A stretch of 64,000 bases of DNA from an uncultured Bacilli bacterium. Lineage in GTDB: Bacteria > Bacillota_I > Bacilli_A > RF39 > UBA660. Below, one piece after another: positions 1 to 64,000 of this stretch. The position numbers were made by a program, and so were the translations under genes. Under the pieces are notes generated by a model that saw nothing but the letters and a program-made list of their open reading frames with translations, was not told where the DNA came from and ran no database searches. The DNA is taken from NCBI GenBank assembly GCA_947626595.1, contig CANQST010000003.1, positions 8,396 through 72,395 of the forward strand, in the 5' to 3' direction. Numbering within the stretch: position 1 is the stretch's first letter; each line of letters starts with the position of its first letter.

Positions 1-36
1 TTAGCTTTTTTATCTTTATTTATTAGTATCTCAATT

Positions 37-504
37 GTGGACATATTTAATTCTGCTCTGCCTGTTTTTATTGGTGTATTTTTAGATTTTATATTTATTA
101 TTATAGCTATTCATTATCTTAAAAAATCAAATAATTTAAGTGATATTGTTAATAAGGTACTTGATGAGCTAACTAAAGAATTTAATAATGAAGTAAAAAA
201 TATAAGAAAAGAACTTTTAGAAACAAAAGAAGATAATGAGAAAAGTGTAAAACATTATAAAGATGAAGTAAAAAGATTAAGCGATAATACAAAAGTATCT
301 AATAGATGGGAAGATTTTGTGAATTTTAGAAAAAAACATTATAATCAAAAAATCGAGAATTTATTGTTAGAAGTTGGTTTAAAAGAAAAAATTGAAGAAC
401 TAGGAATAAAATATATTAGAATTAATAATAACAATAAAATTAATGATGGAAGTATAGAGGACTATATAATTTATTTCGATAAAATTTTAGAAGAAAGTAC
501 CTAA
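37..504 (+). CDS. hypothetical membrane-anchored coiled-coil protein; reading frame is open back to base 1, so the N-terminus may lie upstream of the window
   Basis: ORF with a hydrophobic N-terminus and a K/E-rich coiled-coil-like middle. No stop codon in frame between bases 1 and 37. Confidence 0.45.
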   Translation: MDIFNSALPVFIGVFLDFIFIIIAIHYLKKSNNLSDIVNKVLDELTKEFNNEVKNIRKELLETKEDNEKSVKHYKDEVKRLSDNTKVSNRWEDFVNFRKKHYNQKIENLLLEVGLKEKIEELGIKYIRINNNNKINDGSIEDYIIYFDKILEEST

Positions 505-518
505 TGAGGTGAAATGAA

Positions 519-1169
519 TTGAATAAGAAAAAATTAAAAGGAGAACGTAAATGGACCTACTATACTAAAAAAATATTAGAAGATATGATAAATACTGATA
601 AAGAATTAAATAAACATAAATATAAAATATATTGTGATACTGATGAAGCAAAAAAAACTTTAAGTGCTGTTGTTTCTTTAAATAAGTATATTAAATGTTC
701 TAATAATGAGATCCATGATATAGATAAATCAATTAACGATTTTACAAATAATAAATTTCATCCAGATATTTTAATTACAGAAGATGTTATTAATGAAGGC
801 ATATCATACTCTATACCTAGATTAGTAATTGAAAATAAATATAATGGTACAAGTTTTACACCTCATGAAATTTTAGCCTATAACTATAAAGCAGATTTAC
901 ATAAAAAATTATATCCAGGTCTTAGATATGGTCTTATTATAGGAAATAGTAGTTATATTAATAATACTACTATAAGATTTGGTAATAACTTTGATTTTAT
1001 TTTATCTTTAAGTGATGAAGTATCTGATAAAGAAAAAGAAAAGTTAATGGATATTGTCAAAAAAAACCTTGATTATGCAACTAAATTGGAAAGTATAATA
1101 GATGATAAGAATAAATCAATATCATGTGTATGCATAGAAAATAATATCGAGTTTGAAGATATAAAATAA
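519..1169 (+). CDS. hypothetical protein with a PD-x(n)-ExK nuclease-like motif (HPDILI...LVIENK); copy 1 of the duplicated cassette gene
   Basis: TTG start preceded by a GAGGTGA SD. Near-identical paralog at 7795-8433. The motif is read directly from the translation. Confidence 0.6.
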   Translation: MNKKKLKGERKWTYYTKKILEDMINTDKELNKHKYKIYCDTDEAKKTLSAVVSLNKYIKCSNNEIHDIDKSINDFTNNKFHPDILITEDVINEGISYSIPRLVIENKYNGTSFTPHEILAYNYKADLHKKLYPGLRYGLIIGNSSYINNTTIRFGNNFDFILSLSDEVSDKEKEKLMDIVKKNLDYATKLESIIDDKNKSISCVCIENNIEFEDIK

Positions 1170-1235
1170 TTTATAGGCATCTATCAAGTGCCTATTTTTT
1201 GTACTTAAGCTATAATAGTTATAGGAAGTGATATT

Positions 1236-1673
1236 ATGCCTGTAATTAAAAAAAATGTAAAAGCAAAAAGTAAAATAGAAATTGATGATAACGAAATTAA
1301 CGTTTATAACCATGAAACAATTAAAAATATTATTAGATATTTAAATGCTTATATGGAGGAAATTAATTTAGATAAAAAAATTTTATATTTTAGTTTTTAT
1401 AATTCAAAAAAATATTTAGTAGAAAATTATAGTTGCTTAAATAAAAAAAATATTGTAATAGTTGATAAGGATTACTTAAATGCTGACGATATAAAACGTT
1501 ATATTATCGAACAAAAACCAAGATATATATTTATTAATTATTATAAATTAACTTCAAATAGAGAAAATTTATTATTAATGAAAGAAAAATTAGGGCATGT
1601 ATTAAATAAGATAGAAGAATATAGTAAAAAATATAATGTAAAATTTATAGTAGCAATAAATAAAGAAGATTAA
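1236..1673 (+). CDS. hypothetical protein, present only in cassette copy 1
   Basis: 145-aa ORF flanked on both sides by the repeated RBS string ggaagtgat. No recognisable motif. Confidence 0.45.
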   Translation: MPVIKKNVKAKSKIEIDDNEINVYNHETIKNIIRYLNAYMEEINLDKKILYFSFYNSKKYLVENYSCLNKKNIVIVDKDYLNADDIKRYIIEQKPRYIFINYYKLTSNRENLLLMKEKLGHVLNKIEEYSKKYNVKFIVAINKED

Positions 1674-1677
1674 GGAA

Positions 1678-2721
1678 GTGATTGGATTGTATGAATATTT
1701 AAATAGTATAGCAAAAGAATACCTTACTAAGGAATTGAGAAGAAATTTTTTTAAGAAATTTGATTCCAAAGATCTATTTAGAAGATGTGAAAAAGAAATG
1801 GATATTCTTTATGATAGAGATTTACTTTTTATTGTTGAACACCTATATAAATTTAAAAAAGAAAATAAAAATGTTAGGTATCATTTTAGAGGTACTATAA
1901 ATAATCTACTACTCTTATATGTATTAGATATAAGTTATGTTAATCCTTTAGAATATAACTTACCTTATGAGTTGTTTAATGATAAAACTATTAATGTTGA
2001 TATAATTAATGAACCTAGTATCCTTTTTATCAATTACTTAAATAAACAAGCAGACAATTTTAAAATAGTTCATGGTAATTTTATAAAAGAAGATATAAGA
2101 GAAGTAAATAAATTCTTAGAAAATCATTATTTATTGTTACCTTGTGGTTATTTAGATAATAGTATGTTTTTAAAGTTTAATGATTTAGATACATTAGAAA
2201 CTATCGATGATTATAGAAACTATAAAGATAAATATATGACAATAAGAATAGATGAAAAAGATATAATAAGATGTGATAATGTATGTCTTGATAATGTATT
2301 TACTAATGATTTTGAAAGAGAAATGTCTAAAATTTTAAAACCTAAAACCATAAATGATTATATAAAAATAAAAAGTATGGCTCATGGTACTGATGTATGG
2401 AAGAATAACCAAGATAAGTTGTTTAAAGAAAAAAAGATAAATTTAGATAATCTAATTACAACACGTGAAGATATATTAGAATACCTATTAAATCACAAAA
2501 TAGATAAAGATGTTGCTTTAGATATTACTATGTTTATTAGTCTAGGGCAAGCACAAAAAGAGCCTATTAAATGGGAACAATACATTAAAATAATGAAAGA
2601 TAACAAGTGTGAAGAAATGTTTATTGATGTTTTCTCTAAAATATTATTTATCTTTGGTAGAGGTCAAGCAGTAAGTGAGTGTTTATATGCTTTAGATAAA
2701 AATAATTATATTGGAGAGTAA
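1678..2721 (+). CDS. miniature DnaE-like protein (homolog of the Pol III alpha palm entry region, lacks PHP and distal domains, catalytic Asp pair not conserved); copy 1
   Basis: HFRGTINNLLLLYVLDISYVNPLEYNLPYELFN aligns to the DnaE [35 protein letters not shown] block. The downstream SILFINYLNKQ...IKEDIREV resembles the RDEVIxYV...AIRDV block of DnaE. The PDxDxDF catalytic position reads VDIINEP. Confidence 0.55.
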   Translation: MIGLYEYLNSIAKEYLTKELRRNFFKKFDSKDLFRRCEKEMDILYDRDLLFIVEHLYKFKKENKNVRYHFRGTINNLLLLYVLDISYVNPLEYNLPYELFNDKTINVDIINEPSILFINYLNKQADNFKIVHGNFIKEDIREVNKFLENHYLLLPCGYLDNSMFLKFNDLDTLETIDDYRNYKDKYMTIRIDEKDIIRCDNVCLDNVFTNDFEREMSKILKPKTINDYIKIKSMAHGTDVWKNNQDKLFKEKKINLDNLITTREDILEYLLNHKIDKDVALDITMFISLGQAQKEPIKWEQYIKIMKDNKCEEMFIDVFSKILFIFGRGQAVSECLYALDKNNYIGE

Positions 2722-2724
2722 AAA

Positions 2725-3393
2725 ATGAATTCAGATACTAACAAACTATTTAAAGCAACTATAACATTTGAAAATGATAATTATATGACTATAGTTTTAT
2801 ATTTAATTTATAATGGTAAAGAAAAATTAAAAAATGTAGTTCCTCAAATAAAGTTTACAACTTGGGGTAATAAATATCTCTTAACTGTTGATATAAAAAA
2901 AATTAAAATTTTAGAAAAATTAAAAAAATTAGATAGCTATGATAAATTATATATAAATGATGTTTTAGAATATGTAAAAACACATCAACAACTATTATTA
3001 GAGTATTGGAACGCTGATATACCAGAGTTTGAAGCAAAACAAATATTTTTTGATGAAACTAATGATCATTTTGGTTGTACTAATTTAAGTAAAAAAAAGT
3101 CGGGTTTACCTATGAATTTAGTTTTATATTGTTCATATCTACTTGATAGAGATAATATATTATTTTTTCAAAATGATTATGGAAAACTTAATTATAATAA
3201 TATGATTATGATGAGTGTTGATAAAGAAAATCCACAAGTATTAGTAGATAGGAAAATAAATATAAAAGAAGAAGATATGATATTTTTAAAAAATTTTATT
3301 AAAAAACATTATAAAACAATAACAGACTATAACAACGATGAACTATATGACGCTGAAATATTTGATTTAATTGATGAAAGTTTAAATAATTAA
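2725..3393 (+). CDS. hypothetical protein
   Basis: 222-aa ORF immediately after the DnaE-like gene. No recognisable motif. Confidence 0.45.
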   Translation: MNSDTNKLFKATITFENDNYMTIVLYLIYNGKEKLKNVVPQIKFTTWGNKYLLTVDIKKIKILEKLKKLDSYDKLYINDVLEYVKTHQQLLLEYWNADIPEFEAKQIFFDETNDHFGCTNLSKKKSGLPMNLVLYCSYLLDRDNILFFQNDYGKLNYNNMIMMSVDKENPQVLVDRKINIKEEDMIFLKNFIKKHYKTITDYNNDELYDAEIFDLIDESLNN

Positions 3394-3416
3394 AAATATT
3401 AGTGGAGATGATGTAA

Positions 3417-3908
3417 ATGTTTTTAAAAAAAATACAACAAAAAAGATATAATAAAATTTTATTAAATGAATTAGAAAAAAAGATAGATATTACTACAGAT
3501 AATCTTATTGAACATCTATTAATGTGTTTATTACTTAAAGATTCAACTAATAATTTAAATCACTATAAAGATGAAGTATATTCAAGTTTTAATAAGACAT
3601 GTCTACTTATTGGTAATAATAAATTTCCTACTAAAAAAATTTTATATAATATTACATTAGATCAATTTAGTGATGTTTTACCTGCTTGGATAAATGGTTA
3701 TATAGAGAATATAAATTATAAAGAAAATGTTAATATAAATAATTATGATAGTTCTTTATTAACTAATTATATAATTGAATACTATAAATGGTTAATTTCT
3801 ATTTTAGCCAAAAGATATTTTGTTAAGCATGAAGAAGTAAATGATAAAATTAATATATTAATTAATAATTATGATAAAGAAACAACTATGAAAAATAATT
3901 ATGTATAA
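3417..3908 (+). CDS. hypothetical protein
   Basis: 163-aa ORF preceded by a GGAGATGA SD. Confidence 0.4.
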   Translation: MFLKKIQQKRYNKILLNELEKKIDITTDNLIEHLLMCLLLKDSTNNLNHYKDEVYSSFNKTCLLIGNNKFPTKKILYNITLDQFSDVLPAWINGYIENINYKENVNINNYDSSLLTNYIIEYYKWLISILAKRYFVKHEEVNDKINILINNYDKETTMKNNYV

Positions 3909-4377
3909 AGTAGGTGATATAAAATTGAAAATATATTCTGTTTTAGGACACTCAAAAGAATCAACTAATTTTAATTATGATTTAGTGTTAAATGAATTGA
4001 ATAAAGATTATAATATAAATGGGATAACTAGAATTGGTTTTACTGATAATGGTTATGAAGTTTTTATAATAACTGATGATGATTTATTAAGTGATGTACC
4101 ACACTTTCATTATCGTAAAAAACAGAAAAGTAAACCTAATGAATTTCATACTTGTATAAAAATAACTGATGTAGGATATTACCATCATATAGGTAATGAA
4201 GATAAATTAAATAAAAAACAAATAGATGATTTAATAAAATTTTTAAATTCTAAACCATTAAATACTAAACATTTTAAAAGTAATTGGGAGTTATTATTAT
4301 TTAGTTGGAATAGTCAAAATAACAATATAATAGTAAATCATAATTTAGAGATACCTAATTATAATAAATTAAAATAA
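3901..4377 (+). CDS. hypothetical protein
   Basis: 158-aa ORF overlapping the previous stop codon. Confidence 0.4.
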   Translation: MYKVGDIKLKIYSVLGHSKESTNFNYDLVLNELNKDYNINGITRIGFTDNGYEVFIITDDDLLSDVPHFHYRKKQKSKPNEFHTCIKITDVGYYHHIGNEDKLNKKQIDDLIKFLNSKPLNTKHFKSNWELLLFSWNSQNNNIIVNHNLEIPNYNKLK

Positions 4378-4639
4378 ATATTAAAAAGGATACAGGGAGA
4401 AAAGACAGTGATAGGGATTTTTTTAATGAAACTTCAGTAATTTTTCCCTGTGCTTTTTTTGTTGTTTTTAAACATTTTAATAGCTTTTTAGGGAAAAATG
4501 GAAGAATTTTTGTTTCTTAAGAATTTAAAAAACACAAAATAAAATATATTTATATATAAAATATTATATAAAAAGATATAAAAAAAAATTTAATAACTTT
4601 TTCCACTTATCCCTAAATACTATATAATCATTGAAAAAC

Positions 4640-4712
4640 AACGAAAAATAGTGGGGAAAAAATTAAAAAAATCTTCTCTAAAAGATCCCTTATTTAGAAG
4701 CTTCCCCACTCA
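4640..4712 (-). terminator. putative intrinsic terminator downstream of the recombinase gene
   Basis: Inverted repeat agtgggga/tccccact. On the minus strand the downstream arm is followed by a T-rich tract. Confidence 0.35.
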
Positions 4713-4723
4713 TATACTTATAT

Positions 4724-5332
4724 TTAACTATTTTTAACTAAATTATAAAAAGTATTAGGTTTTAAATTTAGTAGTTTCATAGCTTCACGAGCCGTGATTT
4801 TCTTATTCTTCCATTTATCGACTACTTCATCAAAATTATCAGGTTTATTTATTTTAGGTCTTCCAAAAGGTCTACCTGTTTTAGTTTTGCCTGTTTTTAA
4901 AGCTAAATCGATACCCTCACGCTGACGTGTTTTAATATAAGTCCTTTCTTGTTCAGCAACATAACTTAATATCTGTAATATTAAATCATTAATAAATGTT
5001 CCTAATAAATCTTTCTTTTGTCTAGTATCAAGTAGAGGCATATCTATTACTACAATATCAGCTTTTATATTTTTAGTGATATCTTTCCACTCATTAACTA
5101 TCATTTCATAATTTCTACCTAAACGATCAATACTTTTAATAAATAGAGTATCATTTTCTCTAAGTATATTTTTTAATAATTTATATTGTTCTCTATCGAA
5201 ATCTTTACCGCTTTTCTTATCGATATAAATATCTCTTTCTAATATACCAATATTTTTAAATGCTTCTATTTGTCGTGCTTCATTTTGTGATGTAGAAGAA
5301 ACACGACCATAACCATATTCTCTTTTTTCCAT
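4724..5332 (-). CDS. small serine recombinase (resolvase/invertase family) with a C-terminal HTH
   Basis: N-terminal YGYGRVSSTSQ catalytic-serine motif. Length 202 aa, typical of the Tn3 resolvase/Hin family. C-terminal HTH-like segment. Confidence 0.85.
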   Translation of the reverse strand: MEKREYGYGRVSSTSQNEARQIEAFKNIGILERDIYIDKKSGKDFDREQYKLLKNILRENDTLFIKSIDRLGRNYEMIVNEWKDITKNIKADIVVIDMPLLDTRQKKDLLGTFINDLILQILSYVAEQERTYIKTRQREGIDLALKTGKTKTGRPFGRPKINKPDNFDEVVDKWKNKKITAREAMKLLNLKPNTFYNLVKNS

Positions 5333-5384
5333 AGTTATATTCTCCTTTCACGTTGATTATATAATTGATTATGAAAGTCATCAC

Positions 5385-5520
5385 TATTATATTTGAAAAA
5401 GTATAAAAGGTTTTCAAATATTTAAAAATTAATAACTTGACTTTTCCAAACACAAAAAACACCTAGATTATCCATAAATCTAAGTGTTTGAAAATGTGTA
5501 CTTTTTCAAATACACATTTT
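5385..5520. promoter_or_regulatory. inverted-repeat cluster upstream of the recombinase gene; candidate res/crossover site or operator
   Basis: atttgaaaa-N11-ttttcaaat, aaaatgtgta-N10-tacacatttt and ttttccaaacac...gtgtttgaaaa, all within 140 bp directly 5' of the recombinase start. Confidence 0.3.
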
Positions 5521-5525
5521 TGTTA

Positions 5526-6464
5526 TTATGCCTTACATGGTCCCCATGATGTATTAGTTTCAGTATCAATACACTTAATATCGTTACTACCACATAAAAC
5601 ACATTTAAATTGGCCACTTTTTATTTCTTTAATATTTTCTTTACTTAATGTTTTTACTCCAATATAACCATGGCAATTATTACAACAAATTTTATATTTA
5701 AAACCCTCTTCAATTGCGTCTGGATCCGAACATGTTGTAACTCTATATATTGTATTATCATTAATTAGTTTTGCATACCTTTTCCATACTTTATCATGTC
5801 CTTTAGTATTAGTAAAAGCATGTAAAATTTCATGTATAAATATACTTATAAGGACCTTTTCTGAATATTTTAATATAAGATTACTTAATTCTATAATAGC
5901 ACTATTGTTGTTATATCTTATACATTGTCCTGCAGCATATGTTAGGTTTTCATTTAATCTGTACTGAATATCTTTAGTTAAGTATTTTTTTATTTCGTCT
6001 TCTCCAATAACCTCTTTTATTACATTAAGGGCTTCGAAATACCCTAATTTTATTTTCATGCTTTGACCTTTTGTTTTTTGTACTCTTTTATTAATAATAA
6101 GAGTAGGATTTTTCTTTCTAAGTAATATTACTTGACAAGGTGCAATTCCTCTTTCTATAATTTCTAGACCAGTTTTTTTATCCACCCAACAATATTTTGG
6201 AGTTAAGTAGAAAAAGTCTTTTTTTCCCTCTATAGTTATTTCTATTTTTAATGGGATTTGATAGTTATACACTACCTCCATTATTTCTTCTAATGTTTGT
6301 CTACTATTAAAAACTAGTTGTATATTTTCGACTGTTTCACTATAGAATTTGATATCTATTTTTTTTAAACTTCCTGTAATGTCCTCAAATAGTTTATTAG
6401 ATTTTGTTAATAACCTTATTTGTCCTATTTTTAAATCCATATTTTTTTTCCTCCTTTCGAACAA
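5526..6464 (-). CDS. SprT-like zinc metalloprotease with a C-terminal Cys-rich zinc-ribbon
   Basis: HEILHAFTNTKGHDKVW (HExxH...GH..W) followed by CCNNCHGY...CVLCGS...C. Confidence 0.5.
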   Translation of the reverse strand: MFERRKKNMDLKIGQIRLLTKSNKLFEDITGSLKKIDIKFYSETVENIQLVFNSRQTLEEIMEVVYNYQIPLKIEITIEGKKDFFYLTPKYCWVDKKTGLEIIERGIAPCQVILLRKKNPTLIINKRVQKTKGQSMKIKLGYFEALNVIKEVIGEDEIKKYLTKDIQYRLNENLTYAAGQCIRYNNNSAIIELSNLILKYSEKVLISIFIHEILHAFTNTKGHDKVWKRYAKLINDNTIYRVTTCSDPDAIEEGFKYKICCNNCHGYIGVKTLSKENIKEIKSGQFKCVLCGSNDIKCIDTETNTSWGPCKA

Positions 6465-6650
6465 ATAGTTATTGTTTTTACCTCATTTCTACAACAATTT
6501 TTTTCTGTTGTAATATTTAGTTACGAAAAAAAACTAAAAAAAAATAAAAAATTTAAAATTTTTTAATAAAAATTGATAAAAAATATATATTCTAACATGA
6601 AAAAAGCTGATAAAAATATTATCAGCTAGAGACTTTCAATAATTTTTTAA

Positions 6651-7034
6651 TTATAAAAAGTCATATTTATTTCTTTCATTTATACTAATTATTATAAATT
6701 TATTGGTCTTAGTTATTTTCATTAAAGAATTAAAACCATCATCAAAAGATGTAGCATAAAAGCTTTCTTTTGGAGAATTTTCATAGATTAATTCTATGTT
6801 GTAAATGCCATAAAAATCTTTCATATCATTTACTAGATCCTCATAAATTTCTGACCTATTTAAAACTAAAGTAAAATCTTTAAATGTAGAGTAGCTAGTA
6901 CAGATGTTATTTTCAATAATATAGTCTTTACTAACTCCACTTATAGTAATTTTATGAATTTCTTTTCCTTGATACTCATCTATTGGTATTAAAAATTCAT
7001 CGTTAAATCTTATTTCTCTTAATTTTTTATTCAT
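6651..7034 (-). CDS. hypothetical protein
   Basis: 127-aa ORF. No recognisable motif. Confidence 0.45.
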   Translation of the reverse strand: MNKKLREIRFNDEFLIPIDEYQGKEIHKITISGVSKDYIIENNICTSYSTFKDFTLVLNRSEIYEDLVNDMKDFYGIYNIELIYENSPKESFYATSFDDGFNSLMKITKTNKFIIISINERNKYDFL

Positions 7035-7368
7035 TAATTAACTCCTTTGTTTTCTGTAAAATTAATGTTATAAAATTATTTGCTTTTTAGATTAGTTAAT
7101 TTTTAATGTTCACATAATATCCTCCGTTTTGTCCTAGTACTTTAATATATAAAAAAATTTAAAAAAATTTTTTAAATTATTATTTATTATTAACTTGGAG
7201 TGGTATAATGATAAAGAAACCACTATTAAAAACATAACAGTTTGTTTTTAGATTAGTCAGCTCCACCATAGTGGTTACCAAACTCGGATTTTTTAAATTA
7301 TTTAATAAGTTCGAGTTTTAATATTTAATAATATATGATAAATGTTTTTAGTAATTAAGGGGAAAAAT

Positions 7369-7768
7369 ATGAAAAAAGAGTTAATTAAAACAAAAATAAA
7401 TGTTAATAACAATAAATAGGTATTTTAAGAATTGGCGATACCGACTATATATCATTAACTGATTTAGCAAAATATTCTAATCCTGAAAATGTGATAATAC
7501 ATTGGATGAGTAATAAAGGAACATTTGATTATATAGGATTATGGGAGAAATTAAAAATAACGAAGTTGGATATTCGTCATTTAATTTAAGTCCTAAAAGA
7601 TGGATTGATAGGACAAATGCCATAGGAATATATTCTAAAGGCGGAAAATATAGCACAGGGACATTTGCTCATCCTGATATAGCATTTGAATTTGCAAGTT
7701 GGTTAAGTCCTACTTTTAAATTATATTTGATTAAAGAATTTGAAAGATTAAAAAGAAATGAAATTTAA
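7369..7768 (+). pseudogene. KilA-N domain protein gene disrupted by two frameshifts in A-runs
   Basis: Three consecutive frames read MKKELIKTKINVNNNK / IGILRIGDTDYISLTDLAKYSNPENVIIHWMSNKGTFDYIGLWEKLK / NNEVGYSSFNLSPKRWIDRTNAIGIYSKGGKYSTGTFAHPDIAFEFASWLSPTFKLYLIKEFERLK. Joined, they reconstitute a canonical KilA-N domain. The shifts sit at aataaatagg (7411-7420) and ttaaaaataac (about 7550). Confidence 0.6.
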
Positions 7769-7782
7769 AAGACAAAAAATGA

Positions 7783-8433
7783 ATGGAGGTTAAAGTGAAT
7801 AAAAAAGAATTAAATGGAGAACGTAAATGGACACAGTATATTAAGAAATTATTAGAAGATATGATAAGTAATGATAAAAAATTAAATAAACATAATTATA
7901 AAATATATTGTGATACTGATAAAGCAAAAAAAACTTTAAGTGCTGTTATTTCTTTAAATAAGTATATTAAATATTCTAATAATATAGATAAATCAATTAA
8001 CGATTTTACAAATAATAAATTTCACCCAGATATTTTAATCATAGAAGATGTTGTTAATGAAGGCATATCATACTCTATACCTAGACTAGTAATTGAAAGT
8101 AAATATAATGGTACAAGTTTTACACCTCATGAAATTTTAGCCTATAACTATAAAGCAGATTTGCATAAAAAATTATATCCAGGTCTTAGATATGGTCTTA
8201 TTATAGGAAATAGTAGTTATATTAATAATACTACTATAAGATTTGGTAATAACTTTGATTTTATTTTATCTCTAAGTGATGAAGTATCTGATAAAGAAAA
8301 AGAAAAGCTAATGGATATTGTCAAAAAGAACCTTGATTATGCAACCAAATTGGAAAGTATAATAGATGATAAGAATAAAAAAATATCATGTATATGTATA
8401 GAAAATAATATTATGTTCAAAGATAAGAAATAA
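7783..8433 (+). CDS. paralog (copy 2) of the 519-1169 protein; the motif here reads LVIESK (E to S). True start is probably GTG at 7795 after the GGAGGT SD
   Basis: About 93-95% nucleotide identity to copy 1. It has a 12-nt deletion (EIHD) relative to copy 1. Confidence 0.6.
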   Translation: MEVKVNKKELNGERKWTQYIKKLLEDMISNDKKLNKHNYKIYCDTDKAKKTLSAVISLNKYIKYSNNIDKSINDFTNNKFHPDILIIEDVVNEGISYSIPRLVIESKYNGTSFTPHEILAYNYKADLHKKLYPGLRYGLIIGNSSYINNTTIRFGNNFDFILSLSDEVSDKEKEKLMDIVKKNLDYATKLESIIDDKNKKISCICIENNIMFKDKK

Positions 8434-8472
8434 TTTTGGGCACCTGTGTTTTTACTATTTAAGTTATAGGAA

Positions 8473-9513
8473 GTGATTAAATTGTATGAATATTTAAATA
8501 ATGTGGCAAAAGAATACCTTACTAAAGAATTGAGAAGAAACTTTTTTAAAAAGTTCGATTTAAAGGATCTATTTAGAAGATGTGAAAAAGAAATGGATAT
8601 TCTTTATGAGAGAGATTTACTTTTTATTGTTGAACACCTATATAAATTTAAAAAAGAAAATAAAAATGTCAAGTATCATTTTAGAGGTACTATAAATAAT
8701 CTACTGCTCTTATATGTGTTAGATATAAGTTATGTTAATCCTTTAGAATATAACTTACCTTATGAGTTATTTAATGATAAAGCTATTAATGTTGATATAA
8801 TTAATGAACCTAGTATTCTTTTTATCAATTATTTAAATAAACAAGCAGACAATTTTAAAGTAGTTCATGGTAATTTTATAAAAGAAGATATAAGAGAAGT
8901 AAATAAATTTTTAGAAAACCATTATTTATTATTACCTTGTGGTTATTTAGATAATAGTATGTTATTAAAGTTTGATGATTTAGATACATTAGAAACTATT
9001 GATGATTATAGAAACTATAAAGATAAATATATGACAATAAAAATAGATGAAAAAGATATAATAAGATGTGATAATGTATGTCTTGATAATGTATTTACTA
9101 ATGATTTTGAAAGAGAAATGTCTAAAATTTTAAAACCTAAAACCATAAATGATTATATAAAAATAAAAAGTATGGCTCATGGTACTGATGTATGGAAAAA
9201 TAACCAAGATAAGTTGTTTAAAGAAAAAAAGATAAATTTAGATAATCTAATTGCAACACGTGAAGATATATTAGAATACCTATTAAATCATAAAATTGAA
9301 AAGAATATAGCATTAGAAATCACAATGTTTATTAGTTTAGGAAAAATGAAAAAAGAACCTAATAAATGGAATGAGTATGTTGAAGTGATGAAAATATATA
9401 ATTGTGAAGATTTGTTTATAGAAATATTTTCAAAAATATTATTTATTTCCAGTAAAGGTCAAGCAGTAAGTGAATGTTTATATGTTTTAGATAATGATAA
9501 TTATTATATATAA
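8473..9513 (+). CDS. miniature DnaE-like protein, copy 2
   Basis: 346 aa. About 90% identical to 1678-2721 over most of its length and divergent at the C-terminus. Same RGTINNLLLLYVLDISYVNPLEYNLPYELF block. Confidence 0.55.
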   Translation: MIKLYEYLNNVAKEYLTKELRRNFFKKFDLKDLFRRCEKEMDILYERDLLFIVEHLYKFKKENKNVKYHFRGTINNLLLLYVLDISYVNPLEYNLPYELFNDKAINVDIINEPSILFINYLNKQADNFKVVHGNFIKEDIREVNKFLENHYLLLPCGYLDNSMLLKFDDLDTLETIDDYRNYKDKYMTIKIDEKDIIRCDNVCLDNVFTNDFEREMSKILKPKTINDYIKIKSMAHGTDVWKNNQDKLFKEKKINLDNLIATREDILEYLLNHKIEKNIALEITMFISLGKMKKEPNKWNEYVEVMKIYNCEDLFIEIFSKILFISSKGQAVSECLYVLDNDNYYI

Positions 9514-9723
9514 ATATTAGAAAGGCTAAGAATAAAGTTTAAAAAATGAAAAAGATGGTTTTTAAAATACGTTAAAATAGAGCGTACTGATATGAAATTC
9601 GGAAAACGTACTTGATAAAAATGCATTTTTATGTTACTATGAATTTGTCAAGGAAACTTGCATAAAATAAAAAAGGGAAATACTTAACTTTTGCACGCTG
9701 AGTACTTACCCCTATATAGGTTT

Positions 9724-9759
9724 GTACTTAATCTATTGTAGATTAAGTACTATTTTTTA
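9724..9759 (+). terminator. rho-independent terminator
   Basis: Perfect 10-bp stem gtacttaatc/gattaagtac with a 7-nt loop, followed by tattttttat. Confidence 0.55.
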
Positions 9760-9783
9760 TATTAAAATTTTTCTTTAGAATTA

Positions 9784-9792
9784 TGGTATAAT
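9784..9792 (+). promoter_or_regulatory. extended -10 promoter element (TGgTATAAT) for the GNAT gene
   Basis: tggtataat lies about 25 nt upstream of the ATG at 9817. Confidence 0.4.
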
Positions 9793-9816
9793 TTCTAGTA
9801 GAAAGCAGGGGGAAAA

Positions 9817-10374
9817 ATGTTAAAACTAATTCATGCTAATGATATGAACTTTAATAGTGTAAAAAATTATTATGACAGCTTTACCGATAAATGGAAAGAT
9901 TTAAACTGTTATGCCATTTCTCATGCCCAGTATGGACCTAATGAGTATTTTGATTTCGTTAATACTTATGAAAATAATTTGTTCTATTTAGTAGACGAAG
10001 ATAAAGAAGACTATATCATTGGTTTTGGCACGATTGAAGATGCCAAAATTCTTGATTATCACAAGGACTATCTAAATGCAGGAAATATTGGCTACGGAAT
10101 AAGACCTAATGAAAGAAAAAAAGGTTATGGTACCATGCTTTTAAAACTTCTTTTATTAGAATGTGAAAAAATGGGTATGTATGAAGTATGCATATCTTGC
10201 TTAGAAGAAAATATTGGTTCTAAAAAAATAATTATCAATAATAATGGCCTTTTAGAAAAAGAATTCTTTGACGACGACAGTGGCCAATATGCCCTTAAGT
10301 TTTGGATAAAGCTCCATCCTAAAATCATAAATAGAACCAAAAGATTAGTGAAAAGACTTAGAGAAGATTATTAA
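9817..10374 (+). CDS. GNAT family N-acetyltransferase
   Basis: GYGIRPNERKKGYGTMLL acetyl-CoA binding motif (Q/RxxGxG/A-like). Confidence 0.8.
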   Translation: MLKLIHANDMNFNSVKNYYDSFTDKWKDLNCYAISHAQYGPNEYFDFVNTYENNLFYLVDEDKEDYIIGFGTIEDAKILDYHKDYLNAGNIGYGIRPNERKKGYGTMLLKLLLLECEKMGMYEVCISCLEENIGSKKIIINNNGLLEKEFFDDDSGQYALKFWIKLHPKIINRTKRLVKRLREDY

Positions 10375-10391
10375 TATGGGGGGGATATAAA

Positions 10392-10955
10392 ATGAATATA
10401 ACTAAAACTAAAAATGAGTATGATACTTTTAATATAAAGTTAGAAGACGAAAACAAAGTTCTATCAATAAATCAAGTCGGACAAGACTTAAATATTGCCT
10501 GCAAATACAATGATTACCGTAAATTATCAGACATTTCATTTTCTATTTCCATAGAAAATGAAGAGTTATACTTCCCATTTAATAAACTTTATAGTAATAT
10601 AGTAGATGGTAATATTCTTGGTGAAGACATATCTTTAGATAGAGTAAAACAAACAAGTAACCTCGAAAAAAACACTAACTTATATCAAAAAATCGTCCAA
10701 AATGAAGTAATTACCATACTTTCTGATACTACTCCCATAGATTATCCTAATATTTTAAGAATTATCAAAGAGGAAGATAAAATAATTTTAAAGTTTGAAA
10801 AAGTTGAAGCTCATTTTAGAAAAATTCCTTTCTACATACCTATAGATATACGTACATCAGGCTCAAGACTTTATGACTTTTCCATTCCCTTTAAAACCCT
10901 ATTTAAAGAACTACAAAATCTTAAAGATAAAGAAAAATACTTAGTAAAGAAGTGA
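10392..10955 (+). CDS. hypothetical protein; its RBS consists of a G7 homopolymer
   Basis: 187-aa ORF. The G7 tract at 10378-10384 sits immediately upstream of the ATG. Confidence 0.5.
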   Translation: MNITKTKNEYDTFNIKLEDENKVLSINQVGQDLNIACKYNDYRKLSDISFSISIENEELYFPFNKLYSNIVDGNILGEDISLDRVKQTSNLEKNTNLYQKIVQNEVITILSDTTPIDYPNILRIIKEEDKIILKFEKVEAHFRKIPFYIPIDIRTSGSRLYDFSIPFKTLFKELQNLKDKEKYLVKK

Positions 10956-11365
10956 TATCAATGAAAAACCCTATTATAAGAATTTCCTTAATTATCCTTT
11001 GCCTTGCTCTCCTTTTAATCATATGTAACTTATCAATTAGATTTTTCAAATATATAAATATAAGAGGAACATATGAACAAATAGAAGGCAGCTTCATTGA
11101 AGAAGAATTAAAATTAAATTTCTTTAGCTGGACTATAGGCAAAAAAGAAGATTTAGAATGTGACCTATGGAACTGTACTGGCTATGAAAAAGGTAATATG
11201 TACTATATTAAAGATGGTTATTTATACCTTAGATATAATAAACATGGCGTAAGAGAAGCTGTTCAAATAAATATCAAAAAAGAAAATAAAATCACATATC
11301 TTATTATTAAAGAAAAAAATGCTGACAATAAATATACTACTAGTAAACTAAGAAAAATCGATTAA
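10952..11365 (+). CDS. hypothetical small membrane-anchored protein
   Basis: 137-aa ORF overlapping the previous stop codon. N-terminal TM helix. Confidence 0.45.
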   Translation: MISMKNPIIRISLIILCLALLLIICNLSIRFFKYINIRGTYEQIEGSFIEEELKLNFFSWTIGKKEDLECDLWNCTGYEKGNMYYIKDGYLYLRYNKHGVREAVQINIKKENKITYLIIKEKNADNKYTTSKLRKID

Positions 11366-11380
11366 TAATTAATGTAATTT

Positions 11381-11440
11381 AAACACTTTATCACAACTAT
11401 AAAAACTTGCTACAATTTTGTGAAAAAGTGTTTATTTTTA
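11381..11440 (+). terminator. long-stem terminator / palindromic operator upstream of the giant gene
   Basis: aaacactttatcacaa ... tttgtgaaaaagtgttt form 16-bp inverted arms with a 20-nt spacer, followed by a T-rich tract. An extended -10 (tggtataat) follows. Confidence 0.45.
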
Positions 11441-11512
11441 GCGACTTTTTTGGTATAATAAAGAGGCAATTTTGAAGAAGTGCTTAAATATGTTTAATAA
11501 GGGAGTTTTGTT

Positions 11513-14500
11513 ATGTTGAAATTAAGTAAAAAATATCTATTAATTCTTTTAGCTGGAGTAGTTTTCCTATTTAGTGGGAAAGTATCTGCTAAAGAAATAA
11601 TTTTACAAACCAATTCTAAAGAAGTGAACGTTGAAGATACTGTCACTTTAAATGTTTCTGTTGATAATGAAGATCAATCTTTATATGCCTTAAAAGCTAA
11701 ATTAAGTTATGATAAAGATGTTTTTGAAGTGCTAGAAGAAAAAGATTTTTCTGAAGAAATAGAAGACATTGTTTATAATGAACAAAATAATGAGTTTGTT
11801 ATTTTAAATAAAAAAGGTTCCAATGACAACTTATTTACAATTAATTTAAAAGTAAAGAAAGATGCTTTAAATGGTAAAACCACTTTAACATTAAGCAATT
11901 TAGAAGTATCAAATGGAACTGATAGCACTAAATATGATAAAAAAAGTGTTACTTTAAATGTTAAAGGTGGTAAAGATGTTACTGCTACAACTACTACCAA
12001 AAATAATAAAACTAAAAATGCTAAAAAGACTTTAAATGTTAAAAAGACACTATTAATTTCTGCTATAGCGCTCCTTATTTTAATGGCTTTAATTGCCTTT
12101 ATTAATTCTGATTACTTTGAAAAACTTAATCTAATAAAAAAAGAAAATAAAAATAAAGTATCTATTGTTATTGCGCTTATTATCATTTTAGCGGACATCA
12201 TTCTAATATCTTTATTAGGTTTTAATGCTGTTAATAAAGGTGATGTAGATAAAGATGGTAAAAAAGATTATAAAGATATACGTAAGATAAGTGAATATTT
12301 ACTTAATGTAACTAATGGTGGTAAAACATCTTCTAGTCTTAAAAATACTTTAAATTATTATAATGCTGACTACAATGGTGATGGTAAAGTTACTTTAGAC
12401 GATGTTGCCGCTCTAACTCAAGATGTAAATAATAAAACAGTTTATGAAGTAGAAGTAGCTAAAAGTTCTATAGAAAATTATTATCCTAGTAAAAACGGTA
12501 ACGTTGAAGTAAATCTATCATTTATTGTTAACCCTAGTGATAATATTTATGTTGAAAGTGTTTTTGCTAACGGCAAATACTATAAAGTAACTAAAGATAA
12601 TGATAATTATTATGCAAGTATAAAAGTTACTGATAAAGCTGGTATTAATGATATCGTTATTTCTAAAGTTAAACTAAGTAATGGTAAAGAAATAAATATT
12701 AAGCCATATACTTTAAAAGTTGATGTCTTAAAAGAAGCTCCTAGTATTAAAAACTTTGATTTTACTAATGAAGGAAAAGTATCTTTTGAACTTGTTGATA
12801 AAGATAATTCATTAGAAAAAGCTACTTTAGTAGTATTAAATAATGACGAAATAGTTACTACTAAAAAGGTAAAGAAAGATTTAAATACTTTCGAATTATC
12901 TTTAGAAAAAGGTATTAATTATACTATAAAAATACTTACTGATTATGACTTAGATAGTTCTAAAGATAATGATAAAAATGCCTTTACTGATAAATTAATT
13001 TATATGAAGCAAGTACAGCTATATGATGTTGGACTAAAACTAAATAGCGTAAGTAACAATTATCCACTTAAAGGAGAAAAAGTAACTGTTTATTTTACTG
13101 CTAGTAGTAATGTTCAAGAAGTACTTATTGATAATAAATACTATACTGTTACTAAGAATAATGATTTATATAGTTTTACTATAGATGCTCCAAATGAAGC
13201 TGGATTATCTAAATATCAAGTGACAGGTGTTATTCTAGATAGTGGTGAGTTTAGAACTAAGATGGACTTTAGTTTTGATGTCTTAAAAGATAAGCCAACT
13301 GTTAAAAATCTTATGTTTGACTACAATAGTCATACAATTACTTTCGATGTAGTTGATAAAGATAAATCTCTAAGTACTTTAAAATTACAAGTTATAAATA
13401 ATGAAACTAAAGAAGAAGCATTTACTAAAGACTTAGATACTGAAAAAAGTACTTTCTCATATAAAGCTGATTTAACTTTAGGCGCAACTTATTCCATTAA
13501 AATTACTGGAAATTATGACTTAGATAGTAAAAAAGGAAATGATAATTTCTATCAAGATTATTCTCTTTATAACCATGTTATTACTATTGATAAAGTTTCT
13601 ATTAAGAGTGTTACTGATTTAGATAATTTATTCCCTAAACAAAATGAAAATATTGAAGTAGCTCTTGATATTGATATCTATCCTACTAAAACAAAAGTTA
13701 CTAAAGTAGTTATTGATGGTAAAGAAACAGATGTTGTATATAAAGATGGTCATTATTATATAACTTTTAATGAAAAAACTTCTGGCATAAAGAAACATAC
13801 TATAAGTTCTATTATTCTTGAAAATAATACTGAAGTACCTACTAACTTTAATATTAAATTAGATGTTTTAAAGGAAAAACCAGCTGTTAAAAACTTTGCT
13901 TATTCAACTGCTAGTAAGACTATAAGTTTTACTTTAGAAGATAAAGATAAATCTATTAAGAATGCTAAGATAGTTGTTACTTCTAAAGAAAATGGTAAAA
14001 AAGTTTTAGAAGAAAAACTAGATTTAGCTAAGTCTTTATTTGAGCTTAAAATAGATTTAACTGAAAGTGCTAAATATGATGTTAATATTATAGCTAACTA
14101 TGATTTAGATAGTGATAGTACTAATAATAAAAATGAAATAGAAGAGAATTTATATACTTATCAATTAACTGTTTATGGAGTTAAATTAACTAGCGTTCAA
14201 GATACTTATTACGCTAAAAAGAATGAAGAAATAGAATTGAAGTTTAAAGCTGAAATTACTCCTGAAGATAATGGTAGTATTATAAGTGCCGTTACTATTG
14301 ATGGTAAAGTTTATGATGTAATTAGAAATATTGAAGGAACTTACAGCGTCTTTATAAAAGCAAAAGATACATCAGGAAATAAGAAATATACTATTACTAG
14401 CGCTACTGTTGGCGAAACTGAATATGCAACTAAACTAGGTTTTAATGTATATGTTTTAAAAGATAAACCTACTATAGAAGATTTATATATAGACGAAAGT

Positions 14501-17500
14501 AAAAGTGTACCAGTAATTACTTTTAACTTAAAAGATAATGACAGTGCTTTAGATAAAGGTTATGCTTATATTAAAGATGGATCAGGTAATGAAGTAGAAA
14601 AATTTACTCTTAAGAAAGGTAAGAATTCTATTGATTTAAAAGATATTGCCACTAACTTAAAAGATGGTGCGACTTACTACTTAGATGTTAAAGTTAATTA
14701 TGACTTAGACGATACTAAGAATAATAAGTATGAAACAGAAGAGTACCTTATAAATAATCATATCGTTAAAATATATAAAGTAAAATTATCTCTAGGAGAA
14801 AATAATCCTTACTACGTTAATAAAGACGAAGAAGTAAATATCAAAATAAATGCTACTGGTAAAGACTTAGATACTGTTAGAGTTAAGACATTTATTATTG
14901 ATAATAAAGAATATGAAGCTATTTATAATAATGGTAGTTACTATGTAAAAGTTAAAACTCCTACTACTTCTGGAATAAAGACATATAACATTACTAAAGT
15001 AGTTTTAACTAATGATATTGAAGTATCTTCAAGTTTAGAAATTAAACTAGATGTTCTAAAAGATACTCCTTATATAAATAAATTTAATCTTAATGAAGAA
15101 AATGGTTTAATTACCTTTGAACTTGTTGATAAAGATAAAGCTTTCCAAAATGGTGATGTATCTATTTCTAATGAAACAGGAAATTTAATTACTAAAGAAG
15201 TAAAAGAAAAGACTACAATTACCTACAAGTTCTTAGAAGATATGAATTATAATATTAAAATTACTGGTAATTATAATCTTGATAGTGATACTACTAATGA
15301 GGAAAATTTATATACTGATGTTGAAATGTTTAGTCATGACTTTCTTATTGGAGGTAATTATCAATTTACTTTAAATGATTTATCTATAACAGACTCTTTA
15401 ACTAAGAGTGAAAAACCTGTTGTATCATTCACAAGTTCTAATATGAAGAATGCTACTATTAAAGAAGTTGTTATTAATGGTAAAAAATATAATGTCTCTA
15501 AAGTAGATGGTAATTATTATGAAGTAATTCTTAATGATGCCCAAATGACATCAGGTAAACATAAAGTTGAATTAGAAAGTGTTACTCTAGATACTATGAA
15601 GACTTTTAAGAATAATTTAGACTTTTCTACTAATAGCTTAACTTATAGTGTTTTAAAAGATGCTCCAAGTATTAAGAATATTAATCTTACTAGTAATAAT
15701 ACTGATAAGACTATAACTGCTACTTTCAATCTAGAAGATAAAGATACTACTTTAACTAGATTAAAAGCCCTACTAGTTGACTCTGCTGATAAGATAATTG
15801 CTGAACAAGAATTAACTCCAGAGATGGTTTACTTATTTGATACTTCTAGTGTTACTTTATCTTACTTAGATAATGCTGATGGACATGTTGATGGTTATTA
15901 CAAAGTTAGATTTTTAGCGGACTACGATTTAGGAGAAGAAAAATATCTTTATAGTGATAAAAATGTTGGTGAAAAAGATATTTTAGTTCAAAAAGATTTA
16001 ATTTATATTAAAGATATTTATATTGCCGATAGTAGAGGTAATAAAATAGATAATTTATATCCAAGTAAAAAACAAAAGAATTATCAAGTTGTAGTAGATG
16101 TATATGTTGATAATAGTATTAATGATTATGCTAGAAGTAAATATGGTAATAGAGCTTATCAAAAAGTCTCTGTTGTAACTATTAATGGTGTTGATTATAG
16201 TGCCGATAAACTAAATGATTATAGGTCTAAAATTACTTTAGATGTCCCTGATACCTCAGGTATTCTTAACTTAACTGTTAATAGAGTTCAACTTGAATAT
16301 GCTGATTACAATGTTAGCTTTAGACAATTCTACTCTGTACCTGAAAAATCTATTAAGATAGATGTTTTAAAAGATACTCCTACTATTAAAAATTTAAGTA
16401 TTAAAGAAGACTATGCTAAAGCAAGCGCAACATTCGATTTTGATGTTGTCTTAGACGAAAAAGCTAAAGAAAAAGACGAAAGTTTCAAAAATGGTAGTAT
16501 TGCTCTAGGTGAACTTCGTCAAAATATAAATAGAGGTCATAATTCTATTACCTTTAATAATATTAAGAAAGACGAAAACTTAGATTTAGTCTTTGAAGGA
16601 AGCTATGATCTTGATACCGATACTTTAGAAACAACAGATCAAAATGAATATGAAAACAAAGAAATCTATAGAGTAAATTATGGTCTATATGATAAAGAAA
16701 CATATGAAGATATCAAAATAACAGATGGTCTATCTCTAAGTAAAAATAATAATAACTATTTTGAAAAGAATGAAGATATCAAATTAAACTTTAATGTAAC
16801 TGGCATCAAAGAAGAATTAGGCTTAGATGTTGAAAAAGTTATTATTAAAGATAAAGAATATCCTATAACTAAAAAAGATAAGTATGAAGTTACTTACGAT
16901 AGTTATAATACTTTTGGTCAAAAAGAAATTACTATTACTGGTGTTGTTCTAAGTAATGGTAAGAAAGTTGACTTAAAGAAACCTTATACTTTTAAACCAG
17001 AAATACTAAAAGATAATATCAGTTTAGATAATTATAAAGTAGAAGTTCAAAATAATAAGATTAAAATTACTTCTAACTTAAAAGATAGTGATAATTCTTT
17101 AATTAAAGCTAATATTAAAATAACTACTGAAAATGGTAAAGAACTAGTAAATAAACCATATGAAGAAGAAATTACTATTGATAAAGTTAAAGATGTTTTA
17201 AGATATTATGTTGAAGTATATGCAAGTTATGATAGAGATATTGATATTACTGAAGGAAGTTCTAACTATTATGAGACTAAATTACTAGAAGAAATAATTT
17301 CCTTTGAAGAAAATGTTATTGAACTTAAAGATATTACTGACATAAATTTATATAAAGCTGAAAAAGATAACTCTATAAATCTTTTAGATACTGTTAACGT
17401 TAATGATTTGGAGAAAAATTTAGATAACTACTTTATTGAAATTAATATGGAAAATGCTCCAAGTGTTCATGCTAATATTAAGAAAATAACTACTAAAGAT

Positions 17501-20500
17501 AATGAATTAATGTTAGTATTAGACTTTGATAATGTATCTAAAGAAAATGTTAAAGGAAAAGAGTTTAGTATCTTCTTTGGTAATATAGAAAATAATAAAG
17601 CTACTAATGAAACACATCCTGATGTTGCATTTAAGACATTATTAAAACGTCTTGAAAGTAATGAGGACATAGTCTTAAAACAAAACTATGATGCTAGTTT
17701 AATATCTGAAGACACTAAGTATTATGTTGATAATTATAGTGGAAAACTAGATGGAAATGGCTTTACTATTAAAAACCTAGAAAAACCATTATTTAATAAA
17801 TTAACTAATGCTAATATTAAGAATTTAATTTTAGAAAATGTTGTTCTAGATAGTAATGGTAGAGGTGCTTTAAGTAATGATGCATCTTCCACAACTGTGG
17901 AAAATGTTATAGTAAATCGTGTTACTAAGAAAAGTGCAAGTAATGGTCAAAATGGTGGTTTAATTGGAAATGTTAATACTCGTAGTACTATCAATTCTTG
18001 TGCCGTAAAAAATATTGACTTTAATATTGGCAATGCTCAACAAAATGGTGGTTTAGTTGGATATGCTGAAAACTCTACTATCAGTAATAGTTACGCTATT
18101 GGTAAAGTAAATGGTGGCTGGAACTTTAATGCTGGTTTTGTAGGTAATACTGCTAATACAACATTTACTAATAACTATTCTAAAGTAAGCGTTACTGGTT
18201 ATACTATCTGTGACTTTGCTTGTAGTTATCTAGGTCAATCAAGTTACCACAATAATATATCTTTAGGAGGTACTAATCGAGGTTTTGTAAATAAGTATAG
18301 TTCTATTTCTAATAACTACTACTTAGTTACTGATGGAAGTATAAGTACTAATAAAGACATTACTAATATCACAGCTGAACAAGTTAATACTAATCTATTT
18401 AAACAAGCTAAGTTTGATAGTAGTATATGGCGTTTAGATAACGTTACTTATGAAAATACTCCATTATTACAAACTGAAAAAATAACTTCTATGGATGAAA
18501 GTATTAATGGTTATGATAGTACTAAGACAATTCTTTATAATAACTTAATGAAATTAATGCCATATTACAGTAATGAAAAAATAATTACTATGGCTAAAAA
18601 CATCAAAGATAATTACTTAAATACTAAAGAAATTATGCATATCTTACCAGTTGATAAAAATGGTAATATTGTAACATACTTAACAAATGATAATGTTAAG
18701 AGAATTAGTAAAATAAAAGTAGTCTATAAAACTAAAGAAAAACAAGAATTTAATGTAACATATGATAATACATATGACTTTGTCGCAACTTATCGTATAG
18801 TTGATTTAAAAATTGATTATAACTACAAAAATTACATAATTGATAGTAATTCTCAAGTTGTAAATAACTTAACTAATTACTTGAAAAAATTAAATTATAC
18901 TGATAATTTAGATATCTTAACTTCTACTGGAGATAGTAGAATATATAGAGATTTCTATAATGAGACAACTGTTAATGAATTAAAAGAGTTTGTTCTATCT
19001 TATCTATCTAATAGTAATTATAATAATATAACTAATAATGATATTATAACTACTCATATTGAAAAAGAAGTAAAAGAAGATAAGAAAATAGAAAAGATAC
19101 TATATATGTATAACTACTTTAGACGTTTCTATGACTTAGATATTGATGGTATTAAGTTATATCAATTTATGCTATTTAATATGGATGGTTTTGATAGTAG
19201 TTTAACTCCAAAAAAGATTGCTAACTTATTCTTAAGTGATGGAACTAACTTCAATACTAATGAAACAAATACTAGATATCAAAAAATCTTTAGCAACTAT
19301 ACTAATCTAAATACTATATCTAAATTCTTAGAGTATATGGTTACTGAATTTAGTGATTTAGATATGGATAAATGGACTGCTTCACAATTTAAAGGATATC
19401 TAGCTGAAGTACCAGTAGATGGACATCCTGAAGTATTATATACTTTATGGGATCACTTTAGTAATGAAGATGCTACATACCATAACCCTTATCAAATATA
19501 TAACTATGTATTACCAATCTTAACTTTACCAAAAGATGCTGCCTACATTATATCTAGTCCTGTTCAATTTATAATAGGTGCCCAAAGGACTTATATAGTT
19601 GATCCAAGCAATGAAGAGGAACAAGCATTATTAAGAAGAAAAGTTAAGAGTTATACTGATAGAATGAGTAATTATTACAATACAGCTTATGGTTTCTTAC
19701 AAGATGCTAAAGTATTTAATGATATTCATACTTACCAATTAGATAAGCGTTATACTAAAGGCGCTAATGGAGAAACTATTTTCCATAACCCATATGTAAC
19801 AGAAGAACCATTCCACAAGAACTTAAATGAAGTAATGAACCAATGGGCATACAATGATTATAATGCCGCAACCGCTAATGGAACTCAGATAATTTGGCGT
19901 GTTGAAGGATTAATGGATGGTAACTTAATCCCTGAACTTGGTAATGTTCAAGAATATACATATCAGACTTGGTCACATGAGTCAGCACATAACGTTGATG
20001 CTAGATTATTCTTACGTAATAATGGTAGAAGATATGATGCTGGTGGAGAAGATTATGCTGATGGTAACTTAACTCAAAGTTTTGGTCAAAATGACATTGT
20101 TATGAACTTATCAGTTAATTATGATGCCGGTAGTAGAGTTGGTGCTAACCTTACATATGATAGAATTGCTTCACCTAGCAAAATTCATGATTTCTATCAA
20201 AAAGTTTTTGATACTATATATATAATGGATTATATAGAAGGAAAAGCTTTCTTAGAATTAAATGATAAAGAAAAATCAGGTGTAGCTGTTCAAGTTATGT
20301 ATCCAAATGAGAATTTAGAAGGAGAAGACAAAACCCATCTTAAATACAAATACACAGTATATCAGCATATAGACGAAGATAAGTATAAAGCTATGAAACT
20401 AAATTCTATTGAGGATCTATACAAAGAAAAATTAGTAATATTCCCTAATGTTTATTACTCAACCTATACTGATAATAGATACGGTGGCGAAGGTATAAAT

Positions 20501-28190: not shown

Positions 28191-30197
28191 ATGAATAGCA
28201 GAAAGCAAAAACTAATTATTATAGGTGCTTTATGTCTAGTTGTAACTTTATTGTCTATAGGTTATGCTGTTTTGTCAGCTAATTTAAGGATTAATGGTAC
28301 TGCTAAAGTATCAGGTGAAAAATGGAGCGTTGAGTTTGTAGAAAAGCAGGCAAAAACTATTCCAAAGGGAAAAGCTACTTGTGATATAGGTACAATTCAA
28401 AATACTTCAGTAACAAACCTATTAGCTAAAGTGAAAGTCCCAGGAGACAGTTGTACATTTACTATACCAGTAGAAAATACTGGAACTTTAGATGCCAGTT
28501 TAGTCGATGTTACTAATAAGGGTTTAGCTTTGTCATATAGTGGTGACCAAGGGGATATAGATATAATAAGTAGTTATATAACTTATGATGTAAGATATGG
28601 TAACACACAAATAAATAATGAAACTAATTTTGATAGTATAGATATACTAGAGCCAGGAGAAAGAGAGACTATAATTTTAAAAGTTGAGTTTAAAGAAGAA
28701 GCAACCCAGATACCAAATGAGGTAGTAACAATAACAGGATTAGATAGAACATTTAATTTTGAAAATAAGGTGGGTTCAAGTAGTACTAATCCAACACCAA
28801 ATACAACTCCAGTTTATCATGATGCCAGTGGAGCTAATCAACCAGTGTTAAATGGAGACATGATACCTGTAGTTTATGACGAAACAAGAAAAGAATGGGT
28901 AAAACAGGATTTAGATAAAAGTTATGACTATTCACAACAAGTATGGGCAAATGCTGTAACTGTAGTTGAAGATGGAACACAAACAAGAAGTTATTATAAG
29001 AAAGCCAAAGCCGGAACTGTTATATCAATGAGTGATATAAATACAATGTGGGTATGGATACCAAGATATTCATATACAATAAAGAGTGAAGATGGTGGAG
29101 AAAACTATTTTGGTAAAGCAAGTTCTGATAATGAAAGCCCAACTAAAGCATTACCAGGAGAAATAGATGTTAAGTTTATTTCAACAAGTCAAAATGACAG
29201 TGATGGTTCAGCAAAATATACAGAAAGTCAACCAAGCAACTGGAGAACGAATGATGCCTTTACTTTTGGAGACAAAATATTATCAGGTATATGGGTAGCT
29301 AAGTTTGAAACTACAGGTAGTTTATCTGAAGACCAACAGGCTTGTATTGATTTGAATTGTGATATAAGTAAAATAACGATAAAGCCAAATGTTTCTTCAG
29401 TAAGAAATCAAAGGATAAGCAGTTTCTTCTATATGGCAAGAAGTATGCAGAAAGAAAATAATCCATATGGTTTTAATAGTGAAAGCGGAGACTTGCATAT
29501 GTCAAAAAATAATGAATGGGGAGCAGTTGCATATTTAAGTCAAAGCAAATATGGTAAGTATGGTAATGGAGATTATAGTGGAGCAAATAAAGAAGTTTAT
29601 ATGAATAATAGTAGTGACTATATAACTGGAAACAGTAGTGGTACACCTGATGCTACTGAAATTAAGGGCGTTCTTCATGAATATAATGATATGAATAGCT
29701 TTTCAGGTGTTGGTGCAAGTACTACTGGAACAATATATGGAATATATGATATGAGTGGAGGATCAACTGAATATGTAATGGGAGGATTTGAGTATGATGC
29801 TCAAGGAAGTAATGAACATGCTGGACAAATATCTGTAGCTTCTTCGGGATTTAAAGGTTTAAGTGCTACTATACCACCTGCTGAAACTGGAACAATAAGT
29901 ATGCCAGAAAAGAAATATTACAATGTCTATAAAACAGCCACACCAACTTCTAGCATATGGTCTACAGCAAAGCCTGAACTTGCATGTAATTCAAACATTT
30001 GCTATGGACATGCTTTGTCGGAAACAGCTGAATGGTATGGAGACTACGCTTTGTTTGGTATACGATCATATCCATGGTTTAGACGTGGAGGAACGTACAA
30101 TAGTAGTCCAGTTGGTGGCTTGTTTCTAGCACATCCATATAGTGGAAATTATAATGAAACAATTTCAACTCGTTTAGTTCTAACACCTAACAATTAA
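28191..30197 (+). CDS. paralog B: signal-anchored secreted protein, TasA/camelysin-like N-terminal domain and FGE-sulfatase (SUMF1-like) C-terminal domain
   Basis: N-terminus LSANLRINGTAKVSGEKW...PGDSCTFTIPVENTGTLDASLVDV (cf. SipW-cognate/TasA leaders). C-terminus has NNEWGAVAYLSQSKYG (cf. FGE LPTEAEWEYAARGG), GIYDMSGGSTEYVMG (cf. GLYDMSGNVWEW) and a terminal RLVL. Start placed at the ATG at 28191 after the GGTAGGTGA SD. Confidence 0.85.
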   Translation: MNSRKQKLIIIGALCLVVTLLSIGYAVLSANLRINGTAKVSGEKWSVEFVEKQAKTIPKGKATCDIGTIQNTSVTNLLAKVKVPGDSCTFTIPVENTGTLDASLVDVTNKGLALSYSGDQGDIDIISSYITYDVRYGNTQINNETNFDSIDILEPGERETIILKVEFKEEATQIPNEVVTITGLDRTFNFENKVGSSSTNPTPNTTPVYHDASGANQPVLNGDMIPVVYDETRKEWVKQDLDKSYDYSQQVWANAVTVVEDGTQTRSYYKKAKAGTVISMSDINTMWVWIPRYSYTIKSEDGGENYFGKASSDNESPTKALPGEIDVKFISTSQNDSDGSAKYTESQPSNWRTNDAFTFGDKILSGIWVAKFETTGSLSEDQQACIDLNCDISKITIKPNVSSVRNQRISSFFYMARSMQKENNPYGFNSESGDLHMSKNNEWGAVAYLSQSKYGKYGNGDYSGANKEVYMNNSSDYITGNSSGTPDATEIKGVLHEYNDMNSFSGVGASTTGTIYGIYDMSGGSTEYVMGGFEYDAQGSNEHAGQISVASSGFKGLSATIPPAETGTISMPEKKYYNVYKTATPTSSIWSTAKPELACNSNICYGHALSETAEWYGDYALFGIRSYPWFRRGGTYNSSPVGGLFLAHPYSGNYNETISTRLVLTPNN

Positions 30198-30210
30198 TTC
30201 AAAGCAAAAA

Positions 30211-30240
30211 GCTTAGCCTACACGATAGACTAAGTTTTTT
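30211..30240 (+). terminator. terminator after paralog B
   Basis: cttag...ctaag stem plus T7. Shares the string tagactaagttttt with the terminator at 21077-21090. Confidence 0.4.
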
Positions 30241-30284
30241 TCCACATGAGCTAAAATTATTGTATAATGTTAATGGTGATAGTA

Positions 30285-31154
30285 ATGAATACAGAATTAA
30301 AAACTTTAATTTACAGTATGCTAAATAACTTAGTTATTTCCATTATCAAAATAGCCGGAGGTCTATTTTACAACCTAAATTCTCTTCTAGCTGATGGTAT
30401 GCATACCTTTAGTGATTTTATTACTGATATTGTTTGCCTAATCGGCTCTAAAATATCTAAGAAAAAGCCTACTAAATACCATCCCTTTGGTTTTGGCAAA
30501 GTAGAATACCTAACCAATCTATTTATTGGCATTCTCCTTTTGGCCCTAAGTATCTTTATCTTCTATGAAAGTATTACTGGTAAATCAGTCATTCCACCTT
30601 TATCAATACTATACCTATTACTAATTACTTTCCTTCTAAAACTAATCGCTATTATTATCATGCACAAAATAGGTAAAAAGACCCACAGCAATACTTTAAT
30701 CGTTTCCGTAGAAGAGTCAAAAACTGATCTTTATTCTTCAATTGGTGTCATGCTTGTAACCATTCTTCTTCAATTTTCTAAAGAAGTTCCTATTCTAAAA
30801 TATTCCGATAAAATAGGTTCCTTCCTAATAGGACTAATTGTCTTAAATACCGCTTTTAAAATTATTATTGATAACTCTTTATCACTTATCGGTGAAGTAG
30901 AAGAAGATGGCGAACACTATGACAAAGTTGCCTCTTTCCTAGATGAACACAAAAACATCAAAGAATATGACATCGACTTAATTCAATATGGTTCCTACTT
31001 CAAATTACAATTAACTCTAGAACTAGCATCCACTCTAACTCTTAGACAAGTAACAAACTTTGTCAATAAGCTAAAAAAAGAAATCAAACATCACCGCTCA
31101 TTAAACATAAAATATATAACTATTTATGTAACTAACAAATTAGAAAAGCACTAA
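30285..31154 (+). CDS. cation diffusion facilitator (CDF) family divalent-cation efflux transporter
   Basis: LADGMHTFSDFITDIV plus TM topology and a C-terminal cytoplasmic domain. GGTGA SD before the ATG at 30285. TATAAT at 30263. Confidence 0.85.
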   Translation: MNTELKTLIYSMLNNLVISIIKIAGGLFYNLNSLLADGMHTFSDFITDIVCLIGSKISKKKPTKYHPFGFGKVEYLTNLFIGILLLALSIFIFYESITGKSVIPPLSILYLLLITFLLKLIAIIIMHKIGKKTHSNTLIVSVEESKTDLYSSIGVMLVTILLQFSKEVPILKYSDKIGSFLIGLIVLNTAFKIIIDNSLSLIGEVEEDGEHYDKVASFLDEHKNIKEYDIDLIQYGSYFKLQLTLELASTLTLRQVTNFVNKLKKEIKHHRSLNIKYITIYVTNKLEKH

Positions 31155-31196
31155 AAAACTGCTTCATTGATATCTCAATCTAGCAGTTTTTTTCTA
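31154..31196. terminator. bidirectional terminator between the convergent CDF and femAB-like genes
   Basis: aaactgct...agcagttt stem flanked by A- and T-runs. Confidence 0.55.
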
Positions 31197-32435
31197 CTTC
31201 TTTTTATTGAATTTCTCAAACATATTATAATTAAACTTATTCAAGATAAGATCAAACTCTCCAATATATTCTGTTATAGTAGCGTTAAATCCTAACTTAC
31301 TTTCATTTAATCCACTATAATCATTTTCCTTCTCAAACTCCCCAACAACACCATTCAAGTTCAAATACTTAAATCCCTTGTTGTTATAGTCATCTATCAT
31401 ACGCCACTTGATTAAATAATTAGCATTCAAATATCCATACTCTTCATTAATACCCTCAGCAAATATATACGCCGCATTATCATAAGTAATAACCATAGCG
31501 CCCGCTACAATTATTCCATCAGGATTATTCTTAAGAAGCTCTGTTGAAGTAACTAAACTATTCTTATAAGTATTAATTAGCTTATCAGACTCCATCTTTT
31601 TATTCAAGTAATTATTTCTTTCCCTCTCGTCCAACGTAACATCTTGAACTTTAGATGCCAACATATCATTATCTTCTAATTCTTTTTCATAAGTCCTACG
31701 ACTATTTATAACAAAAGTTTCCGTATTTATCTTAGCATAATAAATATCAACACTACTACCAAAATCATTAACTATTGACTTAAAATATGAAAGAGGTTTC
31801 TTTTCTTTCTTCCCCACAAATTCATATAACTTAGTAACATCCTTACTTTCGTCCTTAACAACCTCAACACCACTATTAGTTGCCTTTCTTATCTTGTTCC
31901 TTGTTCTCTTATCAAATTGTGAGAATATTTCTCTTAAATCTCTATTTAATAAAACTAAAGCTTCCCATCTAGGCTTCTCTGTCTCAAAGAAAAGTGTCTT
32001 TCCCTTGTATTCAAACCCAGCCGCTTTCAAATTATCAATAATAGTATTTCCTTTATTATTAAAATTCATTATAGTTCCGGCATTATCTCTAATAGTTAAA
32101 GGAATATAAGGATCAATCCTTAAAAGCATAAAACCTTGTTTACCAAGAACTTTCTTTAACTTTTCAACCATTTCCTTTAAAGACTCAGCGTTTTCATAAT
32201 TATATAAAATACCTCTAGGAGCATAAGCTATCTTATTATTCATAAAAACAGTTTTATAAATAATTAAAGTTGCCCCAATCAATTTATTTTGGTCATTAAT
32301 AATACCTAGATAGTGGACATTATATCCAAATTTAACCATTAAGTTACCATATGAAGAACTTTGATAATAGTTTCTATAACGATGTGCACTTGCATAATTA
32401 TCAAATTGGTCAGAACTAAGCGTTACAATTTTCAT
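31194..32435 (-). CDS. FemAB/FemX-family peptidoglycan interpeptide-bridge aminoacyltransferase
   Basis: 413 aa. The N-terminal half carries the typical FemAB pattern (YGNLMVKFGYNVHYLGIINDQNKLIGATLIIYK...). Coiled-coil insert in the middle. Confidence 0.8.
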   Translation of the reverse strand: MKIVTLSSDQFDNYASAHRYRNYYQSSSYGNLMVKFGYNVHYLGIINDQNKLIGATLIIYKTVFMNNKIAYAPRGILYNYENAESLKEMVEKLKKVLGKQGFMLLRIDPYIPLTIRDNAGTIMNFNNKGNTIIDNLKAAGFEYKGKTLFFETEKPRWEALVLLNRDLREIFSQFDKRTRNKIRKATNSGVEVVKDESKDVTKLYEFVGKKEKKPLSYFKSIVNDFGSSVDIYYAKINTETFVINSRRTYEKELEDNDMLASKVQDVTLDERERNNYLNKKMESDKLINTYKNSLVTSTELLKNNPDGIIVAGAMVITYDNAAYIFAEGINEEYGYLNANYLIKWRMIDDYNNKGFKYLNLNGVVGEFEKENDYSGLNESKLGFNATITEYIGEFDLILNKFNYNMFEKFNKKK

Positions 32436-32562
32436 TTTCTAGCCCACTTTCTTTTATGTTTACTTAATTATAGCAAGTATTTTAATTACTTTCAATATGA
32501 AAGATTTAAAAAGAATAGTTAAATTATCAAAAATATAGTATAATTTTATTGGAGGATATATT

Positions 32563-35138
<2,576 letters not shown>

Positions 35139-35229
35139 AATTTATTAAAGTCTTACCAATTTAATAGTTGACATATTTGAAATAAAAAAGTATACTTAAT
35201 TTATAAAATATGTCAGGAGGTAACAGTAA

Positions 35230-36507
35230 ATGGAACGTAAAATAGAAACTTTTTTACAAAAGTGGCAGAAAGATATTATCAGAAAGCCCTTAATTATTTA
35301 CGGTGCTAAACAAATTGGTAAGACTTTTACCGTCTTAGACTATGGTAAAAAAGAATATAAAAATGTTGTTTACTTTAATACCGAAAATAATAAACAATTA
35401 AGTGATCTTTTTTCTAAAGAAAAATCAACCGACAAACTTATAGTTAATCTATCCTTAATCGCTGGAGAAACAATTTTAAAAGAAGATACCTTAATAATAT
35501 TTGATAATTTACTAGATAAAAAGATTGCTAAAGGATTAAAACTATTTGGTAGTGAACATAGTAAATATCATATTATTGCCATAACTTCTAAGAAAGAAAA
35601 GCTAAATGATTTTAAAGGTGAAGAACTACAATTTAAAAGTATGTATGAAATGGACTTTGAAGAATACCTATGGGCTCATGACGAAAAAAGTCTAGCAGAA
35701 TTAATAAAAGATGCTTTTAATAAACATAAAACTTGTCCTTTTCATAAAGTTGCTCTTGATATGTTTCAAGAATACCTATCAACAGGAGGTCTACCTGAAG
35801 TAGTCCTAGCGTCCATCAATGGTAAAAGTTTTTATGAAATAGATGCTATTAAACAAAAAATAATAGATGTTTATAAAAAAGAAATAGCTCTAAATAAAAT
35901 CTTAATTGATATTCCAAGAGGTATAGAAGTATTTAGTTCTTTACCAGAACAACTAAAAAAAGATAATAAAAAATTCCAATATGGCGTTATGGGTACCGGT
36001 AAAAGAGCTAAAGAATATGAAAGCACCATTAATTACTTAGTAAATAATCAATTAGTTTATCGAAGTTTCAAAATAAAAACTGTTAAATCACCTCTTAGTA
36101 GTTGCCGAGAAAAAGATAGTTTTAAATTATATTTACCTGACGATGGCTTATTATTTACTATGCTTCATTTGAATAATAAACAGCTATTAATAGATGAAAA
36201 AATAAAACAAACTTTATATGAAAATCATATCGCTAAAACTTTAGTAGAAAGTGAATATTCTCTATATTACTACCAATCTGATGGAAAAGCTGAAGTAAAT
36301 TTTGTTTTACAAAATAGAATGGGTCAAATCATACCTATAGAGCTTGCTACTAAATCTATGTCTAAAGCTAAAGCTTTATCTGTTTTTATGAAAAAATTTA
36401 CTGTTAAACAAGCTTATCGTGTTACTGAGAATAATTTCTCTACTAAAAAAGATGTTAGATATATCCCAATATATGCAATATTTTGCTTAAATGAAACTAA
36501 ACTATAG
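35230..36507 (+). CDS. AAA+ ATPase of the DUF4143 / AAA_14 family
   Basis: Walker A IIYGAKQIGKTF. 425 aa, characteristic of this stand-alone ATP-binding family. Inserted between eno and gpmI. Confidence 0.75.
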   Translation: MERKIETFLQKWQKDIIRKPLIIYGAKQIGKTFTVLDYGKKEYKNVVYFNTENNKQLSDLFSKEKSTDKLIVNLSLIAGETILKEDTLIIFDNLLDKKIAKGLKLFGSEHSKYHIIAITSKKEKLNDFKGEELQFKSMYEMDFEEYLWAHDEKSLAELIKDAFNKHKTCPFHKVALDMFQEYLSTGGLPEVVLASINGKSFYEIDAIKQKIIDVYKKEIALNKILIDIPRGIEVFSSLPEQLKKDNKKFQYGVMGTGKRAKEYESTINYLVNNQLVYRSFKIKTVKSPLSSCREKDSFKLYLPDDGLLFTMLHLNNKQLLIDEKIKQTLYENHIAKTLVESEYSLYYYQSDGKAEVNFVLQNRMGQIIPIELATKSMSKAKALSVFMKKFTVKQAYRVTENNFSTKKDVRYIPIYAIFCLNETKL

Positions 36508-36516
36508 GAGGAACAA

Positions 36517-38013
36517 ATGCAACCATTATTACTTACAATTTTAGATGGATATGGACTAAGAGAAGAAAAACATGGTAATGCCGTAGAACTTGCTAATAAC
36601 AAGATGTTTAACTATCTATGGAACAATTTTCCTCATACTACCTTACAAGCATCAGGAAGAGAAGTAGGTCTACCTATGGGTCAAATGGGAAATAGTGAAG
36701 TAGGTCATACTAATATAGGAGCTGGTCGCTTAGTCTATCAACCTCTTGAACTTATAAATAAAGCTATTAGAGAAAAAACATTTTTTACTAATGAAAAACT
36801 CTTAGAGACAATAAATCACGTTAAAAAGAATAATTCCAAACTTCATATTATGGGCCTTATCAGTGATGGAGGAGTTCATTCTCATATTAACCATTTACTT
36901 GCGCTCCTTGATATGTGTAAAGAACAAAATCTATCTTCTGTTTATTTACATTTATTTACTGATGGTAGAGATACATCTCCTACTAGTAGTTATTCCTATA
37001 TCAAAAAAGTTGAAGACAAAATTAATGAACTAGGTATAGGAACCATCACAACTATTAGTGGTAGATACTATGCTATGGATAGAGATAATAATTATGACAG
37101 ATTAAAAAAAGCTTATGATACTATTGTTTATGGTAGAGGAATAGAAATATCTTCTATTAAAGACTATATTAATGAAAGCTATAAGAAAAATATAACTGAT
37201 GAATTCCTAGAACCAGCTATCTTAAATAAAAATGGTCTTTTAGAGGATAATGATGGTATTATTGTATTTAACTTTAGAAAAGATAGATTACGTGAAATGT
37301 TTACAGCTATTACTAATCCTGAATTTAATGATATGGAAGTAAAACGCTTTTCTAATGTTAAAACAACTACTATGTTACCTGTTGTTAAAAGTGTTATTGC
37401 TGAACATGCCTTTAATGACCAAGTACTTGTTAATAGTCTAGGAGAATATCTTGCTAAAAATAATTTATCCCAACTACGTATTGCTGAAACAGAAAAGTAT
37501 GCTCATGTAACATTTTTCTTTGATGGTGGTAAAGAAGTAGATTATCCTAATGAAAAGAAAATACTAATACCATCTCCTAAAGTCGCAACATATGATTTAA
37601 AACCAGAAATGAGTGCTTACTTAGTAACAGATGCTCTCCTAAAAGAAATGGAAAACTTTGATGTAATTATCTTAAACTTTGCTAATGGTGATATGCTTGG
37701 TCATACGGGAGTATTAGAAGCTGCTATTAAAGGAGTAGAAGTAGTAGACGAATGCTTAGAAAAAATTTATAATAAAATACAACAATTAAATGGAACAATG
37801 ATAATTACTGCTGATCATGGTAATTGTGAAGAAATGCTTGATAAAAATAATAATGTTTTAACATCTCATACTACTAATCTAGTTCCATTTATTGTAATTA
37901 AAAAAGGAATAAGTCTAAATAGTGGAAAACTTGGTGATATTGCCCCAACAATTTTAGATTTACTTAATATAGAAAAACCAAAAGAAATGACTGGAAACAG
38001 TTTAATAAAATAA
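36517..38013 (+). CDS. gpmI: 2,3-bisphosphoglycerate-independent phosphoglycerate mutase
   Basis: LLTILDGYGL...NSEVGHTNIGAGR...TDGRDT motifs. 498 aa. Confidence 0.95.
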   Translation: MQPLLLTILDGYGLREEKHGNAVELANNKMFNYLWNNFPHTTLQASGREVGLPMGQMGNSEVGHTNIGAGRLVYQPLELINKAIREKTFFTNEKLLETINHVKKNNSKLHIMGLISDGGVHSHINHLLALLDMCKEQNLSSVYLHLFTDGRDTSPTSSYSYIKKVEDKINELGIGTITTISGRYYAMDRDNNYDRLKKAYDTIVYGRGIEISSIKDYINESYKKNITDEFLEPAILNKNGLLEDNDGIIVFNFRKDRLREMFTAITNPEFNDMEVKRFSNVKTTTMLPVVKSVIAEHAFNDQVLVNSLGEYLAKNNLSQLRIAETEKYAHVTFFFDGGKEVDYPNEKKILIPSPKVATYDLKPEMSAYLVTDALLKEMENFDVIILNFANGDMLGHTGVLEAAIKGVEVVDECLEKIYNKIQQLNGTMIITADHGNCEEMLDKNNNVLTSHTTNLVPFIVIKKGISLNSGKLGDIAPTILDLLNIEKPKEMTGNSLIK

Positions 38014-38023
38014 GGAGAAAGAT

Positions 38024-38236
38024 ATGAAAGAAGAACAAATTAAAAAAGTAAGAATGTACTTAAAAGTAATTGGTTTAAGTGATGAGGAGATTAATAAGCA
38101 ATTATCTAATGAACCTTTAATGGAAGCTTACCTTTCCCAAGTAAATTCTTATGAAGAAAATATGCGTCATATTATGGTCGGTGAAATGCTAAAAGACGAT
38201 AATATACAAGTAAATCAAACTAGTAAAAGCAAATAA
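38024..38236 (+). CDS. small hypothetical protein
   Basis: 70-aa ORF with an AAGGAG SD. Confidence 0.4.
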   Translation: MKEEQIKKVRMYLKVIGLSDEEINKQLSNEPLMEAYLSQVNSYEENMRHIMVGEMLKDDNIQVNQTSKSK

Positions 38237-38287
38237 TCCTTGCTTTTTCTATGAAAAAAATTATAATATATGAAAGGAGGTTTAATT

Positions 38288-38695
38288 ATGGCTGAAGACA
38301 AGAAGTTAGGAAAGATAAGAAGTGAAGCTAATGCTTTTAAAGAATTTATCTCTCGTGGTAACGTTGTAGATATGGCTGTCGGTGTTATTGCTGGTAGTGC
38401 ATTTGGTAAAATAGTAACTAGTCTAGTTAATGATATGTTAATGCCTGCTATTGGAGTATTACTAGGTGGTTTAGACTTTTCAAGCTTAAGTTTCAAAATA
38501 TCTGATGCTACTATTGCTTATGGTAACTTTATCCAAGCAATTATTGATTTTCTAATTATATCTTTCTGTATCTTTACTATGGTAAGATTATTTGATAAGT
38601 TAAAGAAACATGAAGAAAAACAAGAAGAAGAAAAGAAAAGTGACGAAGTAGTTTTATTAGAAGAAATAAGAGATTTATTAAAGAATAAAAAATAA
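38288..38695 (+). CDS. mscL: large-conductance mechanosensitive channel
   Basis: [34 protein letters not shown] before the ATG at 38288. Confidence 0.9.
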
Positions 38696-38760
38696 ATCTT
38701 TTTTTTGACAATTAGTTCAAAATGTGATAAATTAACTACTGAGAAAATTAGGTGGTTATT

Positions 38761-39741
38761 ATGTCTTTTAAGATAGGAAATATTGAAATTAAAAATAAAA
38801 TAGTAATGGCTCCCATGGCAGGAATAAGTGATGCTAGTTACATGAAGATATGCGAAGAAATGGGCGTAGGGTTTGCTATTACTGAACTAATTAGTAGTGA
38901 AGCTATTATTAGAAATAATAAAAAGACTTTTGATATGTTAAATGGACTTGATACTTTAAATATACCAGTAGCTGTTCAACTATTTGGTTCAAATCCTGAT
39001 GTAATGGCTAAAGCTGCCATGATTTTAGTTAACTCCTATAAAGTTAAATTAATTGATATAAATATGGGATGTCCTGTTCCTAAAGTAGCCCTAAGGGCAA
39101 ATGCTGGTTCAGCTCTTTTAAAAGATGTAAATAAAGTCTATGATATGGTTAAAAAAGTAGTAGAAAGCGTAAATGTACCAGTTACTGTTAAAATTAGAAG
39201 TGGTTGGGATAGTAACAGTATTAATGCTGTAGAAGTAGCTAAAGCCATTGAAAAAGCTGGAGCTAGTGCTATTACTGTTCACCCTCGAACTAGAAAAGAA
39301 GGTTATAGTGGAAAAGCTGATTGGAGTATTATTAAAAAAGTAAAAGAAAATGTAAATATTCCTGTTATTGGTAATGGCGATATCAAAAAGAAAGAAGACG
39401 TAGAAAGAATGCTAAAAGAAACTAACTGTGATGCTGTTATGATAGGAAGAGCTCTTCTAGGTAATCCTTGGCTTATCAAAAATAGTATTAATTACTTAGA
39501 AGGAAAAAAAGAAGTAGAAGTATCTATTAAAGAAAGAATTGCCACTGTAAAAAAGCATTTAAACTACTTAGTAGAATTTAAAGGAGAGAAAATAGCAGCC
39601 CTAGAAATAAGAAATCATATAGCTTGGTATTTTAAAGGTATAAGTTTTTCTAATATTATTAAAAATAAAGTCTATCAAACTTCTAATATTCATGATATAA
39701 TCAATATATTAAATGAATTTGAGGAGGGAAACTATGAATAA
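38761..39741 (+). CDS. dus: tRNA-dihydrouridine synthase (DusB-like)
   Basis: MAPMAGISD...NMGCPVPKV...HPRTR motifs. Confidence 0.9.
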   Translation: MSFKIGNIEIKNKIVMAPMAGISDASYMKICEEMGVGFAITELISSEAIIRNNKKTFDMLNGLDTLNIPVAVQLFGSNPDVMAKAAMILVNSYKVKLIDINMGCPVPKVALRANAGSALLKDVNKVYDMVKKVVESVNVPVTVKIRSGWDSNSINAVEVAKAIEKAGASAITVHPRTRKEGYSGKADWSIIKKVKENVNIPVIGNGDIKKKEDVERMLKETNCDAVMIGRALLGNPWLIKNSINYLEGKKEVEVSIKERIATVKKHLNYLVEFKGEKIAALEIRNHIAWYFKGISFSNIIKNKVYQTSNIHDIINILNEFEEGNYE

Positions 39742-40546
39742 CGAAGAAGAAAAGAAAAAGAAAACAACAACTAAAAAAACGACTTCTAAAAAAGGAAGTA
39801 AAACAACTACTACTAAAAAGAAAACTACTAAGAAAGAAAATGTTACCAAAAAAGACTTAGTAGAAGAAGTTAAGGAAGAAAAAGTTAAACCAGAAGAAGG
39901 AAAAGAAGAAATAAAAGAAGAAGTAATAGAGGCAAAACCAGTAAAAGAAGAAAAGAAGGATAAAAAAGCTACTTTATTACAAAGAGCTATAGCCTTTATT
40001 CTAGATATTTTTATTGTATCACTTATATCTTCTTTAATAGCTTTTCCATTTGTAGATAATGATAAAGCTGAAAAATTAAGTAATGAAACAACTGAAGTTG
40101 TTCAAAAATATGTAGATGGTGACATGAGTTTAAAAACTTATAGTACTGAAATGGCTGATATAACATATCAAATGGCTAAATCTAATGGTACTGTAACATT
40201 AGTAACCTTAGTCTGTGAAATTTTATACTTTGTTGTCTTCCAACTATATAATAATGGCCAAACTATTGGTAAAAAAGTATTAAGAATAAAAGTAGTTTCA
40301 GATAATAAAAATTTAACTATGAACCAAATGATATGTCGCTCTTTAATTGTAAACTCTATTTTACTTGAAATAATATCATTCTGCTTTATGCTATTTGCAG
40401 GTAAAACAATTTACTTTTATGGAGTAGCAATTTTTGAAATGATACAATACGTGGTATTAATCATTTCTATATGTATGATTATGGGTAGCAAAGAAGGTAA
40501 AGGAGTACATGACCGCCTAGCCCATACTAGAGTTATTAGATTATAA
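39734..40546 (+). CDS. RDD-family membrane protein with a Lys/Glu-rich N-terminal tail
   Basis: TM helices plus the C-terminal ...GVHDRLAHTRVI RDD signature. 8-nt overlap with dus. Confidence 0.7.
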   Translation: MNNEEEKKKKTTTKKTTSKKGSKTTTTKKKTTKKENVTKKDLVEEVKEEKVKPEEGKEEIKEEVIEAKPVKEEKKDKKATLLQRAIAFILDIFIVSLISSLIAFPFVDNDKAEKLSNETTEVVQKYVDGDMSLKTYSTEMADITYQMAKSNGTVTLVTLVCEILYFVVFQLYNNGQTIGKKVLRIKVVSDNKNLTMNQMICRSLIVNSILLEIISFCFMLFAGKTIYFYGVAIFEMIQYVVLIISICMIMGSKEGKGVHDRLAHTRVIRL

Positions 40547-40560
40547 AGTGAGGAATATAA

Positions 40561-42024
40561 ATGAGAGAACTTAGTGAACAAGAAGTAGTAAGAAGAGAAA
40601 AATTAAAAAATATCAAGAATGCCTACCCTGAAAGATATGAAGTTAACTACGAATTATGCGATGCATCTAAACTAGAAGATGGCGTAACTGGAGTAAAAGT
40701 AGCTGGTAGAATTATCTTAATGCGTAAGATGGGTAAAATGAGTTTTTTAACTATTGGTGATATTAAAGGTAAAATTCAAATATCTGTTAAATTAGATATG
40801 GTTGGAGAAGAAAATTATAATGACTTTAAAGCTAATTACGATTTAGGTGACTTTATCGGTGTAGAAGGAGAAGTATTTACTACTCATACTGGTGAAAAAA
40901 CTATTAGAGCATCTAAAATAACTTTCCTTGGTAAAGCCCTTAGACCATTACCAGAAAAATTCCATGGTGTTTTAGATGTTGAAGCTATTTACCGTGAAAG
41001 ATATCTTGACTTAATAACAAGCGATGAAGCTAAAACTAAATTTTTACTTAGAAGTAAATTTATAAGAGAACTTAGAAATTACTTAGACGAAGCTGGTTAT
41101 ATTGAAATAGAAACACCTATTCTAAATAATAAAGCAAGTGGCGCAACTGCGAAACCTTTTGTTACCCATCATAATGCTCTAGATATTGATATGTATCTAA
41201 GAATTGCTCCTGAAACATATCTAAAAAGAGCTATAGTAGGTGGTTTTACTAAAGTATTTGAAATAGCTCGTTGTTTTAGAAATGAAGGAATTGATGCTCA
41301 ACACTTACAAGACTTTACTATGATAGAAGGTTACTGTGCTTATTATAACTACAAAGATAATATGAAATTTCTAAGAGAAATGCTTCAAAGTATAATAGAA
41401 AAATTATTTGGAACTTTAGTTATAAACATTATGGATAAAGAAATAGACTTAAGTGGAGAATGGGAAGTAGTTAGTTTTAGAGACTTAATCCTAAGATATA
41501 GTAATATTGATATAAATGAATATGATACTAAAGAAAAATTACTAGCTAAGATTAAGGATGATAAAATAGATATTGATAGTGAAGTACCACTTGAAGATTT
41601 AGGTTATGGTAACTTAGTTGACCAGTTATATAAGAAAGTAGCTAGAAGTAATATTATAAAGCCTACCTTCTTAACTGAACATCCAATTAGTTTAAGTCCT
41701 TTAGCAAGAGCCAATGACGAAAATAAAGAAATAACTGATCGTTTCCAATTAATTATAAATGGTGCTGAAATTATAAATGCTTATTCTGAATTAGTTGATC
41801 CAGAAGAACAAATGAGACGTCTAGAAGAACAAGCTAACTTAAAAGCTAATGGTGACGAAGAAGCTATGCCAATGGATAATGACTATATCATGGCTATGGA
41901 ATGTGGTATGCCACCAATTAGTGGTTGGGGTATGGGAATTGATAGAATTATTCAATTACTTACTAATTCGCAAAATATAAAAGATGTTGTATTATTCCCA
42001 TTAATGCGACCAAATGATAAATAA
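40561..42024 (+). CDS. lysS: lysyl-tRNA synthetase (class II)
   Basis: FLTIGDIKGKIQ..., FRNEG class II motif 2, GMGIDR motif 3. Confidence 0.95.
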   Translation: MRELSEQEVVRREKLKNIKNAYPERYEVNYELCDASKLEDGVTGVKVAGRIILMRKMGKMSFLTIGDIKGKIQISVKLDMVGEENYNDFKANYDLGDFIGVEGEVFTTHTGEKTIRASKITFLGKALRPLPEKFHGVLDVEAIYRERYLDLITSDEAKTKFLLRSKFIRELRNYLDEAGYIEIETPILNNKASGATAKPFVTHHNALDIDMYLRIAPETYLKRAIVGGFTKVFEIARCFRNEGIDAQHLQDFTMIEGYCAYYNYKDNMKFLREMLQSIIEKLFGTLVINIMDKEIDLSGEWEVVSFRDLILRYSNIDINEYDTKEKLLAKIKDDKIDIDSEVPLEDLGYGNLVDQLYKKVARSNIIKPTFLTEHPISLSPLARANDENKEITDRFQLIINGAEIINAYSELVDPEEQMRRLEEQANLKANGDEEAMPMDNDYIMAMECGMPPISGWGMGIDRIIQLLTNSQNIKDVVLFPLMRPNDK

Positions 42025-42084
42025 AAGTACTTCATGTTAAGTGCTTTTTACTTGAAAAAAATTATAAAAAATTACCTAAATACT

Positions 42085-42113
42085 TGCAAGTTAATTTTTA
42101 AAAAGCTATAATT
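42085..42113 (+). promoter_or_regulatory. sigma-A-type promoter TTGCAA-17-TATAAT
   Basis: Hexamers with exact 17-nt spacing lie about 20 nt upstream of the gene at 42131. Confidence 0.45.
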
Positions 42114-42130
42114 ATAGTGGGAGGTTAATT

Positions 42131-43759
42131 ATGAAGAAACATAATGCAATGAAAGCCGTTCTAATAACTATATTGTTATTCTTGTTACTTACTTGGATTT
42201 TTCCAGCTGCTACATTCCAAAGTGAATATCAAGAAGTAGGACGCATTCAAATGGGACTATCTGATTTGTTCAATTATCCACTAACATCACTATCAGTTTT
42301 TGGATATATTGCTTTATTCATAGTTCTAGTCGGAGGTTTTTATGGAATTTTATACAAAATTCCTGCATATCGTAGCTTCTTAGATAAGTTAGTTGCTAAA
42401 TTTTCTGGTAAAGAAAAGATAGTTTTAGCAGTTATTATGATTATATTTGCTGTTCTAACTTCAATTTGTGGCTTACAACTTGGTCTAGCTATCTTTATAC
42501 CATTTGTAGTAGCACTAATCTTATTAATGGGTTATGATAAGATTGTTGCCGCACTAACAGTAGTTGGTTCTATTGGTGTTGGTCTTGCTGGTACAACTTA
42601 TGCTTATAGTACCATCGCACCTTTAATTTCATACTTAGGTTTAGACCTAGATTATGAAATTGGTATAAGATTTATAATCTTAGCCGTAGGTCTAATTCTT
42701 CTAATGGTTAATGTATTTATGTACATTAAGAAAGATGGAAGTAAGAAAGGTAATAAGTTGGAAAAGAAAGTTAAGAAAGTAGAAGAAGTAGTAAAAGAGG
42801 AAGTTATTGAAACTCCTAAAACAGAAAAGAAATCAGGAGCTTCTAAAGCAGCTAAAACTTCACCTAAAAAGAAAACTACTAAGAAGAAAACTTCTAAAAA
42901 CAATAATAAGGCAGCATTAAAAGACAATGATATTATCGTTGTTAAAGAGTCTGTTGTTGAAGACGAAGAGGAAGAATTCGTTCCTACTATGGTAGATAGT
43001 AAACATAAGATTTGGCCATTTGTTGTTGGATTTAGTTTATTATTTATCCTACTAGTAATAGCATTTATTCCATGGGGAGAAAATGGATTTGGTCTTAAGT
43101 TCTTTACTAAATTAGCTGAAGATACTCAAGAATTTGAATTATTTGGTTTCCCAATATTTGCTAAGTTATTCGGAACATTCGATGGTTACAGTACATGGAC
43201 TATTAGAGCCTTTGGTGAATGGAGCATTACTGATATGTTCTTACCATTAGCATTATTAATATTAATTTATGCTTTAATTTATAAAGTTAAAATTAATGAT
43301 ATACTTGATGGATTTGCTAATGGTGTTAAAAAAGCTTTAGCACCTGCTGGTATCGTAATACTTGTATATACTGTATTAGTATTATGCTACTACCATCAAT
43401 TCCAATTAGTTCTTTATAAGACTATATTAGGTTTCTCAAAAGGATTTAACATAGCTACAACTTCATTAGTTGCTATACTTACAAGCTTATTCAATGTTGA
43501 TCCTAACTATGTATTCCCAAGTGCAATACCTTATTATATGTCAGTAGTAACTAATAGCGATCACTATAGTACAGTTGCTGTTATGTTCCAGTCATTACAT
43601 GGTTTAACTTCTTTAGTAGCGCCTACAAGCTTAACTCTTATGGCTGTACTTGCTTACTTAAAGATTAGTTATAAAGACTGGTTAAAGAATGCTTGGAAAT
43701 TTATCCTTAGTTTCTTAGCAGTATTATTAATATTATTCATAATATTAGCTGTTATATAA
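42131..43759 (+). CDS. polytopic membrane protein with a Lys-rich central loop; function unknown (transporter-like)
   Basis: 542 aa with more than 10 predicted TM helices. Central KKTTKKKTSK low-complexity linker. Confidence 0.65.
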   Translation: MKKHNAMKAVLITILLFLLLTWIFPAATFQSEYQEVGRIQMGLSDLFNYPLTSLSVFGYIALFIVLVGGFYGILYKIPAYRSFLDKLVAKFSGKEKIVLAVIMIIFAVLTSICGLQLGLAIFIPFVVALILLMGYDKIVAALTVVGSIGVGLAGTTYAYSTIAPLISYLGLDLDYEIGIRFIILAVGLILLMVNVFMYIKKDGSKKGNKLEKKVKKVEEVVKEEVIETPKTEKKSGASKAAKTSPKKKTTKKKTSKNNNKAALKDNDIIVVKESVVEDEEEEFVPTMVDSKHKIWPFVVGFSLLFILLVIAFIPWGENGFGLKFFTKLAEDTQEFELFGFPIFAKLFGTFDGYSTWTIRAFGEWSITDMFLPLALLILIYALIYKVKINDILDGFANGVKKALAPAGIVILVYTVLVLCYYHQFQLVLYKTILGFSKGFNIATTSLVAILTSLFNVDPNYVFPSAIPYYMSVVTNSDHYSTVAVMFQSLHGLTSLVAPTSLTLMAVLAYLKISYKDWLKNAWKFILSFLAVLLILFIILAVI

Positions 43760-43854
43760 GAAATATAAAGAGCCTCATAGAGGTTTCTTTTTTTCGAAAA
43801 AAATATATACTTTTTCCCCATTTTTTGATAAAATTTTAGATAGGGTGAGACAAA

Positions 43855-44421
43855 ATGAATTATAAGAAACTATCATACATATTATTAGCAATTAGTTTTG
43901 TTATGATTATTGGCGGAGGAGTATCTTCATTTCTAATCGGATTAAGAGCTGATCAAGAACTTACTAATAAAAGAATGCTTGTTGTTAATGACCAATTTGA
44001 AGAATTCAGTACCAATACTTCTTTGTTTGAAAATGCTAGAGATACTTTATATGTAGAAGTTTTAAGTAATTTATTTTTTGATACTATGCAACAAAATGAT
44101 CAAACAGTAAAGACCCGTCTTTCTAATTTTGAAAATATGGTTGATGAAATAACTAAACAAGCTAAAGAATTAGATAAATTATGTGACAATGTGTATTATC
44201 CAGACAGTTCAGTAAATAATAAATGTAACAACTACAAAGTAATTTATGAACAAGTAGTTAATTACTTTTTAAGTGATATAGCTGTTTATAATGAAAATAT
44301 TAAAAAATTTAATGATTATCAAAAATCATTAAATTCAAATATTACTCTAAAAGAGTATTCTACAAATAAAAAATATATTGATTATAACAATGATAAAGAA
44401 TTTGCTGGTAAAGAGGAGTAA
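43855..44421 (+). CDS. hypothetical membrane-anchored protein
   Basis: 188-aa ORF with an N-terminal TM. Confidence 0.45.
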   Translation: MNYKKLSYILLAISFVMIIGGGVSSFLIGLRADQELTNKRMLVVNDQFEEFSTNTSLFENARDTLYVEVLSNLFFDTMQQNDQTVKTRLSNFENMVDEITKQAKELDKLCDNVYYPDSSVNNKCNNYKVIYEQVVNYFLSDIAVYNENIKKFNDYQKSLNSNITLKEYSTNKKYIDYNNDKEFAGKEE

Positions 44422-44422
44422 A

Positions 44423-45457
44423 ATGAAGAAAAGAAGTAGAAAAAAATGGTCTTTAAAAAGAAAGATTATTACTATTTGTTCACTAATAGTAATATTTTTT
44501 GCTTCTACTTTTTTATTTCTTTTTTATGGACCATGGGATGGTTTTAGAAACTTTTGGATTACTAGTGCCATGACAACTTTATCACACCAATATCTAGCTA
44601 CTTGGTTTTATGACGATGCAACTATTCAAAAAGTACTTGCCAACAATAGTATTTTAGAAGTAAATGAAGTTAGTGACCCTAATATGATTAAATTCCGTAA
44701 ATATACAACTACTATATATCGTAATGAATATGAAAAAGAAATACTAACTCATGAAGATAATGCTTTATATAAAGTTATTGATATTAAAGGAAGTACTTAT
44801 CAAGGTTTTCTAGTTGCCGTATATGACCCATCTAAAATTAAAATTGCCACTACAGCATATCTTAATAAAAGAGGAGAAAGTATTTTAACTGTTGCTAAAA
44901 GAGAAGAAGCTGTTATTGCCATGAATGCCGGAGGTTTTTATGACCCAGATTGGAACTCTAATGGAGCTATTCCTCATGGAACAGTTATTAAAGATGGTAA
45001 AGTAATAAGTGACTTTAAAGATGCTGGTATGGGTGGAGGTTTTATAGGCTTTACTAATGATAATAAATTAGTCCTAGGACATATGAGTAAAAATGAAGCT
45101 TTAAATATTGGTTATAGAGACGCTATAGAATTTGGACCATACTTAATAGTAAACGGTAAAAGATCATTTATTAAAGGAAATGGTGGTTGGGGTATCGCTC
45201 CACGTTCGGCTATTGGTCAAAGACAAGATGGTATAGTTCTTCTTTTAGTTATTAATGGTCGTCTTGCGACTAGTTTAGGTGCCAATATGATAGACCTAAC
45301 CGATATCATGGAAAGATATGGTGCCTATAATGCCGCTAACTTAGATGGTGGTTCTTCATCAGAACTAGTTATTAATGGAGAAATTGTTAATACCCCTGTT
45401 GCTGGAGGTAAAGATGGCTTACGTGATATGTCCACATTTTGGATAGTAAAGAAGTGA
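44423..45457 (+). CDS. phosphodiester glycosidase (NAGPA/DUF2233) family protein
   Basis: AMNAGGFYDP...NLDGGSSSELVINGE signature. AGAGGAG SD before the ATG at 44423. Confidence 0.7.
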   Translation: MKKRSRKKWSLKRKIITICSLIVIFFASTFLFLFYGPWDGFRNFWITSAMTTLSHQYLATWFYDDATIQKVLANNSILEVNEVSDPNMIKFRKYTTTIYRNEYEKEILTHEDNALYKVIDIKGSTYQGFLVAVYDPSKIKIATTAYLNKRGESILTVAKREEAVIAMNAGGFYDPDWNSNGAIPHGTVIKDGKVISDFKDAGMGGGFIGFTNDNKLVLGHMSKNEALNIGYRDAIEFGPYLIVNGKRSFIKGNGGWGIAPRSAIGQRQDGIVLLLVINGRLATSLGANMIDLTDIMERYGAYNAANLDGGSSSELVINGEIVNTPVAGGKDGLRDMSTFWIVKK

Positions 45458-45461
45458 TAAA

Positions 45462-45992
45462 ATGGAACTATACTGTCGTAAAGTCAGTCTCTTTGACCAA
45501 AAGATAGTTGACGATTTTGCTTTAGAATTTAAAAATAATAATGAAAATTCTATACCAGGAGACTGTTCATTAATCTTAAATAAAAGTTATCTTAAAATAA
45601 ATAATTTCTATAAATGGTATAAAAAAATCTGTCATCTAGAAAAGAAAAAAGCTAAAGTACCATGTAGTTGCTACCTAGTTTTTAGAAAAGAAGACGACTA
45701 TTTAATTGGTATTTTTGATTTAAGACATTCTCTAAATTTTAAACATGGTAATATCTACGGTCATGTAGGAGTATCAATTAGACCAAGTCAAAGAGAAAAA
45801 GGCTATTATAAACATATTCTTCATTTAATTATAGAAAAAGCTAAAGAAATTTCAATAAACCCTCTTGTTATTTCTACTGAATATGATAATATAGTATCTT
45901 ATAAAGGAATTGAAAACATCTTTGGTAAGTATAAAGATATGGTTTTAGTAGATAATACTTACTATTATGTCTTTCAAAAAAACCTAAAGTAA
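45462..45992 (+). CDS. putative GNAT-like acetyltransferase
   Basis: GHVGVSIRPSQREKGYY is similar to the GYGIRPNERKKGYG motif of the GNAT at 9817. Confidence 0.5.
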   Translation: MELYCRKVSLFDQKIVDDFALEFKNNNENSIPGDCSLILNKSYLKINNFYKWYKKICHLEKKKAKVPCSCYLVFRKEDDYLIGIFDLRHSLNFKHGNIYGHVGVSIRPSQREKGYYKHILHLIIEKAKEISINPLVISTEYDNIVSYKGIENIFGKYKDMVLVDNTYYYVFQKNLK

Positions 45993-46005
45993 GGAGGTTA
46001 TCTAT

Positions 46006-46929
46006 TTGATATTAGATTTAGTTAGTGCATGTGGAAATAAAGGATTAGCTAATTTAATAGGTATCGCTAAAACTGCTTTAACTATAATTCAAGTAGCGGG
46101 ACCTATTCTTGCTATGATTGGTCTTGTTTCTATTCTTATTAAATTAATGAGTAATCCTGAAAATAAAAAATTAAAAAATTCAGTAAAAAATTGGCTTATT
46201 GCTTTCCTAATGCTATTCTTTATCCCAACAATTGTAAATGTCGTAATGGGCTTACTAGACGATACCTATACTATAACTGCTTGTTGGAATTACGCTGAAA
46301 ATTCAAAAGTAACAGGAGAAGCCACTTATATTCCCCCAACTGACGAGCATAAGCAAAGTATTCTTGGTGATCCTGGAAATTATGACGAAGGAGACGAAAG
46401 AGAACAAGGCTCTGAAGGAGCATCAAGCCCTACCACTCAAAATACTTCAATTAGTAAATATATTTTCATAGGTGACTCACGAACTGTTGGTATGCATGCA
46501 GCCGTTAATACTAATGATGTATGGAGCGCTAAAAGTGGCCAAGGACTAACCTGGATGAAACAAACAGGAGTACCTCAAGTAGAAAGTTCTATTTCAAGTG
46601 GAGCTGCTGTAATAATACTAATGGGCGTTAATGATTTATACAAATTAGATAGTTATATATCATATATAAATGGTAAAGCCCCTGACTGGACAAATAAAGG
46701 AGCTCATGTCTACTTTGTTTCTGTTCTACCAACTGATGGTAAATACAATAAAATGAATAGTGAAATTAACTCATTTAATAAAAAAATGAAATCAAATCTA
46801 AGTAGTTCAGTTACTTATATTGATACAAGTAGTTATCTAAAATCAAATGGTTTTAAAACTACCGATGGTCTTCACTATGATAATGCTACTTATAAAAAAA
46901 TATATAATCATATAAAAAATAGTATATAA
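46006..46929 (+). CDS. SGNH/GDSL hydrolase with an N-terminal membrane anchor
   Basis: FIGDSRT (GDS block I), GVNDL block. AAGGAGG SD before the TTG start. Confidence 0.7.
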   Translation: MILDLVSACGNKGLANLIGIAKTALTIIQVAGPILAMIGLVSILIKLMSNPENKKLKNSVKNWLIAFLMLFFIPTIVNVVMGLLDDTYTITACWNYAENSKVTGEATYIPPTDEHKQSILGDPGNYDEGDEREQGSEGASSPTTQNTSISKYIFIGDSRTVGMHAAVNTNDVWSAKSGQGLTWMKQTGVPQVESSISSGAAVIILMGVNDLYKLDSYISYINGKAPDWTNKGAHVYFVSVLPTDGKYNKMNSEINSFNKKMKSNLSSSVTYIDTSSYLKSNGFKTTDGLHYDNATYKKIYNHIKNSI

Positions 46930-46959
46930 AAACATGAAAAACTAACGGATTTCATGTTT

Positions 46960-47184
46960 TTACTTTATTATTGATTTGGGATAAGCTGTTCTCTCATCAG
47001 TCCTATATAGTAAATAATCTATACTTGTATTGTAGTAATCAGCTAATTTCTTTAAAAGTTCTGTTGGAATATCTCTATCTTCTTTTTCATATTTAGAATA
47101 ACAAGTCTGTGTTACATTAATTATCTTAGCTAAATCTTTTTGTAATAAATCATTATCTTCTCTTATTTCTCTTAATCTATTCAT
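46960..47184 (-). CDS. XRE-family HTH transcriptional regulator
   Basis: LLQKDLAKIINVTQTCYSKYE HTH_3 pattern. Divergent from the gene at 47302. Confidence 0.8.
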   Translation of the reverse strand: MNRLREIREDNDLLQKDLAKIINVTQTCYSKYEKEDRDIPTELLKKLADYYNTSIDYLLYRTDERTAYPKSIIK

Positions 47185-47301
47185 GATTTCCTCCCCATAT
47201 AATTTTATAATATTCCATTTTGTACTATTGACACATAAGCCATTTTGTCTTATAATTTTATTATATAATCCATATTGGATTATAAGGAACGAGGTAAGAT
47301 A

Positions 47302-47904
47302 ATGAAGAGGATTAAAAAATATATAGTAATAAGTATAATAATAGGAGTATTTTTATTTCTAACTTTTTCTTTCTGTCTGGCAGAAACTTTAATACAAAGT
47401 AAAAATGTATCTTATACCGATACTAAAAATTTAGCAGCCGACAATGTCCAAGATGCCATAGATGGAACTTGTGATAAAATGAATAGTAAGTTAACCCAAG
47501 TAGATAATAAACTGCTGGAAGTAGATAAGAAAATTCTTGATATAGAAGATAAAATGTATACAGCTAAAAAAATAAGTGAAACTAATAGTGTAACTACCGC
47601 TACTGAATGGTTTTATACAGGGATATCTATTACATTCCCAGCTAATTCTTACTGTGCCATAAGTATGGGTAACGGTTGGGCAAATAATAAGCCAGTTGGT
47701 TTAAGACTTACCGCCACTAAAGAAAGTTCAAGTACTGGTGTTCCCGCTCATGGTTTTGTTTATGGTGATGGAAATATTTATCTTACACATAGTGATTATT
47801 TTGAAACAGAAACTACATATTATGTATGGGTTAAGTATGAAACAACCGGTTTGCATGATGTGATTAGCTATTCAGGTTTCTGCGCTACTAAATATAAACA
47901 ATAA
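47302..47904 (+). CDS. secreted protein whose N-terminal leader is shared with the FGE-like family (C/D/E) but whose C-terminal domain differs
   Basis: ETLIQSKNVSYTDTKNLAADNVQDAIDGTCDKMNS compared with VIESKSVLYNRTISGGSSDNVQGSIDELYKMSG of C/D/E. Start placed at MKRIKKY; the ORF track begins at 47275. Confidence 0.6.
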   Translation: MKRIKKYIVISIIIGVFLFLTFSFCLAETLIQSKNVSYTDTKNLAADNVQDAIDGTCDKMNSKLTQVDNKLLEVDKKILDIEDKMYTAKKISETNSVTTATEWFYTGISITFPANSYCAISMGNGWANNKPVGLRLTATKESSSTGVPAHGFVYGDGNIYLTHSDYFETETTYYVWVKYETTGLHDVISYSGFCATKYKQ

Positions 47905-47988
47905 ACTTTTTTCCACAAAAACTGTGGATTTTTTCTTTTTTATAAATGAAACTACTAAATTTTATCAAATAATATATTAGGAGGTGAT

Positions 47989-48336
47989 ATTATCAATAAT
48001 CGACTTTTACTCTTTTGGAAAGTTGGAAGAAATGTTACTTTAAAACAAAAAAATAGCGAAAACGCTATCTCTAAGTATTCCGACTTATGCTCATATCACT
48101 ATGGAATGAGCCAAACTTTTTCGAGAGAAAATATTCGCTGCATGAAAAGGTTTTATGAATGTTTCCCTATCTATGTACCAGAACTTAATAAACTAAAATG
48201 GGAACATTACCTAGAATTATTAAAAATAAATAGTTTAAAAGAAAGATATTTCTATTTAAAAACAGCTATTTTCTGTAAAAGCAGTGTTATACAACTAAAA
48301 GACATTATAAATAAAAATATCTATAATGTCATTTAA
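47989..48336 (+). pseudogene. remnant of a DUF1016 (YhcG-like) gene: N-terminal domain only, no proper start, no nuclease domain
   Basis: The frame reads ...LLLFWKVGRNV...ISKYSDLCSYHYGMSQTFSRENIRCMKRFYECFP...LKWEHYLELLKI...ERYFYLK, matching the DUF1016 N-terminal consensus (lYWeIGr...fS.rNL..Mr.FY..fp...W.hy..LL). Confidence 0.5.
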
Positions 48337-48348
48337 ATAAAAAGCAGC

Positions 48349-50049
48349 TTATTGATTTAAAGCCACTTCTTTTTCCTTTTTTATATCTAAAATGATAGGT
48401 AAAATGATAGGCTTTCTTCCTGTTAAATTACTAATAAAAGGATATAGTCCTTCCGTAACATCAGTCTTTAAACTAGCAAAAGTACTCTTTGGATCTAGTA
48501 AAGCATTTCTTATAATAAATTCTGCTTTATTTTCTATTTTATGTATTAAGTCCTCATTTTCATTAACAAGAATAAATCCCCTTGTAGTAATATTTGGCCT
48601 TATAAGCAGTTCTCTTTTTTTCATATTAACATTTATTATTACTACTAAAATACCATCATTAGCCATTATCTTTCTATCTTTAATAACAGCACTACCTATT
48701 TCACCAATTCTATTGCCATCTACATAAACATCATTACCTGAATAACTTGGCCCTCTAGTTATAACATGATTTTTCATAATTAGAGTATCACCATTTTTTA
48801 AGATAAAAGTATTTTCCTTAGGAATACCACAGTTAATACCAATGTCAGCTTGTTTTTTTAGCATTCTGTAGTCTCCATGGAAAGGCATTAAATACTTAGG
48901 TTTAATTAACCTTATCATTAATTTTACTTCCTCTTCATTAGCGTGTCCTGATGTATGTAAATCAGCTAAGTAACTATTAGTATATACTTTTACACCTTTT
49001 AGATATAACTTATTAATTGTTTTAGAAATACTTAAAGCATTACCAGGAATAGCACTAGAAGAAAATATGACAACATCATCCGGTCTTAGCTTAATCTGTT
49101 TATGAGTACCATCAGAAATTCTTGATAAAGCCGCTAAAGGCTCACCTTGACTACCTGTACAAAGAATAGTAACCTCATTAGGCTTTAAATTATTAGCTTC
49201 TTCTGGTGTAATTAATAATTCCTTATGGTCAATATAACCACCATTTAAAGAAATATTAATATTATTTTCCATACTTCTTCCAAAAATACAAATTTTCCTA
49301 TTATGCTTGTAGCACGTTTCAAAGATATGTTTAACCCTATAAATATTTGAAGCAAAAGTTGCGATAATTATTCTCGAATTTTTGCACTTATCAAACATTT
49401 CACTCAATGTCTCGTCAACAACAGACTCACTATTAGAAAATCCTTCATTTAAAGCATTAGTGGAGTCACCAATCAAAAGGTCAACACCTTGCTCTCCTAG
49501 TGAGGCCATCTTGTATAAGTCAGCCATTGGTCCAATCGGTGTTAAATCAAACTTATAATCTCCCGTTGTAACAATCGTACCATCAGGTGTCTTAATACTT
49601 ATACCATGTGAATCTGGTATAGAGTGGGTTGTTCTAAAAAATTCAACCTCAATATCTTTGAACTTTAGTTTAGTTTTATCGGTATAAACAAATAAATTAT
49701 TATAGCGAATATTTTTATCCTGTAATTTAACCGCAATTAACTCTTTCGCATGATTTGGAGCATATATCGCAGGTATATTAATACTTTGTAGTAAAAAAGG
49801 AATACTACCAATATGATCCTCATGTCCATGAGTAATTAAAAGAGCTTTAATCTTATCTTCATTTTCTTTAAGAAACGTAAAATCAGGTAAAACGTAGTCT
49901 ACACCTAAAAGTTCACTTTCAGGGAAACTAACACCGGCATCAATAATAACAATTGCGTCTTTATGCATTACACAATACATATTTTTTCCGACTTCTCCTA
50001 AACCTCCTAAAACAACAATTTGTGTTTCGTTGGTTTCATTAGTATTCAT
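48349..50049 (-). CDS. rnj: ribonuclease J (metallo-beta-lactamase / beta-CASP)
   Basis: LGGLGEVGKNMY...HGHEDHIG motif. 566 aa. Confidence 0.95.
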   Translation of the reverse strand: MNTNETNETQIVVLGGLGEVGKNMYCVMHKDAIVIIDAGVSFPESELLGVDYVLPDFTFLKENEDKIKALLITHGHEDHIGSIPFLLQSINIPAIYAPNHAKELIAVKLQDKNIRYNNLFVYTDKTKLKFKDIEVEFFRTTHSIPDSHGISIKTPDGTIVTTGDYKFDLTPIGPMADLYKMASLGEQGVDLLIGDSTNALNEGFSNSESVVDETLSEMFDKCKNSRIIIATFASNIYRVKHIFETCYKHNRKICIFGRSMENNINISLNGGYIDHKELLITPEEANNLKPNEVTILCTGSQGEPLAALSRISDGTHKQIKLRPDDVVIFSSSAIPGNALSISKTINKLYLKGVKVYTNSYLADLHTSGHANEEEVKLMIRLIKPKYLMPFHGDYRMLKKQADIGINCGIPKENTFILKNGDTLIMKNHVITRGPSYSGNDVYVDGNRIGEIGSAVIKDRKIMANDGILVVIINVNMKKRELLIRPNITTRGFILVNENEDLIHKIENKAEFIIRNALLDPKSTFASLKTDVTEGLYPFISNLTGRKPIILPIILDIKKEKEVALNQ

Positions 50050-50177
50050 ATAAACTCCTTTCTTTTTACTTGTAAAGAACTGACTTAAAAATTATACTAC
50101 ATTTTTTTAATTTTGTCTAGATTGACTAATAATCATTGTTATGGTATGATAACTTCATTCTTATGGGGTGTTTAGAT

Positions 50178-51755
50178 ATGGTTAAATATAATGAAGATAT
50201 TTCTAAAAATACTTTAGAAGTTTTATATAAAGCTTCAAGTATCTATGATATTTTAAAAGAACATGATGTTAAAGTAGGAATAAGTACCACTAGTCATAGT
50301 AGTATAATAAGTGATTTAATTAATAATTATGATAAGAAAAGTCTAAGTATCTTATTATCTTTTTTCTTTGTAAATTGTACTACTAAGAAAATGTTTGATG
50401 ACTACAATATTACTTTAGATAATTTCCTAGACTTAATATATAATGAAAATAATGAAAAATTATTTACTGAAGAAGAATTAAAAAGATTAGTTTTCCATAA
50501 CAAAAAAGAAAATATTAATAATGATATAGAAGTAATGACTAAAAGAATTTTAAATGACTTTGGTTACTTATCAACACCAGGATTATTAGTCTTATTATAT
50601 GATACTAGTTATAGTGCATCACGTCTAATTAATACTTTCTTACCATGTGTTTTAGAATATTCTTCTCCTTTTATTGATAGCAAAGCCTTTTATGAAATAT
50701 TATCAAGAACTGCCATGGAAATAGAAGAAGAAAAATCTAAAGATAGCTCTTTTATAAGTAAGAAAGTATCTAAATTAAAAGAAAAAAACTCTAATAGTAT
50801 CTTTTCTCTTCTAAATATTATTCCTAAAAAAGAACAAGAAAATATTATTAAAAAATATGGTACCTATCTAACTGATATTTCTTATCAAAGTAATCCCGCT
50901 GTAGGAAGAAAAAAAGAATTAGAAAAAGCTAAAGTAACTCTACTTACCGAAGATAAATCTTTAATACTAGTTGGACCAGGAGGAGTAGGCAAGACAGCTA
51001 TTGTAGAAGGACTTGCTTATGATATAGAAAAAGGTAATGTTCCAGATAGTCTTAAAAATAAAAAAATCTTATCTATTAATACAGCTAGTTTAGTTAGTGG
51101 TTGTAAATACGTAGGTAGTTTTGAAGAAGTAGTAAAAAACTTATTTCAAGAAATTGAAAAAGAAGAAAATATCATTTTATTTATTGACGAACTACATACT
51201 GTCTTCGGACTAGGAGCTGGTTCTAACTCTACTTTAGATTTTGCTAATATTTTAAAGCCCTATCTAGGTCGTGGAAAAATTAAAATGATAGGGGCAACTA
51301 CTTCTTCAGAATATGACCGTATTATCGCAACAGACTCAGCCTTTAAAAGAAGATTTGAAAGATTAGATATTAAAGAACCAACTAATGATACTTTACTAGA
51401 AATAGCAGAAGAAATAATTAAGAAATTAGAAGAAGTATATAAAATAAAATTTTTAAATAATTATGAAGAAAAGATTTTTATCTTAAAAGAAATAATAAAG
51501 ACAACTGACCAAGCCAAAAGAATTTATGACGATAAAAGTAGTAATCCTGATTTAGTTATTACTATAATTGAAAAAGCTTTTGCTTATGCTAAGTATAATG
51601 ACAATACCTATGTAACTAAGGAAGATATATCTTGTGCCATAATGGATTGTGATAGAATATATGAAAGTGTAAGAGAAAGTACTAAAGATTTAATAAGAAA
51701 AAAGTATAATGAGAAAAAACATGTTAAAGTAATAAACTTTCCACAGAAAGACTAA
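50178..51755 (+). CDS. Clp/Hsp100-like AAA+ protein with a single (D1-type) ATPase domain
   Basis: VGRKKELEKAKVTLLTEDKSLILVGPGGVGKTAIVEGLA...ILFIDELHTVFGLGAG matches the ClpA/B D1 block. GGGTG SD before the ATG at 50178. Confidence 0.7.
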   Translation: MVKYNEDISKNTLEVLYKASSIYDILKEHDVKVGISTTSHSSIISDLINNYDKKSLSILLSFFFVNCTTKKMFDDYNITLDNFLDLIYNENNEKLFTEEELKRLVFHNKKENINNDIEVMTKRILNDFGYLSTPGLLVLLYDTSYSASRLINTFLPCVLEYSSPFIDSKAFYEILSRTAMEIEEEKSKDSSFISKKVSKLKEKNSNSIFSLLNIIPKKEQENIIKKYGTYLTDISYQSNPAVGRKKELEKAKVTLLTEDKSLILVGPGGVGKTAIVEGLAYDIEKGNVPDSLKNKKILSINTASLVSGCKYVGSFEEVVKNLFQEIEKEENIILFIDELHTVFGLGAGSNSTLDFANILKPYLGRGKIKMIGATTSSEYDRIIATDSAFKRRFERLDIKEPTNDTLLEIAEEIIKKLEEVYKIKFLNNYEEKIFILKEIIKTTDQAKRIYDDKSSNPDLVITIIEKAFAYAKYNDNTYVTKEDISCAIMDCDRIYESVRESTKDLIRKKYNEKKHVKVINFPQKD

Positions 51756-51798
51756 ACTATTTGAAAGAGTTGTGACTAAACTATTTGAAAGAGTTTAG
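51751..51798. repeat. tandem 21-bp direct repeat (actaaactatttgaaagagtt x2, period 24) spanning the stop codon of the Clp-like gene
   Basis: Read directly from the sequence. Confidence 0.8.
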
Positions 51799-51817
51799 TT
51801 TTTTTGATATACTAATA

Positions 51818-52870
51818 ATGGTGATGACAGTGGGACTATTTAGTAAAATAAAAGACATGTTCAAAAAAGACGATAAAGAAGAAATTAAAGAAGAACAAAG
51901 TATAATAGAAGAACCTATAAAAATAAATGAAGAACAACCTAAAAAAGATGTAAAACGTTATGAAAAAGGATTAACTAAATCTAGAGAAGGTTTTGTATCT
52001 AAACTAGTTAGCTTAACTAATCGTTATAGTAAAGTAAATGAAGAATTCTTTGACGAGCTAGAAGAAATACTAATCATGGCTGATATTGGTGTTAATACTG
52101 TAATGAGTTTTATCGATAGATTAAAAGATAGAGTAAAAAAAGAAAATATAACAGACCCAACTCTTTTAAGAGAAATAATAGTTGACGAATTATTTATTAT
52201 CTATGTAAATGACGAAGTTTTAAGTAGTAAAATTAATTATAATGAAAATGGCCCTACCGTTATTCTTTTTGTAGGAGTTAATGGTGTAGGTAAAACAACA
52301 ACTATTGGTAAACTTGCATCTAAAATAAAAAAAGAAGGGAAAAAAGTGTTATTAATAGGCGCTGATACCTTTAGAGCTGGAGCCTATCTTCAATTAAAAG
52401 AATGGGCTGAAAGAGTAGATGTTTCCTTTTATGGTAAAGAAGAAGGAACAGACCCCGCAAGTGTTGTCTATGATGGACTATCTAAAGCTAAAAATGAAAA
52501 CTATGATGTTGTCTTAATAGATACCGCTGGAAGATTACAAAATAAAGTTAATCTAATGAAAGAACTAGAAAAAATTAATAAAGTAATAGATACTTTTATT
52601 GATGGAGGAGCTAGTGAAACATTACTAATAGTTGATGCTACAACAGGTCAAAATGGAATTAGCCAAGCCAAAGCCTTCAAAGAAATAACTAATATTACAG
52701 GAATAGTCTTAACTAAATTAGATGGAACAGCTAAAGGAGGTATCGTTCTAGCAATCAAAGAAGAAGTTGGTCTCCCAGTAAAATATATAGGACTAGGAGA
52801 AACTGTAGACGACTTAGCTGTTTTTGATATAGAAAAATATATCTATGGACTATTTAAGGATATGATGTAA
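51818..52870 (+). CDS. ftsY: signal recognition particle receptor FtsY (start uncertain: 51785, 51818 or GTG 51830)
   Basis: MGLFSKIK N-terminus. NG domain motifs GVNGVGKTTTIGKLA, DTAGR, TKLDG. Confidence 0.9.
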   Translation: MVMTVGLFSKIKDMFKKDDKEEIKEEQSIIEEPIKINEEQPKKDVKRYEKGLTKSREGFVSKLVSLTNRYSKVNEEFFDELEEILIMADIGVNTVMSFIDRLKDRVKKENITDPTLLREIIVDELFIIYVNDEVLSSKINYNENGPTVILFVGVNGVGKTTTIGKLASKIKKEGKKVLLIGADTFRAGAYLQLKEWAERVDVSFYGKEEGTDPASVVYDGLSKAKNENYDVVLIDTAGRLQNKVNLMKELEKINKVIDTFIDGGASETLLIVDATTGQNGISQAKAFKEITNITGIVLTKLDGTAKGGIVLAIKEEVGLPVKYIGLGETVDDLAVFDIEKYIYGLFKDMM

Positions 52871-53113
52871 ATGAAAAAGTTTAGTTTATATTTACAATTT
52901 GTCTTATTACTAGTAGTATGTACTTTATTAATAATGTTTCTCTTTGTAAGTAAAAAATACTTTAATATTCTAGAATTATTCTTAGGTATAGGACTAATTA
53001 CTATGGCTTATAATACTGAAAAATATTATCATAATAAAAAACGTAGTATAGCCTACTTAATATTTGGTGTTTTCCTTCTAGTAATGGATTTATTAATGAT
53101 TATTGGAGATTGA
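52871..53113 (+). CDS. small two-TM membrane protein
   Basis: 80-aa ORF. Start overlaps the ftsY stop (taaATG). Confidence 0.4.
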   Translation: MKKFSLYLQFVLLLVVCTLLIMFLFVSKKYFNILELFLGIGLITMAYNTEKYYHNKKRSIAYLIFGVFLLVMDLLMIIGD

Positions 53114-53114
53114 T

Positions 53115-53408
53115 ATGGAAGAGTTATTATATTATAATGAGTTATATGATTTATATAAAAACTTATTAACTGATAAACAAAGAAAATATTTTGAAGATTA
53201 TTACTTTAATAATCTAAGTTATAGTGAAATGGCTTTAAACTTTAAAGTAAGTAGAAATGCTGTTTGTAAACAACTTCATAGTACTTTAGAAAAATTAAAA
53301 GAATATGAAGAAAAATTAAAATTACTAGAAAAAAGAGATAAAATACTATTAATAAAAGATAAAATAAAAGATAAAGATATATCTAGAGAACTAGAAAATA
53401 TTTTTTAA
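53115..53408 (+). CDS. ylxM: YlxM/UPF0122 SRP-associated putative DNA-binding protein
   Basis: YNELYDLYKNLLTDKQRKYFEDYYFNNLSYSEMA matches the YlxM signature (LLT.KQ...ELYY.dDlSL.EIA). Position between ftsY and ffh. Confidence 0.85.
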   Translation: MEELLYYNELYDLYKNLLTDKQRKYFEDYYFNNLSYSEMALNFKVSRNAVCKQLHSTLEKLKEYEEKLKLLEKRDKILLIKDKIKDKDISRELENIF

Positions 53409-53417
53409 GGAGAGCTT

Positions 53418-53996
53418 ATGAATAATAAAATATTAATTCTTTTAATCACAACTATAGGAATAGCTTTAATTGTATTTGGATGGTTTGCTATTAGTGATAA
53501 TTTAGCTAATAGTGGAAGTGATACTGTAGAAGAAACAGAAGAAAATAAAGAAGATAAAGAAAATATTACTTCTCCTACAGGAGAAGAATATGGTAGAGAA
53601 GAGATAAAAGAATATAAGTTTACTGACTTAGAAAGTGTAATTAATAACTTTTTAAAAAATGATAATACTTTTCCTTATATAGAAGAATGTAAATTTATTT
53701 CTGAAAATAATACTACATCAACATTTACTAAACTTGATAACAGTTCTATCGAAAAAGTAATTAATAAATTAAAAAGTGCTAAGACCTATGAAAAAAATAT
53801 TTTAGGAACATATAACTGTCCAGAAATTCACTTTTTTATTGGTAAAGTAGAAAATAATGTCAAAATAAATGAAGATTTTAGTCTAAATTGTGGCTCTACT
53901 GATATGGTTGTTAGATATGGTGATACAGGCTTTGCTTTTAATTTTGAAGTTAATGACGAAGAAGAACTTACTAATTTTTTTAAAACGTTAAAGTAA
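53418..53996 (+). CDS. hypothetical signal-anchored extracellular protein
   Basis: 192-aa ORF with an N-terminal TM, an acidic linker and two Cys. AAGGAG SD. Confidence 0.5.
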   Translation: MNNKILILLITTIGIALIVFGWFAISDNLANSGSDTVEETEENKEDKENITSPTGEEYGREEIKEYKFTDLESVINNFLKNDNTFPYIEECKFISENNTTSTFTKLDNSSIEKVINKLKSAKTYEKNILGTYNCPEIHFFIGKVENNVKINEDFSLNCGSTDMVVRYGDTGFAFNFEVNDEEELTNFFKTLK

Positions 53997-54060
53997 AAGT
54001 ATTGTCAAAAAAAAGAAAAAAAGGTATAATTTTTACTATAGTAGGATAAGAGGGGATATT

Positions 54061-56277
54061 ATGTTTGATAAGATAATTTATATTAGTGATCACTCAGCAA
54101 ATATTAAATTAAAAGATAATGCTGAAGTTACAATGAACCTAATGAATATGCATTTGGTATTTGAAGATGATGTAAAAAAAGTCTTAGGAGAAGTAGACGA
54201 CTTAGACAAAGATATTGTTAAAGCTAGGTTTCTAGGAGAAATAGTTAATGGTAAATTAATTGGTGGTACAATTAGAAAACCCTCTTTAGATGCCAAGATA
54301 AGAGTTATTACTCAAGAAGAAATACCTATGATTACTGGAAGTGATACTAATGGCTTTATGAAATTAGGTGTTAGTCCTTTCTATAATGATTTTCCTGTTT
54401 ACTTAGATGTTAATAATTTCTTTAGTAATCACTTTGCTATATTTGGTAACTCTGGTAGTGGTAAAAGTTGTGGTATATCAAGACTTTTTCAAAATATGTT
54501 TAGTGATGCTAGACTTAATCCATATAAAGCTAATATCTTATTATTTGACTCATCAGGTGAGTATTACAATGCCTTTAGAAATTTAAATGAACTAAATAGT
54601 AATTATCATTATCGTTTTATTTCAACTAATGAAGTAGATGGTATTGGAGAAAAATTACGTTTACCTATATATTTGCTTAATGCCACTGATTTAGCTTTAC
54701 TATTACAAGCAACTAATCACTCTCAATTACCAATTATTGAAAGAATGTTAAAACTTGCTTTAGTATTTTCTCAAGAAGATATGGATGCTAACGCATATAA
54801 AAATCATTTGATTGCTAAAGCTATAATGACTATTCTTTATACTAATGAAACAGCACCTAATAAAAGAAATGAAGTATTTTCTATTCTTGCTAGCTGTTCA
54901 ACACCAGAATTTAACCTAGAAGCTGTAGTTCAAGGAATTGGTTATGAAAGAAAATTTAGAGAATGTTTCCTAATAGATAATTCTGGTAATTTCTCTGAAA
55001 GTGTTTTATTAACAGAATATGTATCTTCATTTATAAAAGAAGAGTTTGATAATTATGAACCACATGGTGGAGTATATTACAATCTTGATACCTTAGAAAA
55101 AGCCCTAAACTTTACTTTAATTAGTGAAGGTTGGCTAAGAAATGCTAATACCTATGGTGATGCTGTTACAATTAGAGTTAGATTACACTCTCTTATCGTT
55201 GGCGATAATGCTAAGTTCTTTGATGTTCCTGAATATGTATCACTTGAAAGTTATTTATCGTCTCTTTTGATTAATAATGGTGATAAATATCAAATAGTTA
55301 ACTTTAACTTAGACGATATTGATGACGACTTTGCTAAAGTTATTACTAAAATTTATTCAAGACTTGTCTTTGAATTTGCTAAAGCTTTAAAGAATAGAGC
55401 TAGTATTCCTTTCCATATCGTTGTTGAAGAAGCTCATAGATATATCCAAAATGATACTGATAGATTTTTAATTGGATATAATATATTTGAAAGAATTGCT
55501 AAAGAGGGACGTAAATATGGAGTTATTCTAGGACTTATTTCTCAAAGACCAGTTGAATTATCTGATACCGTTATTTCTCAATGTTCTAATTTCTTAATAT
55601 TTAAAATGAACCATCCAGTTGATGTTGAATATATTAGAAAAATGGTACCTAATATAAGTGACGAAATTGTTGAGAAGCAAAAAACCTTACAGTCTGGTAC
55701 TTGTCTAGGATTTGGTATGGCTTTTAGAATTCCTTTGATTGTTAAAATGGAAATGCCTAATCCATCCCCATTAAGTAGTAACTGTGATGTTGTTAATATA
55801 TGGAATGGTGAGGGATATGTTCAAAGTGTTAACGCTGTTGTACCAGTTGATGCTCCAGCACCTACTGCTAATGTACCTATGCCAACAGAACCTGTCCAAG
55901 AACAACCATCAATTGTATCAACTATTAAAACAGAAACACCTCTTAGTAATGTTGATTTAGGAATAGAAAATAATACTGAAGGGACTACTTCGGCACCTGA
56001 AACTTCAGAAACTGCTCCTGTTCAAATTCCAAGTGCAATTCCAACAGTAAGTACTGCAGTAAATGAAGAACGAGAGCCAAGTACTATAACTTTAGAAGTA
56101 AATGGAGTAAAAACTGAAGTCCCTCCAACTCCTGAAGTTAATCAAGAAGTAAATACAGTTAGTCCTAATCAAGTACCAGTAGCAAGTGAAGCACCTGCTG
56201 CAAATAATGAACCATCACCAACTATCGACTTGACACTTGATGATGACGACGATGACCTAGGACCTGATTTTTCTTAA
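54061..56277 (+). CDS. HerA/FtsK-superfamily (DUF87-like) P-loop ATPase with a disordered Pro/Thr-rich C-terminal region and an acidic DDDDDDLGPDFS tail
   Basis: Walker A FGNSGSGKS. HIVVEEAHRY and EGRKYGVILGLISQRPVELSDTVISQC blocks typical of HerA-like ATPases. N-terminal beta-barrel-like region. Confidence 0.7.
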   Translation: MFDKIIYISDHSANIKLKDNAEVTMNLMNMHLVFEDDVKKVLGEVDDLDKDIVKARFLGEIVNGKLIGGTIRKPSLDAKIRVITQEEIPMITGSDTNGFMKLGVSPFYNDFPVYLDVNNFFSNHFAIFGNSGSGKSCGISRLFQNMFSDARLNPYKANILLFDSSGEYYNAFRNLNELNSNYHYRFISTNEVDGIGEKLRLPIYLLNATDLALLLQATNHSQLPIIERMLKLALVFSQEDMDANAYKNHLIAKAIMTILYTNETAPNKRNEVFSILASCSTPEFNLEAVVQGIGYERKFRECFLIDNSGNFSESVLLTEYVSSFIKEEFDNYEPHGGVYYNLDTLEKALNFTLISEGWLRNANTYGDAVTIRVRLHSLIVGDNAKFFDVPEYVSLESYLSSLLINNGDKYQIVNFNLDDIDDDFAKVITKIYSRLVFEFAKALKNRASIPFHIVVEEAHRYIQNDTDRFLIGYNIFERIAKEGRKYGVILGLISQRPVELSDTVISQCSNFLIFKMNHPVDVEYIRKMVPNISDEIVEKQKTLQSGTCLGFGMAFRIPLIVKMEMPNPSPLSSNCDVVNIWNGEGYVQSVNAVVPVDAPAPTANVPMPTEPVQEQPSIVSTIKTETPLSNVDLGIENNTEGTTSAPETSETAPVQIPSAIPTVSTAVNEEREPSTITLEVNGVKTEVPPTPEVNQEVNTVSPNQVPVASEAPAANNEPSPTIDLTLDDDDDDLGPDFS

Positions 56278-56332
56278 GTAGTGGTTTGCACTACTTTTTT
56301 CTTTTTGGTATAATGTTATTGGTGATGAGTAA

Positions 56333-57640
56333 ATGTTTGAAAGTTTAGGCGATAGATTACAAAACGCTTTGCACAAGATTAAAGGTTATGGTAAGATTAC
56401 TGAAGAAAATATTTCCGATATGATGCGTGAAATTAGACTTGCTTTACTAGAAGCTGATGTTAACTATCAAGTAGTAAAAGAATTTACCAATAATGTTAAA
56501 GAAAAAGCTTTAGGAGAAGAAGTAGCGACTAGTATTAATCCAGGAGATTTATTTGTAAAAATAGTAAAAGACGAACTAACTGATTTACTTGGTGGAGAAA
56601 GTGCTGAGTTAAATATAAAAGGTAATCCAGCTATTTTGATGTTAGTAGGTCTCCAAGGTTCAGGTAAAACAACTACTATAGGAAAATTAGCTAATTTCTT
56701 AAGAAAAAAACATAGTAAAAAACCTCTATTAGTAGCTTGTGATGTCTATAGACCAGCTGCTATTGACCAATTAAAACAATTAGGTAAGCAACTAAATATT
56801 GAAGTTTATGAAGAAGGAAAGAAAAATCCTGTTGATATTGCGAAAAATGCTATTAGTTATGCTAAAGATAATAACTATGATTATGTTTTAATAGATACTG
56901 CTGGACGTCTTCATATTGACGAAGAGTTAATGGAAGAACTTGATAATATTAAAAATGAAGTCAATCCCGAAGAAATTCTATTAGTAATAGATGCTATGAT
57001 GGGACAAGATGCTATCAATGTTATTACTGGTTTTAATGACAAACTACCTTTAACAGGAGTTATCCTAACTAAATTAGATGGTGATACTAGAGGTGGTGTT
57101 GCCTTATCAGTTAGACATTTAACTAATGTACCAATTAAATTTATCGGTGTATCAGAAAAACTAGATGGTCTAGATACCTTTGATCCAGAAAGAATGGCTG
57201 GTAGAATTCTAGGTATGGGAGATATAGTTTCCTTAGTTGAAAAAGCAACAGAAGCTATAGACGAAAAAGAAGCAGAAAAAACTGCTAAAAGAATGCAACA
57301 AGGCAAATTTGATTTAGAAGATTTCTTATCAACATTAAAACAAATGAAAAAACTAGGTCCCTTAGAAAATTTAATTAAAATGTTACCTGGTGCTAAGAAA
57401 ATGGGATTAAATAATATTAAGATAGATCCAAAGCAAATGGCTCATATTGAAGCTATCGTCTTATCAATGACCCCAAGTGAAAGAAGAAATCCTGATATAA
57501 TAAAAGCTAGTAGAAAAACACGTATTGCTAGTGGTAGTGGTAGAAGTGTTCAAGAAGTAAACCGCCTATTACAGCAATTTGATCAAATGAAAAAAATGAT
57601 GAAACAAGTAACAAATGGTAATATGAAATTACCTTTTTAG
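56333..57640 (+). CDS. ffh: signal recognition particle protein Ffh
   Basis: LVGLQGSGKTTT, DTAGR, TKLDGD and a Met-rich M domain. Confidence 0.97.
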   Translation: MFESLGDRLQNALHKIKGYGKITEENISDMMREIRLALLEADVNYQVVKEFTNNVKEKALGEEVATSINPGDLFVKIVKDELTDLLGGESAELNIKGNPAILMLVGLQGSGKTTTIGKLANFLRKKHSKKPLLVACDVYRPAAIDQLKQLGKQLNIEVYEEGKKNPVDIAKNAISYAKDNNYDYVLIDTAGRLHIDEELMEELDNIKNEVNPEEILLVIDAMMGQDAINVITGFNDKLPLTGVILTKLDGDTRGGVALSVRHLTNVPIKFIGVSEKLDGLDTFDPERMAGRILGMGDIVSLVEKATEAIDEKEAEKTAKRMQQGKFDLEDFLSTLKQMKKLGPLENLIKMLPGAKKMGLNNIKIDPKQMAHIEAIVLSMTPSERRNPDIIKASRKTRIASGSGRSVQEVNRLLQQFDQMKKMMKQVTNGNMKLPF

Positions 57641-57651
57641 GAGGAGTATTA

Positions 57652-58224
57652 ATGAATATTATTGATGCAAAAGGCTTATATAGTAATAGTAATAATTTAG
57701 AAAAAATAGAAGAAGTTTGTAAATTTTATGAAAAAGTTGGTAATAATCCTCAAGGAGCTTATCTAGGAAGTACTGTTAGTGATATTTCTTTTGATAAAGG
57801 GCATATTGAGTTTGAAACAATCCATGTAGCATCTAATCTAGAAACTAATTCCACAGGAGTTTTACTTGATAATGGAGTTTTAATTAAACAAACTCAAAAA
57901 AATGCCAAAGACGAGTACTTTCAAATATTTTCTTGGAATAAAGACTACAGTAAATATACTTATATTTTATTTGATAGTGCTATTGCTATGGAAGTATCTT
58001 TTAATAAGATAGCGGATGCTAATATTAACTTGTGTGATGGAACTCTTATTGATAAATTAGCTAGTTTAAGAATACCAACTGATGCCATATTACAAGTAAA
58101 AGAAGATGTTGAAGATAACTCAAATAAGAAAAATGTTGAAGATAACACAAATAAAAAGGTTATTGAAGAATTAACTTTAGAAGAAGATAATTCCTTAAGT
58201 GAATTAGCTCATAAAGTTATTTAA
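57652..58224 (+). CDS. hypothetical protein
   Basis: 190-aa ORF with a GGAGG SD directly after ffh. Confidence 0.5.
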   Translation: MNIIDAKGLYSNSNNLEKIEEVCKFYEKVGNNPQGAYLGSTVSDISFDKGHIEFETIHVASNLETNSTGVLLDNGVLIKQTQKNAKDEYFQIFSWNKDYSKYTYILFDSAIAMEVSFNKIADANINLCDGTLIDKLASLRIPTDAILQVKEDVEDNSNKKNVEDNTNKKVIEELTLEEDNSLSELAHKVI

Positions 58225-58291
58225 TTATAGGCTTTCCTAGTGTCTTAAATAAGAAATAAACATAGTATAAATTAGAGGAGGTATTTATACT

Positions 58292-58600
58292 ATGTTTAAT
58301 AATATGACTAACTTTGAAAGTTCTGTTACTGGAAATAATAATATCGTTGATAATGATATGAACGTTGATGTTAATATGAATATGAATTATAACGGTAATA
58401 TGAATACACCAATTAACGAAGGAATTCAACAAAGATGTGTTCATAGAACTATCGTCCATGAAGTTCCCCATGTTTGTCCAATTCATACTAAAATAATTAA
58501 CCACCATGTTTATAAACATACTTATAGACCTGAATATACTTGTTCTGAAGAAAATACTGTAAGTAATGTTCAATGTGGCTCTTGTTGTCAATTTAAATAA
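58292..58600 (+). CDS. Asn/His/Cys-rich small protein with CotD-like (spore coat protein D) features
   Basis: Strong AGAGGAGG SD. VHRTIVHEVPHVCPIHTKIINHHVYKHTYRPEY resembles CotD His/Pro-rich repeats. C-terminal CGSCC. Confidence 0.4.
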   Translation: MFNNMTNFESSVTGNNNIVDNDMNVDVNMNMNYNGNMNTPINEGIQQRCVHRTIVHEVPHVCPIHTKIINHHVYKHTYRPEYTCSEENTVSNVQCGSCCQFK

Positions 58601-58741
58601 AAAAATAAGATACTTGCTTTAACGTAAGTATTTTATTTTCGTACTGTTAAGTACCAGTAAATCTAATGTAAATTTATTTGTCTAATATTGTCAAATGTAT
58701 TGAATAATTGACATATATCGTTTATCCTTATAATAGGGAGT

Positions 58742-58954
58742 GTGATAAAAGTGATTTACCCATCTATTGATAAGCTACTCAATATAGTTAACTCTAAATA
58801 TGAGTTGGTTCATATTTCCGCAAGAAGGAGTAAAGAAATTTCTAGAGGGGGATTTTTACAAATGCCTGAGACCGAATACAAAAGCAAAAAGAATATAGGA
58901 AGAGCTCTTGAAGAAATTGCGGAGGGTTACATTGAGGTAAAAAGAGGAGAATAG
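58742..58954 (+). CDS. rpoZ: DNA-directed RNA polymerase subunit omega
   Basis: IYPSIDKLLNIVNSKYELVHISARRSKEI matches the RpoZ N-terminal signature. A TTGACA...TATAAT promoter lies upstream. Start is GTG at 58742 or 58751. Confidence 0.8.
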   Translation: MIKVIYPSIDKLLNIVNSKYELVHISARRSKEISRGGFLQMPETEYKSKKNIGRALEEIAEGYIEVKRGE

Positions 58955-58961
58955 CCTCTTT

Positions 58962-59315
58962 TTATTTTTGTATATAACTTTTATTTATCTTAATAAAGTT
59001 AATAATCTTATTTAATTCTTTATCAGTTAATTCTTCTTCTTTATTCATATAACCATTTTTTACTAATAATTTCTTTAGTACTTCTTTTTCTTTTAAATTA
59101 TCTTCAATAACTTTAAGCTTTTTTTCATTACCCAATAAGTAATCAATAGATACTTGAAAAAAATTAGCTATCTTAATTAACATTTCATAATCCGGTGTAG
59201 TTCTATTTATTTCCCAACCACTTATAGTTTGCATTGTAACACCTAACTCAGCTGCTAACTCTTTTTGATACATATTCTTCTTTTCTCTTAGTTCTTTTAA
59301 TCTATTTCCAAACAT
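58962..59315 (-). CDS. XRE/SinR-like HTH regulator with a C-terminal extension; divergent from paralog C
   Basis: QKELAAELGVTMQTISGWE HTH_3. The C-terminal about 50 aa are conserved with the regulator at 60947. Confidence 0.8.
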   Translation of the reverse strand: MFGNRLKELREKKNMYQKELAAELGVTMQTISGWEINRTTPDYEMLIKIANFFQVSIDYLLGNEKKLKVIEDNLKEKEVLKKLLVKNGYMNKEEELTDKELNKIINFIKINKSYIQK

Positions 59316-59451
59316 AATAGACCACCATCCTTTTACTCGCTATATTACAACAATTTAATAAATGCAACAATTCATTATAAATAAATTACATTTTTTTATT
59401 TACTAACTCTACAATATGTTGTATACTTAAATAGTAAAGATGGTGACATTA

Positions 59452-60900
59452 ATGAAAAAATATGTAATTGGTTTTATTATTGGAATATTATTAACAGGAA
59501 CTATAACTTACGCAGTAGGTTCAGTAATAGAAAGTAAAAGTGTTTTATATAATAGAACTATAAGTGGAGGAAGTTCAGATAATGTACAAGGATCAATAGA
59601 CGAGTTATATAAAATGAGTGGAGTAAGTACAACTCCATATAAGGAAGAAATTTTAAACGGAGCGGACCCAGTATTGGGTGATGGAATGATACCAGTAACT
59701 TTAGATAAAAAAGGAAAAGTAAAGTATGCAAATCTAAATACACAGTGGTATTGTTATGAAGAAAAGAAATGGGCCAATGCAGTAATACTTAAACAAAGTC
59801 CAAGCAAAAGTTATAAAACAGGAGATATAATCTCAGAAGACGATATTGAGAGTTATTTTGTATGGGTTCCAAGATTTAAATATAAAGTATGGAACACATC
59901 AAGTGCTGATGGTTACCAGCAAAATTTAGCTAATACGCAAAATTCAGCAAATTCTATTTGGCATATTACTGGTTCAGCACGATTAATAGATGTAGAATTT
60001 GAAGATAAGAGTGCAACGGCTTCAAGTGGTACTTACTTGACCCATCCTGCATTTACTACCTTTGGAGTAAGTGGTTTGTGGTTTGCTAAGTTTGAAACGA
60101 GTGGAACCACAGGCGCAATAACAGTAAAACCAAATGTTACTTCTTTAAGAGGTACAACAGTTGGTGATTTTTGGCATGCCTTCTATAATTATAGAAATGT
60201 TAATGGTGAACATAATCCTAATTTAGATCCACATATGATAAAAAATACTGAATGGGGTGCAGCTGCATACTTATCTCATTCAGCATATGGAATAGGAACT
60301 GAAATAAATATAAATAATAATCAAAATTATTTGACAGGTTATTCAGCTGCGGCAAATACAGACCAAAGTTCTTATACTGGAACATATGGAACTAAAACAG
60401 TTACCGATAATGATGGACCAGCAGTGACAAAACCCTATAATACACCAATTGGCTATTTAGCATCAACAACAGGAAATATCACAGGAATATATGATATGTC
60501 AGGTGGAGCACATGAGTATGTTGCTGGTTACTTAGATCCTTATGGTGTTACTAGTAGTGGTGGCGTTGCAAGTGGTTTGAAAGTTACTGATTTAGCTAAA
60601 GAACAATACTTTGATAAATATTCAGGAGCTACAACTGGGTCGTCTTACAGTAAAAGAATTTTAGGAGATGCAACAGGCGAACTCGGCCCTTTCTATTACT
60701 ACATGGAGAAGAATGGCTCTAATTATTCTCACAATGGTTGGTACGCTGATGGTTCGGACTTTGTAGAGCCCAGGTACTCGTGGTTCGGCCGAGGCGGTCC
60801 ATACGATGATGGCGTCTTGGCAGGTCAGTTTCACTTCCATAGGTTTACCGGAGAGGCCTTTGGTTATCTTGGTTCACGTTTGGTTTTAGCAGTCAAGTAA
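59452..60900 (+). CDS. paralog C: signal-anchored FGE-sulfatase-like domain protein
   Basis: MKKYVIGFIIGILLTG TM anchor. NTEWGAAAYLSHSAYG, GIYDMSGGAHEYVAGY and a terminal GSRLVLAVK. GGTGA SD before the ATG at 59452. Confidence 0.85.
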   Translation: MKKYVIGFIIGILLTGTITYAVGSVIESKSVLYNRTISGGSSDNVQGSIDELYKMSGVSTTPYKEEILNGADPVLGDGMIPVTLDKKGKVKYANLNTQWYCYEEKKWANAVILKQSPSKSYKTGDIISEDDIESYFVWVPRFKYKVWNTSSADGYQQNLANTQNSANSIWHITGSARLIDVEFEDKSATASSGTYLTHPAFTTFGVSGLWFAKFETSGTTGAITVKPNVTSLRGTTVGDFWHAFYNYRNVNGEHNPNLDPHMIKNTEWGAAAYLSHSAYGIGTEININNNQNYLTGYSAAANTDQSSYTGTYGTKTVTDNDGPAVTKPYNTPIGYLASTTGNITGIYDMSGGAHEYVAGYLDPYGVTSSGGVASGLKVTDLAKEQYFDKYSGATTGSSYSKRILGDATGELGPFYYYMEKNGSNYSHNGWYADGSDFVEPRYSWFGRGGPYDDGVLAGQFHFHRFTGEAFGYLGSRLVLAVK

Positions 60901-60946
60901 TAATAGTATTAAATAAAGCCTAGAGGACTTGCTTGTTCTCTAGGCT

Positions 60947-61333
60947 TTATCTATTTTTCATAATATATTTTCTATTATTCTTAATAAAATCCATTATGCT
61001 TTTTAACTCCTCATTTGATAAATTTTCTTCTTTGCTCATATAACCATTTTCTACTAATGTATCTTTTAACACTTGCTTTATATTTAATTGCTTTTCATTC
61101 TTATTTGATTTAGTCTCTCTACCAAGTAGAAAGTCAGTAGAAACATTTAAAAAGTCAGCAATCCTAACAAGCGTTTCAAAATCAGGCCTTGTTATATTTT
61201 GACACCATCTATTAACTGCTTGTTGAGTTAAATTTAAATGTTTTGCTAATTCGATTTGTTTAATCTCACCACTATCAAGTGCAAATTTTAATCGTTCACT
61301 AAACATTACAATCACCTCTAACTTGCTTAACAT
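60947..61333 (-). CDS. XRE/SinR-like HTH regulator; divergent from paralog D
   Basis: QIELAKHLNLTQQAVNRWC HTH. C-terminal domain homologous to 58962-59315. Confidence 0.8.
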   Translation of the reverse strand: MLSKLEVIVMFSERLKFALDSGEIKQIELAKHLNLTQQAVNRWCQNITRPDFETLVRIADFLNVSTDFLLGRETKSNKNEKQLNIKQVLKDTLVENGYMSKEENLSNEELKSIMDFIKNNRKYIMKNR

Positions 61334-61389
61334 TATACAACTATTTGTTTATATTCTTTATAAAGTTAATCTAAAATGTTATTTTAAAA

Positions 61390-61418
61390 TTGACATAAAC
61401 AGTTTGTTGTTTTATAAT
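61390..61418 (+). promoter_or_regulatory. consensus sigma-A promoter TTGACA-17-TATAAT facing paralog D
   Basis: ttgacataaacagtttgttgttttataat. The -35 region is homologous to the promoter at 63109. Confidence 0.55.
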
Positions 61419-61580
61419 TAAATTATAAAATAAAAAAGATAATCAAGCGTAAGATGGTAAATAGAACTTGATTATCTAACTATTTTCCAAAAAGAAATTG
61501 TAAATATTTTTACATAGTTTTCTTTTTGGAATAAAACTATTTTATAATAAATAGCTAAAAAAGTAAAGTTGGTGATACTA

Positions 61581-63050
61581 ATGAAAAAATATATAATTGG
61601 TTTTATTATTGGAATATTATTAACAGGAACTATAACTTACGCAGTAGGTTCAGTAATAGAAAGTAAAAGTGTTTTATATAATAGAACTATAAGTGGAGGA
61701 AGTTCAGATAATGTACAAGGATCAATAGACGAGTTATATAAAATGAGTGGAGTAAGTACTATTCCATATAAGGAAGAAATTTTAAATGGAGCAGACCCAG
61801 TATTGGGTGATGGAATGATACCAGTAAGTTTAGATAAAAAAGGAAAAGTAAAATATGCAAATTTAAACACAGAATGGTATTGTTATGAAGAAAAGAAATG
61901 GGCCAATGCAGTAATACTTAAGAGTAATCCAAGCAAAAGTTATAAAACAGGAGATATAATATCAGAAGACGATATTGAGAGTTATTTTGTATGGGTTCCA
62001 AGATTTAAATACAAACTCTGGAACTTAGCTACTGAAGATGGTTATCTAGATTTAAGTCAATCAGAAAATCTTAGTGTTGAAACAGTTAGAGAAACATATG
62101 GAAAAGCAAAATTGATAGATATAGTGTTTGAGGATAAAGATATACAGCCATCAACTACTGAAAAAGTTGACTTATATTATACCCATCCAGCCTTTACCAC
62201 TTTTGGAGTAAGTGGTTTATGGATAGGAAAATTCGAAATAGGTGGAGATGCAAGTAATGCAGTAGTAAAACCAAATATGTCGTCTTGGAGAAATGCTAGT
62301 GTTGGAATATTTTGGAAAAACCTATATAATTATAAAAACAATGGTGGCTCTCATAATACTAATTTAGATCCTCATATGATAAAGAATACAGAGTGGAGAG
62401 CAGTTGCATATTTATCTCATTCAGCATATGGAATAGGAAAGGAAATAAATATAAATAATAGTCAAAGTCATTTAACTGGATATTCAGCGGCTGCAAATAC
62501 AGATCAAAGTTCTTATGAGGGAACTTATGGAACTAAAGAAGTTAATGATAATGATGGACCAGCTGTAACACAACCATATAATACCTCAACTGGTTATCTA
62601 GCATCAACAACAGGAAACATAACAGGAATATATGATATGTCAGGTGGCGCAATTGAATATGTTTCAGGTTATCTTGACCTTTATGGTGTTAAAAGTGGTG
62701 GAGGTGTTGCAAGCGGACTAACTCAAGAAGAACTAGATAACTATTCTAAATATTTTGATAAATATTTAGGTGATAAAGATACACAATTGTCTTCTTATAG
62801 TAAAAGAATACTTGGTGATGCAATAGGAGAAATGGGTCCTTTCTACTATTATAAAGATAAAGATGGATATGTTCGTAGTCACAATGGTTGGTACGCTGAT
62901 AGTTCGTCATTTGTAAATTCCACCTATCCATGGTTTATTCGAAGTGGTAATTATAACTATGGTATTTTGGTAGGTCAGTTTAATTTCGATAGAGATACTG
63001 GAGGTGCACTTAGCTATATTAGTTCCCGCTTAGTTCTTGCAGTAAAATAA
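61581..63050 (+). CDS. paralog D: signal-anchored FGE-sulfatase-like domain protein
   Basis: About 75% identical to paralog C at the N-terminus and over the FGE motifs (NTEWRAVAYLSHSAYG, GIYDMSGGAIEYVSGY). Confidence 0.85.
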   Translation: MKKYIIGFIIGILLTGTITYAVGSVIESKSVLYNRTISGGSSDNVQGSIDELYKMSGVSTIPYKEEILNGADPVLGDGMIPVSLDKKGKVKYANLNTEWYCYEEKKWANAVILKSNPSKSYKTGDIISEDDIESYFVWVPRFKYKLWNLATEDGYLDLSQSENLSVETVRETYGKAKLIDIVFEDKDIQPSTTEKVDLYYTHPAFTTFGVSGLWIGKFEIGGDASNAVVKPNMSSWRNASVGIFWKNLYNYKNNGGSHNTNLDPHMIKNTEWRAVAYLSHSAYGIGKEININNSQSHLTGYSAAANTDQSSYEGTYGTKEVNDNDGPAVTQPYNTSTGYLASTTGNITGIYDMSGGAIEYVSGYLDLYGVKSGGGVASGLTQEELDNYSKYFDKYLGDKDTQLSSYSKRILGDAIGEMGPFYYYKDKDGYVRSHNGWYADSSSFVNSTYPWFIRSGNYNYGILVGQFNFDRDTGGALSYISSRLVLAVK

Positions 63051-63108
63051 AACAATAAATTTTGATATATTTGTGCATAAAAAGTTGAAAAACTTTTTTT
63101 CTTTCCAC

Positions 63109-63139
63109 TTGACATAACCCTAGGGGGGGGGGGTATACT
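63109..63139 (+). promoter_or_regulatory. promoter TTGACA-(19 nt containing G11)-TATACT upstream of paralog E; candidate phase-variable promoter
   Basis: cttgacataaccctagggggggggggtatact. The G11 homopolymer at 63123-63133 sits in the spacer. The spacer is 19 nt as assembled and would be 17 nt with two fewer G. Confidence 0.55.
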
Positions 63140-63174
63140 ATACTTATAAAAAAATAAAAAGCTGTGGAAAGAAA

Positions 63175-64000
63175 GTGAAAAGAATAGTGAAGAAATCAAA
63201 AATAGATAGAAAACTATTATTAGGAATTATTCTAGGAATAATGATTTCTACTGTTTTAACATGCACTTTTGTTTATGCAGTAGGTTCAGTAATAGAAAGT
63301 AAAAGTGTTTTGTATAATAGAACTATAAGTGGAGGTAGTTCAGATAATGTACAAGGTTCAATAGACGAACTATATAAAATGAGTGGAGTAAGTACAACTC
63401 TATATAAAGAAGAAATTTTAAACGGAGCAGACCCAGTATTAGGAAAAGACATGATACCAGTAACCTTAGATGGAGATGGAACAGTTAAGTATGCTAATTT
63501 AAATACACCTTGGTATAAATATGCAGAGAAAAGATGGGCCAATGCAGTAATTTTAGTAGGCAATCCAAGTAAAAACTATAAAACAGGAGATATTATTTTA
63601 GAAAAGGATATAGAAAGTTATTTTGTTTGGGTTCCAAGATTTAAATATAAAATATGGGACTTAGGAAATTATACATCTGCTTATTCTTTATCACAATTAA
63701 AAGATAATGCAGATAAAACAGAAACTAATTTGGATGCGTTTAGACATATTACTAGTAATGCAAGAATAATAGATATAGTATTTGAAAATAAAAACACTAC
63801 TCCATCGACTACAGTAGCATTAAATTCGTATTATACCCATCCAGCTTTTATAGCTTTTGATGTGAATGGTTTATGGATTGGAAAATTTGAAACAGGTTAT
63901 AATCAAGGAATTGTTGGTAAGCCAATAGAAGACACTTTAAGCTGGACACCTCAAAGTGCTCAGCAAAATATCATTTCTAGTGATCATATTATAGTGAAGC
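63175..64000 (+). CDS. paralog E of the FGE-like family (3'-truncated by the window end; GTG start)
   Basis: The frame reads VKRIVKKSKIDRKLLLGIILGIMISTVLTCTFVYAVGSVIESKSVLYNRTISGGSSDNVQGSIDELYKMSGV..., colinear with C and D. Open to base 64000. Confidence 0.75.
   Translation, partial: MKRIVKKSKIDRKLLLGIILGIMISTVLTCTFVYAVGSVIESKSVLYNRTISGGSSDNVQGSIDELYKMSGVSTTLYKEEILNGADPVLGKDMIPVTLDGDGTVKYANLNTPWYKYAEKRWANAVILVGNPSKNYKTGDIILEKDIESYFVWVPRFKYKIWDLGNYTSAYSLSQLKDNADKTETNLDAFRHITSNARIIDIVFENKNTTPSTTVALNSYYTHPAFIAFDVNGLWIGKFETGYNQGIVGKPIEDTLSWTPQSAQQNIISSDHIIVK

What the first reader, a model, noticed from the sequence alone, without database searches (positions are those of the whole stretch)
519..9513. 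Two-gene cassette (PD-(D/E)xK-like protein plus miniature DnaE-like protein) present twice in direct orientation, flanking a serine recombinase
Copy 1 (519-2721) and copy 2 (7795-9513) share about 90-95% nucleotide identity and lie 7 kb apart in the same orientation. Between them sit a resolvase-type recombinase, a SprT-like protease and a decayed KilA-N gene. Both copies keep intact reading frames. Differences are spread through the proteins rather than being frame-destroying. This suggests both are maintained rather than one being a decaying duplicate. The pairing of a restriction-endonuclease-fold motif protein with a catalytically degenerate polymerase-alpha fragment does not match any gene pair I can name. 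It could be a replication/partition module of a degraded element, a toxin-immunity pair, or a defence cassette.
Basis: partly seen in the sequence, partly recalled or inferred. Interest (0 to 1): 0.8.

Follow-up and report, generated by a model that had tools for sequence, protein, structure and literature searches.

The report
Dead mini-PolC and nuclease in mobile island
The repeated gene pair is real, but it is two versions of part of the early operon of an integrated mobile element; its unusual component is a previously undescribed, probably non-catalytic miniature PolC polymerase that seems to work with DnaB-type helicase modules.

Summary
The duplication is real. Copy 1 (519-2721) and copy 2 (7783-9513) are about 92% identical and in direct orientation, and four other assemblies contain the same arrangement.

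- **347-aa protein:** it is PolC palm plus fingers only. PHP, exonuclease, Zn finger, thumb and clamp-binding parts are absent. The first catalytic Asp is Asn, and no catalytic position is invariant across at least 120 relatives.
- **Selection:** dN/dS between the copies is 0.23-0.36.

The pair is not an autonomous cassette. Copy 1 holds a third gene, a DnaB_C-like protein without a Walker A motif. Only window-type and L010-type loci among 31 distinct mini-PolC loci carry the nuclease, and in L010 three genes separate them.

The window is the right part of a mobile island. Near-identical contigs place a large serine recombinase, a D5 primase-helicase, SSB and an HTH repressor just upstream.

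Mini-PolC recurs beside DnaB_C helicase genes, and distant relatives are fused to DnaB_C in both orders. It is therefore most likely a non-catalytic helicase partner in element replication. Copy 2 looks like a remnant of a second related element. I found no description of this family.

The parts
37..504 (+). C-terminal 155 codons of a 376-aa membrane/coiled-coil protein. The gene starts upstream of the window and follows the divergent HTH_3 repressor gene.
   Evidence: Identical to the C-terminus of the 376-aa ORF in L065/L063. No Pfam family.
519..1169 (+). PDxK1: 216-aa restriction-endonuclease-fold (PD-(D/E)xK) protein with D83, E105 and K107.
1173..1195 (+). Terminator-like hairpin plus T-run directly after PDxK1.
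   Evidence: Consensus scan: 5 such sites found against 1.3 expected. Function not shown.
1236..1673 (+). ins145: 145-aa DnaB_C-like protein lacking Walker A (pseudo-helicase). Present only in copy 1.
   Evidence: hhalign of A5 against the DnaB_C alignment A6: probability 92%, E 6.8e-7, aligned to the part after the P-loop. No GxxxxGK[ST] in the sequence. Family recurs in L001, L008, L006/7 and L010.
1678..2721 (+). mPolC1: 347-aa miniature PolC (palm plus fingers), predicted non-catalytic.
   Evidence: PF07733 3.3e-6 and PF17657 5.8e-5. NCBIfam PolC 1.7e-23. PDB PolC 9qpc 4.9e-15. AF2 pLDDT 94.7, pTM 0.91. Foldseek to PolC 3f2b/9qrn E 1e-13, TMq 0.74. Catalytic strand PDIDLNF aligns to INVDIIN. 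No catalytic column is invariant.
2725..3393 (+). fam1 protein (222 aa), a conserved downstream neighbour of mini-PolC. Paralog of 3901-4377.
   Evidence: Clusters with 3901-4377 and with genes after mini-PolC in L001, L002, L003, L006, L009 and L010. The fused homolog in L006 hits DUF4160 at 1.3e-6.
3417..3908 (+). fam5 protein (163 aa), conserved neighbour of unknown function.
   Evidence: Homologs in L001, L003, L009 and L010. No family hit.
3901..4377 (+). Second fam1 paralog (158 aa).
4724..5332 (-). Small serine recombinase (resolvase/invertase type, 202 aa).
   Evidence: PF00239 2.8e-23 and phrog_125 'DNA invertase' 1.8e-42. Present in 8 of 31 distinct mini-PolC loci.
5526..6464 (-). 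SprT-like metalloprotease-domain protein (312 aa).
   Evidence: PF10263 1.3e-11. SprT-like genes also occur in L010 and L027 elements.
6651..7034 (-). 127-aa protein, unknown function. Element gene.
   Evidence: Homologs in L006/L007, L063 and L065.
7400..7768 (+). KilA-N pseudogene. The N-part is in another frame and the last 75 codons remain as ORF 7541-7768.
   Evidence: PF04383 9.1e-11 over profile positions 62-106 only. Frameshift seen in three-frame translation. The start coordinate is approximate.
7783..8433 (+). PDxK2: second copy of the nuclease-fold gene. The start may be GTG at 7795.
   Evidence: 90% aa identity to PDxK1. dN/dS 0.355. Cluster P0122 starts at the 7795 codon.
8473..9513 (+). 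mPolC2: second copy of mini-PolC (346 aa).
   Evidence: 88% aa identity to mPolC1. dN/dS 0.227 with mosaic dS.
9724..9750 (+). Terminator-like hairpin downstream of mPolC2.

Best explanation
The two repeats are two alleles of a segment of the early (replication/establishment) operon of a serine-recombinase mobile island found in low-GC gut Firmicutes.

Shown:
- The window begins inside such an island. Its left part lies just upstream in near-identical contigs: dapF | large serine recombinase | D5-type primase-helicase | SSB | HTH_3 repressor.
- The 216-aa protein has a restriction-endonuclease fold with an intact D-ExK site. In three sampled element types (L010, L025, L027) it is the first gene after the divergent HTH repressor; in the window-type element (L063-L065) a 376-aa gene lies between the repressor and it.
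- The 347-aa protein is PolC palm plus fingers. It has lost the PHP, exonuclease, Zn-finger, thumb and C-terminal parts, and its catalytic carboxylates are not conserved.
- It recurs next to DnaB_C-type ATPase genes, and distant relatives are fused to DnaB_C in both orders.
- In copy 1 a Walker-A-less DnaB_C relative sits immediately upstream.

Inferred:
- Mini-PolC is a non-catalytic scaffold that binds a DnaB_C-type helicase module. It either places that module on DNA (an origin or a primer-template junction) or couples it to the host Pol III. This would parallel inactive polymerase homologues such as ImuB or the C-terminal half of Pol epsilon.
- The nuclease acts on DNA in the same early programme, for example replication or recombination processing, or attack on competing DNA. 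It is not an obligate partner.
- Copy 2 (KilA-N pseudogene + PDxK2 + mPolC2, 7270-9556) is the remnant of a second, related element. Both of its genes are still intact; between-copy dN/dS is below 1. It has been partly homogenised with copy 1 by gene conversion.
For: Fold and motifs:
- mini-PolC.
- nuclease.

Element context:
- L063/L064: large serine recombinase, D5_N/DUF5906, SSB, HTH_3, 376 aa, PDxK, ins145, mPolC and onward.
- L065 is 99.9% identical to the window over 18.4 kb.
- L010: HTH(-) PDxK 315 RsgI_M 135 mPolC 107 ZnR_DnaG DnaB_C ... resolvase.
- L006/L003: mPolC directly followed by DnaB_C.
- L059: DnaB_C directly upstream.
- L020: mPolC followed by DnaA-like AAA+ pieces within an integrase/Mob_Pre element.

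Gene fusions:
- P0364, P0378, P0380 and P0382: mini-PolC followed by DnaB_C.
- P0362: DnaB_C followed by mini-PolC.
- Walker A is intact in P0364.

Other:
- ins145 resembles DnaB_C: probability 92%.
- Selection: dN/dS 0.355 and 0.227.
- Mosaic origin: dS is 0 in codons 181-240 and 0.5-0.7 in codons 241-346. Seven of 10 SNPs between the window and L065 in mPolC2 carry the copy-1 base.
- The window diverges from L063 at position 7269, which is the left edge of the copy-2 block.
Against: - No experiment and no complex prediction links mini-PolC to a helicase; the link rests on adjacency and fusions.
- The fusions are in the distant, more PolC-like subgroup (about 27-31% identity to the window protein), not in the window's own subfamily.
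- Several mini-PolC loci have no helicase gene nearby. L029/L032 have SSB-x-HTH-mPolC followed by R-M or GmrSD cargo. The L022 group has a PD..ExK-motif protein plus mPolC between housekeeping genes.
- In this window the DnaB_C relative is itself degenerate, and it is absent from copy 2.
- A terminator-like hairpin separates PDxK1 from the downstream genes.
- The right end of the island and its att sites were not located.
Confidence: 0.5

Rival explanations
1. The pair is an autonomous defence, exclusion or addiction cassette. The nuclease is the effector, and the dead PolC acts as a sensor, decoy or regulator, for example by guarding against phage factors that target PolC.
For: - Copy 2 persists intact beside a decayed KilA-N gene, at the edge of the island.
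- Different nucleases sit next to mini-PolC in unrelated loci. In the L022 group it is a 196-aa protein with a PDLVI..IIEIKY motif, found in a chromosomal context in many human-gut assemblies. In P0117 it is Cas4/DUF2779. In the IMG/VR contig L024 it is an MBL/RMMBL nuclease.
- A post hoc motif count gives 6 hits near mini-PolC and 0 far from it, p = 0.019, but the hits are not independent.
- Mini-PolC lies next to R-M, GmrSD and McrBC cargo in L029, L032 and L020.
Against: - No PADLOC hit for either protein.
- The nuclease family is absent from most mini-PolC loci, and the two genes are separated by three genes in L010.
- A near-identical strain carries a nonsense allele of PDxK1.
- A terminator-like hairpin lies between PDxK1 and the downstream genes.
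- Similarity of the other nucleases to PDxK is at motif level only: 9 bits, hhalign probability 19%.
Confidence: 0.2
2. The element makes replisome mimics for establishment or anti-defence. It encodes non-catalytic copies of replisome parts (dead PolC, Walker-A-less DnaB_C, an isolated DnaG Zn-ribbon) that titrate, redirect or shield host or helper-phage replication proteins. This would be comparable to leading-region genes of conjugative elements.
For: - Three kinds of replisome-derived fragments occur in the same operons: mini-PolC, ins145, and the 92-aa Zn_ribbon_DnaG protein in L010.
- Neighbours are typical of establishment or leading regions: SSB, an orphan N6 MTase, SprT-like, PcfK/PcfJ and SIR2. 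The enrichment of SSB and MTases in leading regions is described in PMC11541004.
- An invariant Q245 lies in a Q-[DE]-x-L-[FV] string that resembles a clamp-binding pentapeptide. That reading rests on my own knowledge of the motif and was not tested.
Against: - No relaxase, oriT or T4SS was seen in the window-type element.
- The DnaB_C partners in L003, L006 and L010 keep Walker A and B, and so do the fusions. That points to a working helicase rather than a decoy.
- The Q..LF string lies in a predicted helix.
Confidence: 0.15
3. The second copy, or one gene of each copy, is simply a decaying duplicate with no function of its own. The intact frames would then reflect a recent origin and gene conversion.
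For: - A nonsense allele of PDxK1 occurs in a 99.9% identical strain.
- Gene-conversion-like SNP patterns, and a segment with dS = 0.
- The neighbouring KilA-N gene has decayed.
- Copy 2 lacks ins145.
Against: - dN/dS is 0.23-0.36 over 35-72 substitutions, with most changes synonymous or conservative and the catalytic D/E/K retained.
- dS reaches 0.5-0.7 in the 3' third of mPolC, so the copies are not recent.
- The copy-2 allele type forms its own cluster of 22 sequences, found in other contexts such as L009.
Confidence: 0.1
4. Mini-PolC is an active minimal polymerase or nucleotidyltransferase.
For: - The Pol-beta-like palm is retained, and two of the three carboxylate positions are D in the window proteins (D108, D192).
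- The distant subgroup keeps the VRKGK and PRAHA finger motifs.
Against: - The first catalytic Asp is N106 here, and N/K/T/S/C/D/A/H in relatives.
- None of the three positions is among the invariant or at-least-90% conserved columns.
- The GS and KGK-type dNTP-binding motifs are replaced by RGxxNN and an unconserved stretch.
- The thumb is absent.
Confidence: 0.05

Closest known systems
PolC, the Gram-positive replicative C-family DNA polymerase (PDB 3F2B, 9QPC; NCBIfam NF001688)
   Same: The palm N-terminal helices, the Pol-beta-like palm sheet and the fingers are homologous. Residues 208-339 align to PolC fingers at 4.9e-15, and the whole model superposes with TMq 0.74.
   Different: It is 347 aa against about 1450 aa. 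The N-terminal domains, OB, PHP, exonuclease, Zn-finger insert, thumb, clamp-binding/HhH region and C-terminus are all absent. The catalytic Asp triad and the dNTP-binding motifs are not conserved.
Non-catalytic polymerase homologues used as scaffolds: ImuB (Y-family) and the inactive C-terminal polymerase module of eukaryotic Pol epsilon
   Same: A polymerase fold retained without conserved catalytic residues, encoded with or fused to other replication proteins. ImuB is described as a catalytically inactive Y-family homologue in PMC12926913 and PMC3919608. The Pol epsilon parallel comes from my own knowledge.
   Different: A different polymerase family (C), much smaller, carried on mobile elements, with a DnaB_C-type ATPase as the inferred partner. 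No interaction data exist.
NgoMIV/Cfr10I/Bse634I/AgeI-type type II restriction endonucleases and NucC
   Different: It is only 216 aa, with 5-16% identity. There is no adjacent methyltransferase in the window, and two 90%-identical copies occur in one genome. It has no cyclic-nucleotide sensor context, and Pfam and PADLOC do not recognise it.
Integrated elements with serine integrase, Cro/CI switch, D5/P4-type primase-helicase and SSB (PICI/satellite-like islands or integrative mobilizable elements)
   Same: The gene set at the left of the window-type element: large serine recombinase, D5_N/DUF5906, SSB, divergent HTH_3 and KilA-N. No capsid or T4SS genes were seen in about 17 kb.
   Different: The element type was not established. 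No terS, capsid-redirecting genes, relaxase or att sites were identified. The element carries the mini-PolC, ins145 and fam1/fam5 genes, which are not known from described islands.
DnaB_C-only helicases and helicase fusions (RSF1010 RepA; T7 gp4 primase-helicase)
   Same: DnaB_C/RecA-type ATPase domains without the DnaB N-terminal collar, either stand-alone (212-270 aa) or fused to another replication domain.
   Different: Here the fused or adjacent partner is a dead polymerase rather than a primase. The comparison to RepA and gp4 rests on my own knowledge and was not tested.

Membership tests
C-family DNA polymerase (PolC/DnaE) | Homologous palm and fingers domains | tested here: met
   PF07733 3.3e-6 and PF17657 5.8e-5, both above gathering score. 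NCBIfam PolC 1.7e-23. Foldseek to 3f2b/9qrn 1e-13.
C-family DNA polymerase (PolC/DnaE) | Three catalytic aspartates in the palm (PolC PDIDLNF and KLDILGH) | tested here: not met
   Alignment with E. faecalis PolC places PDIDLNF on INVDIIN, so the first Asp becomes N106. No catalytic column is invariant or at least 90% conserved among 46 family members. The third position (D192) was assigned by strand order only.
C-family DNA polymerase (PolC/DnaE) | PHP domain, thumb, and clamp-binding/OB/HhH regions | tested here: not met
   No PF02811 or PF14579 hit. The protein starts at the palm and ends after the fingers. About 465 PolC columns are spanned by 347 residues. The thumb segment appears as a gap in the alignment.
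PD-(D/E)xK nuclease superfamily | Restriction-endonuclease-like alpha/beta core | tested here: met
PD-(D/E)xK nuclease superfamily | Catalytic D ... (D/E)xK motif on adjacent strands | tested here: met
   D83, E105 and K107 are invariant in 14 close and 70 distant homologues. They lie in predicted strands 84-92 and 95-108.
PD-(D/E)xK nuclease superfamily | Metal-dependent DNA cleavage | not testable with these tools
   Needs a biochemical assay.
Type II restriction-modification system | Cognate DNA methyltransferase encoded with the endonuclease | tested here: not met
   No methyltransferase domain in window 1-11.4 kb. An N6_Mtase lies upstream of the HTH gene in L010 and L027, but not in the window-type element.
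Known anti-phage defence systems (PADLOC-DB 2.0) | Match of either protein to a defence-system model | tested here: not met
   No hit for PDxK or mini-PolC at E <= 0.1.
Toxin-antitoxin / obligate two-gene module | Conserved adjacency and co-occurrence of the two families | tested here: not met
   The PDxK profile hits only window-type and L010-type loci among 31 distinct mini-PolC loci. Three genes intervene in L010. PDxK homologues also occur without mini-PolC (L016-L018).
Replication module of an integrated mobile element | Integrase, repressor switch, and helicase/primase and SSB genes in the same element | tested here: met
   L063/L064, which are 97-99% identical to the window, and L065 (99.9%) carry a large serine recombinase, D5_N/DUF5906, SSB and HTH_3 directly left of window position 1.
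Replication module of an integrated mobile element | Defined element ends (att sites) and an empty site in a related genome | not tested
The right boundary is not located.
DnaB-family helicase (for ins145) | RecA-type core with Walker A/B and the catalytic Glu | tested here: not met
   Homology to DnaB_C at probability 92%. However, there is no P-loop, FSLEMS is replaced by FSFYNS, and IDYLQL by INYYKL (read from the sequence).

The most novel reading that the evidence does not exclude
Mobile elements of gut Firmicutes encode a previously unrecognised class of catalytically dead C-family polymerase modules. These act as dedicated partners of DnaB_C-type helicases, sometimes fused to them. They would be a bacterial, element-borne counterpart of the inactive polymerase scaffolds that tether eukaryotic replicative helicases. 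In some lineages the same module may have been paired with nucleases to form a new exclusion or defence device.
Probability: 0.3. Interest if true: 0.8.

Novelty: new variant of a known kind. Interest (0 to 1): 0.6.

Why it matters
C-family polymerases are regarded as the catalytic core of bacterial replicases. The two broad surveys I read discard fragments that lack an active site, and they describe no inactive C-family group.

A conserved family of about 345 aa keeps only the PolC palm and fingers, has lost conserved catalytic residues, and sits beside DnaB_C helicase domains or is fused to them. This would add a pseudo-polymerase to the set of parts that mobile elements use to build or hijack a replisome.

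It also gives a concrete, testable handle on how small islands in uncultured gut Firmicutes replicate. The family has at least 120 clusters at 90% identity, plus a more PolC-like subgroup.

The nuclease belongs to an uncharacterised restriction-endonuclease-fold family. It has 438 representatives at 50% identity, and in three sampled element types it is the first gene after the repressor switch.

Tried and rejected
- **Plasmid collection:** megablast of window 1-10000 found no match.
- **Phage collection:** tblastn with mini-PolC gave only partial fingers matches at 27-33% identity. The one locus I fetched (H2) is a full-length PolC gene in a record flagged 'UNVERIFIED_ORG'.
- **IMG/VR scan:** one distant relative only, so the family is not typical of recognised viral contigs.
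- **BFVD fold search:** apart from two partial, low-TM matches to 466- and 525-aa proteins, only phage DnaE proteins of 650 aa or more, no compact analogue.
- **Family libraries:** PADLOC, PHROGs and NCBIfam returned no named family for either protein beyond the PolC/DnaE models.
- **afdb50 fold search:** the library was unavailable.
- **PDB sequence searches:** the PDxK profile and two other PD..ExK-motif proteins gave only chance-level hits.
- **Distant PDxK member P0163:** the contig was too short to be informative.
- **tRNA and Rfam scans of the window:** nothing found.
- **Source names for cluster members:** none given.
- **Restriction enzyme reading:** rejected because there is no methyltransferase in the window-type element and two copies are present.
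- **Recent in-situ duplication reading:** rejected because dS reaches 0.5-0.7 in part of mPolC, and the copy-2 allele type exists in other contexts.
- **Short ~100-aa ORFs:** they clustered with mini-PolC by single linkage but show no convincing similarity, so I ignored them.

Full report
**1. Observation**

The repeat is real.
- The repeat finder reports three direct families that link 517-1014 to 7793-8278 and 1666-1965 to 8461-8760 at 91-97% identity.
- The pairwise alignment shows similarity beginning at the start codon of the first gene and ending at the stop codon of the second.
- BLAST gives 92.0-92.5% identity over 663 nt and about 1048 nt.
- All four ORFs are open: 519-1169 and 7783-8433 (216 aa), 1678-2721 (347 aa) and 8473-9513 (346 aa).
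- The intervening genes are as described. They are a small resolvase (PF00239, 2.8e-23), a SprT-like protein (1.3e-11), and a KilA-N remnant that covers only the end of the domain. The KilA-N remnant is frameshifted.
- Four assemblies from different samples match the window at 99.9%, and one of them spans both copies. The arrangement is therefore not an assembly artefact.

Two details were missed.
- Copy 1 contains a third gene, 1236-1673 (145 aa), on a 469-bp segment absent from copy 2.
- In the 99.9%-identical contig L065, the copy-1 nuclease gene has a nonsense change, E64*.

**2. The 216-aa protein**

No Pfam, NCBIfam, PHROG or PADLOC model recognises it.
- The word-indexed search found 13 clusters.
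- A full HMMER scan with the family profile found 438 representatives at E <= 0.001, mostly about 190 aa.
- D83, E105 and K107 are invariant in both the close and the distant alignments.
- The AF2 model is confident (pLDDT 92.4).

It is therefore a restriction-endonuclease-fold protein with an intact PD-(D/E)xK site. It is unlikely to be a classical restriction enzyme. No methyltransferase lies in the window-type element, and the genome carries two copies that are 90% identical.

**3. The 347-aa protein**

Sequence and structure evidence:
- Pfam hits it with the start of PF07733 (positions 6-95 of 260) and with part of the finger domain PF17657.
- NCBIfam PolC models match residues 208-339 at 1e-23.
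- PDB PolC chains 9qpc and 3f2b match the same residues.
- The AF2 model is very confident (pLDDT 94.7, pTM 0.91). It superposes over its whole length on PolC (Foldseek E 1e-13, TMq 0.74) while spanning about 465 PolC columns.

An alignment with a real E. faecalis PolC, bridged by intermediate relatives, shows what is missing: the Zn-finger insert, the thumb, and everything before the palm and after the fingers.

Catalytic and substrate-binding residues:
- The catalytic strand PDIDLNF aligns to INVDIIN, so the first catalytic Asp is N106.
- In the 46-member family alignment, none of the three catalytic positions is among the invariant or at-least-90% conserved columns.
- The dNTP-binding motifs (GS, VRKGK, KAHAAAY) are replaced by family-specific strings (RGxxNN, an unconserved stretch, GRGQAVSEC).

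The family is large and uniform. It has at least 120 clusters at 90% identity, almost all 340-360 aa. This is a conserved pseudo-polymerase, not a gene fragment.

**4. Selection and history of the two copies**

- Nei-Gojobori dN/dS is 0.355 for the nuclease and 0.227 for mini-PolC.
- Divergence is mosaic. dS is 0 in mPolC codons 181-240 and 0.5-0.7 in codons 241-346.
- Between the window and L065, SNPs cluster inside mPolC2, and 7 of 10 carry the copy-1 base. This fits gene conversion between the copies, or read mixing during assembly.
- The copy-2 allele type forms its own cluster of 22 sequences. It also occurs in other contexts, for example L009, where it is followed by the genes that follow copy 1 here.
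- The related contig L063 (97-98.6% identical) departs from the window exactly at 7269, the left edge of the block 'KilA-N remnant + PDxK2 + mPolC2'.

I read copy 2 as a remnant of a second, related element rather than a recent in-situ duplication.

**5. What the region is**

The window starts inside a mobile island. Contigs L063, L064 and L065 continue to the left in this order:

dapF | large serine recombinase (508 aa) | D5_N/DUF5906 primase-helicase (808 aa) | SSB | 60-80 aa | HTH_3 (opposite strand) | a 376-aa protein whose C-terminus is window ORF 37-504 | PDxK1.

GC content is 20-24% over 1-10 kb and 28-36% further right.

Related elements in other rabbit, mouse and human gut MAGs (labelled uncultured Bacilli, Clostridia or Tenericutes) share a mosaic of the same families:
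- HTH_3, SSB and a small serine recombinase.
- The ins145 family, fam1 (2725-3393 and 3901-4377, DUF4160-like) and fam5 (3417-3908).
- DnaB_C ATPases, a 92-aa DnaG Zn-ribbon and a D5 primase-helicase.
- SprT-like, PcfK/PcfJ, an N6 methyltransferase and SIR2.

In L010, L025 and L027 the nuclease gene is the first gene after the divergent HTH repressor gene. In the window-type element (L063-L065) the 376-aa gene lies between the repressor gene and the nuclease gene.

**6. Is it a two-gene cassette?**

Mostly not.
- Among 31 distinct mini-PolC loci, the PDxK profile hits only the window type and the L010 type. In L010 three genes separate the two.
- PDxK relatives also occur without mini-PolC.
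- A terminator-like hairpin follows PDxK1.

Some evidence points the other way. Different nucleases lie next to mini-PolC in unrelated loci:
- A 196-aa protein with a PDLVI..IIEIKY motif in the L022 group.
- A Cas4/DUF2779 protein next to P0117.
- An MBL/RMMBL nuclease in the IMG/VR contig L024.

Similarity of the 196-aa protein to PDxK is at motif level only. My motif count (6 near, 0 far, p = 0.019) was post hoc and the hits are not independent. I keep a nuclease-linked function as a rival explanation.

**7. Mechanism**

The strongest functional signal is a link between mini-PolC and DnaB_C-type ATPases.
- A DnaB_C gene follows mini-PolC directly in L003 and L006/L007, is two genes downstream in L010, and lies directly upstream in L059.
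- ins145, directly upstream of mPolC1, is a DnaB_C relative that lacks the P-loop and the catalytic Glu.
- In the more PolC-like subgroup of mini-PolCs there are fusion proteins in both orders: mini-PolC then DnaB_C (P0364, P0378, P0380, P0382) and DnaB_C then mini-PolC (P0362). P0364 keeps an intact Walker A, IDYLQL and SQLNR.

Fusions in both orders, together with repeated adjacency, are classical evidence for a physical or functional partnership.

I therefore propose that mini-PolC is a non-catalytic partner of DnaB_C-type helicase modules in element replication. It would take the place of the DnaB N-terminal collar. It would either position the helicase on DNA or couple it to the host polymerase. 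The partnership is inferred from genomic evidence; the specific role is a hypothesis. Confidence is about 0.5.

Weak points:
- The fusions are in a distant subgroup.
- Some mini-PolC loci have no helicase gene nearby.
- In this window the DnaB_C relative is itself degenerate.

**8. Comparison with what is known**

- Two broad surveys of bacterial polymerases define four C-family groups and remove fragments that lack an active site. Neither describes an inactive C-family group.
- Full-text searches for the Pfam accessions, for truncated or inactive PolC on mobile elements, and for PcfJ/PcfK contexts found nothing relevant.
- BFVD contains no compact viral analogue.
- The closest concepts are inactive polymerase homologues used as scaffolds (ImuB, the C-terminal half of Pol epsilon) and helicase fusions such as T7 gp4. 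Both comparisons rest on general knowledge.

Mini-PolC fails membership as a polymerase because it lacks the catalytic triad, PHP and thumb, but it is clearly derived from PolC. The nuclease meets the fold and motif criteria of the PD-(D/E)xK superfamily. It does not meet the criteria for a restriction-modification system, a PADLOC defence system or a toxin-antitoxin pair.

**9. Verdict**

- The interesting object is not the duplication but the mini-PolC family and its helicase link, which I could not find described.
- Novelty: a new variant of a known kind (a non-catalytic polymerase homologue in a mobile-element replication module).
- Interest: 0.6.

Noticed in passing
window 1236-1673: A 145-aa protein present only in copy 1. 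It is a DnaB_C-like fold without a Walker A motif or the catalytic Glu (hhalign probability 92%), which makes it a second 'dead' replisome-derived protein next to the dead PolC.
   Followed up: partly
L065 2725-3375 (= window 519-1169): A 99.9%-identical assembly carries a nonsense change (G708T, E64*) in the copy-1 nuclease gene. The SNPs between the two assemblies cluster in 2896-3022 and 8670-9041, and 7 of 10 in mPolC2 match the copy-1 base. This indicates gene conversion or assembly mixing.
   Followed up: partly
L063 2563-9218; L064 3017-9693; L065 1-2710: The left part of the island lies outside the window: dapF, then a large serine recombinase (508 aa), a D5_N/DUF5906 primase-helicase (808 aa), SSB, HTH_3 on the opposite strand, and a 376-aa membrane/coiled-coil protein. 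Window ORF 37-504 is the C-terminus of that protein.
   Followed up: yes
P0364, P0378, P0380, P0382, P0362: Fusion proteins join a mini-PolC module and a DnaB_C helicase domain, in both orders. They belong to a more PolC-like mini-PolC subgroup.
   Followed up: partly
L024 8139-13973 (IMG/VR contig); L052 7785-8756; L055; L061; L062; L059 6471-8495: A second subgroup of miniature PolC proteins (323-435 aa; 674 aa with an N-terminal extension). It keeps VRKGK and PRAHA finger motifs but lacks the first catalytic Asp. In L024 an MBL/RMMBL nuclease lies directly upstream and two large serine recombinases downstream. In L059 DnaB_C lies upstream and RtcB downstream.
   Followed up: partly
L022, L034, L038, L045, L047, L048 (about 8337-10038 in L022): In human-gut assemblies, mini-PolC with a 196-aa PD..ExK-motif protein sits between a GGDEF gene and YibE/F genes near tsf/frr. 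No other element genes are present, so it looks like a stand-alone pair in a chromosomal context.
   Followed up: partly
L002 10001-12082; L003 10001-11032 and 12847-13875: Two divergent mini-PolC paralogs (about 47% identical) occur in the same locus, in tandem or a few genes apart, in related MAGs.
   Followed up: no
window 2725-3393 and 3901-4377: These two genes are paralogs (fam1). They are fused into one 347-aa protein in L006, which hits DUF4160 at 1.3e-6. They follow mini-PolC in at least six locus types.
   Followed up: partly
L029 9248-15027; L032 9187-13451; L020 11081-16786: In other elements mini-PolC is followed directly by defence cargo and then a small serine recombinase. The cargo is a type I R-M system, an EcoRI-like methylase plus two GmrSD proteins, or Dcm plus McrBC.
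   Followed up: partly
window 7400-7768: The KilA-N gene is a pseudogene. Its N-terminal part is in another frame, and the domain ends at the junction with copy 2.
   Followed up: yes
window 11513-21049: A 3178-aa ORF. The product of this gene in the 99.9%-identical contigs L065-L068 carries Peptidase_M26_C. Its sequence shows an N-terminal hydrophobic segment and long internal repeats of about 190 aa (spacing 570 nt). A shorter homolog lies next to the mini-PolC region in L003.
   Followed up: no
mPolC1 residues 244-249 (window about 2407-2424): An invariant Q245 sits in a family-wide Q-[DE]-x-L-[FV] string that resembles a beta-clamp-binding pentapeptide. PolC has NAEELI at this position. 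The string lies in a predicted helix, so this may be coincidence.
   Followed up: no
L001 7927-8580: In the L001/L008 variant, the first gene after the HTH repressor is a different 217-aa protein. By eye its motifs look uracil-DNA-glycosylase-like, and Pfam found no hit. The position held by the nuclease is therefore variable.
   Followed up: no

What the first reader, a model, noticed from the sequence alone, without database searches (positions are those of the whole stretch)
1678..2721. Miniaturised DnaE-like protein (347 aa) lacking PHP and the catalytic aspartates
The segment EKEMDILYDRDLLFIVEHLYKFKKENKNVRYHFRGTINNLLLLYVLDISYVNPLEYNLPYELFN is colinear with the DnaE block (ELDVI..[50 protein letters not shown]). 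The following SILFINYLNKQ...IKEDIREV matches RDEVI.YV..KYG...VAQI.TFGT...AIRDV. The end ALDITMFISLGQAQKEP is colinear with ADLLRRAMGKKKPE. Where DnaE has the PDFDIDF catalytic motif, this protein has VDIINEP. The protein is roughly half the length of that region in a real Pol III alpha and has no PHP domain. It looks like a non-catalytic polymerase-derived scaffold. Such proteins are not part of standard annotation vocabularies.
Basis: partly seen in the sequence, partly recalled or inferred. Interest (0 to 1): 0.75.

Follow-up and report, generated by a model that had tools for sequence, protein, structure and literature searches.

The report
Catalytically dead miniature PolC-like protein
This gene encodes a conserved 345-residue protein that keeps the core fold of the bacterial replicative DNA polymerase PolC but has lost its catalytic residues and all accessory domains, a kind of inactive polymerase relative that recent surveys of this polymerase family do not describe.

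Summary

It contains only the palm, a shortened thumb and the first part of the fingers. It has no PHP, exonuclease, OB, zinc-finger insert, clamp-binding motif or duplex-binding domain.

The three catalytic carboxylates are not conserved. Only 2 of 115 family members have all three, while about 65 other positions are at least 93% conserved. dN/dS is about 0.2, so this is a selected non-catalytic protein and not a pseudogene.

More than 120 sequence clusters exist, almost all in uncultured low-GC gut Bacilli/"Tenericutes" genomes. None carries a name.

The window holds a second copy (8473..9513, 89% identical). The gene sits in a 20%-GC variable island next to a resolvase. It shares an operon with a DnaB-C-terminal-like remnant that lacks Walker A and with DUF4160-related proteins.

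The function is inferred, not shown. Most likely it binds DNA ends, nucleotides or partner proteins without catalysis, within a mobile replication or conflict module. Other short, inactivated PolC- and DnaE-like proteins also exist.

The parts
1678..2721 (+). Mini PolC-like pseudo-polymerase, copy 1: palm, reduced thumb and proximal fingers. The probable true start is TTG at 1687.
8473..9513 (+). Mini PolC-like pseudo-polymerase, copy 2 (346 aa, 89% identical to copy 1). The probable start is TTG at 8482.
   Evidence: BLASTP 306/344 identical. Direct repeats D2 and D12. dN/dS 0.22 against copy 1. A terminator-like hairpin lies at 9724-9750.
1236..1673 (+). 145-aa protein related to the DnaB C-terminal (RecA-like) ATPase domain but lacking the Walker A region. 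It is the first gene of the operon, and its stop lies 4 nt before the mini-PolC ORF.
   Evidence: hhalign against the 212-aa DnaB_C-like neighbour family gives 95% probability and E 4e-8, covering only positions 40-129 of that family. That family hits Pfam DnaB_C at E 3e-23. No GxxxxGK[ST] motif is visible in the sequence.
2725..3393 (+). 222-aa partner protein of unknown fold ('F1a'). It is translationally coupled, because its GGAGAG Shine-Dalgarno lies inside the 3' end of the mini-PolC gene.
3417..3908 (+). 163-aa conserved operon member of unknown function ('F8').
   Evidence: Recurs in L003, L005, L017 and L026. No family hits.
3901..4377 (+). 158-aa DUF4160-related protein ('F1b'), the last gene of the operon.
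   Evidence: It falls in the same BLAST family as 2725..3393. The fused 347-aa homolog in L018 hits DUF4160 at E 1.3e-6.
4724..5332 (-). Small serine recombinase (resolvase) that travels with the operon.
   Evidence: Pfam Resolvase E 3e-23. Window 1164-5512 is 89-95% identical to L003 and L026, while the flanks differ.
519..1169 (+). 216-aa protein of unknown family, duplicated together with the mini-PolC gene. It has its own terminator-like hairpin at 1173-1195.
   Evidence: Repeats D1 and D3. Terminator scan. No family or PDB hit. The 'HPDILI...VIENKY' string resembles a PD-(D/E)xK motif by eye only.
7783..8433 (+). Second copy of the 216-aa protein, directly upstream of mini-PolC copy 2.
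   Evidence: 90% identical to 519..1169.

Best explanation
The gene encodes a stand-alone, catalytically inactive derivative of the PolC-type replicative polymerase, a 'pseudo-polymerase'. It keeps the Pol-beta-like palm, about half of the thumb and the proximal fingers. It has lost PHP, the proofreading exonuclease, OB, the zinc-finger insert, the clamp-binding motif and the duplex-binding domain. Its metal-binding aspartate triad is no longer maintained.

Shown:
- the fold and its PolC ancestry;
- loss of the catalytic triad across the family;
- purifying selection on the protein;
- family breadth of more than 120 sequence clusters;
- location in a low-GC, resolvase-linked variable island;
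- an operon shared with a P-loop-less DnaB_C-like protein and DUF4160-related proteins.

Inferred: it works without catalysis, as a binding module. The best-preserved part is the fingers block that in PolC shapes the pocket for the primer end and the incoming nucleotide. So it most likely recognises a primer-template junction, a nucleotide or a replisome partner. It would act together with the small DnaB_C-like and DUF4160-type proteins as part of a mobile or variable-island module. That module either controls replication of the element or takes part in conflict between mobile elements and the host.
For: **Homology and fold:**

**Loss of catalysis**
- hhalign maps PolC D963, D965 and D1088 (S. 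aureus numbering) to N106, D108 and, probably, D192.
- Across 115 members these positions are acidic in 16, 89 and 88 sequences. Only 2 members have all three.
- About 65 other positions are at least 93% conserved.
- The E. faecium PolC D972A+D974A mutant has no polymerase activity (PMC12592400).
- The glycine/serine-rich loop RGSVGSS has become RG(T/M)xNN, with both N residues nearly invariant.

**Selection**
- dN/dS is 0.17-0.28 against close homologs.
- Length stays at 333-370 aa as identity falls to 37%.

**Context**
- Operon layout and translational coupling.
- The DnaB_C-like upstream gene.
- DnaB_C-like genes lie within 6 kb in 11 of 31 loci, F1 in 9 and F2 in 9.
- A DnaA-type AAA+ gene lies directly downstream in L021.
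- A distant 332-aa relative sits among dnaX, DnaA/Hda, PolC and DnaB on Butyrivibrio plasmid pCY186.
- The operon plus its resolvase occurs as a 90-95% identical block in different flanks.
Against: - No experiment and no characterised homolog supports any particular binding function.
- About a third of the loci show none of the recurrent neighbours. One lineage has the gene among housekeeping genes. The protein may therefore work alone or with host proteins.
- D108 and D192 are kept in about three quarters of members, so some metal or nucleotide chemistry cannot be excluded.
- The Arg-Lys pair of the fingers (VRKGK in PolC) is S-L in this window's protein. By my recollection of C-family structures, that pair contacts the triphosphate. 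Its loss weakens a nucleotide-binding reading.
- The register at the third aspartate rests on strand matching, because hhalign places a gap there.
- No defence-system model matches the protein or its operon partners convincingly.
Confidence: 0.85

Rival explanations
1. The protein is a sensor or decoy in an anti-phage or inter-element conflict system. The dead PolC core would mimic the host replicase or bind phage replication intermediates or phage anti-replisome factors. It would then trigger a partner effector.
For: - The gene sits in a low-GC variable island beside a resolvase, SprT-like, GNAT, HTH and KilA-N-like genes.
- Copies are duplicated and diverged within single loci.
- Fic and Macro genes lie nearby in one lineage.
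- A distant 426-aa inactivated relative lies next to an MBL/beta-CASP-type hydrolase and two large serine recombinases.
Against: - The protein has no PADLOC hit, and the neighbours have only weak ones.
- No recognisable effector is consistently linked. The 216-aa neighbour's nuclease-like motif is unsupported by any search.
- Several loci are solitary or sit among housekeeping genes.
Confidence: 0.25
2. The protein is a non-catalytic accessory subunit of a replication module encoded by a mobile element. It would work with the small DnaB_C-like ATPase, DnaA-like AAA+ and DnaD-like proteins to recruit or modulate the host polymerase at the element's origin.
For: - Neighbours derived from replication proteins recur: DnaB_C, DnaA AAA+, and a DnaB_2/PF07261 fusion in the partner family.
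- Butyrivibrio pCY186 places two mini polymerases inside a complete plasmid replisome gene cluster.
- The operon travels with a resolvase.
Against: - Close relatives are essentially absent from 72,556 plasmids and 2.9 million viral contigs.
- No origin-like repeats were noticed.
- The DnaB_C-like neighbour in this window lacks Walker A and is itself probably inactive.
- No clamp-binding motif is present.
Confidence: 0.3
3. The protein is still an enzyme. It would be a nucleotidyltransferase, or another catalyst, using a remodelled active site such as D108, D192/E193, E98, D102, N75 and N76.
For: - D108 and D192 are acidic in about 77% of members.
- E98, D102, N75 and N76 are conserved at or near positions that align beside the PolC catalytic motifs.
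Against: - No acidic triad is conserved: only 2 of 115 members have all three.
- E98 and D102-K103 are also conserved in true PolC (E951, D959-K960), where they are not among the mutated catalytic residues. Their conservation therefore needs no new chemistry.
- The residue aligned with the first metal ligand is C, N, S or K in most members.
Confidence: 0.07
4. The ORF is a decaying fragment of a polC gene, or a chance ORF in AT-rich DNA.
For: - It is short, and it lacks the catalytic residues and most PolC domains.
- It lies in a 20%-GC island.
Against: - More than 120 clusters keep a constant length as identity falls to 37%.
- dN/dS is about 0.2.
- About 65 positions are at least 93% conserved.
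- The AF2 model is compact, with pLDDT 94.8 and pTM 0.91.
- Shine-Dalgarno sequences are present and translational coupling to the next gene is intact.
Confidence: 0.02

Closest known systems
[quoted passage not shown] Geobacillus kaustophilus PolC, PDB 3F2B; E. faecium PolC, 9QPC)
   Same: - The fingers block is 30-33% identical to PolC.
- Motifs are shared: R..E in the first palm helix, RG, P(F/Y)E, DK, HGTDVW, R(D/E)D..YL and F.F(P/G)(K/R).
   Different: - It is 345 aa against about 1440 aa.
- It has no N-terminal domain, OB, PHP, DnaQ exonuclease, zinc-finger insert, clamp-binding motif or duplex-binding domain.
- The thumb is roughly halved.
- The catalytic aspartate triad is not conserved.
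- It scores about 82 bits against NCBIfam PolC cut-offs of 873 and 1043.
DnaE-type Pol III alpha (Taq 2HPI, E. coli 5M1S)
   Different: It is more distant than PolC: 13-14% identity against 22%, and NCBIfam DnaE models reach only E 1e-4 to 1e-5, on the N-terminal palm alone. The fingers motif is the PolC form (HGT) rather than the DnaE form (RPGP). The DnaE form is from my recollection of the E. coli sequence.
ImuB and other inactivated Y-family polymerases (iPolY)
   Same: Both are catalytically dead polymerase homologs kept under selection. ImuB works as a non-catalytic partner of DnaE2 and ImuA' (as described in PMC12926913). This is an analogy of principle only.
   Different: The fold and family are unrelated. 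ImuB has known partners and carries a clamp-binding motif. Here no partner is demonstrated and no clamp motif is present.
Other short or inactivated C-family relatives found here
   Same: All are built from palm plus fingers. Most appear to have a disrupted DxD motif. They occur on plasmids or in elements bearing recombinases. Examples:
- Butyrivibrio pCY186 332-aa PolC-like protein;
- Butyrivibrio pCY186 480-aa DnaE-like protein;
- a 710-aa Lachnospiraceae protein with PHP, palm and fingers;
- a 426-aa protein on an IMG/VR contig.
   Different: - They are only 22-30% identical to this family.
- Their sizes and domain sets differ.
- Some short relatives (P0156 at 454 aa, P0195 at 438 aa, and the Cetobacterium 914-aa protein) keep DKxPD(I/L)D(L/I) and K(L/F)DIL and may be active.

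Membership tests
C-family DNA polymerase core (Pfam PF07733 palm and PF17657 fingers) | Domain-level sequence match above the Pfam gathering score | tested here: met
   [not shown]
Active C-family polymerase (PolC/DnaE) | Three catalytic carboxylates (PDxD motif plus K-x-D-x-L-G) | tested here: not met
   The window protein has N106, D108 and D192. Family-wide these positions are acidic in 16, 89 and 88 of 115 sequences, and only 2 of 115 have all three. The register of the third position is inferred from strand matching.
Active C-family polymerase (PolC/DnaE) | [quoted passage not shown] | tested here: not met
   There is no PHP hit. The alignment to PolC begins at the palm, at residue 34 against PolC 843.
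PolC-type DNA polymerase III (NCBIfam NF001688 and TIGR01405 equivalogs) | Full-length equivalog score above the curated cut-off, including the DnaQ exonuclease inserted in PHP | tested here: not met
   The scores are 82.2 and 79.3 bits against cut-offs of 873 and 1043. Only residues 208-339 match.
Replisome-integrated Pol III alpha | Beta-clamp-binding motif (QxxLF-like) and C-terminal duplex-binding or tau-binding region | tested here: not met
   The protein ends at PolC position ~1274-1288. A Q-x-x-[LIVM]-[FLWY] pattern occurs in 1 of 115 members. Binding to the clamp through another surface cannot be tested here.
Known anti-phage defence systems (PADLOC-DB v2) | Match to any defence protein model | tested here: not met
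   The mini-PolC has no hit. Its neighbours have only weak, partial hits, with E at or above 3e-4.
Phage-encoded polymerases (PHROGs, BFVD, INPHARED, IMG/VR) | Close relatives encoded in phage genomes | tested here: not met
   - PHROGs gives no hit.
- BFVD returns only full-size phage DnaE proteins.
- Phage GenBank records match only the PolC fingers region.
- IMG/VR gives one distant hit among 2.9 million contigs.

The most novel reading that the evidence does not exclude
This protein may be the best-sampled clade of a previously uncatalogued superfamily of inactivated, domain-stripped C-family polymerases, derived from both PolC and DnaE. Such proteins would act as non-catalytic sensors or adaptors for DNA ends or the replisome, inside mobile-element replication or conflict modules of gut Firmicutes. 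That would be the C-family counterpart of ImuB and the other inactivated Y-family polymerases.
Probability: 0.3. Interest if true: 0.8.

Novelty: new variant of a known kind. Interest (0 to 1): 0.62.

Why it matters
C-family polymerases are treated as obligatory, PHP-containing, catalytically active replicases. The two large surveys read here discarded truncated or active-site-less sequences. They list only PolC and DnaE1-3 for this family (PMC3919608, PMC12926913).

A conserved, selected, PHP-less and catalytically dead PolC core shows that this family also produces pseudo-enzymes, as the Y, X and B families do. It offers a compact, confidently modelled protein for asking what the palm-fingers core can do without chemistry.

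If it binds primer ends, nucleotides or replisome partners, it could reveal a new way for mobile elements or defence islands to interact with the Gram-positive replisome. PolC is also a current antibiotic target.

Tried and rejected
2. **216-aa neighbour as a PD-(D/E)xK nuclease.** The idea rests on a motif seen by eye. There are no Pfam, NCBIfam, PADLOC or PDB hits. There is no relation to the 251-aa protein upstream of the L043 relative. Unsupported.
3. **Upstream 'F2' family as a PolC OB-domain derivative.** hhalign does align it to the PolC OB region, but at 16% probability and E 0.0015. Inconclusive.
4. **Acidic pI as an argument against DNA binding.** The equivalent PolC core is just as acidic, at pI 4.8-5.6. 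The argument was dropped.
5. **Alternative genetic code fusing the gene to its neighbour.** The neighbour is in the same frame, but the stop codon is TAA. Rejected.
6. **AFDB50 fold search.** The library was unavailable.
7. **Literature.** Searches for a described inactive C-family homolog or a PolC-like defence component found none.
8. **Regex motif scan of the representative hits**. It is crude, and only its clear positives were used.

Full report
**Observation**

ORF 1678..2721 (+) is present exactly as described, at 347 aa. It lies in DNA of about 20% GC, much lower than the 28-36% of the rest of the window.

The listed GTG start is probably not the real one. A TTG at 1687 is preceded by GGAAGTGA, and it would give an N-terminus MYEYLN like that of most homologs. 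Copy 2 has the same arrangement. The stop codon is TAA, so no alternative genetic code can fuse the gene to the in-frame downstream ORF.

**Homology to Pol III alpha**

Every method finds the homology.

- Pfam matches the palm ("NTPase") domain PF07733 at residues 11-102 and the fingers domain PF17657 at residues 210-254. Both score above their gathering thresholds.
- phmmer against PDB sequences hits E. faecium and Geobacillus PolC at E 5e-15 and 1e-11. The family profile raises these to 5e-23 and 8e-19.
- NCBIfam PolC equivalogs match residues 208-339 at E 1e-23, while DnaE models reach only about 1e-4 to 1e-5 on the N-terminal palm.
- hhalign of a 38-member family alignment against five bona fide PolCs gives 99.3% probability and E 5e-20. 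It aligns residues 34-340 with S. aureus PolC 843-1274.
- An AlphaFold2 model built on the family alignment is very confident, with pLDDT 94.8 and pTM 0.91.

The only correction is that the protein is of PolC ancestry, not DnaE ancestry.

**What is kept and what is lost**

The alignment begins at the first palm helices, so there is no PHP, exonuclease, OB or N-terminal domain.

Within the core, the PolC zinc-finger insert (about S. aureus 909-945) is deleted. The thumb segment shrinks to roughly half. The protein ends where the PolC fingers continue into the clamp-binding and duplex-binding regions. A QxxLF-like clamp motif appears in only 1 of 115 family members.

Many PolC-invariant residues survive:

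- R36 and E40, matching RLEKEL in PolC;
- G72;
- P96-Y-E98, matching PFE;
- D102-K103, matching D959-K960;
- P155;
- T175 and D178;
- H236-G-T-D-V-W241;
- R263-E-D265 followed by Y269-L270;
- the F-x-F-G-R block, matching Y-M-F-P-K. In E. faecium PolC this block contains F1276, the residue that positions the incoming nucleotide.

**Catalytic site**

In the hhalign register, DKTINVDIIN aligns with DKVPDIDLNF. The first catalytic Asp is then N106 and the second is D108. In none of the three are both positions acidic.

The third Asp (KLD1088ILG) most plausibly corresponds to D192 in the predicted strand MTIRIDE. hhalign opens a gap there, so this register is inferred.

Across 115 full-length members, the three positions are acidic in 16, 89 and 88 sequences. 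Only two members have all three. About 65 other positions are at least 93% conserved.

The E. faecium PolC D972A+D974A mutant has no polymerase activity (PMC12592400).

The glycine/serine-rich loop RGSVGSS has become RG(T/M)xNN, with both asparagines essentially invariant. The fingers Arg-Lys pair (VRKGK) is S-L in this window's protein.

Polymerase catalysis is therefore not what selection maintains.

**A real family, not a pseudogene**

The word-indexed search found 120 clusters of 333-370 aa with identity down to 37%. None carries a name from any source.

The exhaustive representative search found 1564 proteins at E of 1e-3 or better. The mini family comes first. It is followed by many other PolC-like proteins of 300-450 aa and 650-820 aa, and then by canonical PolCs.

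dN/dS against close homologs is 0.17-0.28.

Hosts are almost all uncultured low-GC gut "Bacilli", "Tenericutes" or "Clostridia" MAGs from rabbit, mouse and human.

Close relatives are absent from phage GenBank records and PHROGs, and from plasmids apart from two distant cases. BFVD returns only full-size phage DnaE polymerases. IMG/VR has a single distant hit in 2.9 million contigs.

**Genomic context**

The window is chromosomal, with rpsL, rpsG, fusA and tuf at 21.5-25.8 kb. The gene lies in a low-GC island upstream of them.

A terminator-like hairpin at 1173-1195 precedes the operon 1236..4377, and none lies inside it.

- The first operon gene (145 aa) is related to the DnaB C-terminal ATPase-like family found beside the mini-PolC in other genomes. 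It lacks the Walker A part (hhalign 95%; Pfam DnaB_C E 3e-23 for that family).
- Downstream come a translationally coupled 222-aa protein, a 163-aa protein and a 158-aa DUF4160-related protein.
- A resolvase follows on the other strand.

Window 1164-5512, which is the operon plus the resolvase, is 89-95% identical to two other MAG contigs whose flanks differ.

A second copy of the mini-PolC, 89% identical, lies at 8473..9513. It was duplicated together with the upstream 216-aa gene.

Among 31 loci carrying the mini gene:

- 11 have a DnaB_C-like gene within 6 kb;
- 9 have the 222-aa family;
- 9 have an upstream family whose N-terminus weakly resembles the PolC OB domain (16% probability, inconclusive);
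- about a dozen have none of these.

One lineage has the gene between translation and cell-wall genes. Another has Fic upstream and DnaB_C plus Macro downstream. Three loci carry two diverged paralogs.

**Wider picture**

Inactivation of short C-family relatives appears to be recurrent.

- Butyrivibrio plasmid pCY186 encodes a 332-aa PolC-like protein and a 480-aa DnaE-like protein, beside a full PolC. The DxD region reads S-I-E in the first and PSYCIRIDV in the second. All three sit within a dnaX, DnaA/Hda and DnaB cluster.
- A 710-aa Lachnospiraceae protein keeps PHP but reads N-L-D.
- A 426-aa protein on an IMG/VR contig reads A-I-D. It sits beside an MBL/beta-CASP-type hydrolase and two large serine recombinases.
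- Some short relatives keep intact motifs: P0156, P0195 and the 914-aa Cetobacterium plasmid protein.

**Comparison with the literature**

The 2026 survey lists four C-family groups, calls PHP universally present in the family, and discarded truncated sequences. It describes inactive homologs for the Y and X families but not for the C-family core (PMC12926913).

Targeted searches found no description of such a protein.

**Mechanism**

The shown steps are the fold, the ancestry, the loss of the catalytic triad, purifying selection, operon membership and the island context.

The inferred step is that the protein acts as a non-catalytic binding module. The fingers block, its best-conserved link to PolC, forms the pocket for the primer end and incoming nucleotide in the parent enzyme. 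The recurrent partners are stripped-down replication-protein domains.

I cannot distinguish between a role in element replication control and a role in conflict or defence. Residual chemistry is unlikely but not excluded.

**Verdict**

The finding is correct and interesting. It is a new, inactivated and miniaturised variant of a well-known enzyme family, and its function is still unknown.

Noticed in passing
window 11513..21049 (+): A giant 3178-aa ORF with only weak dockerin type I and GLUG motif hits. It is probably a surface or adhesin-like protein. A 66-67% identical gene lies next to the mini-PolC locus in L005.
   Followed up: partly
window 519..1169 and 7783..8433 (+): A duplicated 216-aa protein with no match in any library. 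It contains an 'HPDILI...VIENKY' string that resembles a PD-(D/E)xK nuclease motif by eye only.
   Followed up: partly
window 1236..1673 (+): A DnaB C-terminal-domain-like protein that has lost the Walker A region. This makes it a second apparently inactivated replication-protein derivative in the same operon.
   Followed up: yes
window 7541..7768 (+): A 75-aa ORF whose sequence (…FAHPDIAFEFASWLSPTFKLYLIKEFERLK) looks, from memory, like a truncated KilA-N/Bro-type mobile-element DNA-binding domain. It was not tested.
   Followed up: no
window 5526..6464 (-) and 4724..5332 (-): A 312-aa SprT-like metalloprotease-domain protein with a C-terminal Cys-rich region lies next to the resolvase. In this window it sits between the two mini-PolC copies.
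   Followed up: no
L002 5059..6501 and 7911..8909 (Butyrivibrio proteoclasticus pCY186): One plasmid replication cluster carries a full PolC plus two short, apparently inactivated polymerases. One is a 480-aa DnaE-like protein and the other a 332-aa PolC-like protein. An FtsH-like AAA protease-domain protein lies between them.
   Followed up: partly
L043 6311..13973 (IMG/VR UViG_3300045608_000323): A 426-aa PolC-like protein with A-I-D in place of D-x-D. It follows an HTH protein, a 251-aa unknown and an MBL/RMMBL hydrolase, and it precedes two large serine recombinases. This looks like a possible cargo module.
   Followed up: partly
L001 3768..6512 (Cetobacterium somerae plasmid p3): A 914-aa 'hypothetical protein' with palm and fingers domains and apparently intact catalytic motifs (EKVPDLDI, KLDILS). 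It has no Pfam PHP hit, and its ~490-residue N-terminal region has no Pfam match. It may be an unusual active plasmid polymerase.
   Followed up: partly
L004, L005, L007: Three loci carry two diverged mini-PolC paralogs (dN about 0.38 between types). In L005 each paralog is followed by a different F1-type gene, which hints at two paired subtypes.
   Followed up: partly
L006, L013, L014, L023, L028, L029: A DUF1810 protein of about 140 aa is the immediate neighbour of the mini-PolC gene in six loci, with no obvious reason.
   Followed up: no

Follow-up and report, generated by a model that had tools for sequence, protein, structure and literature searches.

We found that the 123 bp at positions 5390 to 5512, directly upstream of a small serine recombinase gene, are quite probably the res site of that recombinase, and that site and gene together would form a Tn3-like res/resolvase module. 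All positions refer to the window, by which we mean the whole stretch of 64,000 nucleotides (64 kb) that was analyzed. Such a module would most likely resolve multimers or cointegrates of the element that carries it when the element is extrachromosomal and replicating. The features on which this reading is built are the following.

4724-5332, minus strand: small serine recombinase (resolvase) of 202 aa, from the open reading frame and its translation.
5340-5349, minus strand: ribosome-binding site GAAAGGAGAA, 7 nt upstream of the ATG, read from the sequence.
5355-5400, minus strand: putative promoter of the recombinase gene with TATATAAT-type -10 boxes, which would abut or overlap site III.
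5390-5420, minus strand: res site III, gene-adjacent, 12+7+12 = 31 bp, TATTTGAAAACC-TTTTATA-CTTTTTCAAATA in gene orientation.
5419-5452, minus strand: res site II, 12+10+12 = 34 bp, TGTTTGGAAAAG-TCAAGTTATT-AATTTTTAAATA in gene orientation.
5447-5489, minus strand: hairpin and U-run between sites I and II, a match of the terminator scan with 13 pairs.
5485-5512, minus strand: res site I, the presumed crossover site, 12+4+12 = 28 bp, TATTTGAAAAAG-TACA-CATTTTCAAACA in gene orientation.
5526-6464, minus strand: SprT-like gene, co-oriented and upstream (Pfam SprT-like, 1.3e-11).

The protein translated from 4724..5332 (-) begins with MEKREYGYGRVSSTSQ and matches the Pfam Resolvase domain PF00239 over residues 6-149 (2.8e-23; 83.1 bits, with the cutoff at 23.3), which bears out its first-pass annotation as a 202-aa serine recombinase of the resolvase/invertase type. 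The catalytic Ser12 lies within GYGRVSS, and the motif SIDRLGRNY is present. Among proteins of solved structure, the best relative was Sin (2r0q, 1.1e-23), followed by the gamma-delta and Tn3 resolvases. When aligned with Sin, S12 of the recombinase falls on the Sin nucleophile S9 and R10 falls on R7, with SIDRLGRNY identical in both proteins, and the alignment with the Sin, gamma-delta and Tn3 enzymes showed that the D-R-x-x-R motif is also in place. At the C-terminus, a Pfam helix-turn-helix match (HTH_17, E 0.019) stayed below significance; the gamma-delta resolvase alignment extends to residue 201, and PF02796 was found in one relative of the recombinase, P0077. Because of the PF00239 match, the position of Ser12 on Sin Ser9 and the identical SIDRLGRNY, the recombinase looks catalytically intact.

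Six 12-bp half-sites with the consensus TATTTGAAAAAG lie in 5390-5512, arranged as three inverted-repeat pairs with spacers of 4, 10 and 7 bp. Site I is distal from the recombinase gene and site III is proximal, and the whole res lies upstream of the ATG at 5332. The centre-to-centre distance is 63 bp between sites I and II, about 6 helical turns, and 30.5 bp between sites II and III. Site III shares 2 bp with site II and contains an exact 11-bp inverted repeat; the central dinucleotide of site I is at 5498-5499, and the gene-proximal half-site of site II is the weakest of the six. Three inverted-repeat pairs had been quoted earlier from this region, and all of them are present in the sequence:

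5391-5399 and 5411-5419: pair 1, atttgaaaa/ttttcaaat.
5491-5500 and 5511-5520: pair 2, aaaatgtgta/tacacatttt.
5442-5453 and 5484-5494: pair 3, ttttccaaacac/gtgtttgaaaa.

They had been placed within 140 bp of the start, but the actual distance is 58-188 bp upstream of the ATG. Pair 2 consists of site I and a window-specific flank that is not kept in the relatives, and pair 3 combines the inner half of site I with the outer half of site II, with a separate 13-bp hairpin between them. Two other interpretations of these repeats were rejected: pair 2 (5491-5520) as a terminator of the SprT-like gene, as a U-run is lacking and the pair is not conserved, and a Sin-like direct-repeat site II, as the starts of the two co-oriented half-sites are 32 bp apart and both are already paired with an inverted half-site of their own.

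The concentration of half-sites in this region was far above chance. The motif TRTTTGAAAA was found 9 times in the 64 kb, against 2.66 +/- 1.41 expected, and none of 100 shuffles reached 9. Four of the nine copies fall within the 123 bp of 5390-5512, a cluster for which the Poisson estimate, corrected for window positions, is about 1e-8. Allowing one mismatch added two further half-sites in the same interval, and at this tolerance no other cluster of at least three half-sites was found in the 64-kb window. The 8-mer TTTGAAAA was not enriched window-wide (19 copies against 15.4 expected), and therefore the signal is the local cluster and not the word. Next to these counts stand the scores from a half-site PWM that was made from relatives alone, leaving out the window and its two closest loci. 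The dimer scores of sites I, II and III were 28.7, 21.9 and 26.9, and the maxima of 100 window shuffles were 21.5, 20.3 and 21.7, respectively; site II, only just over its shuffle maximum, is the best site with a 10-bp spacer in the window.

The number of copies was determined by several searches. Contig L001, which is 99.88% identical to window positions 1-15332 and continues 5.3 kb past window position 1, was included. No second site-I-like sequence was found in the 64-kb window or in this extra 5.3 kb, and the next-best site-I-like score in the window was 12.7, which is at shuffle level. A profile built from relatives with at most 81% protein identity, again excluding the window and its two closest relatives, matched the window once, at 5384-5514 (E 1.2e-23), and the best match elsewhere had an E value of 0.16. 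An nhmmer profile of the 124-nt res region was then searched against 68 loci (1.0 Mb); 37 of them contained one copy each and none contained two, and every one of the 37 copies was co-oriented with the recombinase gene and upstream of it. It had been proposed that, if no second site existed and no junction reads indicated inversion or excision, the repeats would more likely be a simple operator. This test is unsound, as all 37 profile-positive loci have one res per element. For resolvases one res per element is the norm, the partner res being supplied by the sister copy within a dimer or cointegrate, and the absence of a second site therefore does not demote res to an operator. A metagenome scan for the site-I-like pattern returned 47 loci, most of them with neither res nor recombinase; these were rejected as isolated partner sites, tens of chance matches being estimated for this AT-rich pattern, given the size of the collection.

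The recombinase is widespread. The identical protein was found on four independent metagenome contigs that are colinear with the window and 99.9-100% identical to it, with one arrangement and orientation in all four. Nearly 8000 relatives with E < 1e-30 came from the first protein search, and in many contigs the recombinase is 94-97% identical. A scan of one genome per species yielded 50 recombinase loci, nearly throughout from MAGs of uncultured gut Bacilli or Clostridia, with rabbit, Hadza, mouse and chicken among the sample hosts. More than 5000 plasmid records match the recombinase, the best at ~60% identity, and relatives at this level are very common on Firmicutes plasmids. IMG/VR contained only three relatives, at ~55% identity, so the family is not chiefly recorded as viral. 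When window positions 1-11500 were compared with phage and plasmid collections by megablast, no match was obtained.

The res architecture is conserved in the relatives. In an alignment of 21 sequences, the six half-sites keep their position, orientation and spacing, and their letters shift together in each locus: TTCG/TCCG (T(A/G)T(T/C)CG...) in L031, and CGTTCG in both L033 and pSA8589. Such a coordinated change of six motifs, with the geometry fixed, is as expected of binding sites for a cognate protein. The staphylococcal cfr plasmid pSA8589 (NC_021230.1) encodes a recombinase 59.5% identical to that of the window, and its res is composed of three sites:

1605-1632: site I, 28 bp.
1665-1697: site II, 33 bp.
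1696-1727: site III, 32 bp, overlapping site II by 2 bp, with a spacer of 8 bp.

The plasmid res, verified by hand, is 123 bp long in all, its site centres lying 62.5 and 30.5 bp apart, so that the 123-bp three-site layout is common to window and plasmid. They differ in that the plasmid half-sites read CGTTCGTAAAAG and those of the window TATTTGAAAAAG; the plasmid spacer between sites I and II has phased A-tracts and no hairpin terminator, and its host is a small mobilizable plasmid, whereas that of the window is an integrated element. A rigid scan with spacers of 4, 9-10 and 7 bp, applied to distant loci (recombinase identity <=60%), missed even the pSA8589 site and is uninformative there. 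The pSA8589 protein is an example of the 'recombinase family protein' entries of Firmicutes plasmids. In the literature that was searched, we found no paper on this res family.

The layout was compared with characterized systems. A Tn3-like res lies upstream of the gene and is made up of three subsites, each of inverted 12-bp motifs, of which site III is the proximal one; recombination takes place within site I, and the resolvase represses promoters in or beside res (PMC12217951, PMC7157771). The distance between sites I and II follows a rule of 4-7 helical turns (PMC12217951), and the window, with its 63 bp, fits this definition. The earlier suggestion of a res-like layout beside a tnpR-like gene thus held up, with three 12-bp inverted subsites and a distal site I that are conserved across many relatives. 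Further likenesses to Tn3/gamma-delta are the position of res directly upstream of the gene, the 28-bp site I and 34-bp site II built of inverted 12-bp half-sites, the whole number of turns between sites I and II, the putative promoter at the accessory sites, and the single res per element. There are also differences. The distance between sites I and II is 63 bp here and about 53 bp in Tn3, and site III measures 31 bp here, with its 2-bp overlap, and 25 bp in Tn3. The total length is 123 bp in the window, compared with 114 bp in Tn3 (PMC2428073). In addition, the window has a conserved predicted intrinsic terminator in its I-II spacer, it has no DDE transposase among its scanned ORFs, and its protein is nearer to Sin than to TnpR. 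A comparable setting is that of SGI1, an integrative island for which a Tn3-like res system was shown experimentally to remove island multimers (PMC12217951); the host of the window module is likewise an integrative island and not a transposon.

Sin (res site resH, staphylococcal plasmids), the closest solved relative, has GYxRVSS and SIDRLGRNY in common with the recombinase, its site I is an inverted repeat, and it belongs to a Firmicutes mobile element with a presumed role in multimer resolution. Its res is 86 bp long; Sin binds it at two sites only, site II is built as a direct repeat, and the spacer is bound by HU or IHF (PMC2428073), unlike the three inverted-repeat subsites over 123 bp found here; the same difference applies to the beta (six) system, since in the window sites II and III are both inverted. 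That the protein is closer to Sin than to the Tn3 and gamma-delta resolvases, yet its res is not Sin-like, is a point against the resolvase reading. Also weighing against it are the weak gene-proximal half of site II, the C-terminal helix-turn-helix that stays below Pfam significance, the single arrangement seen in all four assemblies and the PHROGs label 'DNA invertase'.

The spacer between sites I and II contains a hairpin. On the minus strand, its 13-bp stem (5489-5477/5469-5457) with a loop of 7 nt is followed by a U-rich tail at 5456-5447, UUUGUGUUUG, and the RNA fold was calculated as -14.3 kcal/mol (z -4.5). Eight of the 13 stem pairs have compensatory changes among 18 relatives. In the stem, 93.2% of alignment cells are paired, against 81.1 +/- 1.6% in shuffles (0/500 reached the observed value) and 32-58% when the partners were slid. 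The 28 G-U cells of the stem pair on the recombinase-sense strand only; on the other strand they would be A-C mismatches, and therefore the structure is read as RNA of the recombinase-sense strand. The simplest reading is that hairpin and U-run are an intrinsic terminator reading towards the recombinase, which would end an upstream transcript past site I and shield the accessory sites, the promoter and the recombinase gene. Our literature search found no terminator described as a conserved component of a res spacer.

Transcription may enter res from the SprT-like gene: 13 bp separate its stop codon from site I, and a transcript of this gene would run through site I before stopping at the embedded terminator. 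Among 24 loci, about 18 have a co-oriented ORF whose end lies within about 60 bp before site I, often 2-15 bp before it. On the gene side of res, a promoter consensus scan gave TTCAAA-18-CATAAT at 5397..5368 (-), and just past site III there is a TAGTGA box that is kept among closer relatives, in which blocks of ATTATATAAT and TAGTG(A/C) recur. The CGTGAAAGGAGAA block of the ribosome-binding site also precedes the first gene after res in two of the related loci, L005 and L006.

These positions bear on the possibility that the repeats are only an operator, through which the enzyme, domesticated or a relic, would repress its own promoter without recombination. Sites II and III do abut the putative promoter, the integrated element has a single copy of the site, and no recombination product is found among the assemblies, all as such an operator would have it. 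However, site I is about 150-180 bp from the ATG and past the terminator, which is a poor position for an operator, and it is the highest-scoring site of the three, has the 12+4+12 geometry of a crossover site and marks the edge at which homology between relatives breaks. The protein also retains its catalytic residues and is highly conserved in many contigs. We therefore regard an operator without recombination as improbable.

The res/resolvase module lies inside a mobile element and not at its edge. Over the first 21 kb, the GC content of the window is 0.20-0.27, and beyond it about 0.28-0.37. The L001 extension encodes an HTH_3 protein, an SSB, a D5_N/DUF5906 primase-helicase and a large serine recombinase (Pfam Resolvase + Recombinase), the last about 4.6 kb to the left of window position 1. 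The small recombinase had been called the only recombination enzyme in the island, which is correct for the scanned part of the window, but the island beyond position 1 has this second, large one. No tRNA gene marking an integration site was found in the window. Judged from these genes, the low-GC island is a modular integrative and probably replicative element, and its gene content suggests that it could replicate as an episome. Related elements share a backbone of ~7 kb that runs from res through the recombinase, a PolIII-alpha-like protein and an HTH protein to SSB, and several integrative elements whose integrases differ have it in common. Across res from this backbone, the genes vary: a tyrosine integrase, a D5 primase and DUF6076 are found in L055 and L059, and a large serine recombinase of 529 aa in L056-L058; in the window this side holds a truncated KilA-N gene and partial copies of backbone genes besides the SprT-like gene. 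L055 and L056, whose recombinase proteins are identical, are 94% identical over 4.7 kb that begin with the first base of site I, and upstream of this base they are unrelated. The homology of the window to all relatives ends at 5510-5512, or slightly further out, at 5526-5529, in two loci. The outer edge of site I is where homology breaks, which makes this site a mosaic junction between elements.

The module could also have been left behind by a Tn3-family transposon or an integrated plasmid and have no role in the island any longer. Recombinases of ~60% identity are abundant on Firmicutes plasmids, as described above, and at least one of these plasmids has the same res layout, which would agree with such an origin. 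Against it, the 17 scanned ORFs in the first 21 kb of the window and the L001 extension include neither a DDE transposase nor Tn3-type genes, and the module occupies a fixed place in the ~7-kb backbone from res to SSB of several integrative elements. This fixed place in a shared backbone indicates that the module is a maintained part of the element, and we think it hardly likely that it is a remnant.

Some distant relatives have sites of another arrangement. At ~50% identity, site-I-like 28-mers are arranged as inverted repeats: those of L074 flank a segment of ~90 bp with a TTGAAT-17-TATAAT promoter, those of L082 form a similar inverted pair about 90 bp apart, and those of L112 flank a segment of 210 bp. 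This suggests that the site-I-like sequence is a real type of crossover site in the clade. The hix half-sites may be similar to the TTTGAAAA-like half-site, and the enzymes of Hin/Gin and of gut invertons are likewise small serine recombinases whose crossover site is a short inverted repeat. Near the recombinase there is a gene for a 3178-aa surface protein, whose promoter is an example of what an invertase might flip. For the window, a DNA invertase with site I as one of two inverted crossover sites and a partner elsewhere is very unlikely: PHROGs labels the family 'DNA invertase' (phrog_125, 1.8e-42), NCBIfam gives a weak match of 36.7 bits (cutoff 272) to the Mpi master invertase and the ~50% relatives resemble gut invertons in their inverted pairs, but the window and L001 have one site I, with the next-best score at chance, and no inverted pair flanking a segment as in a Hin/Gin-type layout, the accessory sites II and III in a layout common with the plasmid homologue are a resolvase feature, each profile-positive related locus has a single profile copy, and the four assemblies show one orientation only.

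As a res/resolvase module, the region would work as follows. Each of the three subsites would be occupied by a recombinase dimer. Two directly repeated res copies on a single supercoiled molecule, whether a dimer, a multimer or a cointegrate, would synapse through the accessory sites II and III, and strand exchange at the centre of site I would then split the multimer into monomers. Binding to sites II and III, which abut the promoter, probably represses the recombinase gene, as in Tn3, and the spacer terminator would stop transcription coming in from the upstream gene. The host would be an integrated, self-replicating element with its large serine integrase, D5-type primase-helicase, SSB and HTH repressor, and when it is integrated as a single copy, its lone res would have no partner and would be silent. 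What the sequences show directly is the architecture of res, its conservation and single copy, the intact catalytic motifs, the pairing of the hairpin and the mosaic junction at site I; binding, cleavage at the centre of site I, multimer resolution, autoregulation and episomal replication are what we infer from the comparisons above.

The result gives an annotation to an abundant family otherwise named only 'recombinase family protein', namely a three-subsite res of 123 bp with a half-site consensus, fixed spacings and a terminator inside it. It leaves the understanding of serine resolvases unchanged, and its only unusual features are the embedded terminator and the role of site I as a junction. 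These two features allow a further reading, which we put forward tentatively and which may well prove wrong, that the res-resolvase unit is a portable, self-insulated junction module and that site I is the point at which modules for integration and replication are swapped while the conserved backbone is kept. If so, integrative elements of uncultured gut Bacilli and Clostridia would exchange a tyrosine integrase, a large serine integrase or SprT-like cargo at this point, and the spacer terminator would travel with the resolvase side and shield the module from whichever gene is joined to it. On this view, the partial duplicate of backbone genes that the window has beyond res (cassette B) would be what such a res x res exchange between two related elements left behind.

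The duplicated cassettes are at 517-1182/7793-8445 and 1673-2709/8468-9504, and their copies are about 92% identical. The first-pass annotation had described them as directly repeated and had expected the recombinase to delete or resolve the 7 kb between them. They are real and in direct orientation, but no cognate site was found in them, and therefore the recombinase has no substrate for deleting the intervening 7 kb. This removes the more exciting reading of the region, a programmed 7-kb deletion or inversion. The two cassette copies also differ in content, as copy A carries an additional ORF of 145 aa.

The resolvase and its res site lie in the window between the two copies of each of two directly oriented segment pairs, and a further ORF stands at the start of the second cassette (B):

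517-1182 and 7793-8445, repeat pair 1, direct orientation, about 92% identical
1673-2709 and 8468-9504, repeat pair 2, direct orientation, about 92% identical
7541-7768, 75-aa ORF matching only the C-terminal part of KilA-N (profile positions 62-106 of 107)

The duplicated segments code for two proteins, one of 216 aa and the other of 346/347 aa. Between its two segments, copy A carries 490 bp extra, corresponding to a 145-aa ORF, and copy B has 22 bp at this place. At 92% identity, a recent duplication seems less likely than an origin of the cassettes as portions of two related elements. The KilA-N ORF has the appearance of a truncated gene. The larger of the two products is kept in the backbone of related elements, and it gave weak matches to DNA_pol3_alpha:

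1678-2721 and 8473-9513, protein of about 347 aa, weak matches to two DNA_pol3_alpha domains, NTPase and finger (E about 3e-6 and about 5e-5)

It would be a stand-alone PolIII-alpha fragment within a mobile element.

The interval between res and the recombinase gene was compared among the related loci, most of which have a small ORF there, as in these two:

L055 6391-6630, 77-79-aa ORF between res and recombinase
L060 9765-9998, the same ORF in the same position

The ORF had no match in Pfam or PHROG. It is cleanly missing in the window (at 5333-5340), in four other loci (L007, L016, L017 and L026) and in plasmid pSA8589, and in the window its ribosome-binding site is joined straight to the recombinase start. 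Its position in the relatives recalls that of the TA genes located in the res-tnpR interval of Tn3-family transposons (PMC7157771).

The three-subsite layout of res was also present on pSA8589, a cfr/erm plasmid, in a region that is unannotated:

NC_021230.1 (L065) 1605-1727, 123-bp res with three subsites, upstream of a gene annotated 'recombinase family protein'

The likeness to the window lies in this 123-bp layout, whereas the half-sites of the plasmid are CGTTCG and its spacer between subsites I and II holds phased A-tracts in place of the window's hairpin.

Samples ERZ27249395 and ERZ27249684 each contained both a window-type element (L003 and L001, respectively) and a related element (L056 and L058) that has a different integrase and a recombinase 94% identical to the window-type enzyme. 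Because a central GTACAC is common to both sequences of site I, the presumed crossover site, recombination at res between the co-resident elements would be possible in principle.

In more distant relatives, with recombinases about 50% identical, a 28-mer resembling site I lies just downstream of the recombinase gene, and a second, inverted copy lies about 90 bp off in L074 and L082:

L074 1431-1568, site-I-like inverted pair, recombinase about 50% identical
L082 3017-3141, site-I-like inverted pair, recombinase about 50% identical
L112 305-565, site-I-like inverted pair, two copies around a 210-bp segment

The two copies in L074 enclose a TTGAAT-17-TATAAT promoter, and the 210-bp segment of L112 contains a GC-rich hairpin. 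These pairs are probable small invertible promoter switches with a crossover site like site I of the window.

Two further features concern the extent of the element:

L001 (99.88% identical to window 1-15332) 19975-20609, some 4.6 kb beyond the left end of the window (position 1), large serine recombinase with Resolvase and Recombinase domains
Window 11513-21049, 3178-aa ORF with internal repeats (period about 555-600 bp), GC about 0.25

The large serine recombinase, 482 aa long as encoded on the contig, adjoins a D5_N primase-helicase and probably serves as the integrase of the element; the island would therefore start outside the window. The 3178-aa ORF separates the island from the rpsL-rpsG-fusA-tuf operon (operon start 21502). 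Its matches to Dockerin_1 and GLUG were borderline, the metagenome record gives Peptidase_M26_C for it, and it is possibly cargo carried by the element.

Far from the res/resolvase module, we noticed one more gene, a possible defence-system component:

54061-56277, 738-aa protein, partial match to NF042944 (anti-phage-associated helicase HerA), 4.4e-51, below the curated cutoff

Follow-up and report, generated by a model that had tools for sequence, protein, structure and literature searches.

A deletion-broken KilA-N gene remnant between an island backbone and a duplicated segment in an uncultured Bacilli genome

We analysed a 64,000-nt stretch of DNA from an uncultured Bacilli bacterium (the window) with regard to a KilA-N domain gene that is distributed over three reading frames at 7369-7768. 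The window is chromosomal, i.e., rpsL, rpsG, fusA and tuf are found at 21.5-25.8 kb, and FemAB and a MurD-like Mur ligase are encoded beyond them. Its first ~11 kb, taken together with the L001 extension, hold genes of a mobile element, namely a D5_N/DUF5906 primase, an SSB, an HTH regulator, a small serine recombinase and a SprT-like protein. A 3178-aa ORF (11513-21049) separates the island genes from rpsL; it has weak Dockerin_1 and GLUG motif matches and a Peptidase_M26_C in the precomputed annotation. The features in and around the KilA-N remnant are listed in Table 1.

Table 1. Features of the KilA-N remnant and its borders (window coordinates).
Feature	Position	Strand	Description
70-nt element	7199..7268	+	ends in GCTCCACCA; directly left of the cassette remnant; end of the island backbone
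5' non-coding leader of the KilA-N cassette	7270..7368	+	roughly 88-91% conserved with six relatives, flanks otherwise unrelated
Inverted repeat in the leader	7280-7288 / 7310-7318		AAACTCGGA / TTCGAGTTT
Putative extended -10 box, one A lost (A4 to A3)	7336-7343	+	TGATAAAT vs TGATAAAAT in relatives; column 71 of alignment A4
Coding fragment 1, frame 1	7369..7419	+	MKKELIKTKINVNNNK then TAG; aligns to residues 1-16 of intact relatives
Lesion 1, 1-nt deletion, frame shift	7414..7416	+	A4 to A3, AATAAAATAGG to AATAAATAGG (alignment A4)
Coding fragment 2, frame 3	7420..7546	+	GILRIGDTDYISLTDLAKYSNPENVIIHWMSNKGTFDYIGLWE; tblastn q18-65, 89.6% identity
9-nt in-frame deletion	~7487/7488	+	AATCCTGCT (residues PAN) lost between direct repeats CCTGAAAAT and CCTGCTAAT
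Lesion 2, 40-nt deletion junction	7546..7547	+	TGGGA/GAAATT; ACAATTAAATAATGAAAATTTTAATTTCACGGAATTCCGT in relatives; ~13 codons gone plus frame shift
Coding fragment 3, frame 2	7547..7768	+	EIKNNEVGYSS...GTFAHPDIAFEFASWLSPTFKLYLIKEFERLKRNEI then stop; tblastn q77-157, 88.9% identity
Degraded tail and 3' truncation point	7763..7792	+	identity drops sharply from 7763; homology ends between 7762 and 7786
Copy B, duplicated two-gene segment	7793..9504	+	212/216-aa protein and 346-aa PolC/DnaE-like fragment protein

Reading 7369-7768 in forward frames 1, 3 and 2 gives MKKELIKTKINVNNNK followed by a stop, IGILRIGDTDYISLTDLAKYSNPENVIIHWMSNKGTFDYIGLWEKL.., and ..GEIKNNEVGYSS...GTFAHPDIAFEFASWLSPTFKLYLIKEFERLKRNEI followed by a stop, respectively; the full frame 2 translation is GEIKNNEVGYSSFNLSPKRWIDRTNAIGIYSKGGKYSTGTFAHPDIAFEFASWLSPTFKLYLIKEFERLKRNEI, then TAA (forward-frame reading of 7369-7772). 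No single frame runs uninterrupted through the domain, given the stop at 7417-7419 and the frame change between 7546 and 7547. Gene callers report fragment 3 as a 75-aa ORF that starts at ATG 7541 (7541-7768). KilA-N (PF04383) is known from the N-terminus of phage P1 KilA and is a DNA-binding domain of phage and large-DNA-virus proteins. The joined 133-aa translation, i.e., the domain encoded across three frames, matches this Pfam model with 71 bits (E=8.8e-20, profile positions 3-106/107, cutoff 23.8), so that the KilA-N observation is real and far beyond chance. It also matches the PADLOC model PDC-S22 (E=1.4e-48, profile positions 4-143, profile length 281), for which the 75-aa ORF alone reaches E=8.5e-33. 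The closest database protein is P0001 (84% identical), and the joined domain lacks 16 residues that are present in its closest relatives. The original prediction of a complete KilA-N domain spelled by three frames is thus right about the domain (E=8.8e-20) and wrong about its completeness, since a 9-nt in-frame deletion has removed part of it and the C-terminal ~130-140 residues of the protein are absent.

Related gut Bacilli carry the cassette in intact form; its ~290-aa product combines an N-terminal KilA-N domain with a conserved C-terminal half. A full-length relative (L008) matches PADLOC PDC-S22 end to end (4-275/281, E=2.9e-114) as well as PHROG 2657 ('transcriptional regulator'), and Pfam KilA-N on its N-terminal half only; a PDB sequence search and NCBIfam gave no match for the full-length relative. 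The ~290-aa family corresponds to PDC-S22, a putative phage-defence candidate, and we infer a role of the intact family in phage defence or regulation. PDC-S22 is itself a single-gene candidate only, whose mentions in the papers found include a genome survey. Its model is matched over the full length by L008, whereas the window copy is a frameshifted N-terminal half.

To compare lengths, a 290-aa reference made by repairing the L004 gene was used as tblastn query against all fetched loci and the window. Among the species-representative loci, 76/80 show a single uninterrupted HSP in one frame of ~260-290 residues; the other four are either cut by contig ends (two) or frameshifted (L045, L060). 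The window yields only the matches q18-65 and q77-157, and the C-terminal half (q158-290) is absent from the whole 64 kb. That is, the remnant lacks the C-terminal ~130-140 residues (~46%) of the normal ~290-aa protein, and only one of the two halves of PDC-S22 is represented (profile positions 4-143).

Frameshifts are also seen elsewhere in the family. P0001 is itself frameshifted, with A7 for the in-frame A8 at L004 10556-10563 (also in L005 and L006), which leaves ORFs of 197 aa and 102 aa; in P0002, P0003 and P0005 the C-terminus is shifted at this same QK(K/R) A-run; and the KilA-N genes of L045 (two copies) and L060 are split as well. We considered A-run slippage as a conserved family feature and rejected it in view of the 76/80 loci with a single-frame HSP, such that the run is a mutational hotspot at most.

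The lesions were located in a DNA alignment (A4) of the window with six close relatives (L004, L007-L011). These come from a genome-collection scan and belong to 'uncultured Bacilli' MAGs with isolate names beginning 'Lapin'. At lesion 1, five of the six relatives read AATAAAATAGGT vs AATAAATAGGT in the window, and the site is the same in L001-L003 and L097. The 40 nt missing at lesion 2 are likewise carried by five of the six. The exception, L007, has its own in-frame 42-nt deletion at this spot between the imperfect repeats CAATTAAATAATGAA / GAAATTAAAAATAATGAA, and the stretch between these repeats is a deletion hotspot. The nearby A5 run ATTAAAAATAA has the same length in the window as in the intact relatives. 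Since this run is unchanged and 40 nt are gone just upstream of it, the second frameshift is a deletion and not a homopolymer indel. Of the two shifts that had been placed in A-runs, the first (a single-A loss at 7414-7416) therefore stands, while the second, assigned to ttaaaaataac, is in fact the 40-nt deletion at 7546/7547. An apparent frameshift at an A run can hence be a larger deletion adjoining that run. In addition, a TAA is found at 7766-7768 where the relatives carry TAT (Tyr). The internal loss amounts to 49 nucleotides in total and the 3' loss to ~400 nt, so single-A corrections at the two sites, as once proposed, do not restore an intact gene.

At the 3' end, the tail is identical to the relatives at 15/24 positions (count from alignment A4) and also resembles the preceding 25 nt. 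Altogether, 7763-7792 partly resembles the KilA-N gene, the sequence upstream of copy A and the preceding 25 nt (for which a local tandem duplication was tried); the precise breakpoint (7762-7786) is ambiguous, as is the origin of the TAA. The break of the KilA-N gene coincides with the left edge of copy B (7793). The respective duplication pairs 517-1179 with 7793-8442 and 1666-2709 with 8461-9504, each at ~92%. The 346-aa protein has Pfam and NCBIfam matches to DNA_pol3_alpha and PolC.

With regard to the two copies, we note that copy A (window 517-2709) has an extra 145-aa gene between the genes of the 216-aa and the ~346-aa protein, and that the latter protein holds PolC/DnaE palm- and finger-like fragments. 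At window position 708 (L001 position 3168) the window has G and L001 has T, which turns GAA into TAA; the copy-A 216-aa gene is accordingly split into calls of 63 aa and 90 aa in L001, and the window copy is open.

To the left, the remnant retains the leader of the cassette, which includes a ribosome-binding site AAGGGG (within 7270-7368) and an octamer, TGATAAAT, that is likely part of the promoter as an extended -10 box, going by its motif. The left edge of the cassette (~7270-7276) was set independently against L004, L007, L008, L010 and L011. Next to it, the homology of the window with a related island (L088/L093, 73% nt), which spans the SprT-like gene, a 127-aa gene and the intergenic 70-nt element, stops exactly at 7268. 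Past this point, no KilA-N gene is present in L088/L093. The 127-aa neighbour gene has a single diverged relative (P0122, 60% identical), again in the related island. Because the related island is devoid of the remnant and the homology is lost at 7268, the remnant is junction DNA between the end of the island backbone (7268) and the duplicated segment B (7793). The suggestion of a decaying phage or island remnant holds to this extent, i.e., with respect to the position between 7268 and 7793, and the gene lies outside the conserved backbone.

A megablast of 1-11400 gave no DNA match in phage genomes, and the two genes flanking the remnant have no relatives in IMG/VR. An orthologous locus with an intact KilA-N gene was sought as well and rejected, as the island proteins have no relatives near the 80 KilA-N loci except for two weak GNAT matches.

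The 70-nt element is 86% identical to L004 6779-6848. It carries TGGTATAAT (an extended -10-like motif), ends in GCTCCACCA, and is found at the boundary of an island or a cassette in three contexts (window 7199-7268, L004 6779-6848, and L088 ~7754-7830 on the reverse strand); a partial second copy of its core, TTTTTAGATTAGT, is found at window 7084-7096. Rfam gave no match, neither with gathering scores on the whole window nor with E<=1 on 6900-7900, and ARAGORN reported no tRNA or tmRNA in the window. We also considered the element as a displaced tmRNA 3' end, for which only 9-12 nt (TCAGCTCCACCA) match and 160-178 of 1000 shuffles do equally well, such that this is a weak lead only.

Taken together, homology is combined with disrupting lesions (1-nt, 9-nt and 40-nt deletions, a stop, and ~400 nt of 3' loss) that are also present in contigs from four other samples, in agreement with the pseudogene alternative of the original prediction. 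The remnant is an ordinary pseudogene of an already known family. Very probably, the locus is a dead relic of a single-gene KilA-N cassette that was broken by deletions and lost its back half. In this genome, the ~1.0-kb cassette has kept its left edge, its leader and the first ~150 codons, and has lost its 3' half at a rearrangement junction with the duplicated island segment. What is left bears the A4 to A3 deletion, the 9-nt deletion between direct repeats and the 40-nt deletion flanked by imperfect repeats; one nt is also missing from the probable -10 box, and a stop codon is found close to the end. The homology, each of the lesions, the truncation and their recurrence across assemblies are shown directly; the order of these events and the loss of expression are what we infer. 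The maximal product would be a 16-residue peptide plus, possibly, a poorly initiated 75-residue half-domain; most likely, the remnant does nothing.

To assess the age of the inactivation, we compared substitutions based on Nei-Gojobori counts. The pN/pS of the window vs its relatives is 0.06-0.15, no different from the 0.02-0.24 among the intact genes themselves. Of the substitutions specific to the window, 7 are synonymous and 4 non-synonymous, which departs from neutral expectation (binomial P=0.0015). Given this purifying pattern, the inactivation is recent: the copy was under purifying selection for most of its separate history and was then inactivated by deletions.

A low pN/pS together with a kept leader and ribosome-binding site is equally expected of a fragment that is still used, either as a mini-protein from the 75-aa ORF or with programmed frameshifting or a phase-variable A tract linking its frames. 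The 75-aa ORF indeed has an ATG start and keeps the most conserved KilA-N block. We nevertheless consider such use improbable. With regard to the mini-protein, the ribosome-binding site of the internal ATG is poor (AGGA just 2 nt upstream), half a KilA-N domain is unlikely to fold, and the low pN/pS is accounted for by recent inactivation. Joining the frames would need two compensating +1 events plus read-through of an absent 3' half. Furthermore, a conserved shift site or slippery motif as expected for programmed frameshifting or transcriptional slippage is missing, i.e., five of the six close relatives are single-frame and the sixth (L004) is shifted only at a site other than those of the window. 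A phase-variable switch calls for a tract of at least ~7-8 nt with length polymorphism; the A3 falls far short of this and does not vary among five assemblies.

A still less probable and speculative reading rests on analogy to the best-studied KilA-N defence protein, BstA, an abortive-infection protein of Gram-negative prophages (PMC8585504). The BstA self-immunity element comprises 29 bp upstream of the gene plus its first 34 bp, and acts as DNA (PMC8585504). By analogy, leader and first codons of the remnant might form an aba-like immunity decoy that shields the adjacent replicating island from KilA-N/PDC-S22-type defence proteins. The window keeps exactly this part of the cassette, and does so beside an island with genes for a D5-type primase and an SSB. 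BstA also resembles the cassette in being single-gene defence cargo of mobile elements (PMC8585504). The hosts differ, in that those of BstA are Gram-negative while the cassette family, whose function is putative, resides in Firmicutes. PADLOC contains a BstA model, and the full-length relative retrieved PDC-S22 alone from PADLOC at E<=0.001, so that the family is not detectably BstA. Moreover, no aba-like element is known for the PDC-S22-type family, the leader is conserved no better than the coding part and has a 1-nt deletion of its own, and the related island is wholly devoid of the remnant. If the decoy reading were true, the remnant would provide protection from KilA-N defence proteins that circulate in its gut community.

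Homologues are found in Streptococcus satellite phages (e.g., Javan279 JavanS279_0002) and in Staphylococcus phage EW (ORF014), with 48-54% amino acid identity over 91-97% of the 290-aa relative. The Javan279 homologue is accessory cargo between integrase and repressor. These copies are intact and reside in recognisable satellites or phages, whereas the window copy is broken and sits in an island without a DNA match in the phage collection.

Besides, the location of the intact cassettes shows a recurrent pattern. The shared cassette comprises ~1016 nt, i.e., a leader of ~105 nt, an 870-nt gene and ~37 nt of 3' sequence (L004 9896-10907, L007, L008, L010, L011), and is 91-95% identical across different MAG species whose flanks are otherwise unrelated. 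The left edge of the cassette directly follows a tRNA ...CCA or, in L004 and L007, a short tRNA-end-like remnant TCGCACCAG. In 10/67 scanned loci (L008, L009, L010, L011, L016, L018, L019, L049, L054 and L063; gene start 10001, 4030 or 8031), the intact KilA-N/PDC-S22 gene is located 52-233 nt downstream of a tRNA or tmRNA gene on the same strand, which involves six tRNA species and one tmRNA. The chance expectation is <1%, given ~50 t(m)RNA genes in a genome of 1-2 Mb (P<1e-10). The next genes in L011 and L018 are housekeeping-like and no integrase is found there. In many Firmicutes, the ~1-kb cassette apparently forms a discrete unit that inserts directly 3' of tRNA/tmRNA genes and has no linked integrase. 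Compared to the aba-like decoy, this reading is the weaker novelty and the more likely one. In L004, the surroundings (807-2534 and 5706-9871) are densely packed with accessory genes and lie downstream of smpB and tmRNA, with a diversity-generating retroelement (bAvd and RVT_1), a PhdYeFM/YoeB toxin-antitoxin pair and an IS605-type TnpB, and a Schlafen AlbA_2/HATPase_c_4 protein is encoded directly before the KilA-N gene.

Finally, we evaluated whether the lesions are reproduced in other assemblies. SPAdes contigs from ERZ27249684, ERZ27249389 and ERZ27249395 encode exactly the same 75-aa ORF product and equal the window base for base over 7372-7900. Over their respective 17.8, 15.0 and 13.5 kb, they differ from the window by 19, 10 and 11 mismatches with zero gaps, and a contig of ERZ27249386 is 100% identical over 4258-7555, where it covers both frameshift lesions. 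All mismatches between the window and the three contigs fall within paralogous segments or 2896-3022; this clustering suggests gene conversion or cross-talk between paralogues in assembly. The additional assemblies belong to a single ENA accession series and are near-clonal, with 0 SNPs beyond the paralogous segments, i.e., they show reproducibility and exclude random errors, while they are not evolutionarily independent and give no measure of age. Since the four other assemblies have the same sequence without an indel over up to 17.8 kb, random indel error is excluded. An intact gene in which both shifts are homopolymer indels introduced by sequencing or assembly is the least probable reading of all: site 1 does lie within a short A run and the frames rejoin neatly once bases are added, but the sequence recurs in these assemblies, site 2 is a 40-nt deletion beside an A5 run of normal length, and single-base repair still leaves 3+13 internal residues and the C-terminal ~46% missing. 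Furthermore, the SPAdes-style contig names suggest short-read data, in which A3 to A5 runs are not error-prone. A homopolymer assembly error is thus effectively excluded.

This result also bears on the remaining window, for which quality control is the main value of the remnant. The concern that the assembly carries homopolymer indel errors is not borne out, i.e., no gap is found in the first 17.8 kb when compared to the other assemblies, and single-base lesions elsewhere in this range are not to be dismissed as such errors, with the caveat that the SNPs between assemblies are all located in paralogous segments. As to the dead relic itself, it provides a further example of the deletion-driven decay of accessory, probably defence-related, cargo at the junction of a mobile island.

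Follow-up and report, generated by a model that had tools for sequence, protein, structure and literature searches.

Phase-variable multigene families of surface proteins are classic in mycoplasmas, Neisseria and Bacteroides. To our knowledge hardly any have been described in gut Firmicutes with a wall, and we know of none made from phage receptor-binding modules with signal peptides. Among the closest described systems are the variable surface protein families of mycoplasmas, such as Vlp of Mycoplasma hyorhinis, a multigene family in which a conserved 5' region and signal peptide precede a divergent exposed part, and in which a homopolymer in the spacer between the -35 and -10 elements switches genes ON and OFF. 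In promoters of the porA/opc type of Neisseria meningitidis the -35/-10 spacer contains a homopolymer of G or C, the length of which sets promoter strength.

The window analysed here, a 64,000-nucleotide stretch of DNA from an uncultured Bacilli bacterium, contains members of a family that resembles Vlp in its conserved leader, its divergent heads, about 50 promoters with a tract in the spacer, and assembled tract lengths that differ between samples. It departs from Vlp in that its proteins are not lipoproteins (a lipobox-like Cys is not conserved), its tracts are poly-G instead of poly-A, its exposed parts are folded phage-type heads rather than repetitive low-complexity regions, and its hosts are walled spore-formers; moreover, a subset, including the gene at 47302 that is our main subject, is paired with a dedicated XRE regulator instead of having a tract. 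The Neisseria examples are individual outer-membrane protein loci of a Gram-negative bacterium, whereas here the design recurs in dozens of paralogues, with assembled spacers 19-21 nt long.

Another likeness is to phage receptor-binding proteins and tail fibres, such as the T4 gp10 C-terminal domain (PF21939), Lactobacillus delbrueckii phage antireceptors, PRD1 P5 and Mu-like fibres with DUF6273. These have the same or similar heads and a stalk-plus-head layout, and the motif typical of the family recurs as a tandem repeat in fibre-like proteins. Unlike phage fibres, the family proteins, of just 180-500 aa, start with Sec signal peptides and lack virion-attachment N-terminal parts, and their genes lie among housekeeping genes with promoters and terminators of their own. 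A further comparison is with BclA and the C1q-TNF-like fibres of the Bacillus exosporium and of endospore appendages; BclA differs in having a collagen-like stalk, no signal peptide and assembly in the mother cell, and sequence identity is about 10%.

The 47302 gene, its regulator and its product

The first-pass annotation had described the 47302 gene as divergently paired with a small XRE regulator, which is what we find. The regulator gene (46960-47184, minus strand) encodes a 74-aa XRE/Cro-like protein that consists of the HTH domain only; it matches Pfam HTH_3 (PF01381) with E 4.8e-14 and 52.6 bits, the gathering cut-off being 23, and also matches PHROG transcriptional regulator families. 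The fibre-like cargo gene (47302-47904, plus strand) encodes a 200-aa product, and a protein identical to it (P0001) is present in public assemblies. The cargo gene is monocistronic and is followed by an intrinsic terminator, TCCACAaaaacTGTGGA plus a T-run, at 47912-47938 on the plus strand (the terminator scan found 2, with 0.1 expected). An RRNPP-type quorum-sensing pair was considered and rejected, as the regulator has no TPR domain beside its HTH and the partner is a 200-aa folded protein. Rfam gave no match within 46800-48400.

The neighbouring genes encode a tRNA synthetase, DcuC, NAGPA, GNAT, RNase J, FtsY and Ffh, and related copies elsewhere adjoin mnmE-gidAB-parB or leuS. No phage morphogenesis module was found around the 47302 gene, the context being one of housekeeping genes and not a prophage.

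The two genes are separated by a divergent control region (47185-47301). The promoter directed towards 47302 matches the sigma-70 consensus at 12 of 12 positions, with a -35 TTGACA at 47228-47233, a 17-nt spacer and a -10 TATAAT at 47251-47256, and it contains no simple-sequence tract; a Shine-Dalgarno sequence, GAGGT, lies about 7 nt 5' of the ATG. A candidate promoter for the XRE gene runs back-to-back with it on the minus strand, from 47234 to 47207. Two elements are candidate operators: the direct repeat CCATTTTGT, at 47215-47223 and 47240-47248, and the palindrome TATAATCCAtatTGGATTATA, at 47264-47284. Each XRE-paired module examined has palindromes or repeats of its own overlapping the cargo promoter, and we infer that these are the sites bound by the XRE proteins. 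Cro- and C-protein-type repressors are likewise small HTH proteins with back-to-back promoters and repeated or palindromic sites, although the gene they regulate is part of a phage lytic operon or encodes a restriction enzyme, whereas here it encodes a secreted fibre-like protein.

Searches of the 200-aa protein against Pfam, NCBIfam, PHROGs and PADLOC gave no meaningful match; weak hits to ArlX, PspC and spanins were set aside as reflecting the TM-plus-helix segment only. On inspection the N-terminus has the n-h-c layout of a Sec signal peptidase I substrate, MKRIKK being followed by 18-20 hydrophobic residues and C-L-A|E. The signal peptide, MKRIKKYIVISIIIGVFLFLTFSFCLA, occupies residues 1-27 (47302-47382, plus strand), with cleavage predicted after Ala27. 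Across 28 homologues Ala27 (position -1) is invariant and position -3 is small or hydrophobic. A lipobox ([LVI][ASTVI][GAS]C) is not conserved at the cleavage site, where the 47302 protein has F-S-F-C; a Cys before the site is present only in some family members (of the type VSSCYVLAE) and is lacking in many.

The conserved mature N-terminus, ETLIQSKNVSYTDTKNLAADNVQDAIDGTCDKM (residues 28-60; 47383-47481, plus strand), comprises one copy of a tail-fibre-type repeat motif. It runs into a coiled-coil stalk of four heptads, read from the sequence pattern (residues 57-85; 47470-47556, plus strand), with C57, M60, L64, V67, L71, V74, I78, I81 and M85 at the a/d positions. AlphaFold2 (AF2) predicts a helix at residues 45-83 with pLDDT 71-84. 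Its confidence in the motif region (residues 23-47) is low, with pLDDT values under 50. The 47302 protein and P0002 carry an insertion of 14 residues, equal to two heptads, that the other 26 homologues lack. The protein probably forms a trimer through the coiled coil. The beta-branched a/d residues of the stalk are only suggestive of a homotrimer, the predicted model being a monomer.

The C-terminal head (residues 86-200; 47557-47904, plus strand) ends in CATKYKQ and the stop codon. Its predicted fold is a compact jelly-roll beta-sandwich of 8-10 strands, similar to those of TNF, C1q, BclA and PRD1 P5, with conserved cysteines at 118 and 194 and a hypervariable centre at residues 120-165. Among 28 full-length homologues, motif and stalk are invariant and the head is variable. 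A tblastn search of the mature protein against 50,697 phage genomes gave no match, and the jelly-roll head has no sequence match in cultured-phage genomes.

The shared leader motif and the paralogues in the window

It had been proposed that the 47302 protein shares a leader with the products of the genes at 59452, 61581 and 63175 (paralogues C, D and E), a claim that would have failed had the leader alignment been no better than random. BLASTP against the 59452 protein returned one significant segment, residues 4-54 against 1-50, with 22 of 52 positions identical (E 1e-6). In shuffle tests the mature motif alone (residues 28-62) reached z=7.3, its score being equalled in 1 of 20,000 shuffles, and the signal-peptide part reached z=5.3; because of these scores, the similarity is more than hydrophobic low complexity. 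The leader consists of a Sec-type signal peptide and one copy of xVxYDNxxSGLxxxNVQDAIDEL, and a six-frame scan of the window for the core of this motif picked out exactly the four genes named. Within the family the mean column entropy of the motif is 0.34 bit.

A profile of the motif matched 4,330 representative clusters in an exhaustive representative search, and a single protein has as many as 44 copies in tandem; a word-index search with the leader profile gave short fragments only. About half of the 150 best-scoring matches have the layout of a signal peptide plus one motif. Tandem repeats of the motif occur in proteins that also bear a phage Collar or Peptidase_S74 domain, and the motif is present in a phage tail-fibre gene adjoining Baseplate_J and Mu Gp48. 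To judge from this distribution, the motif is a repeat unit of phage-tail-fibre-like proteins rather than a leader dedicated to export. Neither a Pfam model nor a solved structure exists for it, and PDB sequence searches, run with both the leader profile and a multi-repeat protein, returned chance matches only. A full-text literature search for motif strings found no papers, and keyword searches for a described family of this kind found nothing relevant. A tblastn search of a four-repeat segment against the 50,697 phage genomes gave no match, although low-complexity masking may have affected the query. We rejected the idea that phage proteins matching the Gp10_C head conserve the motif, as the alignments cross this region but the motif is not kept.

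The first-pass annotation also held that the C-terminal part of the 47302 protein is unrelated to the FGE-like domain of the paralogues, and that each of these is likewise paired with an XRE gene. The former holds: BLASTP detects no similarity between the C-terminal parts, the shuffle test gives z=0.0 (950 of 2,000 shuffles), and a jelly-roll is a different fold from the FGE/C-type-lectin-like one. The latter is true of two paralogues and fails for the third. Paralogue C (59452-60900, plus strand), with the same type of leader (SVIESKSVLYNRTISGGSSDNVQGSIDELYKM) and an FGE/C-type-lectin-like cargo, is paired with an XRE gene at 58962-59315 (minus strand; 117 aa, HTH_3 E 4.3e-19), and paralogue D (61581-63050, plus strand; 74% identical to C) with another at 60947-61333 (minus strand; 128 aa, HTH_3 E 2.2e-12). 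Paralogue E (63175-64000, plus strand, cut by the end of the window) follows D in tandem and has no XRE gene; it has a poly-G promoter instead, the one such promoter of the window (63109-63139, plus strand, 19-nt spacer), made up of TTGACA at 63109-63114, taacccta, G11 at 63123-63133 and TATACT at 63134-63139.

In the cargo family of C, D and E, 17 of 29 close members match PF03781 (best E 1.9e-6), the window sequences themselves falling below the Pfam threshold. The best PDB relative of the family profile is the DGR variable protein TaqVP (5vf4; hmmsearch E 4.7e-6), and Foldseek of the gene C model ranks TaqVP first with a probability of 0.97, followed weakly by PvdO and Mtd. The likeness to DGR variable proteins such as TaqVP and Mtd of a Bordetella phage thus applies to the cargo of C, D and E and not to the 47302 protein. 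The last 180 nt of gene C are depleted in adenine (17-19% A), which is suggestive of a DGR target. A DGR acting on genes C and D was nevertheless set aside, as the window contains neither a second copy of their 3' regions nor a template repeat or a reverse transcriptase; the region did not vary among three samples.

Exchange of heads and poly-G promoters

Well beyond the window, this leader occurs with at least four types of head: jelly-roll, Gp10_C, FGE/C-type lectin (CLec) and DUF6273. The last three also occur in phage receptor-binding proteins, and the Gp10_C heads align with the C-termini of phage antireceptors and tail fibres. Near-identical signal peptides are attached to differing head classes, and an XRE protein 78% identical to its counterpart, with the same type of operator, accompanies jelly-roll cargo in one genome and Gp10_C cargo in a second. 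Judged by these comparisons, head classes exchange signal peptides and XRE/operator cassettes with one another, and the first-pass suggestion of a modular system with exchangeable cargo is borne out. As to the regulator being part of the module, at other loci 16 leader genes have a homologous small XRE gene upstream in divergent orientation; the regulator is not obligatory, however, for many members use a poly-G promoter. A search for further modules, as had been advised, found about 62 leader genes in one rabbit-gut Bacilli MAG. The hosts of the related loci are walled spore-forming Firmicutes, with SpoVA and sigma-F genes as neighbours.

About 50 family promoters in related loci have the form TTGACA-N10-G(8-11)-TATAAT, and they serve most of the leader genes of the rabbit-gut MAG; by chance about 0.14 runs of G7 or longer would be expected per strand in 64 kb. 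The tract at the window locus is G11 in one sample and G10 in another, and that at a second locus is G9, G10 and G9 in three samples; these are assembly consensus lengths, and short-read homopolymer calls are error-prone. Contigs often break inside the G tract, as does a third contig at the window locus, and such genomes assemble badly because of their poly-G promoters. We infer that slipped-strand changes in the tract switch these genes ON and OFF. Almost all assembled spacers are 19-21 nt long, which suggests promoters mostly in the OFF state, although the assignment of the -35 and -10 elements may instead be wrong.

Competing readings and significance

With moderate confidence, we place the 47302 gene, under the control of a repressor, in a mosaic and partly phase-variable family whose products are exported trimeric binding proteins of phage-fibre origin. 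The unit at 46960-47938 would be a two-gene regulatory module. Its 200-aa product would be exported by the Sec-type signal peptide and matured to a short fibre of about 173 aa, with one copy of the repeat motif, a four-heptad, probably trimeric coiled coil and a TNF/C1q-like jelly-roll head that exposes its hypervariable centre. This fibre most likely acts outside the cell or at its surface as a binding protein with an adhesin- or lectin-like head, and descends from phage fibre modules. The perfect consensus promoter overlaps the repeats and palindromes and stands back-to-back with that of the XRE gene; the 74-aa XRE most likely represses 47302 and its own gene until some condition relieves the repression. 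Four cassettes are recombined in the family: a regulatory one (XRE plus operators, or the poly-G spacer tract), the signal peptide, motif plus stalk, and a head drawn from a pool of jelly-roll, T4 gp10_C, FGE/C-type lectin, DUF6273 and other types. The cell would thereby gain a repertoire of alternative heads, many of them switchable by slipped-strand changes in the G tract. Several observations tell against this reading: the low pLDDT of the motif region, the lack of a phage sequence match for the jelly-roll head, the non-conservation of the motif in phage proteins that match the Gp10_C head, the long assembled spacers, and the absence of a cell-wall anchor that would account for retention at the surface.

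A different role for the motif is possible, if unlikely: it may be mainly a hetero-association tag that plugs the cargo onto a secreted partner, X (about 186-280 aa), which bears the same motif at its extreme C-terminus, so that interchangeable heads dock on a common scaffold or fibre. Genes for X, ending in YDNTKSKSKCTDVKCALDELYEKLR or DDVQCALDEINRMIK before the stop codon, lie 10-15 nt upstream of leader genes at loci L071, L073 (twice), L025 and apparently L024. The N-terminal signal and a SIGYxxLxxNLRIxG segment of X are common to the window proteins 26191 and 28173, in which this X-type module is fused directly to FGE-type cargo, and in other species the same cargo stands behind camelysin/TasA-type or prepilin-type N-termini, which are fibre-assembly modules. 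The similarity of X to the fusions is, however, confined to about 56 N-terminal residues (E 7e-7), and the Rosetta-stone argument, by which X and its partner correspond to the fused 26191 and 28173, is weakly supported; there is no X-like gene beside 47302 or anywhere in the window, and most leader genes in the expanded MAG have none adjacent. Rather less probable is an uncleaved signal-anchor tethering the fibre to the cytoplasmic membrane. AF2 draws residues 3-34 as one long helix, and the protein has no other anchoring device, cell-wall anchors of the LPXTG, SLH or choline-binding type being absent; yet the invariant Ala at -1, the small residue at -3 and the conserved polar mature N-terminus that follows are typical of a signal peptidase I substrate. 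A cleaved signal peptide also accords better than a signal-anchor with the small residues at -3/-1 (V/A-x-A before E/Q), and in hosts related to walled spore-formers some 170 aa of ectodomain could hardly span the wall.

Equally improbable, in our estimate, is a function in phage defence or competition, in which exported heads bind the cell's own or competitors' receptors, masking phage adsorption or acting as lectin-like antagonists, the XRE being a phage remnant of the cI/Cro type. In its favour, the heads are of types known from phage receptor-binding proteins, the regulators are cI/Cro-like, and phase variation is common for phage-receptor genes. Against this, PADLOC has no match for the module or its cargo (the 200-aa protein, gene C and protein P0029 were covered, and the XRE proteins gave generic HTH matches only), the module has neither a killing or enzymatic domain nor an immunity gene, and it lacks a prophage context. 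That the leader resemblance arose by chance or low complexity, with the XRE adjacency a coincidence, can practically be dismissed: the first 27 residues are indeed hydrophobic and biased in composition, and small XRE genes are very common, yet the motif score given above and the 16 independent leader genes with a divergent XRE refute it, and the motif is invariant in dozens of homologues.

The favoured reading of 47302 as a repressor-controlled fibre could be extended, at the same low likelihood as the docking of cargo on X, to a combinatorial display made from domesticated tail-fibre parts. In that case the NVQDAIDEL-type motif would be a previously unrecognised plug for self- and hetero-association by which walled gut Firmicutes seat interchangeable phage-derived heads on a common secreted scaffold (X proteins or TasA/pilin-like fibres), each head gene being switched individually by a mini-repressor or a stochastic poly-G promoter; such a display might serve adhesion, immune evasion or the masking of phage receptors. 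XRE-controlled copies such as 47302 are convenient starting points for study: they are small, each is transcribed alone, and a textbook promoter comes with candidate operators. As the 4,330 matching clusters attest, the motif-bearing N-terminus is widespread, and if the heads bind host or microbial glycans, the family would prove a major determinant, invisible until now, of gut colonisation and of the interplay between phages and their hosts.

The target locus and its predicted product

The target gene (47302-47904, plus strand) encodes a protein of 200 aa, of which public assemblies contain an identical copy (P0001). A 117-nt spacer separates it from a minus-strand gene (46960-47184) whose 74-aa product is essentially a single HTH_3 (XRE/Cro-type) domain (Pfam, E 4.8e-14). 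The plus strand carries a perfect sigma-70 consensus promoter (12/12 match; TTGACA at 47228 and TATAAT at 47251, 17 nt apart), with a 9-nt direct repeat, CCATTTTGT, at 47215 and 47240, the second copy within the promoter spacer, and a palindrome with 9-nt arms (47264-47284) immediately 3' of the -10 element. The XRE gene has a weaker, overlapping candidate promoter (47234 to 47207, minus strand), a terminator made up of a stem-loop and T-run (47912-47938) ends the target gene, and an Rfam search of the region returned no match. The target is a monocistronic gene with a strong promoter overlapped by repeats and a divergent gene for a predicted mini-repressor.

Directly 3' of the terminator, a 76-aa ORF (47980-48336) has a match to nothing but the last part of the DUF1016 N-terminal domain (E 4.4e-15) and is probably what is left of a YhcG-like nuclease gene. 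The gene at 46006-46929, upstream of the XRE gene, encodes a GDSL/SGNH hydrolase domain fused to an N-terminal membrane segment, for which T4SS/conjugative pilin-like TM proteins gave weak matches below the cut-offs. It follows genes for a NAGPA phosphodiester glycosidase and a GNAT protein, with which it may form a cell-surface glycan modification cluster.

The anatomy of the target protein was derived from two sources, an AlphaFold model and the aligned sequences of 28 full-length homologues (168-213 aa, 36-62% identical, nearly all with a CATKYK end). Residues 1-27 have a basic n-region and a hydrophobic core, with Ala invariant at -1 and a small or hydrophobic residue at -3, and by inspection would fit a signal peptide with a signal peptidase I site; that this segment is instead an uncleaved signal-anchor seems improbable. 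No part of the family is better conserved than the motif that follows (residues 28-60; mean entropy 0.34 bit), which runs into a helix at about residues 57-85 with clean a/d heptads (C57, M60, L64, V67, L71, V74, I78, I81, M85). A 14-residue insertion sets the target and its closest relative apart from the other homologues; being exactly two heptads long, it is of a kind tolerated by a coiled coil. The head (residues 86-197) is modelled as a beta-sandwich with pLDDT mostly above 90, and a Foldseek comparison with viral models gave weak matches to tail-fibre proteins (E about 1e-5, TM 0.33-0.5). Residues 120-165, the centre of the head, are hypervariable across the homologues (2.6 bits), and its framework strands and two cysteines are conserved. 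The trimeric fibres of BclA and PRD1 P5 place a stalk before a TNF/C1q-like head, and the monomer model predicts the same layout for the target.

The leader motif and its relatives

The first-pass annotation had proposed that the target shares its leader with the paralogues C, D and E (at 59452, 61581 and 63175), and this is now established. BLASTP aligned the 47302 and 59452 proteins significantly over one segment only, N-terminal in both (22/52 identical, E 1e-6), and a six-frame scan located the motif core in exactly four window genes, 47302, 59452, 61581 and 63175. Shuffle tests treated the signal segment, whose hydrophobicity could mislead, apart from the polar motif. For the motif taken alone (ETLIQSKNVSYTDTKNLAADNVQDAIDGTCDKM against VIESKSVLYNRTISGGSSDNVQGSIDELYKM) they gave z=7.3, a score reached by 1 of 20,000 shuffles, so that the leader alignment is significant against random similarity on this part by itself. 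Chance similarity of the leaders is excluded by this test and by the XRE genes divergent to 16 leader genes. The C-terminal parts gave z=0, in agreement with the earlier statement that the target's C-terminal domain, a jelly-roll fold, is unrelated to the FGE-type cargo of the paralogues. The divergent XRE pairing described for the paralogues exists for gene C (58962-59315) and gene D (60947-61333) but not for gene E, which lacks a divergent XRE gene and lies in tandem behind gene D.

A search with leader profile A4 against 1.84 billion representative proteins (cut-off E<=1e-3) matched 4,330 clusters. The motif part of the profile, xVxYDNxxSGLxxxNVQDAIDEL, is a tandem repeat in other proteins, with 44 copies in a 5,298-aa protein, 26 in a 2,309-aa protein and 4-8 in proteins of 400-800 aa, some of which end in a phage tail Collar or Peptidase_S74 tail-fibre chaperone domain. 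On an IMG/VR viral contig the motif is found in a 594-aa protein with a C-terminal DUF6273, directly after Baseplate_J and Mu Gp48; this protein occupies the tail-fibre position. About half of the 150 best-scoring matches are proteins of 160-530 aa with an N-terminal signal peptide, a single motif and diverse C-terminal domains. When 59 of this type were scanned, 24 had Gp10_C and 4 had DUF6273, and the remainder, without a Pfam domain, included the jelly-roll type and one FGE-type protein. Pfam scans found no model for the motif, a sequence search found no PDB relative, and a full-text literature search with the motif string found nothing. As a signal peptide fused to one fibre-repeat unit, the leader is not a private invention of the window genome.

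Poly-G promoters and mosaicism in the family

Scanning one genome per species yielded 56 loci, about 50 of them in a single rabbit-gut MAG, 'uncultured Bacilli bacterium Lapin-017__bin44'. This MAG has about 62 leader genes (about 25 jelly-roll, about 33 Gp10_C and a few truncated), often in tandem arrays and among housekeeping genes (mnmE, gidAB, parB). Where the upstream region is visible, 16 leader genes have a divergent small XRE gene and 10 lie behind another leader gene. Most of the remaining genes, and most at contig ends, have a conserved promoter, ...TTTTCTTGACA-ATACCACCCT-G(8-11)-TAT(A/T)AT, about 45 nt before the ATG, and such poly-G promoters (TTGACA, 8-10 nt, G8-11 and a TATAAT-like box) precede about 50 family genes in related MAGs (L002, L006, L013, L073 and others). 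The 441 kb of loci contain 57 G runs of at least 7, every one on the gene strand and all but about five in the conserved-promoter context. Contigs often start inside the G tract, which accounts for the 30 genes whose start lies no more than 350 nt from a contig end. Spacers between -35 and -10 measure 19 nt (n=18), 20 nt (n=14), 21 nt (n=3), 18 nt (n=1) or 17 nt (n=1), so most exceed the 17-nt optimum.

The only poly-G promoter in the window (63109-63139, plus strand; TTGACA at 63109, G11 at 63123-63133, TATACT at 63134) drives gene E, against a chance expectation of about 0.14 runs of G7 or longer per strand. Its tract is assembled as G10 in another sample and a third contig stops within it; a second poly-G locus is assembled with G9, G10 and G9 across three samples. 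Promoter-spacer slipped-strand switches control M. hyorhinis vlp and meningococcal porA and opc. The poly-G promoters have the anatomy of such switches, from which we infer that they switch expression. The sole other G run of at least 7 in the window (10378-10384) lies 7 nt 5' of the ATG of an ORF (10392-10955) and may be an SD-like tract. At three loci (L015 6797, L021 6667, L025 6654) the conserved -35 and a G7-9 tract are followed by AGACTGTCTGAGAATGAA.. in place of the -10 box, which could reflect a separate class of promoter, a recombination junction or an error of assembly.

Signal peptides at least 85% (up to 100%) identical to that of a gene of the other head class were found in 17 genes; the motif and stalk, unlike the signal peptides, are class-specific. 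P0002, a 62%-identical jelly-roll paralogue located behind leuS in a sample that also carries window gene D, is accompanied by an XRE gene 78% identical to one paired with a Gp10_C gene of another MAG, and both cassettes have an identical triple ACATTT..AAATGT candidate operator layout. In each of the XRE-paired spacers examined, palindromes peculiar to that spacer overlap the promoter of the cargo gene. Gene C (59452-60900) differs between samples (P0152, P0153) at residues 115-116 (QS/SN) and 77-78 (DG/KD), in patches that match paralogue D and E sequence, which suggests gene conversion among the tandem paralogues C, D and E. On this evidence regulatory cassette, signal peptide, motif/stalk and head act as interchangeable units, which upholds the modular system that the first-pass annotation had envisaged. 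The target belongs to a mosaic family in which other members have putatively hypermutable (poly-G) promoters.

Heads, proposed function and host

Gp10_C-type heads align with Lactobacillus delbrueckii phage antireceptors, Streptococcus phage tail proteins and Vibrio phage tail fibres; the motif is not conserved in the phage proteins that match these heads. The cargo family of genes C, D and E has more than 4,000 members, and its 'FGE-like' label proved apt, as 17 of 29 sampled members reach PF03781 (FGE-sulfatase). TaqVP (5vf4), a DGR variable protein, is the best solved relative whether the family profile or gene C's AlphaFold model is used as query, followed by weaker matches to PvdO and to Mtd, which determines tropism in a Bordetella phage. 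By these matches the cargos are heads of the phage receptor-binding type.

The last ~180 nt of gene C (60720-60900) have 17-19% A and 47-52% GC, compared with about 40% A and 30-37% GC in the remainder, and differ from gene D at many codons. These features of the 3' end are the hallmark of DGR variable regions in C-type-lectin folds; the window contains neither a template repeat for it nor DGR machinery, and the region is identical across three samples. FGE/C-type-lectin-type cargo also occurs behind a different N-terminal module in 26191-27213 plus 27286-28158, a single gene divided between two ORFs, either frameshifted or a pseudogene, and in 28173-30197 (E 1e-46 to gene C). This module consists of a signal peptide, 'SIGYAVLSANLRINGTA' and a beta-sandwich with a weak DUF11 match; homologues elsewhere have camelysin-type or prepilin N_methyl N-termini. 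An (AT)11 repeat (25995-26050; also L065, about 4505-4560) is embedded in a small ORF (MNKLKNRRN-IYIYIY..) that copies a leader start in degenerate or out-of-phase form. The L065 version of this start continues in frame into an FGE-type leader gene, and in the window another frame would stop at a TGA overlapping the gene 26191 ATG. The repeat may act as a further kind of slipped-strand switch, one that works at translation.

Taken jointly, the XRE protein would repress the target promoter and its own, and the target protein would be cleaved after Ala27, form trimers via its motif and coiled coil, and bind an extracellular ligand with its head, the family as a whole forming a repertoire of alternative binding or antigenic heads. 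We give this joint reading an even chance. A docking role, in which the motif would plug leader proteins onto separately secreted X proteins (186-280 aa), is rather unlikely, although the X proteins carry the motif at their extreme C-terminus (..YDNTKSKSKCTDVKCALDELYEKLR*) and in several loci their genes (L071 3428-3991; L073 3431-3991 and 5584-6147; L025 ending 6013; L013 ending 3343) precede a leader gene by 10-15 nt, the L013 copy excepted, with a divergent XRE gene or poly-G promoter in front of the pair. FGE-type cargo behind TasA/camelysin-like or prepilin N-termini in other species, and behind an X-like module in window genes 26191 and 28173, would also suit docking, but no X gene lies near the target. 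Still less probable is receptor masking or antagonism by the exported heads, which phage-RBP heads would fit but which has no PADLOC support.

Elsewhere in the window, a HerA-type ATPase (54061-56277; PADLOC PDLC04102, E 1.5e-108) is preceded by an unannotated 192-aa ORF (53418-53996), and the two may form a HerA-associated defence pair. A giant 3,178-aa ORF (11513-21049), with weak dockerin and GLUG-motif matches only, is presumably a large surface protein. A His/Cys-rich 102-aa protein (58292-58600) has no database match and resembles spore-coat CotD, and a related leader locus (L071 5575-8394) adjoins genes for a SpoIIAA-like STAS protein, a sigma factor and spoVAC/D/E; these Bacilli MAGs are therefore probably walled endospore formers.

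The family is alike in logic to mycoplasma Vlp-type families and Neisseria promoter-tract switches, and alike in parts to phage receptor-binding proteins and BclA-like fibres. It is a member of none of these systems: it lacks the conserved lipobox of the Vlp type, the prophage context of phage receptor-binding proteins and the collagen stalk of BclA. It is a multigene family of exported proteins, putatively phase-variable and repressor-controlled, that is built from tail-fibre modules in gut Bacilli which are probably walled and spore-forming.
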